A stretch of 64,000 nucleotides of DNA from Aulosira sp. ZfuVER01 (GTDB lineage: Bacteria; Cyanobacteriota; Cyanobacteriia; Cyanobacteriales; Nostocaceae). The translations under genes were made by a program, and so were the position numbers. The stretch is from contig JAVRCV020000036.1 of the NCBI GenBank assembly GCA_034530615.2, forward strand, positions 32,001 to 96,000. Reading direction: 5' to 3'. Numbering within the stretch: position 1 is the first letter of the stretch; each line of letters opens with the position of its first letter. This document shows positions 1-64,000 of this stretch, piece after piece. Under the pieces are notes generated by a model. The model worked only from the letters and a program-made list of their open reading frames with translations, ran no database searches and was not told where the DNA came from.

Positions 1-698
1 CGGGTGGGATGTTCGGCTGCATAGAGAATGGCATCGGCAACCAAACTAGGTTGGTAATATGGGGGAACTCCCGTCGGCTTTACCCCCAATTTAGAGCCAA
101 CTTTATTGTAGAAAGGTGTGTTGATGGTCGCAGGCAGAATTGAAGTAACGCTAATCGGCCATTTTTCGTGTTGTAACTCAACGCGCAAAGCATCGAGAAA
201 TCCTTCCAAACCATGCTTGGCAGCAGAGTATGGGCTTTGTAAAGGCAGACTGCGCCTACCTTCCATTGAAGAAATATGAATTAAAGCCCCCCGCCCCTCT
301 TGCTTGAGATAAGGTAGTGCTGCCATTGCCCCATATACCTGTCCCATCAAAGTCACATCAACAACTCTGGCAAACTCCTCTGGTGTAATTTTCTCAAAAG
401 GACTAATAATACCTGTAGCCGCAGCGTGAACCCAAGTATCGATTCTGCCGTATTCTGCTACAGTTTTATCTGCGATCGCTTTGACTTGTTGAAAGTCACT
501 CACATCTGCAATTACATACTTTGCGTCACCGCCCAAGCTTTGGATCTCATCTACTAAAGACTTCAGCCCTGGTTCGCTACGGGCGGAAACTAAAACCTTT
601 GCACCACGTTCGGCAAACTTCACGGCTGTGTCACGCCCAATCCCACTGGAAGCCCCAACGATAGCTACCACTTGCTGATTAATTGGTTTTAATTGCAT
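1..698 (-). CDS. SDR family oxidoreductase (3' end runs off the window)
   Basis: Not in ORF track; manual translation from ATG at 698 gives MQLKPINQQVVAIVGASSGIGRDTAVKFAERGAKV (Rossmann GxxxGxG) and a YSAAK catalytic motif near 215-230. Confidence 0.9.
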   Translation of the reverse strand, partial: MQLKPINQQVVAIVGASSGIGRDTAVKFAERGAKVLVSARSEPGLKSLVDEIQSLGGDAKYVIADVSDFQQVKAIADKTVAEYGRIDTWVHAAATGIISPFEKITPEEFARVVDVTLMGQVYGAMAALPYLKQEGRGALIHISSMEGRRSLPLQSPYSAAKHGLEGFLDALRVELQHEKWPISVTSILPATINTPFYNKVGSKLGVKPTGVPPYYQPSLVADAILYAAEHPT

Positions 699-779
699 GG
701 TTAATCATTCTTAATGCTTTCCTTCAATCAATAGGTTTGATTTATGCTTGCTGCATCCCTCGCGAGGCTTACGCCAGAG

Positions 780-918
780 GGGAGTGTGGGGAGGGTGGGG
801 AGTGTGGGAAGTGTGGGAAGTGTGGGGAGTGTGGGAAGTGTGGGGAGTGTGGGGAGTGTGGGAAGTGTGGGAAGTGTGGGAAGTGTGGGGAGTGTGGGGA
901 GTGTGGGGAGTGTGGGGA
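780..918. repeat. 9-bp G-rich tandem repeat (GAGTGTGGG / AAGTGTGGG), about 15 units
   Basis: Directly visible; same unit recurs at about 2090-2120 and 32400-32475, and as reverse complement at 2165-2190, 28445-28470, 32755-32780. Confidence 0.95.
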
Positions 919-940
919 GAAACTGCGTTGTAAACTTATC

Positions 941-1223
941 AGGCTTTTAGCTCCGTTAATGAGTCTTTGAACTCCGTTAATGAAGCTTTTAGCTCCGTGA
1001 ACGAGGCTTTGAACTCCGTAAACGAGGCTTTAAGCTTCGTTAATGAGTCTTTGAACCCCGTTAATGAAGCTTTTAGCTCCGTTAATGAAGCTTTGAACTC
1101 CGTTAATGAAGCTTTGAACTCCGTGAATGAGGCTTTAAGCTCCGTGAACGAGGCTTTGAACTCCGTTAATGAGGCTTTTAACTCCGTTAATGAGGCTTTA
1201 AGCTCCGTGAACGAGGCTTTAGC
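941..1223. repeat. 21-bp minisatellite, about 13 units (consensus AGGCTTTRARCTCCGTTAATG)
   Basis: Directly visible; heptad-periodic translation (ASLTELK / NSVNEAL) in ORF track. Confidence 0.95.
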
Positions 1224-1255
1224 CTGAAAGCTCGAGTTTGACAAATGACAAATGA

Positions 1256-1963
1256 CTAACTTCGCCACAAAGCAATTCCACCCAATAAACCGGTGATATT
1301 AGGGATGAGTTTGACATTTAAGGGTAGCTGGAGATTTACCTTGACAGCTTCACCGCCACCAATATAAAGGCATTCATAATTGAATAAATGTTGCAAAGAT
1401 GCGATCGCTTTTTCTAAACGCCTATTCCATTTTTTCTCACCAATTTTTTCTAAAGCTGCTCGTCCTAGCTGTTCTTCGTAAGTCTCTTCTTTGCGAAACT
1501 GATGATGACCCATTTCCATATTCGGCACTAGCTTACCATCGATAAATAAGGCGGAACCAAATCCTGTACCCAAGGTAATCACTAATTCCAAACCTTTACC
1601 TGATATAGCTCCAAGCCCCTGCATATCTGCATCATTAATTACTCGTACAGGCTTGTTTAACTGCTTTGATAAGGCTGTTTGCAAATCAAACCCAATCCAA
1701 TCTCGGTCTAAATTTACCGCCGTTTCCGTCACTCCATAGCGCACTACGCCAGGAAAACCTACCGAAACACGATGAAATTCACCTTGAGAAGCAGCTAAGA
1801 CTACAATCGCATTGATCACTGTCTCTGGTTTAGCTGGTTGGGGTGTCTCTAAACGCGCCCTTTCTGTTAAGGGATGTCCCGTAATATCCAATACCATAGT
1901 TTTGACACCGCTACCACCAATATCGACTGATAGAGTGCGAATTGAGCCATTATCTTCAACCAT
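1256..1963 (-). CDS. ppgK: ROK family sugar kinase, polyphosphate glucokinase-like
   Basis: SVDIGGSGVK, NDAD, TLGTGFGSA, NMEMGH, IGGG motifs; resembles cyanobacterial polyphosphate glucokinase. Confidence 0.8.
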   Translation of the reverse strand: MVEDNGSIRTLSVDIGGSGVKTMVLDITGHPLTERARLETPQPAKPETVINAIVVLAASQGEFHRVSVGFPGVVRYGVTETAVNLDRDWIGFDLQTALSKQLNKPVRVINDADMQGLGAISGKGLELVITLGTGFGSALFIDGKLVPNMEMGHHQFRKEETYEEQLGRAALEKIGEKKWNRRLEKAIASLQHLFNYECLYIGGGEAVKVNLQLPLNVKLIPNITGLLGGIALWRS

Positions 1964-2073
1964 TGCTTTTTCTCCTCGCCATTTGTGCTAATGGTTATTA
2001 TGCTCTGCCACATCTGCTTCGGGTGCAGATGTTTTGAGTGTCTTCACAAGTTCAACAATTCTTAGCGAGGAGT

Positions 2074-2207
2074 GGGGACAAGGGAGATATAGGAGTGTGG
2101 GGAGTGTGGGGAGTGTGGGGAGAAACGAACCACACTTTCTTTATTAGCTCCCCCGTCTTCCCCATCCTCCCACACTTCCCACACTCCTTGTTTGCCCCAT
2201 GCCCCAA
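2074..2207. repeat. Dispersed repeat: converging purine-rich / pyrimidine-rich arms around the core GAGAAACGAACCACACTTTCTTTATTAGCTCCCCC
   Basis: Same core and arms recur at about 32445-32807, where a MITE interrupts them. Confidence 0.85.
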
Positions 2208-2269
2208 GTATGAGTGATACTCACAAACTGAAAGTCAGTAGCTATACTAACAAAACGTCTATTCGCTAG

Positions 2270-4324
<2,055 letters not shown>

Positions 4325-4842
4325 CCTGAAATATCAATTTAGGAGTTTGCAAAGACAAGGAAGACACAGGGGAATTATTACAGAGGTTTCTCCCTCATCT
4401 TCCTTGCTTCGTCATACTTAGGAAATGATTGGCATTAAAATTTCGTCGCGTCTTGGCAGTTTTTTTTCTTTATGAAACAAACCTTTTATAAAAATATCAA
4501 CACCGTATTAACCTTGGTAAACCCCCGACACTCAACCTTGGGCAAGTGATAGTATTTGATTATAGTTAGCTTCCCTCCTGCCTCAACCCTGAACCAGGAT
4601 GCTGTTGTGGTTTATCTTAGCGATCGCCTCCTGGATGATGTCTTCAAGAAAATTAAATATTTTTTGTCCTGTATAGTTTTATGCTGTTCTGCAATACAGA
4701 GGCAGTTTTTACAGAAGGCTGGAGGTGTTTAACTTAGGTTCCCGTTTTCAGCCTGTATACCTGATTATTTGGTTATTCAGTAGTCAGTCATAAGTTTTTT
4801 GGGTGTATTTATTCACTTAAGTATAAATATTCATTACAAAAA

Positions 4843-5991
4843 GTGAGTCAAGCTATGGCAATAGGCTTTTCTCTCCAGCAAGCCGAACATGATTTGGACG
4901 ATTTTAGTGCATTAAATATCCAAAATTTTTGTCAGCTACAATCTGAACAGTTAACTAGTCAGTATCCAATTTTATTTGCTCGTATTGTCTATCATGATTC
5001 TCTGTTGAAAGCTCATCAAGAAGTAATTAGTTATGCTCAATCACAAACTCCTTTCTCTCAGAAAGAGTTAACTTATCTGCGTTCAGAACAGTGGCTTACC
5101 AACTATCCCTCTGTATTTGACTTACAGGAATTTAAGCTTAATAATTTTCCCGGCTTTTCTTACATCTGTCCTCTAGGATATCGAAATCAAAAACCGGAAT
5201 ATATTCAAATAATTGCTGAACAAGCACTTTCTTCTAGTTTGCAACAATATGTACAGCAATCTGCAATGATACTTAGCAAGTATGCGAGTATATATCTAAT
5301 ATACAGCAGACAAAAAAATGAAATTCAATTGCTAGAAGAAGTTTTACATAAAGTAGGACATCAATTGCGGAATTCCTTAGCAATGATCGGACTTTACGCC
5401 CATAATTTATACTTGGGATTAACAGGTAATCAGTGGCAAGAGCAAGCAATAATTATCCGCGAAAGTATCCAAAGTTTAGATAACAATTTGAATGAGCTAC
5501 TTGATTGTAGTCAAGGAGCGAAATTAAGAACATCTTATCAAGACCTGAGGAGTTTAGTACTGGAAAGTATCAAAGGACTACAACCTTTGATTAATCAAAA
5601 GCAACTTAAAATCTCTATACCCGATACATCTACAAATCTAGTAATAGACCGCTTGCAAATGAAGCAAGTCTTCGATAATTTGCTGAGTAATGCAGTTTAT
5701 TTTAGTCCTAACTCCGCAACTATTACTTGTAATTGGCAGATTTTCCAAGATGAAGTGCTAATTAAAATTGTTGACCGAGGAACAGGATTATCTCCAGAAG
5801 ATATCCAAAAAATATTTACTCCTTTTTATTCCCGTCGTCCAGGAGGTACGGGACTGGGTTTAACTATTGCCAAAAAAATTGTTTTAGACCATCGCGGAAA
5901 CTTATGGGCACAAAGTGTATCAGATGGTGGAGCGCAATTTTGTGTAATATTGCCTCGCCCGAAAATGTCTAGGAGTGTCAAAGATGGTTAG
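4843..5991 (+). CDS. Sensor histidine kinase (soluble)
   Basis: H box HQLRNSL, N box FDNLLSNA, DRGTG, FTPF, GTGLGL; no transmembrane segment seen. Confidence 0.92.
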   Translation: MSQAMAIGFSLQQAEHDLDDFSALNIQNFCQLQSEQLTSQYPILFARIVYHDSLLKAHQEVISYAQSQTPFSQKELTYLRSEQWLTNYPSVFDLQEFKLNNFPGFSYICPLGYRNQKPEYIQIIAEQALSSSLQQYVQQSAMILSKYASIYLIYSRQKNEIQLLEEVLHKVGHQLRNSLAMIGLYAHNLYLGLTGNQWQEQAIIIRESIQSLDNNLNELLDCSQGAKLRTSYQDLRSLVLESIKGLQPLINQKQLKISIPDTSTNLVIDRLQMKQVFDNLLSNAVYFSPNSATITCNWQIFQDEVLIKIVDRGTGLSPEDIQKIFTPFYSRRPGGTGLGLTIAKKIVLDHRGNLWAQSVSDGGAQFCVILPRPKMSRSVKDG

Positions 5992-6661
5992 TAGTCAAAA
6001 ACTTTCGGTTTTGCTTGTCGATGATGAAGAACGTTTTCGCCAAGGAATACGTACCCTGCTGAATTTTTATAATATTAACGCTGCATTACCTATAGAAGTT
6101 GTAGGTGAAGCAGACTCTGTAGAACAAGTTTTAAAACTTACACAACAGAAGTCTCCCGATTTAATCTTACTGGATTTACAATTAAGCGGTAGTGATGGCA
6201 TTACTGTTTTAGTTCGTCTGAAGGAAACAGCTTATACTGGCAAAGTTTTGGTGTTATCAGCGCATCAAGAAGATGATTGGATTTTCCGCGCTATGCAAGC
6301 AGGCGCAGCAGGTTATGTATTTAAAAATCGCTTGGCGACTCAATTGGGTGAAGCGATTAAGACTGTCATGCAATCAGAAATTTATCTACCTTCAGAAGTT
6401 GCTAGCCGATTCTTTCGATTCTTTCAAGCCTACTCCGATTCTTCATTAAAAGCTTGCCATCAGTTACACTTAACAGAAAGAGAACAAGAAGTTTTACACT
6501 GGTTAGCTCAAGGTGCTTCCAATGAAGAAATTGCCAAGCATTTATATGTAACAGTTGCGACTGTAAAAGCTCATCTCACTAGCATTTTTGAAAAGTTGAA
6601 AGTTACTAGCCGGACTCAAGCTATTGTAGCTGCCCTCAAGTTAGGACTTGTAAAGGCTTAA
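5984..6661 (+). CDS. NarL/LuxR family response regulator
   Basis: LLVDD, ILLD, YVFK receiver motifs; LTEREQEVL...SNEEIA...TVKAH LuxR HTH; ATG at 5984 preferred over GTG at 5975. Confidence 0.95.
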   Translation: MVSSQKLSVLLVDDEERFRQGIRTLLNFYNINAALPIEVVGEADSVEQVLKLTQQKSPDLILLDLQLSGSDGITVLVRLKETAYTGKVLVLSAHQEDDWIFRAMQAGAAGYVFKNRLATQLGEAIKTVMQSEIYLPSEVASRFFRFFQAYSDSSLKACHQLHLTEREQEVLHWLAQGASNEEIAKHLYVTVATVKAHLTSIFEKLKVTSRTQAIVAALKLGLVKA

Positions 6662-6733
6662 GGGTCAAGAGTCAAAAGTCATATCCAATTTGTTGTGAGG
6701 CAATATAATTTTTACCTCAAATAGTTTTATTAA

Positions 6734-6762
6734 TTTTGAATTTTGAATTTTGAATTTTGAAT
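6734..6762. repeat. STRR-type heptamer repeat (TTTTGAA)x4
   Basis: Directly visible. Confidence 0.85.
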
Positions 6763-6771
6763 TCTCCTTAT

Positions 6772-8901
6772 ATGCCTTCATCTGAATATTTTTATCAAGA
6801 ATACCCTTGCTCTTACAACGCTCCTTTAAATTGCGATCGCCCTTTTCAAACGGCTCAAGAAATCAAAGGAGCTAAGTTCTGTTTGGAATGTGGTTTTCCC
6901 GCAACTTTACCACAGGAGGCGGAAATTAAAGGCAATTGGGGCACATATCAGGTGAATGATTTTTTAGGAGTGCGGGGAAATGGTCGGTTATACGCAGGTA
7001 TTCAGGTTAAGGATCAACAGCCTGTAATCATTAAAGAATACCTGCTACCCAGCCGTTGTTTTAATGAAAAAGAAACTCTTGAGCGTAAAGAAACTTTTAA
7101 GCGGCTGGGAGGCGTAAGTTTAGCGGATAGTAGAACCCCAAATTTTCGGCTTGTCAATACTTGGGAAGCGATCGCAGATGAAAAGGGAGAACGTTGTTAT
7201 TTAATTACTAAAGGAACCGAAACATCCCAAACTTTACGGCAATATCTTAACCAAAATGGGGCAATGACAGCACCGCAAGTGCGTGAAGTACTAAATCAGG
7301 CTCTCCAAACTCTAGAATTTCTGCATAGCCAAAAGCTGCGGTTCCCTTCAAATCAAGTACAGCAAGGACTAGCCCACGGAAACCTTAGTTTAGATAGCAT
7401 CTTAATTCAAGTTGAAAATAATCAAAAATATATATATTTTGACGATTTAGCGATCTGGGAAAATGTATTTATTCCTCCCTCTATTTCCCAACCTGCACCT
7501 TGCAAACGCGAGCATGATTTAGAAGCATTAGGATTAGTGGCTTTTTATTTATGGGTAGGAAGAACTAACGATTATAATCATCAGCCTCTCGACCCCAGAG
7601 AAAATGAACACTGGCCTAATAATGATCATGATTTAAAAAAGTTTATTTCCCGCTTACTGCGGCTAGAAAATCCTTTCTCCAGTGCTGAATCTGCTCGTCA
7701 GGTTTTACTGCAACTACCTCAAGAACATCAAGTAAGTAACTTAATGCAATTACTTGAATCTGAAGAAAAATCACATAATCTACGAACAAAAATAGTTTGG
7801 CTAGTAACTATAGCTTTCCTATTAATAGGAGGCGGAATTTGGTATTATCTTTGGCAGCAGCGTCAACCAGTAGATAATAGTAAATATTTTGCTTGGTTTG
7901 GATTATTACAAACTTTCTCGGAAGTGAACAACGTTCCTTCAGGAAAATTCACCTATACAGGCGAAAAGGATGGAACATGGAGCTTTGTTTTGAAACAACA
8001 GGTTGATAACAATAGTTTAGAAGACTTATTAACCAATCCTAAACCAGAAGTAAAAGCAGAATTTAACTATGAACCAGTTGATTCCATAGATTTAGATAAT
8101 TTTAATCAACCTCTAGAAGAAGTAACAATCGGTAAGAAAGACTTTGCAATTACTAGTTTAGTAAATAAAATAACAGATAAATTAGAGGAAAAAGCAGTTA
8201 TTAATGATGGCTTACTTGTATATGTAGCGTTTAACAAAAAAGATACAAATTTAGCGAATGCTCTAGGAGGAAAAATTACTCTGGAGCAATTGCGCCAAAT
8301 TTATACAGGCAAAATTACCAATTGGCAGCAAATTAATCCTAATCTGCCTAATTTAGATGTTAAACCCTTTGCGCCAACCGAACCGGAAGCAATACAAAAA
8401 TTTCTAGAAATAGTTTTGCAAAACGACCCTCAAGACAAAGCTTTATTTGCAGCGAAAGTTGAGAAATTAGATACAACCAAAACCCAAAACCAAATACGCA
8501 GAGAAATTCTCGAAGGGCGAAATACAGGTATCATTGGTTTTGGGATTGTTGGTAAAACATGGGCCCAGTGTACGGGCTATCCTTTAGCTATAGTTGATGG
8601 TAACAAGCCAGCGAGTCAACCGCTATTCCAACGGCGTTACCGTCGCCCAATTAATACCTCAGATGATTTGTGCCAGCACGATAACTATTTTGTTGATGTG
8701 AATGCTTTTCAAAGTTATCCTTTGAGATACCCTATATTTGTGGTGTACCCTAAAGACAAAAGTCGCCAGCCAGCTGGGTCTACATTTGCTGAGATACTAA
8801 CTACTCGTCAGGGCCAGTGTTTACTTAGTAAAGTAGGTCTGATCCCTTTACAACCTATACCTGATGATATAAATTCCTATGCCTGCAAATCGGTGCCCTA
8901 A
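6772..8901 (+). CDS. Receptor-like Ser/Thr kinase-fold protein (probable pseudokinase) with one TM and a C-terminal PstS-like periplasmic binding domain
   Basis: N-terminal Cys cluster (C..C..CLECG), LGVRGNG, VIIKE, LEFLH; HGNLSLDSIL and FDDL replace HRD and DFG; TM IVWLVTIAFLLIGGGIWYY; DGLLVYV...ITLEQLRQIYTGKITNWQQI and YPLRYPIFVVY PBP motifs. Confidence 0.8.
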   Translation: MPSSEYFYQEYPCSYNAPLNCDRPFQTAQEIKGAKFCLECGFPATLPQEAEIKGNWGTYQVNDFLGVRGNGRLYAGIQVKDQQPVIIKEYLLPSRCFNEKETLERKETFKRLGGVSLADSRTPNFRLVNTWEAIADEKGERCYLITKGTETSQTLRQYLNQNGAMTAPQVREVLNQALQTLEFLHSQKLRFPSNQVQQGLAHGNLSLDSILIQVENNQKYIYFDDLAIWENVFIPPSISQPAPCKREHDLEALGLVAFYLWVGRTNDYNHQPLDPRENEHWPNNDHDLKKFISRLLRLENPFSSAESARQVLLQLPQEHQVSNLMQLLESEEKSHNLRTKIVWLVTIAFLLIGGGIWYYLWQQRQPVDNSKYFAWFGLLQTFSEVNNVPSGKFTYTGEKDGTWSFVLKQQVDNNSLEDLLTNPKPEVKAEFNYEPVDSIDLDNFNQPLEEVTIGKKDFAITSLVNKITDKLEEKAVINDGLLVYVAFNKKDTNLANALGGKITLEQLRQIYTGKITNWQQINPNLPNLDVKPFAPTEPEAIQKFLEIVLQNDPQDKALFAAKVEKLDTTKTQNQIRREILEGRNTGIIGFGIVGKTWAQCTGYPLAIVDGNKPASQPLFQRRYRRPINTSDDLCQHDNYFVDVNAFQSYPLRYPIFVVYPKDKSRQPAGSTFAEILTTRQGQCLLSKVGLIPLQPIPDDINSYACKSVP

Positions 8902-9532
8902 TCCTAATTGTGAATATTTTAATCGGGCTTTGCCCAACAATGCTAAGGTTTGCCCTTGGTGTTCCACTCCCTTGGGTAATGTAATTACACCTACACCAGC
9001 TAGACCCGTTCCGCCTCAAACAACGCCACCACAACCGACTCCACCACAATCAGCGCCGCCCCAACCTGTTCAACCTCAACGACCACCAGCAGTAAATCCA
9101 CCTAGCTATCCACCCCCCGTTGATTATTCCACAGAGTATCAGCAACGAGTTCCTCCATACGTTCCACCTGTACAACCTGCATATACCCCGCCACCGCCCA
9201 GACTACCACTACTGAAGCTAATTCACACTACAGGTAGAGAATTCCAGTGGTCGGGAGAAGCAGGTTATATTGGCCGCCGCAGTCAAAGTATGACAGTTCC
9301 GCCAGAAATTGACTTAACTGGTATTCCCAACGAGGGAATAATTTCTCGTCGCCATGCACGAATTTATTGGGACTGGTCGCAAAATGCTTACATGATTGTT
9401 GATATGAGTACAAATGGTATTTATTTAAATAACACTCTGTTGAATCCTGGCGTGCAATATCGTTTACTAAATGGCGATTCATTGCAGTTCGGTCAGGATA
9501 ATCTTGTACGGTTTACAGCATATATTATGTAG
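8879..9532 (+). CDS. Double zinc ribbon + Pro-rich linker + FHA domain protein
   Basis: CPNPNC...CPWC; FHA motifs IGRR, ISRRHA, DMSTNGIYLN, GDSLQFG. Confidence 0.92.
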   Translation: MPANRCPNPNCEYFNRALPNNAKVCPWCSTPLGNVITPTPARPVPPQTTPPQPTPPQSAPPQPVQPQRPPAVNPPSYPPPVDYSTEYQQRVPPYVPPVQPAYTPPPPRLPLLKLIHTTGREFQWSGEAGYIGRRSQSMTVPPEIDLTGIPNEGIISRRHARIYWDWSQNAYMIVDMSTNGIYLNNTLLNPGVQYRLLNGDSLQFGQDNLVRFTAYIM

Positions 9533-9608
9533 GAGCTATGAGAAGCGATCGCCCAAAACCGACGCTCAGACTTCTCACTTTGTTCTCCTGGGATGAAAAC
9601 TGCCTTTG

Positions 9609-10997
9609 TTACTGGCTCTTAGCCTGGGTTGTAACTGTCAATACTTGTGGTGGTGTAGCATCTGGTGGGTAAATCAAGTCTACTTCTACCAATCTGCGAT
9701 CGCCTGCTGGCATATTTAATAAAGTCAAGGGTTCTCCTGGTTGACCTCGCTTTTGTACCAGGTGAAAAAACTTGGTCTGCGCCTTACCTTGGTCATCGTT
9801 ATAACGAACTCGCACTGTACCCCGGAAGAAAACTTGATTAGCTGGTGTACTCAAAAAGCGTAACCCTGGTTTTACCAACCGATCTTCTTTGAGTGGCGTT
9901 TGGATGGCTACGCTCACAGTTTGCAGACTTTGAGTACTATTATATAGTGGTAATTTCAGACTATATTGAATGCCATAGTTGCCATGAGCTAAGTATGCGG
10001 TATCAGGATAGCGCGCCAGCATCTTCGCACTCTGAATTTGATTAGTTCCTAAGGTTCCACCATGCAAGGTACTCAGAGCGTAAGAGAAGGCTTGTCCTGG
10101 CTGGGGAATTGTCAGATATTTAGCTTTCGGATTATCAACTAAGAAAGCTCGCCACTGAGAACCACTAGCTACTCCGGCTACACGTCCATAAACGCGGGGT
10201 TTGCCACTATCTTCTAGGGGAGTGGGAGTTTTATCGCGCGGGCCAGCGACATCACTATTATTGAGTAAATTTTGCCACTCTTCTAAAGTCGGCGGACGGT
10301 CACTACCATCAGGATTTGTTTGTGCAAACATAGCGAGGCTAGCTGCATAGACTGTACCATTACTGCGTAGCCGCATCAACGTAGACCGACCATTTAAAGG
10401 TGGGGTAAGTCCCTGCACCGGAATCGGCAAATTGAGTAACATCTGGCTTTGTCCTGGTGGAATGATAATTTGGGCGGGGAAAATATCTTGTCGCTCTCCT
10501 CGAAGTACTTCGCTGGTGACGCGATCGCCTGGGCCAGAAAAAACTTTACCTAAGGTATTGTCAATAAAAGATGGTAACGGAATAAAGGGTGCATCTGGTT
10601 GACTCAAGTAACTTGCTGCTTGTAACACATTTACAGTTACTGGCGCTGAACCAGGATTATGCAAAATTATACCTAGATACAAAGACCGTAAATTCTCTGG
10701 TGGTTCAGCCCTTGCAACATGATGAGCAAAAATATCAAATCTACCCCGAAAGGGAAAATTCAAATGAGCAGTTGGGACTTTTTTGCCATCTGGGGGAAAA
10801 GTAGAGAGCAAAATCCCTTCTTTTAATACTAATTCTGGGCTATTGCTATTAAATACAGGTACTGTATCGAGCCGTCCTGGTAAAGGACGCACGATTTGTG
10901 GTTGCACTACTTCTTCAGGTGGTAGTGCAGGAATAGTTGATTGCGCAAGGGTCAAACTTAGTAACAATGGCAACATAGATTTAAATTTTTTCTTCAC
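9609..10997 (-). CDS. Conserved cyanobacterial secreted protein (DUF3370-like)
   Basis: Signal-peptide-like N-terminus; VFNSNSPE, AHGNYG, YPPDATPPQVL motifs. Confidence 0.75.
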   Translation of the reverse strand: MKKKFKSMLPLLLSLTLAQSTIPALPPEEVVQPQIVRPLPGRLDTVPVFNSNSPELVLKEGILLSTFPPDGKKVPTAHLNFPFRGRFDIFAHHVARAEPPENLRSLYLGIILHNPGSAPVTVNVLQAASYLSQPDAPFIPLPSFIDNTLGKVFSGPGDRVTSEVLRGERQDIFPAQIIIPPGQSQMLLNLPIPVQGLTPPLNGRSTLMRLRSNGTVYAASLAMFAQTNPDGSDRPPTLEEWQNLLNNSDVAGPRDKTPTPLEDSGKPRVYGRVAGVASGSQWRAFLVDNPKAKYLTIPQPGQAFSYALSTLHGGTLGTNQIQSAKMLARYPDTAYLAHGNYGIQYSLKLPLYNSTQSLQTVSVAIQTPLKEDRLVKPGLRFLSTPANQVFFRGTVRVRYNDDQGKAQTKFFHLVQKRGQPGEPLTLLNMPAGDRRLVEVDLIYPPDATPPQVLTVTTQAKSQ

Positions 10998-11016
10998 CTT
11001 ACAGACGCCGACAAAT

Positions 11017-11529
11017 TTATGAAAGTGCCAGTTTGTTAATAATTAATACGAAATCTGCCACAATGCTGACAACATTTTCATGATTTAAAACTGGAACATG
11101 GACAAAGATGCAATGCGCTTTCTGGTGGTATTGACGCAGGTAATCCAATACTGAATAATAAAGACCCTCACAAACAAATTTACCGCAGTCGTGGCTAATC
11201 TCAATTGCCGTTGCTCCAAAAATCAATTGCTCTAAATTCACTCTTGTTTGCAAAACACTTTCTGCACAACTAGCACATACTTCCACGGTTAATTGCATCC
11301 GCTTGGCAGCCATGCCACAACAGATGATGCAATCAGGTTGGAGTTCGTGGATTTTTTTGATTACAGAATCACTGGCTAGCTGCACATCTACAGGTAACTG
11401 ACGCAAAAAAGTCAAATGATGAGGTAGCGTATCAAGTTTGGCTACTTCTAGTAATAGATCATCAGAAGAATTTGACTGTTGATCTTTGAGCCAAGTGTCA
11501 AAAGAAGTTAATAGAAACCTTTTCTTCAT
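11017..11529 (-). CDS. Pyroglutamyl-peptidase I (peptidase C15) family protein
   Basis: LLTSF, LPVD, SHDCGKFVCEGLYY (catalytic Cys), FVHVP (catalytic His). Confidence 0.85.
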   Translation of the reverse strand: MKKRFLLTSFDTWLKDQQSNSSDDLLLEVAKLDTLPHHLTFLRQLPVDVQLASDSVIKKIHELQPDCIICCGMAAKRMQLTVEVCASCAESVLQTRVNLEQLIFGATAIEISHDCGKFVCEGLYYSVLDYLRQYHQKAHCIFVHVPVLNHENVVSIVADFVLIINKLALS

Positions 11530-11597
11530 AGGAAATATTATTTAAAATAGAAAAAAATAGAAAACTCCTCCATAATAAATTTACAAGGAGCAGGTCA

Positions 11598-12233
11598 ATG
11601 CCAGTTATTGCGGTCATAGACTACGATATGGGAAATTTGCATTCAGTTTGTAAAGGCTTGGAAAAAGCTGGAGCAATTCCTAAAATCACTCATTCTTTCA
11701 AGGAAATAGAAAAAGCAGATGCAGTAGTTTTGCCCGGAGTCGGAGCCTTTGATCCAGCTGTGCAACACCTGCGAGCGCGCGGTTTAGAGCAACCGATTAA
11801 AGACACGATCGCATCTGGTAAACCGTTCTTAGGTATCTGCTTGGGATTGCAAATTCTCTTTGAATCGAGTGCTGAAGGTACGCAACCAGGACTGGGAATT
11901 GTGAAGGGAAAAGTTAAACGGTTCATTCCCGAACCAGATATCACTATTCCGCACATGGGTTGGAATCAGCTGGAAATAACTCAGCCAAAAAGTATTATGT
12001 GGGAGCATTTACCATCCAACCCTTGGGTGTATTTTGTCCATTCCTATTATGTTGAACCAACCGACCCGCAAATTCGGGCTGCAACTGTTACCCACGGTAC
12101 TCAAACTGTCACAGCTGCGATCGCACTTGAAAACCTGATGGCGGTTCAATTTCACCCCGAAAAATCATCAAATATCGGATTGCAAATCTTGTCTAATTTT
12201 GTTGCGCAAGTACGGGAGAAAGTTGCGGCATAA
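11598..12233 (+). CDS. hisH: Imidazole glycerol phosphate synthase glutamine amidotransferase subunit
   Basis: IDYDMGNLHSV, PGVGAF, GICLGLQ, PHMGWN, YFVHSY, QFHPEKS. Confidence 0.97.
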   Translation: MPVIAVIDYDMGNLHSVCKGLEKAGAIPKITHSFKEIEKADAVVLPGVGAFDPAVQHLRARGLEQPIKDTIASGKPFLGICLGLQILFESSAEGTQPGLGIVKGKVKRFIPEPDITIPHMGWNQLEITQPKSIMWEHLPSNPWVYFVHSYYVEPTDPQIRAATVTHGTQTVTAAIALENLMAVQFHPEKSSNIGLQILSNFVAQVREKVAA

Positions 12234-12357
12234 TTAAATTTAAATTTCTTGATTTGTCATTTGTTCTTTGTCATTTGTCTTTTGTGATTTGTCATTTGCC
12301 CTAAACTAATGACTAAATAACAATGACCCTTGACCAATAACCAGTGGCTAATAACCA

Positions 12358-12903
12358 ATGAGTCTGAGAATTTACGGCAATCGCCAGTTAAAAACTATAC
12401 CTGGTAAAGACACCAGACCCACTAGTGCGCGCGTACGTGAGGCAGTCTTTAATATTTGGCAGGGAAAAATTCCAGGTTGTCGCTGGCTAGATTTGTGCGC
12501 TGGTACTGGTTCAATGGGAGCAGAGGCTTTGTGTAGAGGAGCCAGCTTTGTAGTAGGTATTGAACAATCGAGCCGCACCTGTAACATTATTCAAGAAAAT
12601 TGGCAGCGAGTAGCTCATGCTGACCAAGAATGGAAAATATTGCGGGGAGATGTACTCCAGCAGTTAAAAACCCTATCAGGCAAACAATTTGACAGAATTT
12701 ATCTCGATCCACCTTATGCTAGTGGATTGTATCAGCCAGTATTAGAAGCGATCGCTCGCTATCAGCTTTTAGATTCTGACGGTGAAATAGCAGCTGAACA
12801 CAGTTCCCAAGATTGGACACCCCCAGTAATTCCCAACTGGGAAATTTGTCGAGAGAAAGTTTACGGTAACACCTCTCTGACTTTCTACAGAAATGTTGAA
12901 TGA
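12358..12903 (+). CDS. rsmD: 16S rRNA m2G966 methyltransferase
   Basis: TRPTSARVREAVFN, LDLCAGTGSMGAEALCRGA, YLDPPY. Confidence 0.93.
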   Translation: MSLRIYGNRQLKTIPGKDTRPTSARVREAVFNIWQGKIPGCRWLDLCAGTGSMGAEALCRGASFVVGIEQSSRTCNIIQENWQRVAHADQEWKILRGDVLQQLKTLSGKQFDRIYLDPPYASGLYQPVLEAIARYQLLDSDGEIAAEHSSQDWTPPVIPNWEICREKVYGNTSLTFYRNVE

Positions 12904-12983
12904 GGAACAGGGGGCAAGGGAGAGAGGGAGACAAGGGAGAATAATTGTTATGTTACTTTCTCATCTCCACTCTCTCAGGACTC

Positions 12984-13334
12984 CTACGGTGTACACACAA
13001 GTCTTTTGGAGTTGCTCCACAGGCTTTTTATCCCCCCAACCCCCCCTTCAAAAGCAGGGCCGTTTCATTCGTAATGGTATGTATTTTGTCAATACGATTG
13101 GCGATAAATATCAGGGCAAAAGTCATAAATCGATGACCATTTTGATGCCTAATATTGAATGCCAAGCTTATTTTTCATCTCCTGAACCCTTGCATTTTCA
13201 GGCCTTTTAGGGAATGAAACAGCCCTGCCCTTAAAAAGGGGGGCAAAAACCTCTTAAAGTCCCCCTTTTTAAGGGGGATTTAGGGGGATCTAAGCACATT
13301 TTGCATCTAGCACCGAGATCTGTGTACACCGTAG
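12984..13334. mobile_element. Non-autonomous MITE (outer element), 14-bp TIR CTACGGTGTACACA, 10-bp flanking direct repeat CTCAGGACTC
   Basis: TIRs at 12984-12997 and 13321-13334; CTCAGGACTC at 12974-12983 and 13335-13344. Confidence 0.85.
13055..13227. mobile_element. Nested inner MITE, 16-bp TIR CAGGGCYGTTTCATTC (ISAs1-like ends)
   Basis: CAGGGCCGTTTCATTC at 13055-13070 and GAATGAAACAGCCCTG at 13212-13227 (15/16 match); flanks CCCTTCAAAAG / CCCTTAAAAAG. Confidence 0.8.
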
Positions 13335-13366
13335 CTCAGGACTCAGGACTCAGGACTCAGGACTCT

Positions 13367-13480
13367 TCAGCCTCCCAGCTGGTTGGGGCGCTTATATTGC
13401 TTATAGGCAGCGTAAAACAGGCCAGACAGAGTAACCACAATCAAACCAAGCACAATACCTGAGAGTAGGGGTTCAACCAC
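13367..13480 (-). CDS. petG: Cytochrome b6-f complex subunit V
   Basis: Not in ORF track; manual translation [37 protein letters not shown] from GTG, with GAGGAG RBS. Confidence 0.97.
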
Positions 13481-13688
13481 CGTAAATCTCCTCTTTGCAT
13501 TTATTAAAGATTCGTTTCCCGTTTTTGATTTTACCAAATTGCGGATGAATGCCGCTTCCTACACCGTTTTAGATAATGATTGCCGACAAGAAAATCATCT
13601 TTTGTGCTTGCAGACAGAATCAAGAACTTTTAAGCTATGTGTAGGAAATGAAAAACTTTTAGCACACTCGACTTTAACTACAAACCCT

Positions 13689-14063
13689 TTGGATAACCAG
13701 ATTACCAAACCTGAAACTATAATTCAGCGGATCGCTTTGCTGGCTCTGGCCACTCTGCTAGCAATCCCTTTGGGCATTTTTGGTGTTCAAATGGTTCGAG
13801 CATCCGATCCCTATGTCAAGAGTGTTCTCTCACTCACAGGCAATCCTATGCAAGGAAACGCTATCTTTCAAATTAATTGTGCTGGTTGTCATGGCTGGCA
13901 AGCAGATGGGCGAGTAGGCCCCAGTTTGCAAGGAGTTTCCAAACATAAATCCCGGTATGGGCTGATTCGCCAAGTGATTAGTGGAGAAACGCCTCCAATG
14001 CCCAAGTTCCAACCTAGCGCCCAAGAGATGGCCGATCTTTTGAGCTATTTAGAGTCTTTGTAG
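13689..14063 (+). CDS. cytM: Cytochrome cM
   Basis: N-terminal TM, CAGCH heme motif, VGPSL, TPPMPKF; divergent from petG; start placed at TTG (MDNQITKPE). Confidence 0.9.
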   Translation: MDNQITKPETIIQRIALLALATLLAIPLGIFGVQMVRASDPYVKSVLSLTGNPMQGNAIFQINCAGCHGWQADGRVGPSLQGVSKHKSRYGLIRQVISGETPPMPKFQPSAQEMADLLSYLESL

Positions 14064-14071
14064 GGGAAACT

Positions 14072-14235
14072 TCACAAAACACAAGAGCGTTTGATCAGTT
14101 GAGCGATCGCTTCAACCAGCAAATCAAAATCAATTGGTTTAATAAAAAAAGCTTGAGCGTCTGCTTGCATTGCTTGTTGTCGTGTAGAGCTACGAGCATC
14201 AGCCGAACAAATAATCAGGGGTATTGACGGATCGG
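14072..14235 (-). pseudogene. C-terminal fragment of a response-regulator receiver domain
   Basis: Manual translation ...SIPLIICSADARSSTRQQAMQADAQAFFIKPIDFDLLVEAIAQLIKRSCVL*; in-frame stop upstream, no start codon or phospho-Asp region. Confidence 0.7.
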
Positions 14236-14627
14236 AGGCGTTAGATAGATATCTTGTAAAGAAGATGGAGATATAAGGTCATTGACATCTGCGTGTGAGT
14301 AGTTTATCTAAACGAGTATTGTGCCCATCTAATTACCTCAGTATTATCTTTGTGGAAACTTCATAATAAGCAGCATATTTTTGAAATTACAATTATCTTG
14401 GGTATACCAGAGGCAGCAACTGATACCAATTTTGGCTTTTAGATTAACAGTCTTTACCAAAGGTTGTTTCAAAACGCTAAAACAGTACTATCTAACCAAA
14501 GTTGTGATGAATACTCACCTCTGAGTTTGCTATGGCATATTTGCTGTGCAAGCTAGCTAATCAGCGTCAATAACAAATGAGTGTCAAATCCAACAGAGCA
14601 TATATATTTTTATATACTTAACAGCTA

Positions 14628-15365
14628 ATGACTGAAATGCTAAGAATTGGTAATCGTACAATCACGGCTGATGAATTGATTCCCTTGCTGGCAGGCTACC
14701 AAATGCTGCCACAGTTGCGACGAGAATTAATTATTGATGAAGCGATCGCATCCATAGACTGTACCCCAGAAGAAGTAACACAGGCTCAACAGCAATTTTT
14801 CGCTGAGAGACAGTTAGCATCAGAAGCTGATGTCAAAGCCTGGATGGAATTTCTCGGTCTCAGCGTCAATCAACTAGAAGCACTGACTGTGCGGAAGCTG
14901 AAAGTTGAAAAATTTAAGCAAGTCACTTGGGGTAAAAAACTCGAATCTTATTTTTTTCAGTCTAAAGCCAAACTGGACAAAGTAATTTATTCTCTGCTAC
15001 GCACCCAAGATATAGGAATAGCCCAAGAACTATACTTCCGCATTCAAGCCAAAGAACAGTCCTTTGCAGAAGTAGCGCGGGAATATTCAAAAGGCCCAGA
15101 AGCACAAACAGGGGGTTTAGTTGGCCCCATTGAACTCAACCAACTTCATCCAGCAATGGCGCAATTACTGGCTAATACTCAACCAGGTCAAGTTTTACCG
15201 CCGACTCGTATTGCTGAATGGTTTGTGATTGTGCAGTTAGAGAAATTTATCCCTGCACAACTAGATGAAGCCATGAAAGTGCGCCTTTTGAATGAATTGT
15301 TTGAAGGTTGGATACAAGAACAGCAAAGACAAATGATGACTCCGGCTGCTTCTGTCAGCAGTTAG
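14628..15365 (+). CDS. PpiC/parvulin-type peptidyl-prolyl isomerase (rotamase)
   Basis: VIYSLLR, AQELYFRI, FAEVAREYSKGPEAQTGGLVGP. Confidence 0.88.
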   Translation: MTEMLRIGNRTITADELIPLLAGYQMLPQLRRELIIDEAIASIDCTPEEVTQAQQQFFAERQLASEADVKAWMEFLGLSVNQLEALTVRKLKVEKFKQVTWGKKLESYFFQSKAKLDKVIYSLLRTQDIGIAQELYFRIQAKEQSFAEVAREYSKGPEAQTGGLVGPIELNQLHPAMAQLLANTQPGQVLPPTRIAEWFVIVQLEKFIPAQLDEAMKVRLLNELFEGWIQEQQRQMMTPAASVSS

Positions 15366-15544
15366 TGTACCTGAAGAGACAAGGAGGAAAAATCAGGGGA
15401 ACAGGGGAACCAGCGCGGTCTTGGGGGCGAACCTTCACCTCCTGCCTCCTGTCCTCTGCCTTTCTTGGTCAACAAAAAAAATCCTCGACCTTTTCAAAAA
15501 ATCGAGGATGTAAATAACACAAGATTTCCTTTCTTAATTACGAA

Positions 15545-16852
15545 TTACCTAATCTCTTCCAAATCCACCCACTCATCATAAGAAGAGTCGTAATCTAGGT
15601 AATGCACATAGTATTGCTGACCTTGAATTTTCTCAATCTTTGCAGAATACCAATCTTCGTTATCTTCATCCCAAACTTTGATTTTTTGGCTAACTGCAAA
15701 TCCATTGCTATCAGATGCGCCATGTTCGCGAATCCGAATCTCATCTTCGCCTACCCATTCGTTGTAGGATGAACCGTAGCCCAGGTAATGCACAAAGAAT
15801 TGGTCATTTTCGACTTTCTCAATTGTGGCTTGATACCAATCTTCTTCGTCACCATCCCAGACTTCTACTGTTTTGCTGACTGCATACTGGCTGGTATCTG
15901 ATTTCGCCGCCGATGAGGTATCTTGGCGCGACTGTGGCGCATCTTGGGGAGTTTCGGCTTTAACTAAAGAATGCGATCGCAAAATCAAAGTACGAGCTAC
16001 GGTTTGAATTCCTGTATGTTCGTAGTAATTGGTAGTTTGATCCAAAAATGCAGCAACAAAATCTAAATTATCATCAGCAATCTGGATAAAATTACCTAAA
16101 TGGCTAGAAATAGATTGCGGTGTTAAACCTGTCTTGGCTACTAAGTTATTCATCCAGCCTTGCACGGAGTTAAAAGCTTGAGTAATAAAGCCAAATTTCT
16201 CACCAGGGTTATTACCTGGTAAAGAGTTGTTAACTGCTAAGAAAACAGGATTTTGCGCTACTACGCTGCTGGCATCTGCACCACTAATAATGCTATGAAT
16301 CTTGCTGAGGAAGTCGGGGCCTAAAGGTAGCATTCCATCTAGACAAACTAAAGCTACCATCCGCGTTAAGGATGCATCTTTATAGTTTTCTGCTAAAGAA
16401 GTAGCAAATGCTTGAGGATTTGGGCTAGGAATACCATTTAGTTTAGAAAAGGCGATAATTTCGACAGCAATTTTTAAGACTAAATCTATAGTTTGAGTTA
16501 CATCTGCTTTGGGAGTGATATTACTTAAAAAAGAGAGAAACCCGATTTTTTCACCTACTTTATTAGCTAAAGCTGCTGTAGCCATAGCCGTATCAGCTTT
16601 ATCGATAGTTTGATAAAGTTTGATTGCAGTTTGGTAGCCATTTTGCGGATCGTTATACAAAGAAACAGCGTGATCGCGAATTTTCTGAATTACATTGGCA
16701 TCAGTCTCACCAGTAATTGCACGGATACTATTGTCAAACCCCACCATGTTGTTCCACTCGCCTGGGGCAACGTAATCAAGAGCTTTTAAAACCTTGACAG
16801 TAATATTGTCATTTGGTAATTCGTCAACCAACTGAATAATTGACTTATCCAT
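15545..16852 (-). CDS. Conserved cyanobacterial protein with two C-terminal Tudor/Agenet (Tudor-knot-like) domains
   Basis: Two similar ~50-aa units: V(E/K)VWD..EDWY.A.IEK....(F/Y)VHYL.Y.SSY.EWV...EIR. Confidence 0.75.
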   Translation of the reverse strand: MDKSIIQLVDELPNDNITVKVLKALDYVAPGEWNNMVGFDNSIRAITGETDANVIQKIRDHAVSLYNDPQNGYQTAIKLYQTIDKADTAMATAALANKVGEKIGFLSFLSNITPKADVTQTIDLVLKIAVEIIAFSKLNGIPSPNPQAFATSLAENYKDASLTRMVALVCLDGMLPLGPDFLSKIHSIISGADASSVVAQNPVFLAVNNSLPGNNPGEKFGFITQAFNSVQGWMNNLVAKTGLTPQSISSHLGNFIQIADDNLDFVAAFLDQTTNYYEHTGIQTVARTLILRSHSLVKAETPQDAPQSRQDTSSAAKSDTSQYAVSKTVEVWDGDEEDWYQATIEKVENDQFFVHYLGYGSSYNEWVGEDEIRIREHGASDSNGFAVSQKIKVWDEDNEDWYSAKIEKIQGQQYYVHYLDYDSSYDEWVDLEEIR

Positions 16853-16950
16853 CAATCAATTCCTCGCAACTCAAAGGTATAGTATTAAATTATACTCAAT
16901 CATTTTGAGTTGTCGATTGCTTATTCAGAGCTAAAGTCCAGACAAGAGAA

Positions 16951-18462
16951 TCATCTCAATTTCTCTAACAAAGCTTCTGTTTGCTGCATCTTCACTAAAG
17001 TATTGGCACATAAAATACCAGATGCAGCTACCGCAGGTACACCAATTCCTGGCATGGTACTATCACCGACGCGATATAAACCTTGTATGGGTGTGTGTGT
17101 ACTGGGGAACATTCCCTTATCTGCGGCTATTGCTGGGCCATAGGTTCCTTGATACCTGCGCAGATAATGAGCATGAGTTAAGGGTGTACCAATTAGTTCC
17201 ACTACCACACGCTCGCGGATATCGGGGATAATCTTCTCTAAGGCGCGATATAAAGTTTGGGCTTTTTGCTGTTTCTTTTCTGCATACTCCTGATTTCTTT
17301 CCCATCCAATGTAAGGTTCGAGAGTGTAAGCATGAACTACATGATGTCCTTGGGGCGCAAGTGTTGCATCCCATACAGTGGGAATTGAAATCATACAGGT
17401 ATTTCCGGGTGTGGCGATATCTTGCTGCGAATCGTGGACTACTACATGATGTCCGGTTAAATTTTCCAACCCATCAGCGCGGATACCTAAATGTAAATGC
17501 ATGAAACTTGGAACGGCTGGAGTTTCTAAAACTGCTTGGCGGTAAGTGACAGGTAAATCTTTGGGACTTAACAAATGATTGTAGGTATCCCAGATACTCG
17601 CATTGGAAATGACAATCGGTGCGTGGAGAATTTCGCCGTTTTTTAGCTTTACACCCACGACTTTGCCAGATTCCACCAAGATTTGCTCAACGTGACATCC
17701 TAAACGCAACTTTCCACCCCAGCGTTCTAAACCCCTGACTAAAGCCTGAACAATTGCGCCACTCCCGCCTACAGGATACTCAACTCCAGCACGGGAACGT
17801 TCGCCCAACATAAAAGCGACTTCGGGTGCAATTGTCCCCTGTGCTTTTAAACCGGAGAGTAAGAAGCATTCTAAATCAATGAGTCGCCGCACCCAAGGAT
17901 CTTGTACTGTTGCATCCATCACATTACCAACTGAACTTTGCACCAGTGGCAAATAGGGCAACATTTTCACTAAAGAAGGGAGGTAACTTTTAAGTAATGT
18001 TAAAATTACCTGCCAATCTGCTCGCAACGCTAGGGTAGGAATATCCCGCATCGCTCCATACAACCCTAACAAGCGTTCTATAAAGCGTTGGAGTTCTTTT
18101 GCACCTTGCGGCGTAATTCTCTCTACCTCATGCCGATAACGCTCTGCATCCTTGTAGACTGCAATAGTGCCTTCAGGAAAATGGTAGTGTCCTAAAGGAT
18201 CATAAGGTATAACTTGAATGGATTCACCAAGCACATCCAAAACTTGTTTTACCGGATTCAAGCTTTGGGCATCAGTCAAACCACAGTAGAAAGAAGGGCC
18301 AGAATCAAATTCAAATCCTCGTCGTCTAAAACTATGAGCCGCACCCCCAGGAATTACATGACTTTCGCAGACGATCGCTCGCTTGCCATAATAAGCAAGT
18401 AATCCCGCAGCACACAACCCCCCGATACCGCTACCAATTACTATGACATCACTATCTTGCAT
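16951..18462 (-). CDS. FAD-dependent carotenoid isomerase / phytoene desaturase family oxidoreductase
   Basis: VIVIGSGIGG FAD motif, FDSGPS, GTPLTH, GDSTMPGIGVPAVAASG; start moved to MQDSD (upstream part of the ORF runs through repeats). Confidence 0.88.
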   Translation of the reverse strand: MQDSDVIVIGSGIGGLCAAGLLAYYGKRAIVCESHVIPGGAAHSFRRRGFEFDSGPSFYCGLTDAQSLNPVKQVLDVLGESIQVIPYDPLGHYHFPEGTIAVYKDAERYRHEVERITPQGAKELQRFIERLLGLYGAMRDIPTLALRADWQVILTLLKSYLPSLVKMLPYLPLVQSSVGNVMDATVQDPWVRRLIDLECFLLSGLKAQGTIAPEVAFMLGERSRAGVEYPVGGSGAIVQALVRGLERWGGKLRLGCHVEQILVESGKVVGVKLKNGEILHAPIVISNASIWDTYNHLLSPKDLPVTYRQAVLETPAVPSFMHLHLGIRADGLENLTGHHVVVHDSQQDIATPGNTCMISIPTVWDATLAPQGHHVVHAYTLEPYIGWERNQEYAEKKQQKAQTLYRALEKIIPDIRERVVVELIGTPLTHAHYLRRYQGTYGPAIAADKGMFPSTHTPIQGLYRVGDSTMPGIGVPAVAASGILCANTLVKMQQTEALLEKLR

Positions 18463-18464
18463 TT

Positions 18465-18600
18465 TTGCCCTTCGTCCTTTGTCAGTTGTCCTTTGTCTAA
18501 AACCCATGACCCTTCGGGTTCGCAGTTGCTCATGGGGGAAACCCCCAAGACCGCACTGACTCACCAATGACCAATGACTAATCACCCATGACAAATGAAC
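18465..18600. repeat. STRR heptamers flanking a short dispersed palindromic repeat (TGGGGGAAACCCCCAAGACCGCACTG)
   Basis: Hairpin visible; reverse-complement fragment CAGCGCGGTCTTGGGGG at about 15412-15428. Confidence 0.7.
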
Positions 18601-19373
18601 CATTAATTGAATTAAAAGGCGTGTCTAAGTCCTTTGGTAGTAATAAGGTTTTAGATAATATAGATTTGACCATTTATCGGGGAGAAGCACTAGGAATTAT
18701 TGGGCCTTCTGGGACTGGTAAATCTACAATTCTACGAGTAGTTGCGGGATTGCTGCTTCCTGATGAAGGCGAAATTTATCTAGAAGGGGTGCGGCGCAAC
18801 GGTTTAATTGAAGATGCGGCTGATAATGTTGGAATTGGGATGGTGTTTCAGCAAGCGGCGTTATTTGATTCGTTAACAGTAGAAGAGAATGTAGGGTTTT
18901 TACTGTATCAAAATTCCAAAATACCGCGATCGCGCATTCGCGACATGGTTCATACCAAATTAGAGATGGTAGGTTTGCCTGGAATCGGAGATCTATACCC
19001 ATCTGAACTTTCTGGCGGTATGCGTAAACGAGTCAGTTTTGCTCGTGCGATTATGTCTAACCCCGAAAGCGACCATGAGGGGCCAGAACTTTTACTGTAC
19101 GATGAACCGACTGCCGGACTAGATCCGATTGCTTCCACAGTCATCGAAGATTTAATTCGCCATTTGCAACGGGCACAAGGAGTTTGTAGTACTTACGCCA
19201 TTGTGACTCATCAAGACAGTACCATTCGTCGTACTGCGGACAGAGTTATATTTCTGTACCAGGGTAGAGTACAGTGGCAGGGTACAGTGAGTGAAATAGA
19301 TAGCACAGACCATCCATTGATTAGACAATTCATGAGTGGCAGTGTGCAAGGGCCGATTCAGGTCGTTGGGTAA
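18588..19373 (+). CDS. MlaF/TGD3-type lipid ABC transporter ATP-binding protein
   Basis: GPSGTGKS, LSGGMRKRV, YDEPTAGLDP, VTH. Confidence 0.92.
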   Translation: MTNEPLIELKGVSKSFGSNKVLDNIDLTIYRGEALGIIGPSGTGKSTILRVVAGLLLPDEGEIYLEGVRRNGLIEDAADNVGIGMVFQQAALFDSLTVEENVGFLLYQNSKIPRSRIRDMVHTKLEMVGLPGIGDLYPSELSGGMRKRVSFARAIMSNPESDHEGPELLLYDEPTAGLDPIASTVIEDLIRHLQRAQGVCSTYAIVTHQDSTIRRTADRVIFLYQGRVQWQGTVSEIDSTDHPLIRQFMSGSVQGPIQVVG

Positions 19374-19389
19374 TGGATGGAGGAATAAT

Positions 19390-20817
19390 ATGCGATCGCG
19401 TACAGTGAGAGAAGGTTCTGTCGGGCTGTTAGTCCTTATGGGGCTGGGAGTCTTTGGGCTAATAGTCGTGTGGTTGAATCGAGTTAGTGCTAGTCGCAGT
19501 TCATACAAGGCTATTGTGGAATTTGCTAACGCTGGCGGGATGCAAAAAGGTTCAACAGTCCGCTACCGAGGCGTGAAAGTGGGCAATATTTCTGCCATTC
19601 GACCAATGCCCAATAATATCGAAGTAGAAATTGAAATTTTCCAACCCGATTTAATCATTCCTAAAGATGTGGTGGTAGAAGCCAATCAGAGTGGATTGAT
19701 TAGCGAAAGTATTGTAGACATTACACCAAAAGCTTCTTTCCCTCCTGGGACTGTCGCCGCTAAACCCCTAGATAAAGATTGCGATCCCAACCTGATTATA
19801 TGTAATGGCGCTCGGTTAAAAGGTCAAATTGGTATCAGTCTTGATGAACTTATTCGCAGCACAACTGAGTTAGCTACTGTATACAATGACCCCAAATTCT
19901 ATCGTAATGTTAACAGGCTACTAGAATCCTCCACAGCAGCGGCGACTAGTTTTGCTTCTCTGAGTCGGGATCTTCAAAGTTTAACCAAAAGTGCCAAAGG
20001 TCAACTCAACACATTTTCTTCTACCGCAACTTCCGTACAACAAGCAACAACTCAACTTACTGCAACTTCTACTCGTACAGCTAATGAACTTGGCTCGGCA
20101 GCAAAACAATTTAGTATAACTGCAACTCAAGCAAGTCGGTTGTTAACTAACCTTGATAACCTAGTCACATCAAATCGTTCGACCTTAGTTGGTGCTTTAA
20201 ACAATCTCACCGAAACCAGCAACCAATTACGTACTACATTCACTAGCTTATCGCCTGCTGTCAATCGCTTAACTCAAGGAGAGGTCATCAAAAATTTAGA
20301 AACTCTGTCAGCGAATGCAGCACAAGCATCAGCAAATTTACGCAATGCTACTAACTCTTTAAACGATCCCAAAAATGCAGTGTTACTGCAACAAACCTTA
20401 GATTCCGCAAGACTTACATTTGAAAACACGCAAAAAATTACCTCAGATTTAGATGAATTGACAGGCGATCCTAAATTCCGCAGTAATCTGCGTCAATTGG
20501 TGAATGGCCTGAGTAATTTGGTGTCTTCTACCCAACAAATGGAGCAGCAAGCAAAGGTTGCAGTTACCCTAGATGCCCTCAAAGCATCTATTAATAAACC
20601 AGATGCAGTACTTCCCACCCCAGCCATCAAGCAACAGACGGTAACGATTAATTCCTTACCCACTGCTTTGAAATCCCTGGAGAAAAACCCCCAGACAACT
20701 TTCACTTTATCCACCCCACAACCATCTTCCCAAGAGTTATTGCAGCGACTGCGGCAGTATAGTAAAGAACGAGAGCAGGAGAAGATAGCGGACAAGGAGG
20801 AGAAGGGGGAAAAGTGA
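19390..20817 (+). CDS. MlaD/MCE (TGD2-like) lipid transport protein
   Basis: REGSVGL + TM, VRYRGVKVG, QSGLISE, long helical region; start at ATG 19390. Confidence 0.9.
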   Translation: MRSRTVREGSVGLLVLMGLGVFGLIVVWLNRVSASRSSYKAIVEFANAGGMQKGSTVRYRGVKVGNISAIRPMPNNIEVEIEIFQPDLIIPKDVVVEANQSGLISESIVDITPKASFPPGTVAAKPLDKDCDPNLIICNGARLKGQIGISLDELIRSTTELATVYNDPKFYRNVNRLLESSTAAATSFASLSRDLQSLTKSAKGQLNTFSSTATSVQQATTQLTATSTRTANELGSAAKQFSITATQASRLLTNLDNLVTSNRSTLVGALNNLTETSNQLRTTFTSLSPAVNRLTQGEVIKNLETLSANAAQASANLRNATNSLNDPKNAVLLQQTLDSARLTFENTQKITSDLDELTGDPKFRSNLRQLVNGLSNLVSSTQQMEQQAKVAVTLDALKASINKPDAVLPTPAIKQQTVTINSLPTALKSLEKNPQTTFTLSTPQPSSQELLQRLRQYSKEREQEKIADKEEKGEK

Positions 20818-20875
20818 CGCGGTGACGCGGAGAATGAGCATTGACTGTTGACTATTGACGATTGACTATTGACCA

Positions 20876-21937
20876 ATGACAACTGACAATTTTTTCTTGC
20901 GTAATGTTTGGTATTACGCTTTGCCAAGCGATCGCTTAAAACCCGGTAAGATGCTTGCTCGGACTTTCTTGGGAGAACCAGTACTGCTGTGTCGTAACCG
21001 AGAGGGTAAAGCATTTGCTTTAAAGGATATTTGTCCTCATCGGGCTGTACCTTTAAGTTGCGGTCAATTTGATGGGCAGGAAGTAGAATGCTGTTACCAC
21101 GGTTGGCGTTTTAACCATGCGGGACGTTGCACCGCGATTCCCTCTCTAGTAGAAGGGCACGATGTAGATTTAAATCGCTACAATGTAGAATCCTACGAGA
21201 TTCGCGAAACCCAAGGTAATATCTGGATATTTATGCCAGAACCGGGTAAATCTAAGTCTCCTGCCTCAGCAATGGAAATTCCAGAAATTCCAGAGATTCC
21301 TGGCTTTGGCGATCGCCCGCCGCAGTTAGTGGAAGTGATGCGGTTTCCCTGCTTTATCGATCATGCAGTCTTAGGCTTGATGGACCCTGCCCATTCACCT
21401 TACGTTCATCGGGTATGGTGGTGGCGTTCTGGACAACTCCATGACGAAATCAAGCAATTTGATTCTTCACCTTACGGGTTTACCATGCGTAAACACCAAT
21501 TACCAGCCAATACAGGTGCAGCTTATAAGTTCATCGGCGGCGGAATTCCCGAAATAGAGATTTCGTTTCGGATACCGGGAGTAAGGGTAGAAAACATCAC
21601 AACTGCCAAGCATCAAGTTGCCAACCTGACAGCAATTACACCAATTTCGGAAACAGAATGCGAAGTTAATTTTGCGTTTTATTGGACAGTACCTTGGGCA
21701 GGATTTGCCAAGCCGTTGATCCGTGTATTAACACGGGCTTTTTTAGGACAAGACCGCACAGTAGTTGAAAAGCAGCAGATTGGCTTGAAATACGATCCAG
21801 TGCTGCGGCTGATTAAAGATTCAGATGTGCAGGCGCAATGGTATTACCAGTTAAAGCGAGAATATGCGCGTTCAATCGCTGAAGGTCGTCCATTTGTCAA
21901 CCCAGTGAAGAGTCAAGTATTGCACTGGCGGGCTTGA
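20876..21937 (+). CDS. Rieske non-heme iron oxygenase alpha subunit
   Basis: CPHR...CCYHGW Rieske motif; DPAHSPYVH iron-binding motif; QD near C-terminus. Confidence 0.92.
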   Translation: MTTDNFFLRNVWYYALPSDRLKPGKMLARTFLGEPVLLCRNREGKAFALKDICPHRAVPLSCGQFDGQEVECCYHGWRFNHAGRCTAIPSLVEGHDVDLNRYNVESYEIRETQGNIWIFMPEPGKSKSPASAMEIPEIPEIPGFGDRPPQLVEVMRFPCFIDHAVLGLMDPAHSPYVHRVWWWRSGQLHDEIKQFDSSPYGFTMRKHQLPANTGAAYKFIGGGIPEIEISFRIPGVRVENITTAKHQVANLTAITPISETECEVNFAFYWTVPWAGFAKPLIRVLTRAFLGQDRTVVEKQQIGLKYDPVLRLIKDSDVQAQWYYQLKREYARSIAEGRPFVNPVKSQVLHWRA

Positions 21938-21997
21938 TAGAGGCTTCCCTATTGCAATCTGCTAGCGAATGGTAGGTTTACAATTTGATTGCATCGG

Positions 21998-22170
21998 CTT
22001 GCATTGTTAATGCATTGGCTTGTTATGCCAATGCATCGGTCTGTTATGTTAATACGTTGGTCTGTTATGCCAATACGTCGGCTTGTTATGCTAATACGTC
22101 GGTTTGTTATGCCAATACGTCGGTCTGTTATGCCAATACGTCGGTCTGTTATGTTAATACGGCAGCTTGC
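21998..22170. repeat. 21-bp minisatellite, about 8 units (consensus TGTTATGCCAATACGTCGGTC)
   Basis: Directly visible; VCYANTS periodicity in ORF track. Confidence 0.92.
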
Positions 22171-22401
22171 AAAATTAACCTGAGAACTTGAATCGGTAGT
22201 GCATTAGGCGTTTCCCCATAACGCACCTAATATCTCTGGAGACTACACCCTGAGTTACTCAGCCTGGCATTTGTTGAAGAATAGGAGCGATCGCCTAAGA
22301 TTCTCTATAGGGGCAAATTCTATAGCAGTCACAAATCATTTGTGAGAAACTACAAATGTCAAATTACAAATGATAGCATACTAAAATTAGTCTAAATATC
22401 T

Positions 22402-23754
22402 ATGAATATATCTAATTATCAACGTGCTAATACTCTTAAAAAAGCCTTCCAAGTGTGTACTTTAGAACCCTTGGAAGGTGAAGACATTGAAAAATATTAT
22501 GTTGATTTATCAGCAGTACGTAAAACTTCAGCCGTTGAGAGCGTTAGTACAATTTTAGACTTTCAAGAACCAGCAGATTTTAGAACGATTTTATTTACTG
22601 GACATCGGGGTTGTGGCAAAAGCACTGAGCTAAAACGCATTCAAAAGCTTTGGAACGAAAGTTATCATGTAATTTATTTAGAAGTAAATGAAGAAACCGA
22701 TATTAACGATGCCAGTTATACGGATTTATATTTAATCGTTATCAAGCAAGTAGAATTTGAACTAAGAAAATTAGGTTTACAATTTGACGAAAAACTCTTA
22801 CATAACTTTGAAGAATGGTTTAAGGATATTACTAAAGAAACTGAAGAAAGTGTTGAAAAATCGGTCAGCATTGAGGGAGAAGCAACACTGAAACCCGAAG
22901 CACCATTTATTGCTAAATTAATGGTCAAATTGCTGGCACAAATTAAAGGTTCTGATAAACAAAAAACGACGATTCGCCAAACTTTAGAAAAAGACTTGTC
23001 TCGCTTAAAAGCAGATATTAATTTATTGCTAGGTGATGCTTACGTTAAACTCAGGAAAAAATATCCAGATTATAAAGGACTACTAATTATATTTGACAAC
23101 ATGGATAGGGTTCCGCCTGCGGTTGCTAACCATTTATTTTTTGACTATGCGGCTCAGTTGCAAGAATTGAACTGTACCATTATTTATACAGTCCCAATTT
23201 CTATTCTATGTTCACCTAAAAACCCCTTGGCTTTGTTTAATGGTAATCCCCATATAGTGCCAATGGTGAATATATACGAATTAGACAGGGATAGTTGCCA
23301 TTTAAATTGCAATCAAGCTGGACTAGACGCAACAGCAAGCTTAATTGAAAAGCGCGTAGATATTGATGCTGTTTTTGAATCTCGCCAAGAATTGCTAGAA
23401 TTAGCCAAAGCTAGTGGTGGCCATGTTCGCCAATTGATGCAAATGATGCAAATTGCTTGTCAAACTGCTAGTACACACAAGCATCCTAAAATTACGGCTG
23501 AAGATGTCACCTATGCTATCAAGCAGCAGCAATTTAATTTTGAAAGGTTTATACCTGAAGAACATTATCATTATTTAGCCCAAGTATGTATCACCAAAGA
23601 TGTGAGTAAAGATGATATTGGTCAGTTAATGTTATTTAACACTTCAGTTTTAGAATACAACGGCAATAAAAGGTGGAATTACCCCAATCCAGTGGTAAAG
23701 CAAAATGAATTCTTCCAAAAAGCACTTGAATCAGCACTCGCAGGAAAATCATAA
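22402..23754 (+). CDS. P-loop (AAA+/STAND-like) ATPase
   Basis: Walker A GHRGCGKS, Walker B LIIFDNMDR, SGGHVR sensor-like motif. Confidence 0.88.
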   Translation: MNISNYQRANTLKKAFQVCTLEPLEGEDIEKYYVDLSAVRKTSAVESVSTILDFQEPADFRTILFTGHRGCGKSTELKRIQKLWNESYHVIYLEVNEETDINDASYTDLYLIVIKQVEFELRKLGLQFDEKLLHNFEEWFKDITKETEESVEKSVSIEGEATLKPEAPFIAKLMVKLLAQIKGSDKQKTTIRQTLEKDLSRLKADINLLLGDAYVKLRKKYPDYKGLLIIFDNMDRVPPAVANHLFFDYAAQLQELNCTIIYTVPISILCSPKNPLALFNGNPHIVPMVNIYELDRDSCHLNCNQAGLDATASLIEKRVDIDAVFESRQELLELAKASGGHVRQLMQMMQIACQTASTHKHPKITAEDVTYAIKQQQFNFERFIPEEHYHYLAQVCITKDVSKDDIGQLMLFNTSVLEYNGNKRWNYPNPVVKQNEFFQKALESALAGKS

Positions 23755-25642
23755 CGCCGAACTTGGGCAGTTTATTACACTGAATCAAGATATATTTGCT
23801 GAATTACTCACTTTTATCGACTTTGCCGAAAAATTTACACTGGGTTTTGTAGAAGTTAATTTTCCCCCAGATGCAGACTTATTAATTGCAGCTTTGCGAA
23901 CTCACCCGGAATGTGAACAGATTCAGTTTTGTGTTCTCAACTTCCCCGAAGAAAACTTGCGTTTTCTTCGGGATGAGATTGTCAAAGAATTAGCGAATAT
24001 TCAAGTAGACGCAAACAAGAAATTAGTTTTAGTTGTGCGGGGACTAGCAAAATCTATTGGCGTATATGGCGAATATCCCCCAATTTTACAAGACTTGAAT
24101 TTTGTACGCGATGCTTATAAAAGAACTGTTCCCCATCCAATATTATTTATTCTTCCAGATTATGCCATTACTCGCCTAGCTAAATTCGCCCCAGATTTTT
24201 GGGCTTGGAGTTCTGGAGTATTTCGGTTTAAAACACCAGAAAATACTAAAGAAAATGCGTTAAGCCAAGCTCAAAATACAGAAAGTATTGTAGATAGATT
24301 ACCACCGCCCGAAAAGCAAGAACGGATAGATTTATTAGAGCGTCTGTTGATGGAATATAAACCCACAGGCTATTCTATGCCAAAGGGAGATATCCGCAGA
24401 TATAGTAATGTTTTACATCAGTTAGGAGTGGCTTATCTCAGTCACAGAAAGCCAGAGAAAGCGAGGGAATATTTATCAGAAGCCGAAAAAATCGCTGAGA
24501 ATTTCAAAGATAGTAGCTTTCAAATTGAAGTTATCAACTCTTTGGGAAATACTTATTCTCAGCAAAGACAATTTGAGACAGCAATTACTTATTATCAACA
24601 AGCATTAAATATTGCCCAAAAGCTCAAAAATAAGCAAGAGGAAGCTACGTCTTTGTTTTATTTGGGTAATGCTTACTTAGAATTGAGACAATTTGCACAA
24701 GCTAATGAATATTACCAGCAGTGTTTAAAGATCGAGCAAGAGCTAGGCGATCGCTATTCTCACGCCTCTACCTACGGACAGTTGGGAATGCTTGCCCAAC
24801 AATTACGGGAATATGAGGAGGCACGGCACAATTACCAAGAGGCTTTAGCTATTTTTAGCGAATATGGCGATCGCTATAACCAAGCCAACATCTACCACAA
24901 CTTGGGAATAGTTGCCCAAGATTTGCAGGAATATGAGGAGGCACTGCGCAATTATCAGCAAGCTTTAGCTATTTGTATCGAATATGGCGATCGCTATAAC
25001 CAAGCCAGCACTTACTATCATTTGGGAATACTCGCCCAACAATTGCAGGAATATGAAGAGGCGCGGCGCAATTATCAACAAGCTTTAGCTATTTGTATCG
25101 AATATGGCGATCGCTATAACCAAGCTCGCATCTACCACGAGTTGGGAAGAGTTACCCAAAAATTGCGGGAATATGAGGAGGCGCGGCGCAATTATCAACA
25201 AGCTTTGGCTATTTGTCTAGAATATGGCGACTATTATAACCCAGCCCGCACATATTACCAGTTGGGAATGCTTGCCCAACAATTGCAGGAATATGAGGAG
25301 GCACGGCGTAATTACCAACAGGCTTTAGCTATAAAAATCGAATATGGCGATCGCTCTTCTCAAGCCAGCATCTACCACAACTTGGGAAGAGTTGCCCAAA
25401 AATTGCAGGAATATGAGGAAGCACGGTGCAATTATCAACAAGCTTTGACTATTTTGATCGAAGATGGCAGTCGCTATTCCCAAGCCAGCACTTACGGGCA
25501 ATTAGGATTGCTTGCAGAAGCGGAGAAAAACTTCCCAGAGGCGAGGGCGAATTTGCAGACAGCGTTGGCGATATATGTTGAGTATAAAGATGAATATTGG
25601 GCGGCGGTGGCGCGGGGAATTTTAGAGAGATTACCAGAGTGA
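23705..25642 (+). CDS. TPR-repeat protein with N-terminal APDFW-type domain
   Basis: LNFVRD...FAPDFWAW N-terminal domain; about 10 TPR-like repeats (YHNLG..AQ..QEYEEARRNYQQAL); overlaps ATPase gene by 50 nt. Confidence 0.9.
   Translation: MNSSKKHLNQHSQENHNAELGQFITLNQDIFAELLTFIDFAEKFTLGFVEVNFPPDADLLIAALRTHPECEQIQFCVLNFPEENLRFLRDEIVKELANIQVDANKKLVLVVRGLAKSIGVYGEYPPILQDLNFVRDAYKRTVPHPILFILPDYAITRLAKFAPDFWAWSSGVFRFKTPENTKENALSQAQNTESIVDRLPPPEKQERIDLLERLLMEYKPTGYSMPKGDIRRYSNVLHQLGVAYLSHRKPEKAREYLSEAEKIAENFKDSSFQIEVINSLGNTYSQQRQFETAITYYQQALNIAQKLKNKQEEATSLFYLGNAYLELRQFAQANEYYQQCLKIEQELGDRYSHASTYGQLGMLAQQLREYEEARHNYQEALAIFSEYGDRYNQANIYHNLGIVAQDLQEYEEALRNYQQALAICIEYGDRYNQASTYYHLGILAQQLQEYEEARRNYQQALAICIEYGDRYNQARIYHELGRVTQKLREYEEARRNYQQALAICLEYGDYYNPARTYYQLGMLAQQLQEYEEARRNYQQALAIKIEYGDRSSQASIYHNLGRVAQKLQEYEEARCNYQQALTILIEDGSRYSQASTYGQLGLLAEAEKNFPEARANLQTALAIYVEYKDEYWAAVARGILERLPE
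24740..25520 (+). repeat. 120-bp intragenic tandem repeat (6-7 units) encoding 40-aa TPRs
   Basis: HIP1 at exactly 24747, 24867, 24987, 25107 and 25347; degenerate at 25227 and 25467. Confidence 0.92.
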
Positions 25643-25684
25643 TGGGGAAATAGTGAAGGGCGATTATAATTTGTACTCTATCTA

Positions 25685-25978
25685 CTATTCTTCTGATCTG
25701 GAAGTGATTTGTTGTGAACCGTGGATAACAGCCAGAACTTCTATTTGCTCAGGTTTGATGTAGTAAATAATTCTATATGAACCTTCAATAACTTCACGAA
25801 TTTGCTCTGTTTGAAATTCTGGCACAATTCGACCTGATAAAGGAAAATTAGCAATCTGTTCTGAACGCCTCGTTAGTCGATCAACTACTCTAGCCGCATA
25901 TTGCGGTGAATTTTGGGCAATGTATGTATAAATTGCTGAAAGATTCTCTACGGCTGTTTCTGTCCAATAAACTTTCAC
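25685..25978 (-). CDS. RelE/ParE family toxin
   Basis: MKVYWTETAVENLSAIYTYIAQNSP, FPLSGRIVPE, YRIIY, VLAVIH. Confidence 0.9.
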   Translation of the reverse strand: MKVYWTETAVENLSAIYTYIAQNSPQYAARVVDRLTRRSEQIANFPLSGRIVPEFQTEQIREVIEGSYRIIYYIKPEQIEVLAVIHGSQQITSRSEE

Positions 25979-26163
25979 TCAGGTAGACCAAATTTTGCTC
26001 TAACTTCTTGCACAGAAGTCAGTCTACCAGCCTGACTGTCAGCCAGTCCAGCTTCTACAACTTGCCTGACGTAAATCTCGTACATCAAATCATCCCATGT
26101 AAAATTGTCTGGCAATCTCTCAATCAATTTTTTGGCTTCTTCTTTGATGTTTAGCTTTTCCAT
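25975..26163 (-). CDS. Putative antitoxin
   Basis: Small ORF overlapping toxin start by 4 nt; LPDNFTWDDLMYEIYVRQ..EAGLAD...GR. Confidence 0.85.
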   Translation of the reverse strand: MEKLNIKEEAKKLIERLPDNFTWDDLMYEIYVRQVVEAGLADSQAGRLTSVQEVRAKFGLPE

Positions 26164-26250
26164 AGATTTTCTCAAAACTGGCTCTATTACTTGATTGTAA
26201 GCTGAAATTAAATGTCTTAACTCTTCTGGCTAGAGTTTAAGCGCAACTAA

Positions 26251-26874
26251 TCAGCGACTCATTACAAAAATCTGTTCAGCCGTTAAAGGAATGTTCGGAA
26301 ACAATTTAGAATCAATTCGATCCTCTCCTCGAAACACCTTTGGGGGTAAATACTCTGCATCTTCAAGTTGGTAGATTGTAATTGTCGGCTGCTTGGGTGA
26401 GCCAATGAAGCGAATGCCACCAAAAGCAGCATAGTCCACAATGATGTACTCTAAAACCCCCAAGTCCTCATATTCAGCCAGTTTTGTTAGGTAGTCGTCC
26501 TTCCAATTGTTACTAACGACTTCAATAATTCCGGGTGGTGGAATATATGCAGCAGCAGAACTAGAAATAGTTTTCATCCGCTGCCATTCTTCCCTAGCAA
26601 ATATGACAATATTGGCTTTGCGGCTTTTTTCCTTTTCTCCTGGCGCTATCTTAAGCCGCACCTGCTTGGACTGTCGCGACACGTAAGGTAGGTCATTTTC
26701 TTGGCAGTGATTTTCAAGGTAGGCACACAGCCTCTGGATCAAATCCTCATGATTTGCATTTGGTTCTAATAATGGCACAGGAATTCCATCCAATAGCTCA
26801 AACTCTCTGCCTGAACCATCATCCCAGGCAAGAAACTCTTCAAAAGTCAGTGGTTGTGTGACGGTTGCGTACAT
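26251..26874 (-). CDS. Uma2 family PD-(D/E)XK endonuclease-like protein
   Basis: LTFEEFL, FELLDG, IEVVS, DYLTKLAEYEDLGVLEYIIVD; start moved to MYATV. Confidence 0.9.
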   Translation of the reverse strand: MYATVTQPLTFEEFLAWDDGSGREFELLDGIPVPLLEPNANHEDLIQRLCAYLENHCQENDLPYVSRQSKQVRLKIAPGEKEKSRKANIVIFAREEWQRMKTISSSAAAYIPPPGIIEVVSNNWKDDYLTKLAEYEDLGVLEYIIVDYAAFGGIRFIGSPKQPTITIYQLEDAEYLPPKVFRGEDRIDSKLFPNIPLTAEQIFVMSR

Positions 26875-27101
26875 CGCCCTCGCTCCATTGCTGACGGGTA
26901 CTTCACTCAATGCTATCAAGATGTACTGACAATGGGCATTGGGCATGGGGTATTGGGCATTGGCTTCGACTTCGCTCAGCCACCAGGGCATGGATTTTCA
27001 TGCTTGGTTGTGGGATTTTCTCGTGATTGACTGACTTAAAAGACACTTTTTGTTGATATATTCCCAGCAGTTGATACAAAATAGCTGGGTGTTCTCAATT
27101 T

Positions 27102-28295
27102 ATGAACAACGCAGGTAAAACGCCTGTCTCATTAGGGCTGTTGGGTGCAGCTGCTTTTATGGTAATTGCTGATGTGCGGGTAATTGACCCACTTTTGCAC
27201 ATCATCGCTGACGAGTTTAAAGTTGGTGTCGGTAGTGCGGCGATTATTGTCAGCGCTTACACAATTCCTTATGGGCTATTTCAATTAGTCTACGGCCCCT
27301 TGGGCGATCGCATTGGCAAACTCAAGGTAATTACAGCCGCACTAGCAGCCTTTGCTGTAGGTACTGCGGCTTGTGCTTTTGTGCCAAATATCATTCTCCT
27401 AACTTTACTGCGATTTCTCACAGGCATGGTAGCGGCGGGAATTATCCCCGTTACCCTTGCTTATATTGGTGACAATTTCCCCTACGAACAACGCCAAGCT
27501 GCTATTGGCAAATATCTGAGTGCGCTGGTATTGGGGCAAATTCTCGGTGGTAGTTTGGGCGGTATTTTTGGAGAATATGTTAGCTGGCGAGATATCTTTT
27601 TAGTATTTGGGGTTGTGTCCATGATTATCGCGATCGCATTGTGGCGGAAGATGGGCAAACTGAGCAATACGCATCATTCACAAATTCCCTTTGGTTGGGC
27701 AACATTTCGGCCTTATTTCCAACTTATAACGCAACCAGTCGCTCGGACTGTAATTATCGGCGTATTTATTGAAGGCTTTTGTTTGTTTGGGGGATTTGCT
27801 TATGTGGGTGCATTCCTCAGAGACAGATATAACTTGCCCTATGTAGCAATCGGCTTTATGCTGAGTGGTTTTGGCTTAGGTGGATTGATTTACAGCCGTT
27901 CTGTCAAGTGGTTAGTAAGGAGATTAGGAGAACGCGGCTTGATGGGGGTTGGTGGGGTATTTATGTGTATTTCTTTTTTAGCGATCGCATTATTGCAGAA
28001 TTGGGTGCTGTTTATTCCCTTCAATATTCTCATGGGATTAGGCTTTTACATGATGCACAGCACACTCCAGACGCAAGCGACAGAACTTGCGCCAGAAGCG
28101 CGAGGTACAGCGGTGTCGCTATTTGCATTTAACTTATTTATCGGCCAGGGAATTGGTGCGGCGGCATTTGGCAGAATTGTGGATAATTACGGCTATCTTC
28201 CTTGTTTTATTATCACGGGAATTGCGATCGCCTTGCTTTCCTTGTGGTTAGTAAAAGAAGGCAGGAGGCAGATGTCAGATGGCAGAAGGGAATAA
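27102..28295 (+). CDS. MFS transporter
   Basis: About 12 hydrophobic segments; GPLGDRIGK motif A. Confidence 0.92.
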   Translation: MNNAGKTPVSLGLLGAAAFMVIADVRVIDPLLHIIADEFKVGVGSAAIIVSAYTIPYGLFQLVYGPLGDRIGKLKVITAALAAFAVGTAACAFVPNIILLTLLRFLTGMVAAGIIPVTLAYIGDNFPYEQRQAAIGKYLSALVLGQILGGSLGGIFGEYVSWRDIFLVFGVVSMIIAIALWRKMGKLSNTHHSQIPFGWATFRPYFQLITQPVARTVIIGVFIEGFCLFGGFAYVGAFLRDRYNLPYVAIGFMLSGFGLGGLIYSRSVKWLVRRLGERGLMGVGGVFMCISFLAIALLQNWVLFIPFNILMGLGFYMMHSTLQTQATELAPEARGTAVSLFAFNLFIGQGIGAAAFGRIVDNYGYLPCFIITGIAIALLSLWLVKEGRRQMSDGRRE

Positions 28296-28498
28296 GCTTT
28301 CTTACATAACTTTTTTAACCTTCGTGTCAAGCAGAAGCAGCGTATTGAATTCTAATAAACTGTAATTTGTCATTTGCCATTGGTCATTTGTCATTTGTTC
28401 TTCTTCCCCTCATCTCCTCGTTGTCCTCCTTGTCCTCCTTGTCCCCCCACACTCCCCACACTCCCCACCCTCCCTTGTCGTTCTGCCTTCTACTTACC

Positions 28499-29317
28499 AT
28501 GCCCAGAGTTCACGTTAATGGAATCGATTTATTCTATGACATTAAAGGAACAGGTGAGCCTTTATTATTAATTGCAGGCTTCTTGTGCGATCATACCTAC
28601 TGGTCATTACTGATGCCTTCACTTGTGAAGCAGTATCAAGTCATTCGCTTAGATAACCGCGGCTTTGGGCGAACATCTGCCCCCGATAGTCCCTACAGTA
28701 TTCAGCAGATGGCGACTGATACAGCAGAACTGCTTGAGCGCATTGACATCAAAAAGGTACATTTAGCAGGGCATTCAATGGGTGGGCTAATTGCTCAAGA
28801 ACTAGCATTAGCACACCCAGAAAAAGTACAAAGTCTAATACTACTCTCATCCTTGGCAAAGGGTGATGCTCTATTCAATAGTATTATTGCCACTTGGGGT
28901 GAACTCCCCGCCAATATCGACCAGAAACTTTACCAACAAGTTATATTGCCCTGGATATTTAGCGATAACTTCTACTCAATTCCGGGGATGATTGACATGA
29001 TAGTGAAGATGGCGGTTAATTACCCATTTCCGCCAACCCCTTATGGATTGTTTCATCAAAGCCGCGCTATCCTTGGTTGCGATACTAGCAAACGCCTCAA
29101 TAATATTCAGTGTCCTACTTTAGTTATGGTAGGTAAACAAGATATTCTCACTCCGGTAAAGTTTTCTGAACAATTAGCCCAAGGTATTCCCAACGCTGAA
29201 CTCGTTGTTCTTGACCGTGGTGGTCATGGCTTCTTGATTGAATCACCGGAGGCTGTCGCTTCAGCAATGCTTAAATTTCTCTCCGGTCTTCCGAAAAATG
29301 GGATGTCTTTGATGTAG
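28499..29317 (+). CDS. Alpha/beta fold hydrolase
   Basis: DNRGFG, GHSMGG nucleophile, GKQD, GGHG; start moved to MPRVH. Confidence 0.92.
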   Translation: MPRVHVNGIDLFYDIKGTGEPLLLIAGFLCDHTYWSLLMPSLVKQYQVIRLDNRGFGRTSAPDSPYSIQQMATDTAELLERIDIKKVHLAGHSMGGLIAQELALAHPEKVQSLILLSSLAKGDALFNSIIATWGELPANIDQKLYQQVILPWIFSDNFYSIPGMIDMIVKMAVNYPFPPTPYGLFHQSRAILGCDTSKRLNNIQCPTLVMVGKQDILTPVKFSEQLAQGIPNAELVVLDRGGHGFLIESPEAVASAMLKFLSGLPKNGMSLM

Positions 29318-29359
29318 CAACATAACAGAAGCATACATTAGCATCTCAACTTATTATTT

Positions 29360-29746
29360 ATGAAATCTGCTCCCCTAGCCTTAGCTGTTATTATTGGTGC
29401 GCTTACTGTCTCCCAGAGTGCTTATGCTAACCAAAAGAATTCTCCGACTGCTACAAGCAATCAAGCTGCTGTTTTAGCCACAAAACCAGTCACGCTGACT
29501 AGTAGATGGAGTTATAGTATTAACCGCAATAATGGTTTTAAAGCAACTAATAATTCAATTGCACTAGACCAAAGCGGAGAATGCAAAATTCCTAAACCGT
29601 TTGAGATTCTGAAAAACCCGAGTATTTTTTTTAAGCCATGTCAGCAGCCAACAAATCAACAAACTGCACAACTAGCTGAACCAATTGAATATTTAAAAGT
29701 TCCTCGTCTCGATTCTGGTATTAAAGTAACTGTTTCTAAATTTTAA
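29360..29746 (+). CDS. Hypothetical secreted protein
   Basis: Signal peptide ending SAYA; no recognised domain. Confidence 0.65.
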   Translation: MKSAPLALAVIIGALTVSQSAYANQKNSPTATSNQAAVLATKPVTLTSRWSYSINRNNGFKATNNSIALDQSGECKIPKPFEILKNPSIFFKPCQQPTNQQTAQLAEPIEYLKVPRLDSGIKVTVSKF

Positions 29747-29781
29747 AAGGTAACAGGAATGTATATCTTAGATGTAGTAAT

Positions 29782-29813
29782 GTAGGGTGTGTTGTCGCGT
29801 AGCGCAACGCACC
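29782..29813. repeat. GTAG-type REP-like palindrome (inverted partner at about 29950-29981)
   Basis: GTAGGGTGTGTTGTCGCGTAGCGCAACGCACC versus GGTGCGTTAGGCTACGCCATAACACACCCTAC. Confidence 0.7.
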
Positions 29814-29998
29814 ATCAACAATTCAATGTGCTGTTTCTAAATTTTAAAAGTGACAGGAAATAGAGAATAGGCAACAGTAATTGATATATAACAATCTGAT
29901 TTAATTTTTATACAATTCTAAGTAGAATAACTCACCAATAAAAGCTTTTGGTGCGTTAGGCTACGCCATAACACACCCTACTTCTCTAATAAGAAATG

Positions 29999-31207
29999 CT
30001 AAATTACCGCTGCGGTTGCTTTTAAGGCAAAAATTCTTTCGATGACATCTTCTACTACCTTATCGGGGGTAGAAGCACCAGAAGTAATCCCCACAACTAT
30101 CTTACCTTCAGGTAGCCAGTTATCTTGGGTGACTATATCCCCAGTTAATTGACGATGTTCAATGGATTTTGCTGATTTGATGCGCTCAACACAATCAATG
30201 TGATAAGAAGGAATTCCTCGCTCAAAAGCTATCTGTTGCAATTGGGTAGTATTGGATGAATTAAACCCACCAATTACAATCATCAAATCTAAATTTTGTT
30301 GCACTAAGTCCAACATTGCATCTTGACGTTCTTGGGTAGCATCACAGATTGTGTTGAAGCTTTGGAAATGTTGATTGATTTCAGTGGGTCCATACTTCTG
30401 CATCATTGTCCGTTCAAACAACTTGCCAATTTGTTCGGTTTCGCCTTTGAGCATTGTTGTTTGGTTAGCAATACCCACTCTTTCTAAGTCTTTATCGGGG
30501 TCAAATCCGGCGGAACAAGCTTTAGCAAATTTCTTTAAGAACTCCTCGCGATCGCCACCATTAAGAATATAGTTGCTAACATATTCTGCTTCCCGCATAT
30601 TCAGCACAATTAGATATTTACCAGCAAAGGAACTGGTGGCAACAGTTTCTTCGTGCTTGTATTTACCGTGGATAATTGAGGTGTAATCGACTTTCTTGTG
30701 CTTCTCAACTGTATTCCAAACTTTCGACACCCAAGGACAAGTTGTATCGACAATTTTGCAGCCTTTATCATGGAGAACCTGCATTTCCTGAACGCTGGCT
30801 CCAAAGGCAGGTAAGATGACTACATCTTCGTTTTCAACTACAGAAAAGTCTTTTATCCCTGCATTAACAGGGATAAATTTAACCTCCATCTCCTGCATAC
30901 GTTGATTCACAGAGGGATTGTGAATAATCTCATTTGTAATCCAAATGCGATCGCTTGGGAAGTGTTGACGGGTTTCATAAGCCATTGCTACTGCACGTTC
31001 CACACCCCAGCAGAAGCCAAAAGCTTGCGCTAACCGAATTGTCACCTCACCTTGTTCTAAGGTGTAGTTGCGATCGCGAATTTGTTGGATTAAGCTACTT
31101 TGATATTCAGACTGTAACTGTGTAGCAACCTCTGCTTGATGACCAAAGCCTTTGCGATTATAGTTTTCCGAGTGTTGCAGGGTACGCTTAAAAGCTTTTG
31201 TATCCAT
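29999..31207 (-). CDS. ispH: 4-hydroxy-3-methylbut-2-enyl diphosphate reductase
   Basis: [53 protein letters not shown]. Confidence 0.98.
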
Positions 31208-31315
31208 TAGATTGTTTTAGATTAGTTCACCATCTCTCATTTTCTCGCGTTAAGTGTCATTGGTCATTTGTCATTAGTTATTTCTCCCTCATTCCCCTTG
31301 TCCCCCTTGTCTCCC

Positions 31316-32170
31316 TCATCCCCCCACCTTCTCTTTCTGCGGTTCTAATTCTGGGTGGCTATAAATCTGCAATGCAGTCCGCCAGACCATATAACCTTCA
31401 GGACTTAGGTGTAAGCCATCGGTGGTGAATTCACTGCGGAGATAACCTTCCTGATTAGCAAACAGGGAATATAAGTCGAGATATTTAACGCCTTGTGTGG
31501 TGGCGATGGTTTGTAATTGCTGATTCAGCTGCTGAATGCGACTATTCTTAATGGCTAGCAGACGTTCTTTTCCTTCCCAAGTTGATTGTTCTCCCCCATG
31601 CGGCAAAATTGACTGGACAAATATTTCTGCGCTAGGATGCTTCCGGCGCAAGTAACGAATGATTTGCCGTTGATTCTCTAAAATTACCTCATCGCTGACG
31701 CCCCGAATTAGATCGTTAATCCCAATCATCACGAAAATCACTTGTGGCTGGGTGCGGTCAAATAAATCTAATCTTTTCAACAGCCCTTCGGTAGTTTCAC
31801 CAGAAATTGCTTGATTTAGCCAATATCTATTCTCAGGTAATAATTCTGAGGGAAACCACAGACTCAAAGAATCTCCAGCTAGTATGCTCAGATGCTGAGG
31901 AGGTTTTAGTGCAGCTACCTTAGCTTCTGACTTGAGAATTTCTACCCACTGTTCGTAATTGAGTTGGTGACGGGGGCCTAACTCCGGTTTAGCAACTTCG
32001 GGTTCACTGACTGTATCCGCAGCCGGTGGGAAAACAGTATTAGTCAATTTCTGCTGTTGCCAGATTAGCAGAACAATTGCCAACATCAGCAGACCGTTGG
32101 TTACTAGCGAGAAAAATCCCCAGATAGGAAAAGTTTTTGCAGAAATGGACACGACTAGCAAATTTACCAA
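31316..32170 (-). CDS. SGNH/GDSL hydrolase
   Basis: GDSL, NQAISG, IGINDL, DGLH; N-terminal TM; start uncertain. Confidence 0.9.
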   Translation of the reverse strand: MVNLLVVSISAKTFPIWGFFSLVTNGLLMLAIVLLIWQQQKLTNTVFPPAADTVSEPEVAKPELGPRHQLNYEQWVEILKSEAKVAALKPPQHLSILAGDSLSLWFPSELLPENRYWLNQAISGETTEGLLKRLDLFDRTQPQVIFVMIGINDLIRGVSDEVILENQRQIIRYLRRKHPSAEIFVQSILPHGGEQSTWEGKERLLAIKNSRIQQLNQQLQTIATTQGVKYLDLYSLFANQEGYLRSEFTTDGLHLSPEGYMVWRTALQIYSHPELEPQKEKVGG

Positions 32171-32520
32171 TTATAGGAATTAAATTTGAGCTTCATCAAC
32201 CGATTGAATTACGGTGAATTTACGCTACTCAGGTCGATCGCAGCAGTGATTTCCCTGTAGTGCTTGGTATCATAACTCAGAGAAATTAAACTGCGTACAT
32301 CTAGAGAAAGTTTTGAGACTTGATTGTAACAGTATCCGAAAACTTGCTACCTGACACTAGGGGTATGAAACCTGAGCAGGGAGGAGGTGAAGCAGGGGGA
32401 GACAAGGGAGTGTGGGAGAGAGTGGGGAGGAATGGGACAAGGGAGACAAGGAGGATGGGGGAGTGTGGGGAGAGAGGGGAGAAACGAACCACACTTTCTT
32501 TATTAGCTCCCCCCCCGTCT

Positions 32521-32742
32521 CTTTCAAGGGTAGGGATTTAAGAAAGGGGCAATATAGCCAGTAAAATACAGAACTGAAGCCAGACCGCAAAGATAACTAA
32601 GGCAGATGCGGCGAAGAATGTCAGAGTGTGGGAGGGAAAATGCAGCTAGGAAAGAATGAGGAATTAAAACAATGGACGAGGACAGTTATACAAACAAATT
32701 ACCCTCTCTACTGCCTGATTTTTAATTCCCTACCCTTGAAAG
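32521..32742. mobile_element. 222-bp MITE, perfect 16-bp TIR CTTTCAAGGGTAGGGA, 10-bp target duplication CCCCCCRTCT
   Basis: TIRs at 32521-32536 and 32727-32742; flanks CCCCCCGTCT and CCCCCCATCT; uninterrupted copy of host repeat at about 2120-2200. Confidence 0.9.
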
Positions 32743-33171
32743 CCCCCCATCTTCCCCATCCTCCCACACTTCCCACACTCCTTGTTTGCCCTATGCCCTA
32801 TGCCCAATAATTAAATTTTTGAGGATGATGTGCCAAACTTGCTCAAATCTGGTAATATCAAATGTCTATTGAGGGACTAAACATAACCTACCTTGAGGAA
32901 AGCCGCTTGGCATCTACGTTCAGGCGATAGAGAGTCGTCAAGTGTATGTAAAGTCTGACTCATTAGTAGCTGCAACGGAAATTAAATCGGTGCTTTTGTA
33001 AGTAGCTAAATTATCCCTGCTTGCAGAAGTTGTCCAAATTTCAAGTTGCGATCGCCTAAGTGCTGAATTTAGCACTTTTGTAATTTCAACTTTAATTGTT
33101 TTCTAACATTCGCTCCTCAACATCACACACATCTCAATTCATCGCTTCAACTACTCAATTCGGAGATTGAT

Positions 33172-33648
33172 ATGAAAAAGCTAATTCCATTATTAGTTAG
33201 CGGTATTCTGGTTGTTGGTGCTGTTGGTTGCCAAGATGCAACAAAGACCAGTTCCGATACTTCCACTACAAATGAGGTAAGCAAAACAGCAAAAGAAGCC
33301 TCTCAAAAAACCGCAACTGGGGCTAAAAATGCTACCGAAACTGGCAAAACCGCAGTTAAAGAAACAGGCGATAAAACCAAAACCGCAGTCAAAGAAGCTG
33401 CTGCTAATACCAAGACTGCTGTCAAAGGTGCTGCTGAAAGTACTTCTAAAAGCTTGATTCTCAGCAAATTATCAGAAAAGATCCCTGGTAGCAAGTTAGT
33501 AGTTGAAGACAAAGATGGAGTTGTCACTGTTACAGGCACAGTTCCCACTGAGGCTGATCTGAAGAAAATTGTACCCTTAGTTAAGGAACAAAAAGGTGTT
33601 AAGAGCGTTAAGGTAGAAGCAAAAGCTGCATCTGCAAAAGCTCAATAG
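33172..33648 (+). CDS. BON domain lipoprotein
   Basis: Lipobox AVGC, low-complexity K/A/T linker, DGVVTVTGTV...GVKSV. Confidence 0.88.
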   Translation: MKKLIPLLVSGILVVGAVGCQDATKTSSDTSTTNEVSKTAKEASQKTATGAKNATETGKTAVKETGDKTKTAVKEAAANTKTAVKGAAESTSKSLILSKLSEKIPGSKLVVEDKDGVVTVTGTVPTEADLKKIVPLVKEQKGVKSVKVEAKAASAKAQ

Positions 33649-33686
33649 AAAAATTAAAATATCCAACTAAGAGTTTTGTGACCCTC

Positions 33687-33720
33687 AACAGGACTTACAC
33701 AAAGGTAAGTCCTGTTTTTT
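33687..33720 (+). terminator. Rho-independent terminator
   Basis: AACAGGACTTAC-acaaag-GTAAGTCCTGTT followed by T run, between convergent genes. Confidence 0.75.
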
Positions 33721-33733
33721 CTTAGGTATTTAT

Positions 33734-34036
33734 TCAGTCAAAACGATGGTGAATGCGATAGTGAATCGGACGTTCTCTAATGCGATCGCTCCAACGATCT
33801 GAACGACGTATTAAGGGAGGTTGAAAAGTACGATTTGGGTGATTAATCCTAAATCTCAACTCACGCCTAGGATGATTAACCCGATAGTTATATTCTGGGC
33901 GATTACGATCAACTTGATTGTAGCGATCGCTAGGACGATGATATTGAACAAAATCTGCTTTAGCTGGTAGTGCAAAAGCTAACGTTGCAGTTGCAGCAAT
34001 CAAGGTTCCTAGAACTAACGAAGTGAAATGTTTCAT
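33734..34036 (-). CDS. Hypothetical secreted Arg-rich protein
   Basis: Signal peptide ending PAKA, GAGG RBS, R/H/Y-rich mature part. Confidence 0.7.
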   Translation of the reverse strand: MKHFTSLVLGTLIAATATLAFALPAKADFVQYHRPSDRYNQVDRNRPEYNYRVNHPRRELRFRINHPNRTFQPPLIRRSDRWSDRIRERPIHYRIHHRFD

Positions 34037-34136
34037 AATCTCACCTCAATTACACTGCTCTAATTCTATAATCGCAAATCCCAGGAACAGAAATAACAAT
34101 GAGACATAACTCGTAATCTCTTTGCATAATCGCTTG

Positions 34137-36698
34137 CTAACTGCCTGCGCAAATATTACCAAATTTAGGGTTTTTATCTGGACATACCATATTCATAAAA
34201 GAGATTTTGAATTCGGTTCCCTGTTGCCTATTAATCTCGATTGTGCCGTCAATCTGCTTGACCAAGCCATAAACCAAATTTAGCCCTAAGGTTTTAGCTT
34301 GGTTAATCGTAAAATCATGGGGTAGCCCAATGCCATTATCTTGAATAATCAGGGTGGATTTGCATCGGCACAGATTATCAAGAGACTCATAGGAGTGAAA
34401 AAATTTGACTTGAATTTCACCCTCATGTTCGCCAGGGAAAGCGTGTTTTAGTGCATTAGAAACCAGCTCGTTGATAATTAATCCACAGGGTATGATAGTT
34501 TCAATATCTAAACTGGAGTTTTCCAACTGAAGATTAAGTTTAATTTGGTTAGAACTGATGTTGTAAGAATCAAATAGAGAAACTGTTAAATCTCGAATAT
34601 ATTGAGTGAAATTAATATTGGCGAGGTCTTCAGAACGGTATAGCTTTTCATGGACTAAGGCGATCGAAGCGATCCGGTTTTGGCTATCTTGTAAAACGAG
34701 CTTTGCTTGGGAGTTTTGAGTGCGGCGAATCTGCATTTGTAGCAAGCTGCTAACAATGCCGAGATTATTTTTAACGCGATGATGAATTTCCTTTAGCAAA
34801 ACTTCTTTTTCTTGTAGAGAAGCTTTGATATGTTCTTCTGCTTGTTGAAGTTCAGTAATCATCTGATGCAACTGGGCTGTTCGTTCTGTAACCCGGATTT
34901 CTAGTTCTTCCTTAGCTTGTTTCAGCGCTTCTTGAACATATTGGCGTTCCGCTTCGATGCGCTTACGTTCGGTGATTTCCTGACAAACGGTATTGATGCC
35001 AATAACTCGATCGCCATTCTTTAAAGGCAAAAAGCTCTCTAACCAAGTTCGTTGCACTCCAGGTTGAGCTGGAGTTTCGCCACTGATTTCCACATTCAGC
35101 ACTGGTTCTCCCTTTTCGAGAATGGGACACAATACTTCCTCCACAGCGTCAGCGAGTTCTGGTAACACCTCGCGCACTGTGCGACCGATATGTGATTCAA
35201 TCGATACCCCATTCATTTCTGCTAGTCGTTGGTTAATGCGTACAAAGCGGAGGTTGCTGTCTAAAAAGTTTAAACCAATAGGCGCTGACTGGTAGATAGC
35301 TTCAATTTCAGCTAGTTGCTGCTGAAGCTGGATTTGGCTTTCCCGTATGGCTGTTTCTGCCTGCTTGATTGCTGTGATATCCGTCAGAATGCCAACGTAA
35401 CCGACAGTATTACCCCCAGAGTCAACCTCAGGCAAGGCTTGGACGTAGAACCGGACTACGCTGCCATCCGGGCGAATACATTTACCCTCATTATGGTAAA
35501 GCCCTTTTTTTTGACAGTTCTGCGACCATTGCAGCCATTCTCTGGTAAGGCGATCGCTATCTTCAGGATGGAGTGTTTGCACCCATCCCATTCCCAATGC
35601 TGTTTGTGCTGGTCTACCAGTCATTTCGCTCCAGCGATTGTTGACATAGACACAGTTACTATTAGGGTCAAACCGGAAAATAGCAATGGGAGAAGCTTCT
35701 GCCAGGGTGGCAAACAAGCGTTCTCGTTCTCGTAAAGCTTCTTCTACTTGTTTGCGTTGGGTGATATCGGTGAGAATCACTACTGCCCCATGAAAATGGT
35801 TGTCCTTGTCAGTCAAAGGGCGGGCATTTAACACCAGATTTAACACTTGTCCATCTTGGCATTCAAACTCCACCTCTAGCCCTTGATAGCTTTCTCCATG
35901 TATTACCGATGCAATGGAAAAAGGGATTTTGAGAGAGGAACCAGGCTCAAGATTAGTTCTAGCGATCGCTATATCCCCAGTTGTGGGTGCAGAAAAATTA
36001 GACTTACACAAATAAAGGGAGCATCGGCTATCAAAAGGTTGCAAGAGTAAATTTTCGCCCCACAGTTGACAGGCGATCTGGCTGGCACGAATAATTTGTC
36101 CGTTCTGGTCTGTGACTAAAATAGCTTCCCCTGCTTGCTCTAGAATTAAACGCGCCAGTCTTTCTGCGGCAAGAGTCTTTTCATAGTGTTTTTGTGCGGT
36201 TAAATCGGTAATCACAATGCAATTGACCGCAGATTCATCCAGACTGAGATGATTGATCGATAGGTAGACAGGAACCTCGACGGCATCGAGAGTGTTGAGA
36301 AACAGTTCCACAGAATTGCGTTCGCCCTTTTCTACTTGCTGAACTAGTGCTTCAAATAGGGGGATATCTGGGGAAGAAATTAAGCGTTGAAAATCGGAAC
36401 CAATCAGCTTTTCTAACGGTTGCTGCAATAAATTTGCCAAACTTTTGTTGCAGTATAAAATAAACCCTTCGTTTGAAACGATCGCCGCCCCCTGTTGCAT
36501 TTCCTCTACTAACAATCGGTAGGAGTAATCAGCACTCTGGAGGGTAAAAATTCTTTCGCCTTGAGGGGTAGAAATGACCAGCGCATCTATTTCGCCATGC
36601 TGAATCGCTTGCAGGGTTTCCTCACTTGTGGCCAGGCGATCGCGCAGTATTTGAATTTCTGCTAGTAGTTCTGCTCTAGATTTAAGATGATCTTCCAT
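34137..36698 (-). CDS. Multi-PAS sensor histidine kinase, HisKA_2 type
   Basis: Four PAS/PAC-like domains (TDLT, TDIT, TDIT, QEIT ends), KEIHHRVKNNL, NELVSNALKHAF, DNGIG, LGLNLV. Confidence 0.93.
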   Translation of the reverse strand: MEDHLKSRAELLAEIQILRDRLATSEETLQAIQHGEIDALVISTPQGERIFTLQSADYSYRLLVEEMQQGAAIVSNEGFILYCNKSLANLLQQPLEKLIGSDFQRLISSPDIPLFEALVQQVEKGERNSVELFLNTLDAVEVPVYLSINHLSLDESAVNCIVITDLTAQKHYEKTLAAERLARLILEQAGEAILVTDQNGQIIRASQIACQLWGENLLLQPFDSRCSLYLCKSNFSAPTTGDIAIARTNLEPGSSLKIPFSIASVIHGESYQGLEVEFECQDGQVLNLVLNARPLTDKDNHFHGAVVILTDITQRKQVEEALRERERLFATLAEASPIAIFRFDPNSNCVYVNNRWSEMTGRPAQTALGMGWVQTLHPEDSDRLTREWLQWSQNCQKKGLYHNEGKCIRPDGSVVRFYVQALPEVDSGGNTVGYVGILTDITAIKQAETAIRESQIQLQQQLAEIEAIYQSAPIGLNFLDSNLRFVRINQRLAEMNGVSIESHIGRTVREVLPELADAVEEVLCPILEKGEPVLNVEISGETPAQPGVQRTWLESFLPLKNGDRVIGINTVCQEITERKRIEAERQYVQEALKQAKEELEIRVTERTAQLHQMITELQQAEEHIKASLQEKEVLLKEIHHRVKNNLGIVSSLLQMQIRRTQNSQAKLVLQDSQNRIASIALVHEKLYRSEDLANINFTQYIRDLTVSLFDSYNISSNQIKLNLQLENSSLDIETIIPCGLIINELVSNALKHAFPGEHEGEIQVKFFHSYESLDNLCRCKSTLIIQDNGIGLPHDFTINQAKTLGLNLVYGLVKQIDGTIEINRQQGTEFKISFMNMVCPDKNPKFGNICAGS

Positions 36699-36725
36699 TG
36701 TTTAGCCCAGGAGGTTCGTGATGTT

Positions 36726-37079
36726 TTATTTGGGCACAAGGTCTAACCCCAACAATACTTTTTCAGTATTAGATAGATCCCCAATCATCCGTCGCAGAGG
36801 GAGAGGTAGTTCCTTGATCAAGGTAGGGATAGCAACAATATTATCTGTTCCGATCTGTTGAGCCGATTGGTAAACATCAATCACCTCTAACTCATACCGT
36901 CCTTGTAAATAATTTTCACAGAGTAATTTCAGGTTTTCCAGCGCCCGTATTGAACGGGGAGTTGTTCCGGCAATATATAACCGGAGGTAGTAGTTTTGCC
37001 GATCCTGATTGGCGATCGCATCCTCAAAACTTTTAGCCCAATCATCACCTTCTATTTCCAGTGGTATGTCATTCACCAT
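36726..37079 (-). CDS. kaiB: KaiB family protein (second copy, N-terminal extension)
   Basis: YLRLYIAGTTPRS, YELEVIDV, AIPTLIKELPLPLRRMIGDLS. Confidence 0.93.
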   Translation of the reverse strand: MVNDIPLEIEGDDWAKSFEDAIANQDRQNYYLRLYIAGTTPRSIRALENLKLLCENYLQGRYELEVIDVYQSAQQIGTDNIVAIPTLIKELPLPLRRMIGDLSNTEKVLLGLDLVPK

Positions 37080-37302
37080 TCAGCCTTCCTCCTAATCCCA
37101 TTTTGGATTTTACCTTGTGCAACCACTGCGTTGCGGAGGGAACCTCCGTTGTAGTAAGTGACGTAATTTTAGATTTAGAATTGCTCTCTGTGTCTGGTTT
37201 TGGGAATTCATCTGTTGCATTCTTTCTTCTAATTGGCATTAGGAACCTTTTGACATCTAGCTTTCCTAATTTTCAATTTTGAATTGGTATTAAACTGGTT
37301 AT

Positions 37303-37617
37303 TTATTGCCCAAATTTTCTAATATCAAGTCCCAGTAAAACTTTTTCTTGATTCGATAAATCCCCAATAATTTGCCGAATCGGCACGGGCAGTTTTCTGA
37401 CTAGAGTTGGAATGGCCAGGATCTGATCTTGCTTTGCCAAGTCTGGGTTCTTTAATAAATCAATGACTTCAATTTGATATTGACCGTGGAGGTATTCTTC
37501 ACACAGCTTTTTCAGATTGGCAAAGGCAGTCACCGATTTTGGGGTCTGTCCGGCAACGTAGAGTCGCAGTTGCCAGATCTCAGATCCAGCGGTTTTTAGT
37601 TCGCTGTGTTGATTCAT
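37303..37617 (-). CDS. kaiB: KaiB family protein
   Basis: [39 protein letters not shown]; start at MNQHS with GGAAG upstream. Confidence 0.95.
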
Positions 37618-37762
37618 CGCTAGTACTTCCTTATCTTCCAAATGCGCTAGTGCTACTGTGCGGAAGTCCAAAGTTTAAAGTCCAAAAGCTTATGAATATA
37701 GGCTTTGAAGGCATTTTCATCTGGTTAGTTATTTCTGCCGTCCTGCACTAGCTAGATAGATA

Positions 37763-39469
37763 TTAATCAGCCCAACGCAGCTGTGCCATAGTCTCTTGAT
37801 CCTGGACTACCCTTTCTTCATACAAATCCTCCTCCTGAGTCAGATGCTCGAGTTCTGCTGCTTGTGTCTGCATCTGCATTTGTAAAGCCGCAATCTCAGC
37901 CTGCATGACCTGCCGTTGCTGCTCTAACTCCCGGCGACGGTTGGCTACCTGTTGCTGTTGCCGCAGGCGTGCCTGCTTGTCTGCTGACTCTTGGATGGCC
38001 CGAGCCGTTCCGGTGAGTACCTGGTTATCTCCTAGGTAGACATCGAGCAGTTCCACTCCTTGAGGGGTCAGCAGGAATTCCCGTACCTGGTTGGAGTGTG
38101 CCATCCCACGAGATTTTAAGATTTGCAACAGGCGATTGCGCTCGCCGTTGCTTTCAATTACCCGCAGTTCTAGCCAGGTGTCCATCAGCGAAGAGATCCC
38201 AATCTCTGTATGTTCGAGAGGAGTACCTCCGGCAATTAGATTGGTCATCAACACAGTTACCTGTTGCGACTTCAAGTAGTCAATCAGGCGCATAAAAAAG
38301 GCTTTGGCTTGCAGAAGGTTGCCCGCCAAGGTCAGGTTGCTCATGGGATCAATGATCATCGTGCTTGGCTGGAAAGAGTTCAGCCAGCGATGGATCTGTA
38401 CCAGATGCAGTTCTAAGCTGTAGGCAGTGGGACGCAATGCTTGAATTTGGAGCAATTCTTGTTGGATATACGGCTCTAAATCTAAACTGAGCGATCGCAT
38501 ATTGCGGAGAATTTGCTGTGGTGCTTCCTCAAATGCCAGATAAAGACACCGTTCCCCCCGACGACAGGTAGCTTCAGCAAAACAAGCCGCGATCGTACTC
38601 TTGCCTGTGCCAGCCATCCCCGTAATCAAGATACTGCTGCCGCGATAGTAGCCCTGTCCTCGCAGCATCGCATCTAGACGCGGGATACCACTAGAAACGC
38701 GGTCAGTGGAAACGCTATGGTTTAGCCCGATGGAGGTAATCGGTAAGACAGAAATACCATCTTCTTCAATTAAGAACGGATATTCGTTGCTCCCATGTTG
38801 AGAACCTCGATATTTCACAATTTGCATCCGTCGGGTAGACAGTTCCTCATCAACCCGCTGATCCAGGCGAATCACACAATCTGAGACGTATTCCTCTAAG
38901 CCCTGGCGAGTTAGACTATGCTCACCTCGTTCGCCAGTGATCACGGCGGTTACGCCTTTGGTTTTCAGCCAGCGAAACAGACGACGCAGTTCTGCCCGCA
39001 CAATGGCAGCATTGGAGAACCCGGAAAACAACACCTCAATGGTATCTAGGACTACTCGTTTGGCACCAATTTTATCAATCTCATTGCCCAAGCGAATGAA
39101 CAGCCCTTCCAGGTCGTAGTCACCAGTTTCTTGAATCTCAGTTGGGTCAATATAAATACAGTCAATAGCGAGCTGACGTTCTGCCACCAGTTGATCTAAA
39201 TTCCATCCCAGCGAAATGACATTTTGGGACAGTTCTTCCGCAGTCTCTTCAAAGGCGATAAACACCCCCGGTTCCCCGTATTGTGTCGCACCACGAACCA
39301 GAAACTCCATCCCTAGCAAAGTCTTACCGCAACCAGCAGAACCACACACCAGTGTGGGTCGTCCTTGGGGAAGTCCGCCGCCAGTGATTTCGTCTAGTCC
39401 CTCGATTCCTGTAGGGCACTTGGGTAATTGAGTATTGCGGGATTTGATTGCACTGTTGAATTGAACCAT
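37763..39469 (-). CDS. kaiC: KaiC family double-RecA ATPase (KaiC2-like) with coiled-coil tail
   Basis: CI GSAGCGKT/AFEE/KYRGS, CII GMAGTGKS/AFEE/KSRG, ISSLMD at the phosphosite position, Q/E-rich C-terminus. Confidence 0.96.
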   Translation of the reverse strand: MVQFNSAIKSRNTQLPKCPTGIEGLDEITGGGLPQGRPTLVCGSAGCGKTLLGMEFLVRGATQYGEPGVFIAFEETAEELSQNVISLGWNLDQLVAERQLAIDCIYIDPTEIQETGDYDLEGLFIRLGNEIDKIGAKRVVLDTIEVLFSGFSNAAIVRAELRRLFRWLKTKGVTAVITGERGEHSLTRQGLEEYVSDCVIRLDQRVDEELSTRRMQIVKYRGSQHGSNEYPFLIEEDGISVLPITSIGLNHSVSTDRVSSGIPRLDAMLRGQGYYRGSSILITGMAGTGKSTIAACFAEATCRRGERCLYLAFEEAPQQILRNMRSLSLDLEPYIQQELLQIQALRPTAYSLELHLVQIHRWLNSFQPSTMIIDPMSNLTLAGNLLQAKAFFMRLIDYLKSQQVTVLMTNLIAGGTPLEHTEIGISSLMDTWLELRVIESNGERNRLLQILKSRGMAHSNQVREFLLTPQGVELLDVYLGDNQVLTGTARAIQESADKQARLRQQQQVANRRRELEQQRQVMQAEIAALQMQMQTQAAELEHLTQEEDLYEERVVQDQETMAQLRWAD

Positions 39470-39608
39470 AGAATCTAGCAAGGCTGACTCAGTAGAAATG
39501 ACGAAAACCTTCTTCCCATAGCCTTATTTCTACCTTATAGCCTTGTTGTGAAGAAAATTTGAAGAGGGTGGATCGGTTCTTAAATATTTACCAATGTCAT
39601 CGCCACTG

Positions 39609-40457
39609 CTAACTTAACCGCCGTTGAAAAATAATCATCTCATTCCCCACAACCGGATTCCTCGCTACTAGCCTATCTTGAGAATCAACAACTTCTAGAT
39701 GGGTGAAATCGAGTTCCTGAGAGCGCTGTAAGATATCTGCTGCCAATTTATCTTGTTGAGATTGGGTGAGAGTGTACCAATCGTCACTAATTTTGACAGT
39801 GAGATTACTAGTACGAAAATTGGCTTGAATGGATTTTATCAGTCCAGAGGCAATGCGATCGCTAATTTCTGCAACTTGATTTTCGATAGCTGCAATTAAA
39901 GTTTGTTCTGGTGTCAATTGCAAAATTGGCGTTGGTGTTGGTGTGGGTGTGGGTTCCGGTGTTGGCGTTGGTTCTGGTTCCGGTTCCGGTTCCACAGGCG
40001 GAATTTCTGCTGCTGGTGATGGTGTAATTTCTTCTGCTGGTTGAGGTTCTGGCGTTGCTAACTCTGGTGAAGTAGTTACCGTTGGTGTTGGTGTCGGTGA
40101 AGGAACTTCCTCAACTTGGGGAAGCGTTGCTATCTCAGCAGGTTTATTTGTGAAAAAGCTCGTAGTTGTCCAAACTAAAATTACGGCAATACTAGCAATA
40201 ATCCCTGCTAAAGCTGTATCTGACAACTTTGCCGACAAATTTGCTGGTAAAAAACTACGGATTTTAGCTAGCAGTCCCCACCAAAAACCAGGAGATTCCG
40301 CAGTTCCCGGTGGAGGTGCTGTCTCCAGTTTCACCACCGCAGTCTCTAAAATCCTAATTGTCCCTCTGAGAAATTGGATAATAGTAGATTTCCAAAATGG
40401 CTGGTTTCTCTGGTAGGGTCTTTGGGGAGGTTGTGAATTCGGATTGTCTTGCGACAT
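39609..40457 (-). CDS. Conserved cyanobacterial single-TM protein with P/T/E-rich linker
   Basis: TM ALAGIIASIAVILVW, (PT/PE)n linker, LTPEQTLIAAI...ARNPVVG C-terminal domain. Confidence 0.75.
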   Translation of the reverse strand: MSQDNPNSQPPQRPYQRNQPFWKSTIIQFLRGTIRILETAVVKLETAPPPGTAESPGFWWGLLAKIRSFLPANLSAKLSDTALAGIIASIAVILVWTTTSFFTNKPAEIATLPQVEEVPSPTPTPTVTTSPELATPEPQPAEEITPSPAAEIPPVEPEPEPEPTPTPEPTPTPTPTPILQLTPEQTLIAAIENQVAEISDRIASGLIKSIQANFRTSNLTVKISDDWYTLTQSQQDKLAADILQRSQELDFTHLEVVDSQDRLVARNPVVGNEMIIFQRRLS

Positions 40458-40599
40458 GGAAATTTTACCAAGAGCAACGAAATCAAAGATAAATCAAAAC
40501 GGCGATCGTATTATGTCAAATAAAAATCCCCTGCTTGGAAGTAGTTTTACTACCATCAAGTCAGAGGATGTTTTTGTTGGAGATTAATTAGTAGAGCAT

Positions 40600-40638
40600 A
40601 GGGTATGAGTAACTAGACAAAGATTACACTCATACCCT
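40600..40638 (-). terminator. Hairpin downstream of metK
   Basis: AGGGTATGAGT ... ACTCATACCCT inverted repeat. Confidence 0.55.
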
Positions 40639-40673
40639 CATGTCTAGCGATCGCAACTAATATCTACTCTACT

Positions 40674-41948
40674 TTACTTAAGTGCTTGGGCGATCGCTGC
40701 TGAAAGTGACTCGTTAACTGATTGCTTCAACAAGTCGGCCTTATCGATACGTTCCCACGGCAAGTCTAAATCATTCCGTCCAAAATGACCGTAAGCCGCG
40801 ACGTCCTGATAAAAACGTCCGCCTCTTTCATTTGGTAGGTTACGTAAATTAAAGGTATGGATAATTCCTGCTGGTCGCAGTTCAAAATGCTTTTTGACTA
40901 ATTCCAGCAAGATATCATCATCGACTTTGCCAGTTCCAAAGGTATCCAGAAAAACGCTCACAGGACGCGCTACACCAATAGCATAACTTAGCTGCACTTC
41001 ACATTTATCTGCTAACCCAGCGGCGACAATATTTTTAGCTACATAGCGTGCTGCATAAGCCGCAGAACGGTCTACTTTTGTGGGATCTTTGCCAGAAAAG
41101 GCTCCGCCACCATGACGAGAATAACCACCGTAGGTGTCCACAATGATTTTCCGTCCCGTCAGACCAGAGTCACCTTGAGGCCCACCAATGACAAATTTGC
41201 CAGTGGGGTTGACTAAAAAGCGTGTCTCTTGGTCTGGCTGAATCTCAATATCGCCAAACACAGGCTGAACTACCGCTGTCCACAGATCTTGTTTGATTTT
41301 GGCTTGGACTGCGTCTTCATCCGTGATTTCCCCAATAGTTGCTGTATGCTGTGTGGAAATCAGAATTGTATCAATACCGACAGGACGCCCATCTTCATAG
41401 ATGACGGTAACTTGGGTTTTACCATCAGGGCGCAGGTAGGGTAAATCGCCTGTTTTGCGCACTGCTGCTAGCCGACGCGCAATGCGGTGAGCAAGACAAA
41501 TCGGTAAGGGCATATATTCTGGTGTTTCGTTGCTAGCGAAACCGAACATAATCCCTTGGTCGCCCGCACCAATGGTGTCGAATAGTTCTTCACTATCCTG
41601 CTCGCGGGTTTCGTGAGCAGTGTTAACACCTTGAGCAATATCAGGTGATTGTTCGTCTAAAGCTACTAGTACGCTAGTGCTATTTGCTGAAAAGCCGTTA
41701 TCGGCGTTGGTGTAGCCAATTTCGGCAATTTTCTGGCGGGCAAGATTCACATAATTGACATTGGCTTGGGTAGTAATTTCACCTGTAATTAGCACTAAGC
41801 CAGTATTAACTACTACTTCAGCCGCAACTCGGCTAGTAGGGTCTTGTGTCAGTAAGGCATCAAGAATTGTATCAGAAATCTGATCGCAGATTTTATCTGG
41901 ATGACCTTCGGTAACTGACTCGGAGGTAAATAAATAGCGACGAGACAA
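40674..41948 (-). CDS. metK: S-adenosylmethionine synthetase
   Basis: [45 protein letters not shown] at 41948 fits RBS spacing better than ATG at 41954. Confidence 0.98.
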
Positions 41949-42203
41949 AGGCATTCCTCCTTCTAAGAGTGTTTCACTGAGCTAAATGTGATTATTTAGC
42001 TCAGTTACTCTAATTTCTGAAATCATAACAATATTTACACATTAAAGAGTTAGTGTGTTCTTAACTTGTCAAAAACTAGTACTGGTATTAAATACTTTGA
42101 TAAAGAAAAATCTAATTTTGGGGCGAAAATGTTTTTTATAACACAAAAAAATGGGGGAATACCCTGAAGCACTCCCCCAAGCTTTGACACAAATACTGCT
42201 GTT

Positions 42204-43208
42204 TTAAACTTGAACTGCTAGTTTGGCTTCCTTTGCTGTTAAACGCTCGTAAGCATCACGCATTTTCAAACCGGTTAGCACTTGGAACAAACCAGTTCCG
42301 TTGTTGGAACCTGGATACTCCCGGTGCTGGAGTAACAAGTGGGTCATCTCACCTTGGTATTTGGTGGATGTTTTACTCAGATGGGTTTCGATGTAAATGA
42401 CTTCTTCTAAATTGTCAAATTGACCGTCTACCTCTAATACGGAGACGTAACGACCGTAGTAAACATCTGAACCGTAGTACAGTTGCATACCAGGGTAGGA
42501 ACAAGTCAGCTTACGTCCGCAAGGTGTCCAGTTAATTGTTGAACCTTCATCAAAGAGGTAGGTTGGCTCAAAGCCTTCTTTCCCTTCGCGTTGGAGCATC
42601 CGTACCCGCAGGACTTTGCGCTCTGTGTCGTTTTTAATTAAGTTGGTGGGCAATACTTGCAGAACCACATCGGCAAATTCTCTTTGTGGCTCAATAAACT
42701 TATCAAAATCAGGCTTGCGGGAATTGATTTGAGCTAAGACATCTTCATAGCGATGTCCCCTTTCCGCCATGTCGCGCTGGATTTTCCAAGCAATTTTGAC
42801 TTCGTCGCTGATATCAAAATAAACACTGAAGTCAATTAGCGATCGCACCCGTTCATCATATAAAGGATGCAGTCCTTCAACCACTATGATATGATTTGGC
42901 TCGATCCGTTCTGGCGGATCAATCATGCCGGTTTCGTGGTTGTAAATCGGTTTATCAATTGCTTGACCATTTTTGAGCGCTTTAATTTGCTCATACATCA
43001 GGTCAAAGTTGTTCGCCCTAGGATCGAGTGCTGTGATCCCGGTTTCTTTGCGCTGTTTGCGATCTAGGGAATGATAGTCATCTAAACAGATAACTGTCAT
43101 TAAATCTTCACCAAACAAATCGATCAAACGACGCAAAAATGTAGATTTACCGCACCCAGAGTCCCCAGCTACTCCAATTAGTACCACGCGTTCCGGCTTA
43201 CTCGTCAT
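42204..43208 (-). CDS. prk: Phosphoribulokinase
   Basis: GDSGCGKST, ICLDDYHSLDR, KIQRDMAERGH, PCGRKL. Confidence 0.98.
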   Translation of the reverse strand: MTSKPERVVLIGVAGDSGCGKSTFLRRLIDLFGEDLMTVICLDDYHSLDRKQRKETGITALDPRANNFDLMYEQIKALKNGQAIDKPIYNHETGMIDPPERIEPNHIIVVEGLHPLYDERVRSLIDFSVYFDISDEVKIAWKIQRDMAERGHRYEDVLAQINSRKPDFDKFIEPQREFADVVLQVLPTNLIKNDTERKVLRVRMLQREGKEGFEPTYLFDEGSTINWTPCGRKLTCSYPGMQLYYGSDVYYGRYVSVLEVDGQFDNLEEVIYIETHLSKTSTKYQGEMTHLLLQHREYPGSNNGTGLFQVLTGLKMRDAYERLTAKEAKLAVQV

Positions 43209-44201
43209 AAATCTCCTCTCGATACTAAAAGATGTGTCAATTAAAGTTTTTCACACAGCAGATTTTGAAGCCAAGAGTTTACCCATTGGTTTTTCCGGCG
43301 TTCTTATTACCCACAGCGCCATAAAGAAGTTCAGACGGGTATAAAACAAAGTAATAGTTGTTACTCGCCTGCCTAGCCTGAGTTTGTTGCTGGTAAGTAT
43401 TTAATCCTAGTGGTATATTTGATTTTAACAGAAGGGGTTATTCTATACAAGTTTACTGTCAGGAAGAATCTAGCGGTTCATCGATCGTGTTAATGATTTA
43501 GTTGCGAATTTGAAAAGACATCTCTTGAATACCCACAAGCGGTCTGGTAAGGACTGCTAGGTATTTGTAACCCTATTAATCAAGTTTATAATGTATGGTT
43601 TTCTCTGTCCGCAAATTTTTTGCAATTTTGGAATTTTAATTTGCGATCGCGTAATACTCCAGCAATTCATCAGCCAAAATCTATCTAAAGAATGAGTTCC
43701 CAAGTGAGAGGAAAAAATTTTGGTTGTAGCTTTATGAACATAGTCAATTACATCTGACGCTTTCGGAAACTGTATTGTTAGAGGTTGACAGATCTATCAC
43801 ATCAAGTAAAACTTATTATAATTGTTTATATTTCGCCTCCCTGTAACATTTTTACGGAGAGGCATATCGTGCAGTAAAACAAATCTCAGTTAATGTCCGC
43901 CGGGATACCGGGAATCGCTGAGAAGCCTATACTGTACTGCTTGCAGTCAGCATAGAAGTTAACTAACTTCACGAAAAAAACATTAAATTGACTCATTATT
44001 AACATTCTCCAAACGACTTATCCTCTAACTTAGAAGGTGAACAGGTGTGTTTTTGCGCTGCCTGCATGTCTTTGGTGAGTGTACTTAGCAAGGCATTATT
44101 TATTGATGCCACTTTCCTAGAACGCCAGTTTTGTGAAGCGAAAATCCGGTAAACTTAAAGCTGGCTTGTGATAGGAAAAGTTTTTTTTGAAAAACGGTTA
44201 A

Positions 44202-45533
<1,332 letters not shown>

Positions 45534-45558
45534 GTTCTGAATACTGAGTTTTGAGTGT

Positions 45559-45583
45559 GTAGGTTGGGCAATGCCCAACCTAC
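45559..45583. repeat. GTAG REP-like perfect palindrome / possible petH terminator
   Basis: GTAGGTTGGGCA-A-TGCCCAACCTAC. Confidence 0.75.
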
Positions 45584-45752
45584 AATTGTTTTCAGGCCTA
45601 ATAACTAGACCTGTGGCAAAAATCCGAATTAAGATAAAAAAGAACTACAGATGAACACAGATAATTATCGGTGTTTATCGGTGTTTATCTGTGGTTTGAT
45701 AACCAAAATATTGATATATCCAAGAGGTTAACTGAGTAATAATTTATTACTT

Positions 45753-45855
45753 ATACTATTTCACTTTAATAGTGATACAAATACACGGGTAAGGGTTAGC
45801 AATGTTAAACCCCTACGAAACATCTATCTGTATCAGGATTTTTGTGAATTGGTAT
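45753..45855. mobile_element. About 103-bp MITE-like element, ends ATACYRWTTCAC...GTGAAWTGGTAT
   Basis: Shares both ends (TTTCACTTTAA..TGATACAAATA and TGTATCAGGATTTT.GTGAA.TGGTATC) with 55412-55519. Confidence 0.75.
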
Positions 45856-45895
45856 CAAGACTGAAAACTTAAAACTGGAATTTGGTACAAAAATT

Positions 45896-47194
45896 GTGGG
45901 TGTAAAACTAGGAATATTGGGATTAGGTACTGTAGGCACGGGTACTGTACAGTTGTTACAAGATACCACTGGGCGTCACCCGTTATTGCAGGAAATAGAA
46001 ATATATCGAGTGGGAGTGCGATCGCTTGATAAACCCCGTGAGGTAGAACTACCAGAGGGAGTAATTACAACAGACTTAGAAGCTATAGTTAACGATCCAG
46101 CAGTAGATATAGTTGTCGAAGTCATGGGTGGATTGGAACCAGCGCGATCGCTGATTCTTAAAGCACTACAAAACGGGAAACACGTTGTCACCGCCAATAA
46201 AGCGGCGATCGCCCGCTTTGGGCATGAAATCTTCACAACTGCCAATCAAGCAGGGGTATATGTCTTGCTAGAAGCAGCAGTTGGTGGTGGTATCCCTGTG
46301 ATTCAACCCCTCAAGCAGTCTTTAAGTGTGAACCGCATTCACACCGTCACAGGTATAGTCAACGGTACTACCAACTACATTCTGACAAGGATGCAAAAAG
46401 AAGGTAGCAATTTTGAGGATGTGTTGGCTGATGCCCAAAGATTAGGCTATGCAGAAGCCGATCCCACCGCCGATGTCGATGGCTTAGACGCAGCAGATAA
46501 AATTGCCATCCTCGCCTCATTAGCTTTTGGTGGACGCATTCACCTACAAGATGTTTATTGTGAAGGCATTCGGCAAGTTAGTAAAACAGATATTGCCTAT
46601 GCCGAGAAATTGGGGTTTGTGATTAAATTGCTAGCGATCGCCAAAATTCATAGTAGCGATAACTCAAAACTATCTGTAAGAGTTCATCCTACCTTAGTTA
46701 CTCAAGCACACCCTTTAGCTAGCATCAACGGCGTGTATAATGCCATTCTTGTGGAAGGAGAACCAATCGGGCAAGTAATGTTTTTTGGCCCTGGTGCGGG
46801 TGCTGGTGCAACCGCCAGTGCTGTAACCGCAGATATTTTAAATCTAGCGGCAACGCTCAAAACAGAAAAAGCCAGCACTACTCAACCCAATCCTTTATTA
46901 GCTTGTGGGCATCAAGACTACTGTCAAATTGCACCCATAGCCGAATTAGTAACTCGCTTTTATACCCGATTCTTAACTAAAGATCAACCAGGAGTCATTG
47001 GCAAACTAGGTACTTGCTTTGGCAATTACGGCGTTAGCTTAGAGTCTGTTGTCCAAACTGGTTTTCAGGGAGAACTAGCAGAGATTGTGGTTGTTACCCA
47101 TGATGTTAAAGAAGGTAACTTTCACCAAGCTTTGGCAGAAATTCAAAACTTGGAAGCCATAGACAGCATTCCTAGCTTACTGCGCGTACTGTGA
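45896..47194 (+). CDS. hom: Homoserine dehydrogenase with C-terminal ACT domain
   Basis: GLGTVG, VVTANK, EAAVGGGIP, NGTTNYIL, GYAEADP, GPGAG, DQPGVIG. Confidence 0.97.
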   Translation: MGVKLGILGLGTVGTGTVQLLQDTTGRHPLLQEIEIYRVGVRSLDKPREVELPEGVITTDLEAIVNDPAVDIVVEVMGGLEPARSLILKALQNGKHVVTANKAAIARFGHEIFTTANQAGVYVLLEAAVGGGIPVIQPLKQSLSVNRIHTVTGIVNGTTNYILTRMQKEGSNFEDVLADAQRLGYAEADPTADVDGLDAADKIAILASLAFGGRIHLQDVYCEGIRQVSKTDIAYAEKLGFVIKLLAIAKIHSSDNSKLSVRVHPTLVTQAHPLASINGVYNAILVEGEPIGQVMFFGPGAGAGATASAVTADILNLAATLKTEKASTTQPNPLLACGHQDYCQIAPIAELVTRFYTRFLTKDQPGVIGKLGTCFGNYGVSLESVVQTGFQGELAEIVVVTHDVKEGNFHQALAEIQNLEAIDSIPSLLRVL

Positions 47195-47474
47195 TGAATA
47201 ATCCAATTTGACTCAAGAAGTCTGAATGGCGATCGCTTTCCAATACACGTAGGCGATCGCCTTAGAGGTAGGAGTGGCATTGGCATAAATAGCACCGGCA
47301 GCATCAATGGACTTTAATTACTCGCGCTCACAGTTCCAACACCCTAGCAATTGCCAACTTTGAATCCATTATCTTTTCTTTGTAGAATCTTAGGGATTTC
47401 TCACAAATAAATTAACCACACAGACACAGAAATAAGGGATTTCCCTATTTGGTAGTCCCTTAGTCTAATTCTTC

Positions 47475-49112
47475 CTAATAGGCTGATTGTAATGGGGGAG
47501 CATTTCTTCTTTCAGGTACAGGATTAGTACCATCCCAAACAGCTCGCTGTCCATCAGCATTAATTAGAGTGATTTTTACTCTTTGTGAGGTGAAATTATT
47601 GGCAAAATCGTGTACCCATACTAACCATTCGTCTTCTGGAAGTGCGTTCAGCCCATTAAAATTAATTTGCAATTTTCTACAAAACTCTCCAGGATTACTA
47701 GGGTCAGGGTCTAGTGTAGAGATATAGTCTTGTTTAACTTCAATCCTTGTTTCTGGTTTTTCATTCTTGTTTTCGTCTAAATACACCATTTGCACTATTC
47801 CCCCCCCAGCTTGGGATAAATGCTCTCCAGCAAGGGTAAGTTGCGGATTTGTATTCCAGTCTTCAGGTTCACCCCACAAGACTACTTGGGTGATATTGGG
47901 GCCAGCTTTGCGGACAGCTTTACCACCAATGTAGCCACCAGCACTGATTCCCATGAGTACCAAAATTTCCTGGGGGATGGATGGTAAAGAGGATGCAGTT
48001 GTATAGGTAACTAAGAGAATGACGATAAAAGCAATACCAATAATCAGGTTCCAAACTACCTGCTGTACCCGTTCTAAAGCTACTACCCCACCATGCACCA
48101 CCAAATCTGACCAAGCAGGATTAACGTCCCCAGATCCCTTACTACCACGGAATGTAGAGGTTGCCTGTGCCGTCACCAGTGTTACTAAACTAATCAAAAA
48201 AGTATAGGCGAATCCTGATAAAGGAATGAATTCCCAAATGCCTTGGATGACTCCGCGGCCAATGAACAGAAATAAATAGCCAAAAACAATTATAGTTAGC
48301 CACCATACAAACTGGACACGTGCCAGACTAAAGGTGTTTGTCTGACGCTCCAGAATCAACCACTCTAATGAATTGAGGTTTTTTTGATTGCTCTTTTTGA
48401 GCGAATTCGATGGCAAGTTTGCATTTTTGGACTCTGTAGCCAGCGCATAGATAATTACCACAATGATGAGCGTTACAAGAGTAGCAAGTGCAAACACAAT
48501 CAATGTCGTCAACCCGCTTACAGGACGCATTACATTGACCTGAAGTTGCTCCTCTGTAACTTGAGGGTCAATGCTAGTTGCATTTCCTCCAACTTCCACA
48601 CTTACAGGATGTTTTCCTCGACCCAATTTCCGTAGCTGCTCATTACTAAAAGTGGCAAAAATTGCCTTTCTATCTTCTGAGATTCTGATATTAGTAGTGG
48701 TAGCAACATCAGGGGGATTACCGATTTTGACTGCGATTTTATTTTTGAGCGAATTGTCTGGTTGGGGAAAATTGTCTCCTGTTACCACTAAATTGAGTTT
48801 TTCTTGGCCGTAACCTCTAATATTTTCTGGTACAAGTGACTGAGGAATGCTGACATACAATTCTTTAGGGCTAACGTTCCTAATTGAAGTTACATCAGGT
48901 GCAATTAGCGCTTCATTGGTACTTTGCGAAATATAAGTTGTACTATCTGTCTGAGTAGAGTTGATATTAGTTGGCTGGTTAGCGCTATCATCTTGCCGTG
49001 CTTGACTCACACCTACAGTAGTGAATAAGAAGATGCACACCAGCGCCAAAGATAGCAGAGGGTAATAATACCTCTTGCTTATTCGTTTCCAGGACATTTT
49101 GAATAGGCGCAT
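47475..49112 (-). CDS. Hypothetical membrane protein: signal peptide, Ig/IPT-like beta domains, about 5 TM helices
   Basis: GDNFP / GEHL beta-domain starts; paired SLARVQFVWW and ALERVQQVVW helices; LMGISAGGYIGGK. Confidence 0.7.
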   Translation of the reverse strand: MRLFKMSWKRISKRYYYPLLSLALVCIFLFTTVGVSQARQDDSANQPTNINSTQTDSTTYISQSTNEALIAPDVTSIRNVSPKELYVSIPQSLVPENIRGYGQEKLNLVVTGDNFPQPDNSLKNKIAVKIGNPPDVATTTNIRISEDRKAIFATFSNEQLRKLGRGKHPVSVEVGGNATSIDPQVTEEQLQVNVMRPVSGLTTLIVFALATLVTLIIVVIIYALATESKNANLPSNSLKKSNQKNLNSLEWLILERQTNTFSLARVQFVWWLTIIVFGYLFLFIGRGVIQGIWEFIPLSGFAYTFLISLVTLVTAQATSTFRGSKGSGDVNPAWSDLVVHGGVVALERVQQVVWNLIIGIAFIVILLVTYTTASSLPSIPQEILVLMGISAGGYIGGKAVRKAGPNITQVVLWGEPEDWNTNPQLTLAGEHLSQAGGGIVQMVYLDENKNEKPETRIEVKQDYISTLDPDPSNPGEFCRKLQINFNGLNALPEDEWLVWVHDFANNFTSQRVKITLINADGQRAVWDGTNPVPERRNAPPLQSAY

Positions 49113-49455
49113 AAATTATTGTAAGAGTATCCCTGAGCTACTTAATAGAGATGAATAAACCTAATGTGTGATTTTCTCGATCTAGCCTTCAGAAACCAAT
49201 TTCTCGGTTGAAAATACTGGGGGCTTGTAGATCGTTAGGTTTTTAATGCATCTCAGTATTCCTTGTTTATTAAACTGCTCACAGTGGACTGAGGTAATGA
49301 TTTGTAATTTTATTTAGTATTCAGCAGTCTAATTTGAGAAATCCTCATGTCGCTTCAGAGTGTAGCACCCCCTGCTATTTTAGCGATCGCGTCCATTACC
49401 CACACTACTAATACGAGTAACATAAATTACACTTATTTAACTCTGTAGATGGCTC

Positions 49456-49545
49456 ATGCCAAAAATTGTTGTATTTAGTGGTGCAGGCCTTTCAGTAGAA
49501 AGCGGTATTCCAACTTTTAGAGGTTCAGGAGGGTTATGGGAAGGG
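49456..49545 (+). pseudogene. N-terminal fragment of a Sir2/CobB sirtuin
   Basis: [30 protein letters not shown], after which similarity stops and the frame runs into repeats. Confidence 0.85.
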
Positions 49546-49728
49546 CAAAAGTCAGTCAGTGGGCGATCGGAATTGGGTAGGGGAGATGATGATTTACCAC
49601 CAACCCCCTTCACAGGAATTCAAAATTTAAAATTAATAACCCCACGGATGAATCCGGGGGCTGGAATTAAAGTTGTAGAGCTGGCATTGCCCACCCTACG
49701 CAGAAGTCTAACTTTCAGAAATTTAAGT

Positions 49729-50593
49729 TTACAAGCTTTGAACTGCTTGAGTTGTCTTCACCGGAAAGCGAAAAACAGCAATAATTGCTCTGACGGTAAA
49801 CACAAACATTGCCATAGCGCCAATAGCAAATATAATATCCCCAGGTATTCGTAACCACACAGTCCAGCGCATCCAAGGACTGCTAATTACTTCAGCACTC
49901 CGCGCATACCAAGTACCGTAATTAATCGACTGTGCAAGTTGGTAGAAACCATTAGGAATTAAGCCAAAAATCAGCATTCCCATCAAACCACCATTGATTG
50001 TCCAGAAATAAAAGCGTAACAACCATTCATGCCAAGCATCTTCTGGGACAAATTCTCGTAAAGCAAATAGCATCAAAGCTAATGCTAAACAGCCATAAAC
50101 ACCAAATAAGGCTGCATGAGCATGAATTGGTGTGGTATTTAAACCTTGGGAGTAATAGAGAACAATTGGCGGATTTATTAAGAAACCAAACACTCCTGCA
50201 CCGATTAAATTCCAAAAACAGGTAGCAAGAAAAAAGCGTAAAGGCCAACGGTAAAAACCTTCTGCTTCCTGAGATAATTTCAGCGTTTTTAATACCTCAA
50301 ACCCAATTAGCGATAAAAGTACTACCGTGTCCCCAAATGCTGCCAATATGTTGCCCACCACGAGCCAGATAAGTTTCTTGTCCAGCCTGAATTTCTGCCT
50401 TTGTCAGGATGACTTCTTGTTGCGGAGAACGTACAAATTCAGGAACAGGAGGAGCATTTTTCCAAATTACTGCTCCTGCTGCCAATAAAGCTGTAAAAGT
50501 AACGATACAAATCAGTACTAACCAAGCAGGTAAACTGAGCGATCGCCTACGAGCAGATGTAAGATTATCTGCAACTACCGTGGTATTAGCCAT
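49729..50593 (-). pseudogene. norB: Quinol-dependent nitric oxide reductase with large internal deletion and frameshift
   Basis: N-part ...GGQHIGSIWGHGS joined out of frame at about 50322 to C-part (FWNLIGAGVFGFLINPP..YYSQGLNTTPIHAHAALFGVYG, WYARS, LRIPGD). Confidence 0.88.
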
Positions 50594-50633
50594 AGCCAAA
50601 ACTCCAAAATCGCTTGAGCTATAGTGATAGATA

Positions 50634-51125
50634 TTAAGCAGTTACAGTCAATTTAGCTTGTTCGCGAGCATCGACTACTAAAACTAAACATAAAGTTGCG
50701 ATCGCCTTTTGCCATTCTTGCCGTACCTGAGCATTTTCCACACCATCAAATAATGCGATCAACCGAGGAACAGAAGCTTCTAAAGCAGCACGTGGTACAG
50801 GACGGTGTAAATCCACTAAGTTAGTTAAACTTTCGCGATTATTAAGAAATCCAATTACCCAAGCTGTTGTATGCTCCGGGCCATCAGGAACGCGCTTAAC
50901 TCCTAATTGATTTTTTAGCCAGTTGTAAAAAGGTGGTAATTCTTGAGCTAAAACTGCTCCTGCTGTTGGTAATGTTTCCTTCAGTAAATTAGTGTTTAAG
51001 CTACCTAGCTCTTGATTTAATTCAGATGATTCGAAAACTTCAGCTAGTGGCTTTGAGAGTATTGCTTCTAACTGAGTTTGAGAGAAGTTTAAGTGTTGAC
51101 TAAAAGTTGAAATTAGGGATTGCAT
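50634..51125 (-). CDS. Hypothetical protein of the norB-linked operon
   Basis: 163-aa ORF with GAGGA RBS, co-oriented between cupin gene and norB. Confidence 0.75.
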   Translation of the reverse strand: MQSLISTFSQHLNFSQTQLEAILSKPLAEVFESSELNQELGSLNTNLLKETLPTAGAVLAQELPPFYNWLKNQLGVKRVPDGPEHTTAWVIGFLNNRESLTNLVDLHRPVPRAALEASVPRLIALFDGVENAQVRQEWQKAIATLCLVLVVDAREQAKLTVTA

Positions 51126-51150
51126 AATTCATTCCTCAATAAATAACTAA

Positions 51151-51498
51151 CTAATTTATCTCTGCTACTTTTTCAGAAAGTATGAGCAAGAATGCAAGGT
51201 TTTCTTCGGCTTGTAAAGCATGAGGTGCATTAGCAGGCATGAAAACTAAAATACCAGGCTCAAGGACAATATTTTTACCTGATAAAGTTAGTAAACCTCT
51301 GCCTTCAATGACATTGACCGTGGCATTGCGAGTTGAAGTGTGTTCGGAAATTTCAGTAGTTGCTGCTAGGCAAAATAGAGTATATTGACAAACTCGATCT
51401 TTGATTAATACTTTACTCAGAACTCCGCTATGGGGATATTCAATTTGTTCTCGCAGTTGGATAACGCAAGATTGATTTGTTGTGATTGTAGAACTCAT
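51151..51498 (-). CDS. Cupin domain protein
   Basis: ISEHTS..A.V.VIEG.G, MPANAPHAL. Confidence 0.88.
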   Translation of the reverse strand: MSSTITTNQSCVIQLREQIEYPHSGVLSKVLIKDRVCQYTLFCLAATTEISEHTSTRNATVNVIEGRGLLTLSGKNIVLEPGILVFMPANAPHALQAEENLAFLLILSEKVAEIN

Positions 51499-51560
51499 AT
51501 TTTTGCAGGGTAATTAATGCCAATTAACACACTAGCGTGTCAATTTTGCGGTGAATTATA

Positions 51561-52337
51561 TTACTCAGAAACAGCGCACATAATGATGTAACCTAATTCA
51601 TGGCGGTATTGATGAAAAACTTGGCGCATTTCTAAAACACGCTTGCGAATAGATTGCTGTGTCAAAATATTCCACAAAATCCGCATTGTGTTCAAAATGC
51701 CTTCATCTTGCAATATTCGTCGCAAATTCAATAAATTCATGGAGCCAGTGCAATGCTGTTGCACTTGTAATCCTGCCGTTGCTAAAGCATCTATCCAATT
51801 AGCTTCAGAAAGTGGTGTAGAATTAACTCGAATTATCTTTGCTAAATCAGCATGAATTTGTTCTTCTTTGCCACGAGCTAAAAGTTCATGAGAGAGGAAT
51901 TTTCCTCCTGGTTTGAGCCGATTATGAATTTCCTGCAAAACCTTAGCTTTCCCCTGTGGAGATTGCATAGTAAGAATTGCTTCTGCTAAAACATAATCAA
52001 ATAGCCCTGGTATTTTATCCAGGTGAAATATATCACCTTCAATAATTTCCACTTGATTTTCTAAGCCAGCAGCGCGAATATTGGCACGCGCATAAGCAAC
52101 GCTCTGCGAATCTTTTTCTATTCCCAAGACTTTTACATGGTAGCGTTGCGCCAGAGCGATCGCACTATAACCAAAGCTAGAAGCTAGCTCTAAAACCGTC
52201 TCTCCAGGGTTGAAATTTGCCCACTGAAATAATTGCTCTGTAGCTATCCGTCCACCAGGACGCAAATATTTTTTGCCTGCTGCTGCTAAAACTTGGTGTC
52301 CGGAGGCGGTTGGGAAATTAAGGGTAGGGTTGGTCAT
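51561..52337 (-). CDS. Class I SAM-dependent methyltransferase
   Basis: LRPGG, VLELASSFG, GDI, FDYVLAEAILTM, LKPGGKFLSHE. Confidence 0.9.
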   Translation of the reverse strand: MTNPTLNFPTASGHQVLAAAGKKYLRPGGRIATEQLFQWANFNPGETVLELASSFGYSAIALAQRYHVKVLGIEKDSQSVAYARANIRAAGLENQVEIIEGDIFHLDKIPGLFDYVLAEAILTMQSPQGKAKVLQEIHNRLKPGGKFLSHELLARGKEEQIHADLAKIIRVNSTPLSEANWIDALATAGLQVQQHCTGSMNLLNLRRILQDEGILNTMRILWNILTQQSIRKRVLEMRQVFHQYRHELGYIIMCAVSE

Positions 52338-52396
52338 CTGTGTGACCCTCTGAACTCATCTTACCTCCACTCTGCCACTCATTTCTCTTGCTGTCT

Positions 52397-52410
52397 TTGA
52401 GGTAGCTCAG
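52397..52410. promoter_or_regulatory. Putative FNR/DNR-type box TTGA-GGTAGC-TCAG
   Basis: TTGA-N6-TCAA-like; 60 bp upstream of the methyltransferase-cupin-norB operon; nearly identical box at 55733-55746. Confidence 0.55.
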
Positions 52411-52484
52411 AGAAGAAAAAAGATATGGCTGTTTCTGAAAAAGGTCGATTAGACTATGAATCAAATGTTGCTGAGTATAAAAAA

Positions 52485-52712
52485 ATGAATCGCAAGACAG
52501 CTAGCACATGGTTAATTTTGTTGTTCTTGATATTTGTGGGTTTTGGGGATAGCTTTCTACCCAAACCCTTAAGTACGGCTAGCTTACACACTCGCACAAG
52601 CATCAATCAATTTTTTGTTGGGTTGTTTCCGAGTTGGCAACCCAGAACTCGTCCTAATGCACGTACAGAAAGGGCTGTAGAAGAGATTGAAAACGGTGGT
52701 TCCAAGAAATAG
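52485..52712 (+). CDS. Small conserved hypothetical membrane protein
   Basis: MNRKTASTWLILLFLIFVGFGDSFLPKPL...P..RTE..VEEIE; start uncertain (52425 possible). Confidence 0.65.
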   Translation: MNRKTASTWLILLFLIFVGFGDSFLPKPLSTASLHTRTSINQFFVGLFPSWQPRTRPNARTERAVEEIENGGSKK

Positions 52713-53067
52713 AAAAATTCTCAAGTTTAGAATCAACTGATAAAACGATAAAGCATTTCCTCATCTGCGTTTATCTGTCTTGAAAAGTTTTGCGCCGGGA
52801 AACCCGGACGCGCAAACTTTTCGCTGCATCCATCCTCTTCTATCGGCGGTTAATTCTTTCTTGTTCTCACGAATGTGAGAATCGCTATAAATTTCACAAT
52901 CCTTTTTAGTTTTAACAACAGGCTTAAGTTGGGGCTTAACTTCTAATCTTGACTGGTGTATACCATTCGCATGTAACAGACTTGAGAAAGTCTATAGCCC
53001 CCATACAATCCAATTGAAATAAAGGCTGAAATTTTTTTCAGTTTTGATTGCATTGTGAAACGAACGG

Positions 53068-53649
53068 ATGAACCTTCTACGAACCCTCCGCCAACACGGT
53101 CAATCCGTCTGGCTTGATGGTCTTGAGCGAAATTTGATTCTCACAGGTCAGTTGCAGCGATTAATTGACAACGGCTTGCGCGGTTTCATCTCCAACTTCA
53201 CGAGTTTAGATCAAGCAATTCGACAGGAGAGCTACGAGCGAGACTTTCGAGCCATTAAGCGTCAATCAGATATCAATGCTCAATCGCTCTATGCATATCT
53301 CACGATTCAAGATATGCAGCTAGCGGCTGATTTGATGAAAGCCGTTCATAACCTAACCCATGCTGGTGATGGCTTTGTTAATTTAGATCTACCGCCCCAG
53401 TTTGCACTTACTACTCAAGCCACTTTGACTGAAGCCCGTCGGCTTTGGCAAACGGTGGGGTGGTCTAATTTTATGCTCAAAATTCCCGCAACTTCTGTTA
53501 CCGTTTCAGTAATTGAGCAACTGATCCATAAGGGCATCAACATCAATGTGACCTTGCTCTTTTCCCAAGCTATCTACGAACAGGTCGCAGAGGCGTACTT
53601 GAGAGGACTAGAAGCCTTGTCGATTAGACATCGCCGCAGTAACGAGTGA
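53068..53649 (+). pseudogene. Truncated transaldolase-family gene (N-terminal half)
   Basis: GQSVWLD, AADL, DGFV.L.L.P, MLKIPAT, GININVTLLFS...YEQVAEAYLRGLE, then an abrupt end. Confidence 0.8.
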
Positions 53650-54428
53650 ATTGCATCTGGTAGTCTGCGCCTGGAAGTTTTGCTGACAATATCTTCACTC
53701 AACTCAAAAAGTGAGATCGGTTCCCGGTTAATCGCTAACCAAAAGAGCATTTCCTGCTCAATCTCAGACAAGCGATCGCACTGTCGCTCAAGCAAATCTC
53801 GAATGTCATCAAAGACGGCTAACCCCTGTTGCACATAGTTCAATATCTCGACAATTCTGCCATTAAAAAGTTCTTGAGTTGTAGCTGCCACCAGTTTTAG
53901 CGCTAAGGGGTTGCCGCCATAGTGTGTAACTAATCTTTCCCACTCCGATTCCATACCCGCAAATGTCCCTTTGTGGCGAAACAGTTCTCGTCCTGCTTCT
54001 GGATTCAGTCCCTTGAGCAGTAGCGATCGCACTCTTGATTTCTTGCCTTCGAGTTGCACAATCTCTCTAGGCTTTTCACGACTGGTAAGCAGCAAGCAAC
54101 TCTGATGGGATACCTCTCCAATATTCTGGAACAGTTGACCATATCCCTCGTAGCCGACTCGATACTGTCCGATTTGCCCTGACTTCAAAATGGTTTCTGC
54201 ATTGTCCAAAATCAACAAACATCGGCAGGAACGTAAACCCTTCATCAGCTCTAGCAGTTTCCCATCCAGGCTACTGGGTACAGCGATATCCTCTCCTTGT
54301 GCCCGTAGCAAGATAGGCAGCACACTTTCTAACCACTCTGCCAACGCTGGCGCATTTTGCAGCGATCGCCAAACCACCACCTCAAACTCGGTTTGAATTT
54401 GTTGCACAAGTTTGGCAGCTAAGGTGCT
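53615..54428 (-). pseudogene. Internal fragment of an NB-ARC (STAND) protein
   Basis: (GK)STLAAKL, VVWRSLQNAP, LLILDNAE, LLLTSRE, GNPLALK, SLLRRCLI; N-terminus and C-terminal repeats both missing. Confidence 0.85.
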
Positions 54429-54539
54429 TTCGGTACTCAGATGCGAGGTGCATCGAATGCTAAGGCAAAACGGGAACTGAATTTTCAGCCCCGACCCTTG
54501 GAATGTATGGTTGATGCCACCGTGGCTCATACCGGTTAA
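54429..54539 (+). pseudogene. C-terminal fragment of an NAD-dependent epimerase/dehydratase-like oxidoreductase
   Basis: Manual translation FGTQMRGASNAKAKRELNFQPRPLECMVDATVAHTG*. Confidence 0.65.
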
Positions 54540-54644
54540 TAATTTCAGGTAGAAGCAAGATGAACATTGCTCAATATGGAACAATGATCGTGGTCATCCA
54601 TGTTTAACACACACAACAAATTATTTAGTTTCATATTTCCGAAC

Positions 54645-55391
54645 ATGAACTACACACTCAAGAATAAACGTGCGCTCGTTACTGGTGGAAGTCGCGGTAT
54701 CGGCGCTGCTATTGTCAAGCGTTTAGCAAGTGAAGGTGCTGATGTTGCCTTTACCTACACCAACTCGCCCGATCAGGCTAACGAAATCGTACAGGCGGCG
54801 CAGGCACTAGGTGTCCAAGCTCTTGCTATTCAAGCCAACAGTGCCGAAGCCAGTGCGTTGGTTGCTGCTGTGGAGCAAACGGTGGATAAATTAGGTGGCA
54901 TTGATATTCTTGTCAATAATGCGGGTGTACTGGCGATCGCTCCTCTCAATGATTTCACTCTCGCAGACTTTGATCGAACTATCGCTATTAACGTGCGTGC
55001 CGTGTTTGTGGCGACGCAAGCCGCAGTCAAGCACATGCAAGAAGGTGGACGCATCATCAATATAGGTAGCACTAATGCCGAACGGATGCCATTTGCTGGT
55101 GGTGGCGTTTATGCCATGAGTAAATCTGCGCTGCAAGGGCTTGTACAAGGGCTGGCGCGTGACCTCGGCCCGCGCGGGATTACAATCAACAACGTGCAGC
55201 CTGGGCCGATCGCTACAGAAATGAATCCCCCGGACACTGAGTTTGCCCAGATGCTCAAAAGTCAGTTCATGGCACTGCCTCGCTACGGTACCGTTGAGGA
55301 GGTTGCCGGGATGGTTGCTTATTTGGCTGGGCCTGAAGCCAGTTTCATCACAGGCGCAAGCTTGATGATTGACGGAGGGTTTAGCGCATAA
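54645..55391 (+). CDS. SDR family oxidoreductase (FabG/BdcA-like)
   Basis: TGGSRGIG, NNAG, YAMSK, PGPIAT, IDGG; start at MNYTL. Confidence 0.93.
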   Translation: MNYTLKNKRALVTGGSRGIGAAIVKRLASEGADVAFTYTNSPDQANEIVQAAQALGVQALAIQANSAEASALVAAVEQTVDKLGGIDILVNNAGVLAIAPLNDFTLADFDRTIAINVRAVFVATQAAVKHMQEGGRIINIGSTNAERMPFAGGGVYAMSKSALQGLVQGLARDLGPRGITINNVQPGPIATEMNPPDTEFAQMLKSQFMALPRYGTVEEVAGMVAYLAGPEASFITGASLMIDGGFSA

Positions 55392-55411
55392 CTGCTGTAG
55401 GGAGTTACCTA

Positions 55412-55519
55412 ATACCGTTTCACTTTAAGTTTGATACAAATAGGCCGCAGGGGAGCAGGGCGCAGGGGGAAAGAGTAAAAAACCAACGAATTTGTATCAG
55501 GATTTTCGTGAAATGGTAT
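55412..55519. mobile_element. 108-bp MITE-like element, 12-bp TIR ATACCRTTTCAC
   Basis: ATACCGTTTCAC at 55412-55423 and GTGAAATGGTAT at 55508-55519; same family as 45753-45855. Confidence 0.8.
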
Positions 55520-55669
55520 CAGATCCACCAAGGGATCGCCCTCATGCAGAATAATTTCTCCACGTGAATAATGCTTAACCACAGCATAAGCCTGCAACTG
55601 GGCAAGCTGATCTAGATCTAGCGCAGACAAAAGTAGGATTCGCTGCAATTTTTCAACCGTGACTGGCAT
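55520..55669 (-). pseudogene. N-terminal fragment of a Crp/Fnr (Dnr-like) regulator
   Basis: LQRILLLSALDLDQLAQL....VKHYSRGEIILHEGDP is the start of a cNMP-binding domain; truncated next to the MITE. Confidence 0.8.
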
Positions 55670-55732
55670 CGCTGAACTTTCCTAGTCAAGCAGGCTTAGT
55701 TTTTTTTCAGTCTAACTTTTTTCACTCTACTG

Positions 55733-55746
55733 ATGAGCTAGCTCAA
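55733..55746. promoter_or_regulatory. Putative FNR/DNR-type box ATGA-GCTAGC-TCAA
   Basis: Palindromic TGAGCTAGCTCA, 64 bp upstream of the Crp/Dnr fragment; TAGACT -10-like hexamer on the minus strand at 55709-55714. Confidence 0.55.
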
Positions 55747-55850
55747 AAAAATTATTCACAAAAATTGTCCTACAACTCTGCTAATGATCGGAGAATGGGC
55801 TATGAAGGGAATACTCTACTTATAGTATTAGATTCCGTACATTAGTACTG

Positions 55851-56621
55851 ATGAAAATTGTAGAAGAAACCCGCACTAGATTGCAGCTAAAGCACCGACC
55901 AATAAGGCATTGGCTCACCGGTTGGCCAATTTTGATTGCTAGTCTAAGTTTTTTTATTTATTGCATATTTTTTGAATCTGCTTCAGCTAGTTTAACTTGC
56001 AAACGCCCCTCATCCACCCAAATTAACTGTGAATTGAGGCGTTATAACTTGCTGGGAAGCATGGAAAAGCGGAAAATTCTCGATCCTTACGAAGCATATA
56101 TCAAGACACATACCAGCAGCAAAGGAGGGAGAACTTATGAAATTATTATTTTGACACCTTTTGGGGACTATCCTCTTTTATCACATCTTAGCTATCAAAA
56201 AAATCAGGAATCTGCTGTTGAAATCAATAATTTTATTAGTTCTGGCCAGATGTATCTGTCAGTTTACCAAAACCAGCGGAATTATGTGTTTTTCTTCGGC
56301 TTATTTATGTTAACTACTACGGCTATTGGTGCTTTTGTTGTGACAACACCTGTAACCAAGTGTACTTTCTACAAAAGCCTGAATAAGGTATTTATAGAGC
56401 GCAAAGGACTGCGTAGTCATGAAATTATCGAATATCCCTTAGAATCTATTTTGCGTTTTGATATTCAAAACAAGCAATTTAAATACTCTAAACTTTATCG
56501 TGCTGTAATTGTGCTGCAATTCTACCAAGAAATCCCAATCAATCTAGAATATACAGATGAAAAAAGCGTGCAATATGCAGTTTCTAGGATACGCCATTTC
56601 TTAAATATAAATAATATCTAA
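55851..56621 (+). CDS. Hypothetical membrane protein (2 TM)
   Basis: 256-aa ORF with two hydrophobic segments and an LTCKR...CEL loop. Confidence 0.75.
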   Translation: MKIVEETRTRLQLKHRPIRHWLTGWPILIASLSFFIYCIFFESASASLTCKRPSSTQINCELRRYNLLGSMEKRKILDPYEAYIKTHTSSKGGRTYEIIILTPFGDYPLLSHLSYQKNQESAVEINNFISSGQMYLSVYQNQRNYVFFFGLFMLTTTAIGAFVVTTPVTKCTFYKSLNKVFIERKGLRSHEIIEYPLESILRFDIQNKQFKYSKLYRAVIVLQFYQEIPINLEYTDEKSVQYAVSRIRHFLNINNI

Positions 56622-57118
56622 ATAGATATACCAATTAAAAACCGGACTTACGCATTGACAAATTAGACAAGAAATAAAGTAAAAAAATTAGGAAAAAACA
56701 GGCGATGGCTGCGCCAACGTCTTCTCTACGAGACGCTACGCGAACGACGAACGCTAATCACTCTTGAACTGGAAAGACTCATAATATCAATTCAAAATTC
56801 AAAATTCAAAATTAAGAATCTAGACAGGACAATGGTTTGGGGCTGTGTATCTGTCGCCTTCTTTTTTCAAATTGGTATAAGCCTCTTTTGTCACTACGGG
56901 GAGAGAATAATAGTCTACCCAATCTGAACCTTAGACAAAATCATCAATTGAGCGATCGCATGATCATTTTCTCATTTAACTTAGCTTGTTGATAAATAAC
57001 CCAATAATAAGACTTAGGGATTATTCTCTGCTGAAAGTAACAAAAGAGGGATAATTTACGTCCAGAGCGTATTTAGGGGTTCAAAAATATCTGGATCTCA
57101 GCAGACATTTAAAATAAG

Positions 57119-59074
57119 TCATGTCAAATGTCTCCTACCTGCTAGAAGTAGCCAGAGAAAGTAAGGAGTACCAATTAGCGCAGTTACTAACCCAGAAGGA
57201 ATTTCTTTAGGAGCTAAAACAACACGCCCAACGGTATCTGCTAAAGTCACTAAAATTGCACCCACAATTGCGGCTATTGGTACTAGCTGTCGGTGTCGAG
57301 AACCTACTAATAAACGAGCAGCATGGGGAGCAATTAATCCAACAAAGCTAATAGTTCCTACTGTTGATACTGCCGCAGCTGCTAAAGCTACAGCGATCGC
57401 TAATATTACACCACGAGCTTGCTGTAAACGCATCCCCAAAATACGCGGTAAGTCTTCCCCTAACGCCATCACATCAAGTTTGCGGGCAAATAACCACCCC
57501 AATGGCAGTAAAATTAACGGAAAAGCCAGCAATTGCCATACCTCATCCCACTGACGAGCATAGGTACTACCAGCTAGCCACACCAACGCTTGGCCTACCT
57601 GCAATTTTGACTTGATTACTAACAAGTTAATCCCCGCCGCACAAAACGCAGACACCGCAATTCCTACCAAAGCCAGCCTCGCTGGTGCTACGCCGTTTTG
57701 CCAAGCTGCAACATAAACCACACCAAAAGCTATCACTGCACCAATAAAAGCGGCGATTGGTATCAATGTTACTGGTATATCAGGTAATAATACTAACAGT
57801 AATAAAGCCCCAAAGCCTGCTCCTGAAGTAATCCCCATTATTTCTGGGCCAGCTAGAGGATTGCGGACAACTCCCTGCAATAATAAGCCACTGATGGCTA
57901 AGGCTGCTCCTGCTAATAATGCTACTAATAACCGGGGTAAGCGTAGGTACAATACTATTCTTTCTGTGAGCGCGTCACTATTCCCACTAATAACTTGAAT
58001 TAGTTGATTAATATCTAAATTAATATTGCCAAGGGATAGCCCCACAACCAGCACAAGTAATAAGCAAAGCAACCCAGCTAAAACTAAAATAGGATACTGA
58101 ATACGGGATTTTCTTTGTACTTGTAAAGCATGATTTCCCCCTGTCTGCTTCAAAAGATGAGGCGATGAACGCACCAACCACACTAAAAACGGTGCGCCTA
58201 ATAAAGCCGTGATGCCACCCGCAGGTAATTCACTGGATATCTGCTGTGCGACTAAATCAGCAGCTAGTAAGACTACTGCACCCCAAATCGCCGCCGATGG
58301 TAATAAAATTTGGTGTCGCCGACATCCCATTAATTTCACTATATGGGGTGCAACTAAACCGACAAAGCCTATCGGCCCGACAACACTCACGGCTATAGAA
58401 GCCAAAAATACTCCGAGTAAGGTGCTGCATAAACGTGTCCACTGGACTTTGGAACCGAGGGAACGGGCTAAATCTTCGCCTAACAGAAGTACATCTAAGG
58501 GCTTGGCGATGATGAAAACTGCGATCGCTCCTAATAATACTCTAGGAGCTGCATAGATACTTCCCTGCCAATTAGTTTGTAGTAAAGAACCTGCACCCCA
58601 AAAAAATAAATCACGGGTTTGGTTTTCGTAGAGTAGTTGTAAGGCGGAAGTGAAAGCGGCTAAGGCTAGGGAAACAGCCATTCCTGAGAGGGTGAGGCGG
58701 ATGGGGGTAATCTCTTTCCCGACAGCAGCTATGGCATATACCAGTAATGCTGCTAATAAACCGCCAATAAAGGCTATTAGTAAAGGCGACAAAGTCAATA
58801 TCTCTGGTGCAAAGATGGTAGTGGCGGTGACTGCTAAATATGCGCCAGCATTTACTCCTAAGGTTGCGGGTGAGGCTAGGGGATTACGGGTGACTGTCTG
58901 GAATAGTGCGCCTGCTATTCCTAGGGCTGCGCCGGCTATTATACCGATGGCTGTGCGGGGTAGTTTGATGTAGCGCAGGATGTCGTCTGGGGCTGTGATG
59001 AGGTTGCTGTGGAGGAGAATGAGGGTGAGGAGGATGAGGATTCCTGTGATGAGGGGGCGGGGTTTGAGAGACAT
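57119..59074 (-). CDS. fhuB: Fe(III)-hydroxamate ABC transporter permease (fused FecCD x2)
   Basis: Two LPR...RNPLA...GEDL...FVGL.APH units. Confidence 0.93.
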   Translation of the reverse strand: MSLKPRPLITGILILLTLILLHSNLITAPDDILRYIKLPRTAIGIIAGAALGIAGALFQTVTRNPLASPATLGVNAGAYLAVTATTIFAPEILTLSPLLIAFIGGLLAALLVYAIAAVGKEITPIRLTLSGMAVSLALAAFTSALQLLYENQTRDLFFWGAGSLLQTNWQGSIYAAPRVLLGAIAVFIIAKPLDVLLLGEDLARSLGSKVQWTRLCSTLLGVFLASIAVSVVGPIGFVGLVAPHIVKLMGCRRHQILLPSAAIWGAVVLLAADLVAQQISSELPAGGITALLGAPFLVWLVRSSPHLLKQTGGNHALQVQRKSRIQYPILVLAGLLCLLLVLVVGLSLGNINLDINQLIQVISGNSDALTERIVLYLRLPRLLVALLAGAALAISGLLLQGVVRNPLAGPEIMGITSGAGFGALLLLVLLPDIPVTLIPIAAFIGAVIAFGVVYVAAWQNGVAPARLALVGIAVSAFCAAGINLLVIKSKLQVGQALVWLAGSTYARQWDEVWQLLAFPLILLPLGWLFARKLDVMALGEDLPRILGMRLQQARGVILAIAVALAAAAVSTVGTISFVGLIAPHAARLLVGSRHRQLVPIAAIVGAILVTLADTVGRVVLAPKEIPSGLVTALIGTPYFLWLLLAGRRHLT

Positions 59075-59128
59075 GAGGGATTGAACGCAAAGGGGCGCGG
59101 AGGTTAACGCAAAGGTGCGCGGAGGAAT

Positions 59129-60031
59129 CTATGCTAGGGTTTTGATGATTTTTTCTACTAGGATTTGGGCTGATAGGGGACCACCAAATAACCAGGTGTC
59201 TGGGGCGATCGCATACAATCTTTTTTGTTGGACAAATTCTAGTTCTCGCCATACTGGGTGATTTTCTAGCTGTTTTTGGTAAGGGCTATTGGGTGCGGGA
59301 AGATAGATGAAGTTGGCGGTTTCAACTTTTGGTAATGCTTCTACCCACACTGTATTGAAGCCAAAACGGTCAAATTCTCCTTTCCAAGCGTTTTTTAAAC
59401 CAATGGCGGTGAGGATTTGTGCGGCCATTGAGTTATCTGCGAACAGGCGGATTTGGGGGGCGTTGTCGCTGAATTGTCCGAGGACGAAATCAGGTTTTTG
59501 GGTATTTTTGATGAGGGTTGCTGCGGTTTGAAACTTGGTTTGCATTTGCTGAATGATTTTCTGTGCGACATCTCGGCGGTTGACGCGATCGGCAATTTTG
59601 AGGAATGTTTGCTGCATCTCGTCTAGTTGATGGGAGTTTTCCGCCGAGGGATAGGGGTTAAATATCTGCGTTGGAGCGATCGCAGATAAGGTATCGTAAA
59701 TAGTCTGGTGTCTTAACTCTACGCCTAATATTAAATCTGGTTTTAATTGGGCGATCGCTTCTAAACTCGGTTCTTGGCGTGTCCCTATATCAACTACACT
59801 CTTATCTAAGGATGGCTGTACATTCACATATCGTTTATACCCTTGGATATCTGCAACTCCTACAGGCTGAATTCCCAAAGCTAAAAGGTTTTCTGCATAC
59901 ACCCATTCGAGGGCGACTACTCTGGTTGCTGTTTGATTAGAACTTTGAGGACGAGGATAACGACTACAAGCCACTGTCAAAAAAGAAGCAGTCGCGCCAG
60001 TTAAAAAGGTGCGTCTAGTGAATTTGCTCAT
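59129..60031 (-). CDS. fhuD: Fe(III)-siderophore binding lipoprotein
   Basis: TRRTFL twin-Arg-like signal, LTVAC lipobox, RVVALEW, LLALGIQPVG, GTRQEPSLEAI, GGPLSA. Confidence 0.92.
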   Translation of the reverse strand: MSKFTRRTFLTGATASFLTVACSRYPRPQSSNQTATRVVALEWVYAENLLALGIQPVGVADIQGYKRYVNVQPSLDKSVVDIGTRQEPSLEAIAQLKPDLILGVELRHQTIYDTLSAIAPTQIFNPYPSAENSHQLDEMQQTFLKIADRVNRRDVAQKIIQQMQTKFQTAATLIKNTQKPDFVLGQFSDNAPQIRLFADNSMAAQILTAIGLKNAWKGEFDRFGFNTVWVEALPKVETANFIYLPAPNSPYQKQLENHPVWRELEFVQQKRLYAIAPDTWLFGGPLSAQILVEKIIKTLA

Positions 60032-60834
60032 TTGGTTAACTCTCCTTGTGGGATACCCAAATGGCAAGGTAAACAAGTAGGATAGCCATTAATCGGATGC
60101 GGAATCACGGTCATTTCCACGCCAAACACCTGCTGAATGTTATGGGCTGTCATCACTGCTTGGGGAGTACCAACGGCGACGATTTTTCCTTGTTTGAGCA
60201 TGATTAAGCGATCGCTATAAGCTGCGGCTTGATTCAAATCATGCAACACCCAACCAACTGTGATTCGATGTTCTTGGTTGAGTCGTCGCACTAAAGCTAA
60301 AACTTCTAGTTGATGGCGGATATCTAAAAACGTTGTGGGTTCGTCAAGTAATAACACCTGGGTTTGCTGTGCTAATGCCATTGCTATCCAAGCCCTTTGA
60401 CGTTCCCCACCAGAAAGGGTATCTACGATTCTGTCTGCTAGGGGTTCTAAGCCAGTTACAGCTAATGCCCATTCCATTGCGGCGATATCTTTTTGAGAAA
60501 AACCCCCGAATATATTCTGATGGGGATAGCGACCATAACCAATCAATTCCCACACAGTTACACCTGGAGGGGCTTCTGAAGATTGGGGTAATATCGTCAG
60601 TTGCTTGGCTAACTCTTTTGTGGGGATGTGGCTGATATCGCGCCCATGTAAATAAATCACACCCCTGCTAGGTTGAATGAGTCTGGCCAGAGTGCGTAAA
60701 ACAGTACTTTTCCCGGAACCATTCGGCCCTAGTAAGGCGGTGATTTCTCCTGGGGGAAACGTGAAGGAAAGGTCAGGAACGATGATTTTGCCATCATAAG
60801 CAATTTGCAGATTTTGAGATGCGATCGCTTGCAA
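60028..60834 (-). CDS. fhuC: Fe(III)-siderophore ABC transporter ATP-binding protein
   Basis: GPNGSGKS, GRYPH, LSGGERQRAWIAM, LDEPTTFLD, LHDLN; TTG start with AGGAGG RBS. Confidence 0.95.
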   Translation of the reverse strand: MQAIASQNLQIAYDGKIIVPDLSFTFPPGEITALLGPNGSGKSTVLRTLARLIQPSRGVIYLHGRDISHIPTKELAKQLTILPQSSEAPPGVTVWELIGYGRYPHQNIFGGFSQKDIAAMEWALAVTGLEPLADRIVDTLSGGERQRAWIAMALAQQTQVLLLDEPTTFLDIRHQLEVLALVRRLNQEHRITVGWVLHDLNQAAAYSDRLIMLKQGKIVAVGTPQAVMTAHNIQQVFGVEMTVIPHPINGYPTCLPCHLGIPQGELTK

Positions 60835-60966
60835 TTCCTAACCTCCTAACAGTTAATGCCAGTAATTTTTAGTTATTACTGTCTTTGAAGATGGTTTTTT
60901 GTTGCTTATAGCCACTCTATAGCTAACCTAATTGCGAATATCTTTGTCAAGTAGTTACCTCAATAT

Positions 60967-60981
60967 TGAGAATAATTAGCA
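60967..60981. promoter_or_regulatory. Fur-box-like 7-1-7 site TGAGAAT-A-ATTAGCA
   Basis: 12 of 14 positions match TGATAAT-N-ATTATCA; upstream of fhuC; TTGACA on minus strand at 60945-60950. Confidence 0.6.
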
Positions 60982-62784
60982 TTCAATTGGCATCATTTGG
61001 GCTACTGTATACAAAGCATTATTCACCTTACCGAAAGCAGCAGCGTGGGGGCGATCGCCATCGTCAGCGTAACCGTAAGTAATCAAGCGATTGCGGTTTA
61101 AGCACAGCTTGGTAAATTGGGGTGCTAGCAAGTTGAATAACTCAAATCTGTCTTGCATTTGGGGGAAACGACTTTGATAATTCAAGATTGTCTCTCTAAC
61201 TTTTGTCCAGAAAATATGTTCTGGGTAGTTGTGGTAGTCTGCCAATAAATCAGACAGGTAACGATGGTGACAGATAAACAAGCCAGCAAAGATAAATTGA
61301 CATAAACCCTCTGGTGGTTCACTTAACAAAATGGCTTTTAGCTGTGGCGTTAAAGACTCCAATTCGGGTAAGGGATGACGACTAACATTGACATCGTCTA
61401 CAAAATCTTTCATCGCCAACCGATGCGGAGCAAAATCCTTCAGCACCAAAATTGTGTTTTCACCATGAGGCGAGAAAACGACACCGTAGCGGTAGAGGTA
61501 ATGTAGTAGCGGGGGTAAAATCGTGTTGAATAATCGAGACAGCCACTCATCCAAACTGAGTCTGGAACGTTCAACCAGTTGGGAAATAAATGGTTTGCCG
61601 TTACCATCAATGTGTAAAAGTGATGCTAAAGTTATCGGCTTTTCATCAGGTTCGGTATAAGCTAAAACACTTTCCCGCCATAAACAACCCAACATTTCCT
61701 TATATTGGTAAGGTGCGCCTGAGAGTTGGCTGTAGTAAGGATGATCGTAATTGATGCTGGCAATTTCACCAGGAAGAATTAAACGACACTCATCTTTGAG
61801 GAAAGTATCATTGTCACAAATTGATTTCACATATTCTGTGACAAGTGGTGCAACCTGTGTGCGATCGCCCGGTAAACCACGGTAAACTAAAGTATTTAAA
61901 ATACTCAGGGGTAATTTAACGTACCTTTTTTGTGGATGGCTGATATTAGCAAAAGTACGAATCGATTGTTGGGGTAAGTATTTATCTTGGCTGTAGCCGA
62001 GGGAAATCATTGCACCTGTGGCTATTTCTTCCACAAATAGAAGTGTAATGATATTTTTCCATTGCCAATCATGGATGGGAAGAAAGTAATAATCGGTAGG
62101 GTTGAGATTACGTGATTCTAGGATGGCGGTAAATTCTGCAAGATTTTCTGCGCCCAACTCTTCTAGGATGAGGGTGGCATAGTCTAGTTCTGGGATAGCG
62201 TTAAATTGGGCGCGTTCAATGCTAACAGCAATCCAAAATAAGGAAACTGGTTGTTTACTTTCTGGTGCGTGAGCTAGGTAATCATCGTAGCCAAAACCGA
62301 TGCGCCCTTTGTTGAAGGTTATCCAAGGATGTCCTTCCATTTCCCCTTCTAAGGAGGGGTAATCTAAACCGAGTAAGTCTATATTTTGGGTTTCTTTTTT
62401 GGTTTGAATGTGAGCGTCAGCTAGTAAGGTATTACTTAGTTCTTTGATTAAATGGGCGGTGGTTTCCGCTGTCATTCCAACGAATGTGTGAATGTCGAGG
62501 ACGAATTGCAGGGGGTTAAATGCTGGTGAGAATTCTCCGGTTTCTCGTCTTTGTATGGATGTGGGGATAACGCGATAGCTGTCAAATAGACGTTTTTTGG
62601 CTTGGAATTTGTAGGCTATGCCTTCTGGAAGGGTGAGGTGGTAGAGGGTGTATTCTGAGGTTTGTTCTAGTGTCTCCGGTTTGATGATTTCTTCATACAT
62701 GAATTCGGAGAGCATTTTGGCGAGGAGTTTCTGGCTGACTGTTTGCCAGCGTTGGGGTTGGAGGATTTGGGTGAGGTTTTGCAT
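60976..62784 (-). CDS. IucA/IucC family NRPS-independent siderophore synthetase (type C, RhbF-like)
   Basis: EGHP, KGRIGF, PIHDWQW, QQSIRT, YVKLPLSILNT, WRES, HGEN, KDF. Confidence 0.93.
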   Translation of the reverse strand: MQNLTQILQPQRWQTVSQKLLAKMLSEFMYEEIIKPETLEQTSEYTLYHLTLPEGIAYKFQAKKRLFDSYRVIPTSIQRRETGEFSPAFNPLQFVLDIHTFVGMTAETTAHLIKELSNTLLADAHIQTKKETQNIDLLGLDYPSLEGEMEGHPWITFNKGRIGFGYDDYLAHAPESKQPVSLFWIAVSIERAQFNAIPELDYATLILEELGAENLAEFTAILESRNLNPTDYYFLPIHDWQWKNIITLLFVEEIATGAMISLGYSQDKYLPQQSIRTFANISHPQKRYVKLPLSILNTLVYRGLPGDRTQVAPLVTEYVKSICDNDTFLKDECRLILPGEIASINYDHPYYSQLSGAPYQYKEMLGCLWRESVLAYTEPDEKPITLASLLHIDGNGKPFISQLVERSRLSLDEWLSRLFNTILPPLLHYLYRYGVVFSPHGENTILVLKDFAPHRLAMKDFVDDVNVSRHPLPELESLTPQLKAILLSEPPEGLCQFIFAGLFICHHRYLSDLLADYHNYPEHIFWTKVRETILNYQSRFPQMQDRFELFNLLAPQFTKLCLNRNRLITYGYADDGDRPHAAAFGKVNNALYTVAQMMPIEC

Positions 62785-62853
62785 TTTTTTGTTCAGGTAT
62801 TTAAGAGGGAGATTTCACGCAGAGACGCAGAGGCGCAGAGAGAAGGAGGAACT

Positions 62854-64000
62854 TTAGAACCCTTCGGCTTCTTGTCTTCTGCCTTCTGCCTTTGGAACGT
62901 AGCGAAAGAATAGAAGGTTAAGGCAGCAAATTATTGTGGCGGCGATGAATGGGGAAGCTAGGTTATGAGTGTTGACTAGCCAGGAGGCTAACAGGGGTGC
63001 GCCTAGGTGTCCAATGTTGGCGAAGGATGTGGTGAGGCTGTAGTTGAAGTGGAGGTGTTTGGCTGTACTTTTGTTGAATATTTGCAGTTCTAAGGCGGCT
63101 TGGGTGACTGCTAGGAAAAAGCCGTAAACTATCCGCGCCAGAATGAGTAAGGGTAGGTTGAATGATAATCCTTGTACGCCTAAGCTGATAATTAGTAGGC
63201 TTAAACTTGTTAAGTAGATGCTGTTGAGGCGTTCGGGACGACAGGCTTGACGGATGTAAGGTAAGGCGGCGATCGCCATAATACTAGGTATCAAAAACAA
63301 CAAACTACTAGTGAGCAAGTTGACGTTTAATGGTTCGGCGGTGACATACTCTGTAAAGTAAGGACGGACTAAGTTATTCGCTAGTTGGAAGGTGAGGATA
63401 ACTATGCCGATAGTGATGATGTAACCCAGTTGGTTTGATGCTACAGGTTGATTCCCGGTTGGTTGTTCGTGGCGTTGGGTAGATACGCCCCGCAACATAT
63501 AAGCACAGATGGCAAGTTGTAAAAGATCGGCTACGGCAATTACGTAAAATAGAATTAATGGAGTATCTATATTTACCATAAATGCGCCGACGATAGTAGC
63601 AATGATAATTGCACCATGAAATACAGCTTGGTATGTGCCGGCGATCGCAGCTCGTTTTTCTTCCCCACCCAGTTGGATAATCAAGGGATACACTAACAGG
63701 TAACTGCCTTTGCACAGTAACAGCAATATTGTGTAAACCAAAAATTGCTCTGCACTGGTGCTTGTACCCATCAAGGCTGTCATTACAGCTGTACCCAATT
63801 GACCAACATAGAGTAGGTGTTTAACTTCAAAGCGTCGTGATAACACACCCCATACAGGCGCAGACAGCACCACCGTTAACCGACACACAAAGATGTAGTA
63901 ACCGGTGTAGGCTAAATCTGTCACCCCGAAAACTTTACGGAAAAACTGGGGATAAAAGGGTGACAGTAAAACCTCGTTAAAAATACTCAAGAACACACAG
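62854..64000 (-). CDS. MFS transporter, probable siderophore exporter (5' end off the window)
   Basis: Many TM helices, LLSPFYPQFF, WG.LSRRF; directly upstream of the synthetase. Confidence 0.85.
   Translation of the reverse strand, partial: CVFLSIFNEVLLSPFYPQFFRKVFGVTDLAYTGYYIFVCRLTVVLSAPVWGVLSRRFEVKHLLYVGQLGTAVMTALMGTSTSAEQFLVYTILLLLCKGSYLLVYPLIIQLGGEEKRAAIAGTYQAVFHGAIIIATIVGAFMVNIDTPLILFYVIAVADLLQLAICAYMLRGVSTQRHEQPTGNQPVASNQLGYIITIGIVILTFQLANNLVRPYFTEYVTAEPLNVNLLTSSLLFLIPSIMAIAALPYIRQACRPERLNSIYLTSLSLLIISLGVQGLSFNLPLLILARIVYGFFLAVTQAALELQIFNKSTAKHLHFNYSLTTSFANIGHLGAPLLASWLVNTHNLASPFIAATIICCLNLLFFRYVPKAEGRRQEAEGF

Follow-up and report, generated by a model that had tools for sequence, protein, structure and literature searches.

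A split ATPase/TPR gene pair of Aulosira sp. ZfuVER01 with a predicted inactive AAA+ head and a diversified repeat array

The gene pair and its neighbours

The window analysed here is the whole 64,000-nt stretch of Aulosira sp. ZfuVER01 contig JAVRCV020000036.1 (positions 32,001 to 96,000), and all coordinates refer to it. ORF calls place two genes on its plus strand. Gene A (22402-23754) encodes a 450-aa AAA+/STAND-like P-loop ATPase, and gene B (23705-25642) encodes its 645-aa partner. As the preliminary description of this DNA had pointed out, the ATPase gene overlaps the TPR gene. The overlap is 50 nt, and an identical one is present in 29 of the 40 loci that permitted its measurement.

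A lack of co-conservation had been named in advance as evidence against a two-gene system. The two genes proved to be co-conserved: a B-type partner lies directly 3' of the gene A homologue in 44 of 49 loci, and the unpaired loci are contig ends or relics. Among more distant ATPase matches, 51 of 53 have a head domain within 1.5 kb downstream, and 8/8 family-A ATPases of the host genome have a partner head. Two relics have lost A and B together. At one locus (L140) the B head and the A ATPase are joined in a single chain.

The wider A family was present in all 24 genomes sampled of the host's own family, with 2-8 copies each. One paralogue carries a HetZ-related regulator (a HetZ-related protein 2 fusion). 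The subfamily of the window is patchy and was found in 5 of 14 same-genus genomes; in other genomes the slot is an empty site or holds relics or other cargo, which points to birth and death of the module. No relative of gene A was found among the viral contigs searched, and a plasmid search gave 9 records, each a distant paralogue. One contig from a relative's RNA run covers genes A and B and is about 90% alike, which does not prove transcription. A literature search did not find the pair of A ATPase and partner head described.

Downstream, on the minus strand, lie a ParE/RelE toxin gene (25685-25978; PF05016) with an upstream 62-aa ORF (together 25685-26163) and a Uma2 nuclease-like gene (26251-26991; PF05685). 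The 62-aa ORF has no Pfam match and, from its position, is probably the antitoxin. The toxin gene and this ORF are passengers that are not conserved with the module. It had been suggested that these neighbours fit a defence context. The ParE and Uma2 genes are indeed there, but the context is weak, because Uma2 is kept at the site in a genome that lacks the module (G006) and the neighbour proteins are almost without complete systems. These were 53 proteins chosen by eye from 126 representatives, with obvious housekeeping genes omitted. A PADLOC-type scan found no complete system among them except one restriction-modification pair; single-domain matches were to a kinase, HerA, Uma2 and a methyltransferase. 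A defence-island setting was considered and not found, as the neighbourhoods are mostly housekeeping genes.

The gene A ATPase and the head of B

In 25 aligned proteins, Walker A (G67-S74; 22600-22623, plus strand), Walker B (D232/D235) and the SGGxxR343 motif of gene A are invariant. Gene A thus has the intact Walker A and B motifs that are canonical for the P-loop NTPase of a STAND/NLR protein. The same alignment has no invariant Arg ahead of strand 5. The C-terminus likely forms a winged helix, judged from the sequence. Profile matches to AAA_14, KAP_NTPase, Cdc6_lid and Sll1717 were all weak, and no specific family was found in Pfam, NCBIfam or PADLOC. In the ESM Atlas, gene A falls into KAP-labelled clusters, and sequence searches of solved structures returned P-loop noise only.

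The head of B (residues 21-225; 23765-24379, plus strand) was modelled with AF2 at a pLDDT of 91.5 and is predicted to be an inactive, iSTAND-like AAA+ fold without a P-loop. Its best VIA matches were TnsC (Z 11.5) and ORC2/3 (Z 10.5), with an rmsd of 3.5-3.6 over 145-151 residues, and Foldseek matched it to RFC (E 3.7e-6). BrxC, Avs4 and AVAST5 were also among the fold matches. Walker A was found in none of 96 aligned heads. N132, R135, D164 and W168 are invariant, with R135 in 96/96. The model and the missing Walker A support the earlier suggestion of a degenerate-NTPase-like "APDFW" domain. After strand 169-174 the model of B contains helices only.

No Pfam family matched the head even at E up to 10, none was found in NCBIfam or PADLOC, and the ESM Atlas places it in unnamed clusters. 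Pfam thus lacks the partner head of an ATPase that occurs in several copies in each genome sampled from the host's cyanobacterial family. Profile-profile comparison of the head with gene A was not significant, so it does not demonstrate that the head is a copy of A. At the putative classic arginine-finger position, placed by the RFC motif, 63 of the 96 heads have R or K and B of the window has Ser169.

The repeat array: groove variation, recombination and HIP1

Behind the head lie three diverged 40-aa TPR-like units (24386-24745, plus strand), which appear as helix pairs in the model. The third has merely 47-54 of 120 bases in common with the array units. Six 120-bp/40-aa TPR units follow (24746-25465, plus strand), as defined by TRF, in-register alignment and fold match, and then a diverged seventh unit with a capping helix (25466-25642, plus strand), placed by alignment and model. 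At 24782-25490 TRF reports 5.9 copies of a 120-bp period. The best fold match of the array was the Pins/LGN TPR (Z 28.4, rmsd 2.1 over 329), and peptide-binding Rap TPRs were also among the best.

In register, units 1-6 have 88-105 of 120 bases in common (73-88%), compared with 67-76 for unit 7. The units had been called near-identical, which these values show to be an overstatement; the closest pair compared by eye (units 2 and 3) shares 33 of 40 residues. The helix-A strings given at the time (ASTYGQLGML, ANIYHNLGIV, ASTYYHLGIL, ARIYHELGRV, ARTYYQLGML, ASIYHNLGRV and ASTYGQLGLL) are exact, and the near-invariant scaffold holds for helix B of units 1-6.

The variable unit positions 5, 8, 12, 15, 19 and 37 correspond to TPR positions -1, 2, 6, 9, 13 and 31. 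The TPR groove is formed by positions 2, 5, 6, 9, 12 and 13 (PMC1261162). Mapping therefore puts the variable residues mostly on the groove, and there pN exceeds pS: the groove set has a pN/pS of 1.19 [1.08-1.29] compared with 0.37 elsewhere, in 28 of 36 arrays. Against pooled pS, six codons have pN/pS of 1.3-2.1 with bootstrap intervals above 1. These six codons change faster than silent sites, with a maximum of 2.9 times the rate at four-fold third positions, and in the groove codons the rate of radical changes is above that of silent ones. Against the pS of the same codons, however, the groove set reaches only 0.83 [0.71-1.06]. Within the groove, constraint holds at positions 5 (0.47) and 12 (0.40), so that relaxed constraint may explain the variation instead. 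Among 196 units there are 165 distinct five-site residue combinations.

Repeat number and order, which the preliminary description had proposed to compare, both vary between species. Arrays range from 3 to 14 units, and 36/36 complete arrays differ. The array is thus hypervariable over evolutionary time, as had been claimed, but not as a fast switch, since in the array of locus L002 none of the six units has been lost or moved. Three DNA runs, possibly from the same source, have Logan contigs that cover the array without differing letters, although contigs hide rare variants. One 47-nt tract is at twice depth in these contigs, which fits its two copies in the window.

Compared with L002, flanking genes have a pS of 0.41-0.53. 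The value drops to 0.34 for A and 0.33 for the head, and further to 0.17 for TPR1-3 and about 0.12 for the array itself. Arrays therefore look recently shared between species. The lower divergence of the sensor region than of any flanking gene also bears on neutral repeat turnover, in which an amplified TPR unit would be homogenised by unequal crossing-over while an unconstrained surface drifts without a recognition role. The same-codon ratio of the groove fits this explanation, as do the continued collinearity with L002 and the finding that recently amplified, decaying repeats are common in cyanobacteria, as stated in excerpts of PMC9218822. We nevertheless consider it very improbable: the outer-face and scaffold positions are strongly constrained, the six codons exceed the silent rate and the variation is concentrated on one helix face.

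Within the window's array, 36 of 62 informative site pairs fail the four-gamete test, so the reported reuse of variants in mosaic combinations is real. Incompatibility is 0.26 for near and 0.54 for far pairs (permutation p=0.002), which indicates fine-scale mosaicism. Units are mosaic internally and are not swapped whole. On this sequence evidence, diversification is by short-tract recombination among units together with unit gain and loss. Whole arrays were probably acquired from other species, and there has probably been exchange with the CHAT-NTPase-TPR receptor genes treated below.

Five units carry a HIP1 site, at 24747 (24747-24754), 24867, 24987, 25107 and 25347. All five are in one phase over GGC GAT CGC, the Gly-Asp-Arg codons, as described before. 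HIP1-directed cassette shuffling would exchange whole 120-bp units through crossovers at these sites. Homologous HIP1 sites are reported to raise integration efficiency in Synechococcus PCC 7002 (excerpts of bioRxiv 2024.09.10.611283), and synonymous-only pairs are incompatible in 6 of 8 cases spanning HIP1 and in 5 of 14 not spanning it, which are very small numbers. Against this, Gly-Asp-Arg is written as HIP1 in 627 of 759 cases genome-wide (83%) and in 129 of 161 in the repeats (80%), and the presence of HIP1 is therefore the genome-wide way of coding these residues. Codon 37 is linked to codon 5 of the next unit across HIP1 (z 4.4), among the strongest linkages measured, whereas linkage across the scaffold is nil. 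Incompatibility is low near HIP1. At matched distance it is no higher across HIP1 than elsewhere (0.35/0.49, 0.40/0.58, 0.56/0.48, 0.57/0.64 and 0.56/0.54). Of 204 ends of long identical tracts, 16 lie in that tenth of the unit which contains HIP1. Arrays L036 and L040 are free of HIP1 and yet have five different units, and the internal mosaicism does not fit whole-unit exchange. Recombination at HIP1, as proposed earlier, is therefore unsupported, and cassette shuffling is highly implausible. Background frequency, linkage across HIP1, incompatibility and tract ends led us to reject HIP1 as the crossover site, with the small synonymous-only subset pointing the other way; the sites are background and had no functional part as far as tested. 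The negative result removes an attractive but needless claim.

A putative sensor switch and its relation to known systems

No effector domain was found in A or B with Pfam, NCBIfam or PADLOC, as the first reading had it, and among the 25 commonest Pfam matches listed for 96 aligned family members there was no effector. Some relatives of A occur as fusions with HipA or EAD1, and others adjoin CHAT or MoxR-vWA genes. Effector fusions are rare, 9 proteins in 8000 candidates scored, possibly including chance read-through. Among 9 longer homologues a weak search found no fusion of A to a TPR array.

The split-system arrays and the single-chain CHAT-NTPase-TPR receptors (L097-L100) belong to one 120-bp repeat family. 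Within one genome, units of the two kinds are identical at up to 98 of 120 bases, and one partner (L034) bears the receptor-type C-terminal cap at 72-77% DNA identity. The receptors differ from the pair in being one chain with a caspase-like CHAT effector, an intact NACHT-like NTPase and unrelated N-terminal parts. The host genome has no CHAT-NTPase-TPR gene of the array's repeat family. This last finding bears on an effector-less decoy or sponge, in which B would bind an invader protein, or an invader inhibitor of such receptors, and A would recycle or remodel the complex with no downstream death signal. The missing effector and the shared repeat family suit a decoy, and inactive enzymes have been proposed as decoys (excerpts of PMC7159879). 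It is quite improbable, as the receptor to be protected is missing from the host and there is no obvious need for an invariant head surface or for strict coupling to A.

We lean towards a reading in which the two proteins together form an immune-type sensor switch and the predicted dead head docks on A, much as BrxB docks on BrxC. The TPR groove would bind a foreign or non-self protein; its residues are the ones that diversify. The B head may then dock on the nucleotide pocket of A, for which BrxB-BrxC is the precedent, and give an arginine in trans; invariant R135 is the best candidate. Ligand on B would thereby control ATP loading and the oligomer state of A. The weakest step is the output, which might pass to an effector encoded elsewhere, since the cassette has none and relatives of A carry or adjoin HipA, EAD1, CHAT or MoxR-vWA. 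Of the two-gene sensor first proposed, the design of ATPase, predicted dead head and TPRs and the recombining repeats stand, a special role for HIP1 is unsupported, and the immune function is inferred.

Several results count against an immune switch. There is no cassette effector and no matching CHAT-NTPase-TPR gene in the genome, and the head-versus-A profile result, Ser169, the rarity of effector fusions, the same-codon ratio of the groove and its two constrained positions weigh on the same side. So do the housekeeping neighbourhoods, the HetZ-related paralogue and the occurrence of the wider family in every genome sampled, which is above that of most defence systems. These last three would equally suit a non-immune signalling or assembly switch. 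In that case A and the head would serve large-genome cyanobacteria as a general ATP-gated module for docking. The array would bind a peptide or protein of the host during development or symbiosis, and its variation would track partner divergence. The peptide-binding TPRs among the best fold matches agree with this. It is unlikely, given that the window's subfamily is patchy and often lost, no two complete arrays are alike, radical groove changes outrun silent ones and the array family is common to caspase-type receptors.

Should the pair prove to be a sensor switch, bacterial NLR-like immunity would gain a split architecture and, with it, a small two-gene test case. The array provides repeat alleles as a natural library in which few sites vary. 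The evidence for exchange, both with caspase-linked receptors and from species to species, is relevant to how recognition can diversify in bacteria without the help of retroelements. A wider possibility, which we hold tentatively and with some doubt, is a receptor network of multicellular cyanobacteria. It would combine a universal ATPase/pseudo-ATPase switch with one pool of 120-bp TPR units whose five- or six-position groove code is shuffled within arrays, traded with NLR-like genes linked to caspases and transferred as whole alleles from species to species. If true, bacteria would have an equivalent of the HNWD repeat pools of fungi or of trans-species immune alleles, and the groove code would be readable as a programmable peptide-binding code.

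Canonical STAND/NLR proteins have NTPase and repeat sensor in one polypeptide, whereas in the window, as at 44 loci, each is encoded by a gene of its own. The canonical N-terminal effector is absent from A and B and occurs solely on the rare relatives. Fungal NLRs, as excerpts of Dyrka et al. 2014 (PMC4986451) describe them, are single-chain effector-NBD-repeat proteins whose repeats exceed 85% identity and are polymorphic within a species, from isolate to isolate. Their TPRs resemble the array in unit-number variation, recombining units and possible exchange between loci; they also have diversifying concave-face positions, which the groove codons of the array may parallel. The window system differs in its two chains, its lack of an effector and about 82% identity between its closest units, below the fungal type of over 85% across 100 aa; its number polymorphism and recombination come from comparison between species.

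Avs proteins each consist of one polypeptide with the effector at its N-terminus and a large, non-repetitive sensor (excerpts of Lee et al. 2026, PMC13581612). They and STAND-TPR receptors couple an NTPase switch to a sensor (a TPR sensor in the latter), and Avs4 and AVAST5 match the B head in fold, but the window system is split, effector-less and repetitive. Six homologue accessions are absent from 7 supplements of that paper, whose large tables may list the clade, and homologue accessions are absent from the searched supplements of PMC7159879. The cyanobacterial WRAP operons (Dunin-Horkawicz et al. 2014, as described in part of PMC9218822), proposed to act in innate immunity, likewise couple two STAND genes, and the repeat domain of one was amplified recently. 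Their sensor is a beta-propeller, their second ATPase carries TIR or caspase as effector, and that description does not include a dead head.

In BrxB-BrxC, an inactive AAA+ protein (iSTAND) without Walker motifs is paired with an ORC/Cdc6-type ATPase. BrxB gives an arginine to the ATP pocket of BrxC, stimulates it and limits its oligomerisation (excerpts of PMC13326643 and PMC12839542). The likeness lies in a Walker-less AAA+ partner with an ATPase, and BrxC is a fold match of the B head. BrxB, however, bridges to PglZ in those accounts, while the B head carries a TPR sensor, so that BrxB-BrxC is a precedent for the working only. PADLOC models of BREX matched neither A, B nor the 53 neighbours, and no MoxR or vWA ORF of the MoxR-vWA ternary system was recognised by eye at 14000-34000.

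The nSTAND2 two-gene system is a predicted hetero-oligomer with a predicted counter-invader role (excerpts of Kaur et al. 2021, PMC8195603), and its examples are proteobacterial among the first 30 of 104 table places. In its two-gene operon the active STAND-type NTPase comes first and an inactive NTPase with fused TPRs second, the order seen here. Its inactive domain is described there as followed by a wHTH, with HEPN or GT4 as the effector, whereas B has no wing in its model and the window system has no effector, with no HEPN or GT4 Pfam match; the array of B is homogenised and recombining. Pfam nSTAND2 (PF20702) had no match above cut-off anywhere in the genome, the best (E 0.6) lying outside genes A and B. 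The module is thus not a member of nSTAND2, which is its closest counterpart in print; it is a split architecture that combines a predicted dead-ATPase head with a TPR array.

Anatomy and pairing of the two genes

The reading frames of gene A (22402-23754) and gene B (23705-25642) share 50 nt. The C-terminal part of B is an array of six 120-bp units, which agree pairwise at 88-105 of 120 bases; a seventh, diverged unit and then a capping helix close the protein. The seven helix-A strings quoted in the preliminary description match the window sequence exactly, and the array appears without variants in contigs of three sequencing runs that are a possible source of the sequence. Upstream of gene A lies a 21-bp tandem repeat (22005-22161), with similar DNA at many sites in this and related genomes, an empty site included. 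Shortly before the start of gene A, a stretch of 36-44 nt (22321-22364) recurs in closely similar form on two or more further contigs from the same sequencing runs and is possibly a shared regulatory or dispersed element.

The Walker A, Walker B and SGGxxR motifs of gene A are invariant in an alignment of 25 proteins, including paralogues at 21-29% identity. We take these motifs to be those of an ORC/Cdc6-like or basal STAND AAA+ ATPase, and read gene A as such an enzyme with a putative C-terminal winged helix. Family-library matches were weak and mixed (AAA_14, KAP_NTPase, Cdc6_lid, Sll1717), and PADLOC gave partial P-loop matches only. The family comprises 1273 proteins among 8000 candidates scored, with close relatives in Nostoc, Aulosira, Anabaena and Coleofasciculus and eight copies in the window's genome. 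Across the phylum 48 of 151 genomes carry it; within the source organism's own family the count is 24/24, and within one large family 0/65; look-alike clusters in Myxococcota and Bacteroidota are a lead only. The close relatives P0271-P0279 (51-57% identity) are fusions, placed behind a HipA kinase or ahead of an ABC ATPase into which EAD1 is inserted, and P0273 carries a 550-aa N-terminal part without annotation. A plasmid MoxR operon (L142:4099-15500) has an A-family ATPase at the end of a vWA-type gene, adjoined by HEAT, FGE-sulfatase and restriction genes.

No Pfam family was found for the head of B (residues 21-225), which has 849 relatives among 50%-identity representatives. Fold matches of its AF2 model (pLDDT 91.5, built from 96 sequences) were all AAA+: TnsC (Z 11.5), ORC, RFC (E 3.7e-6), Cdc6, BrxC, CED-4 and plant NLRs. 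Walker A is present in 0 of the 96 aligned heads and Gly stands at the end of the Walker B strand, while N132, R135, D164 and W168 are invariant. Since only AAA+ folds were matched and Walker A is lacking, the "degenerate NTPase" head proposed earlier is right as a predicted fold. Comparison of the head with A gave no support for its descent from gene A. A 166-aa solo head with no ATPase gene alongside (G000:C23:20049-20549, minus strand) could be a competitor of paired heads.

The pairing itself is clear. Partner B directly follows gene A in 44 of 49 loci, and the other five are three contig ends and two relics with both genes decayed. Among distant ATPases, a head domain lies at most 1.5 kb downstream in 51 of 53 matches with room, a count that takes in the window and two duplicated loci and is partly circular because sequences of these very loci had been used to broaden the head profile. 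One of the two exceptions is a tandem ATPase with a partner after it; the other ATPase bears a long fusion and has a CHAT gene after it. In one locus (L140) a single chain holds the head and an A-type ATPase; there (L140:2-8212, minus strand) an ATPase precedes this fusion, and a head fused to a 1567-aa protein follows it.

The ATPase and the head form a constant core, and what follows the head varies: paralogous heads are followed by TPRs of 34, 40, 42 or 46 aa, by nSTAND1 plus WD40, or by a HetZ-related regulator. The C-terminal half of one paralogous partner (L055:1829-4420, G000:C61) is a whole HetZ-related protein 2 (NF037965, E 4e-168). Two A-B cassettes stand in tandem at L053:1344-8094 (G000:C4), the first partner having highly similar 42-aa TPRs of a repeat family different from the window's. 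An 802-aa partner (L016:7301-9709) extends beyond the usual cap, and its tail resembles the window Uma2 protein when compared by eye, through either effector capture or chance read-through.

Variation and probable exchange of the array

In the Pfam TPR_1 alignment residue 277 falls on position 4, so TPR position equals unit position minus 6. The most variable unit positions among 185 units were 8, 12, 15, 19, 37 and 5, corresponding to TPR 2, 6, 9, 13, 31 and -1. PMC1261162 places TPR ligand contacts at positions 2, 5, 6, 9, 12 and 13. This groove set was fixed after viewing the window units and before the multi-genome count. Its pN over pooled pS was 1.19 (1.08-1.29), compared with 0.37 for the remaining codons, and 28 of 36 arrays gave a ratio above 1; with pS taken from these codons themselves, the ratio was 0.83 (0.71-1.06). 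Single-codon pN/pS at the six variable positions was 1.68, 1.43, 1.99, 1.26, 2.14 and 1.46, with all intervals above 1, and TPR positions 5 and 12 were constrained (196 units, 40 arrays). Because these figures are pairwise counts inside arrays from related genomes, support for positive selection is moderate. Neutral turnover of the repeats appears very unlikely. In the predicted model, unit positions 8, 12, 15 and 19 lie on helix A with one-face spacing, and the best structural match of the modelled array was the peptide-binding TPR of Pins/LGN.

The arrays are mosaic. The share of site pairs that fail the four-gamete test is 0.26 at ≤15 nt and 0.54 at ≥40 nt (p=0.002), an increase that reads as the signature of short-tract recombination. 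Complete arrays have 3-14 units and 36 of 36 differ. Diversification is not a fast switch: each unit of the array at locus L002 matches the unit at the same place in the window's array (111-116 of 120 bases). Arrays at L001, L086 and L087 gave no unit-order match to the window's. L002 belongs to a more distant genome by flank identity (78-87%, versus 87-92% for L086 and L090), yet its silent divergence from the window, 0.41-0.53 in flanking genes, drops to 0.34 in A, to 0.17 in TPR1-3 and to ~0.12 in the array. From this we infer that a sensor allele passed between species after their split.

Single-chain CHAT-NTPase-TPR proteins of the genus end in the same repeat family as the window array, with up to 98 of 120 bases common to units of both systems in one genome. 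One partner (L034) joins a head region with 76% identity to the head in the window to a receptor-type cap, which has 72-77% DNA identity to four CHAT-NTPase-TPR receptor genes. This combination, together with a receptor-type cap outscoring the window-type cap in 4 of 81 long representatives, indicates a probable exchange of sensor ends at some time between the two gene families. A truncated TPR remnant (L105:5112-5834, minus strand) stands where related genomes hold a CHAT-NTPase-TPR gene, and one such gene (L100) has a frameshift at the array start.

HIP1 sites in the array

HIP1 lies over Gly-Asp-Arg at the start of five array units. The window holds 72 sites against 0.3 expected (genome-wide, 0.96 per kb). 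Gly-Asp-Arg is spelled as HIP1 in 627 of 759 cases in long reading frames of the genome, where codon usage predicts 4%, and in 129 of 161 in the repeats; the five sites are thus expected for any amplified Gly-Asp-Arg. Beyond this background frequency, HIP1-directed shuffling of units, as first proposed, is contradicted by strong linkage across HIP1 (z 4.4 at 24 nt), some of which may reflect structural co-variation; across the scaffold there is none. Incompatibility reaches its minimum near codons 34-4 and its maximum at codons 10-19, ends of long identical tracts show no preference for the HIP1 tenth of the unit (16 of 204), and the window's 47-nt duplicated tract runs across a HIP1. A small subset of synonymous-only site pairs does point towards HIP1, with incompatibility in 6/8 pairs spanning it vs 5/14 not spanning it. 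We consider such shuffling highly improbable. Homologous HIP1 sites are reported to make integration more efficient in Synechococcus PCC 7002 (bioRxiv 2024.09.10.611283); by analogy, HIP1 may ease whole-allele uptake by transformation here, equally for any gene of the genome.

Genomic context and proposed mechanism

Among 14 same-genus genomes, 5 carry the window's A-B subfamily. Between the Rieske and MFS genes, G006 has an empty slot, G004 and G013 keep relics, and G005, G007 and G010 contain other cargo. Such cargo (L093:3052-5844 and L094:2421-4529) comprises a 930-aa ORF that no Pfam family matches, and a DUF4082 plus dimethylformamidase-like protein. Uma2 is kept at a site that lacks the module, and the ParE pair is not co-conserved with it, so both are passengers. 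The defence context first read from these genes is weak, and neighbourhoods at other loci are mostly housekeeping genes. A non-immune signalling role of the pair is possible but unlikely.

Sequence comparison establishes the anatomy of the genes, their pairing, the mosaic arrays and the variation at particular sites, and the AAA+ fold of the head is a prediction. We lean towards a sensor in which the TPR groove of B would bind a non-self protein. The head would dock on A and supply R135 to the ATP site there, in the manner of BrxB acting on BrxC, a precedent for an inactive domain acting on an ATPase's ATP site (PMC13326643, PMC12839542). Output would pass to an effector in trans, the weakest step since the genome itself has no matching CHAT receptor. 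That the pair is instead a decoy seems distinctly unlikely.

No description of the pair was found among the openly readable papers and supplements searched. The present analysis adds a negative test of HIP1, counts bearing on selection and recombination, an allele and a sensor pool that are shared, and links to effectors. The pair works like the nSTAND2 two-gene system but does not belong to it, and it resembles fungal repeat-shuffling NLRs in the same way, alike in working but outside their membership.
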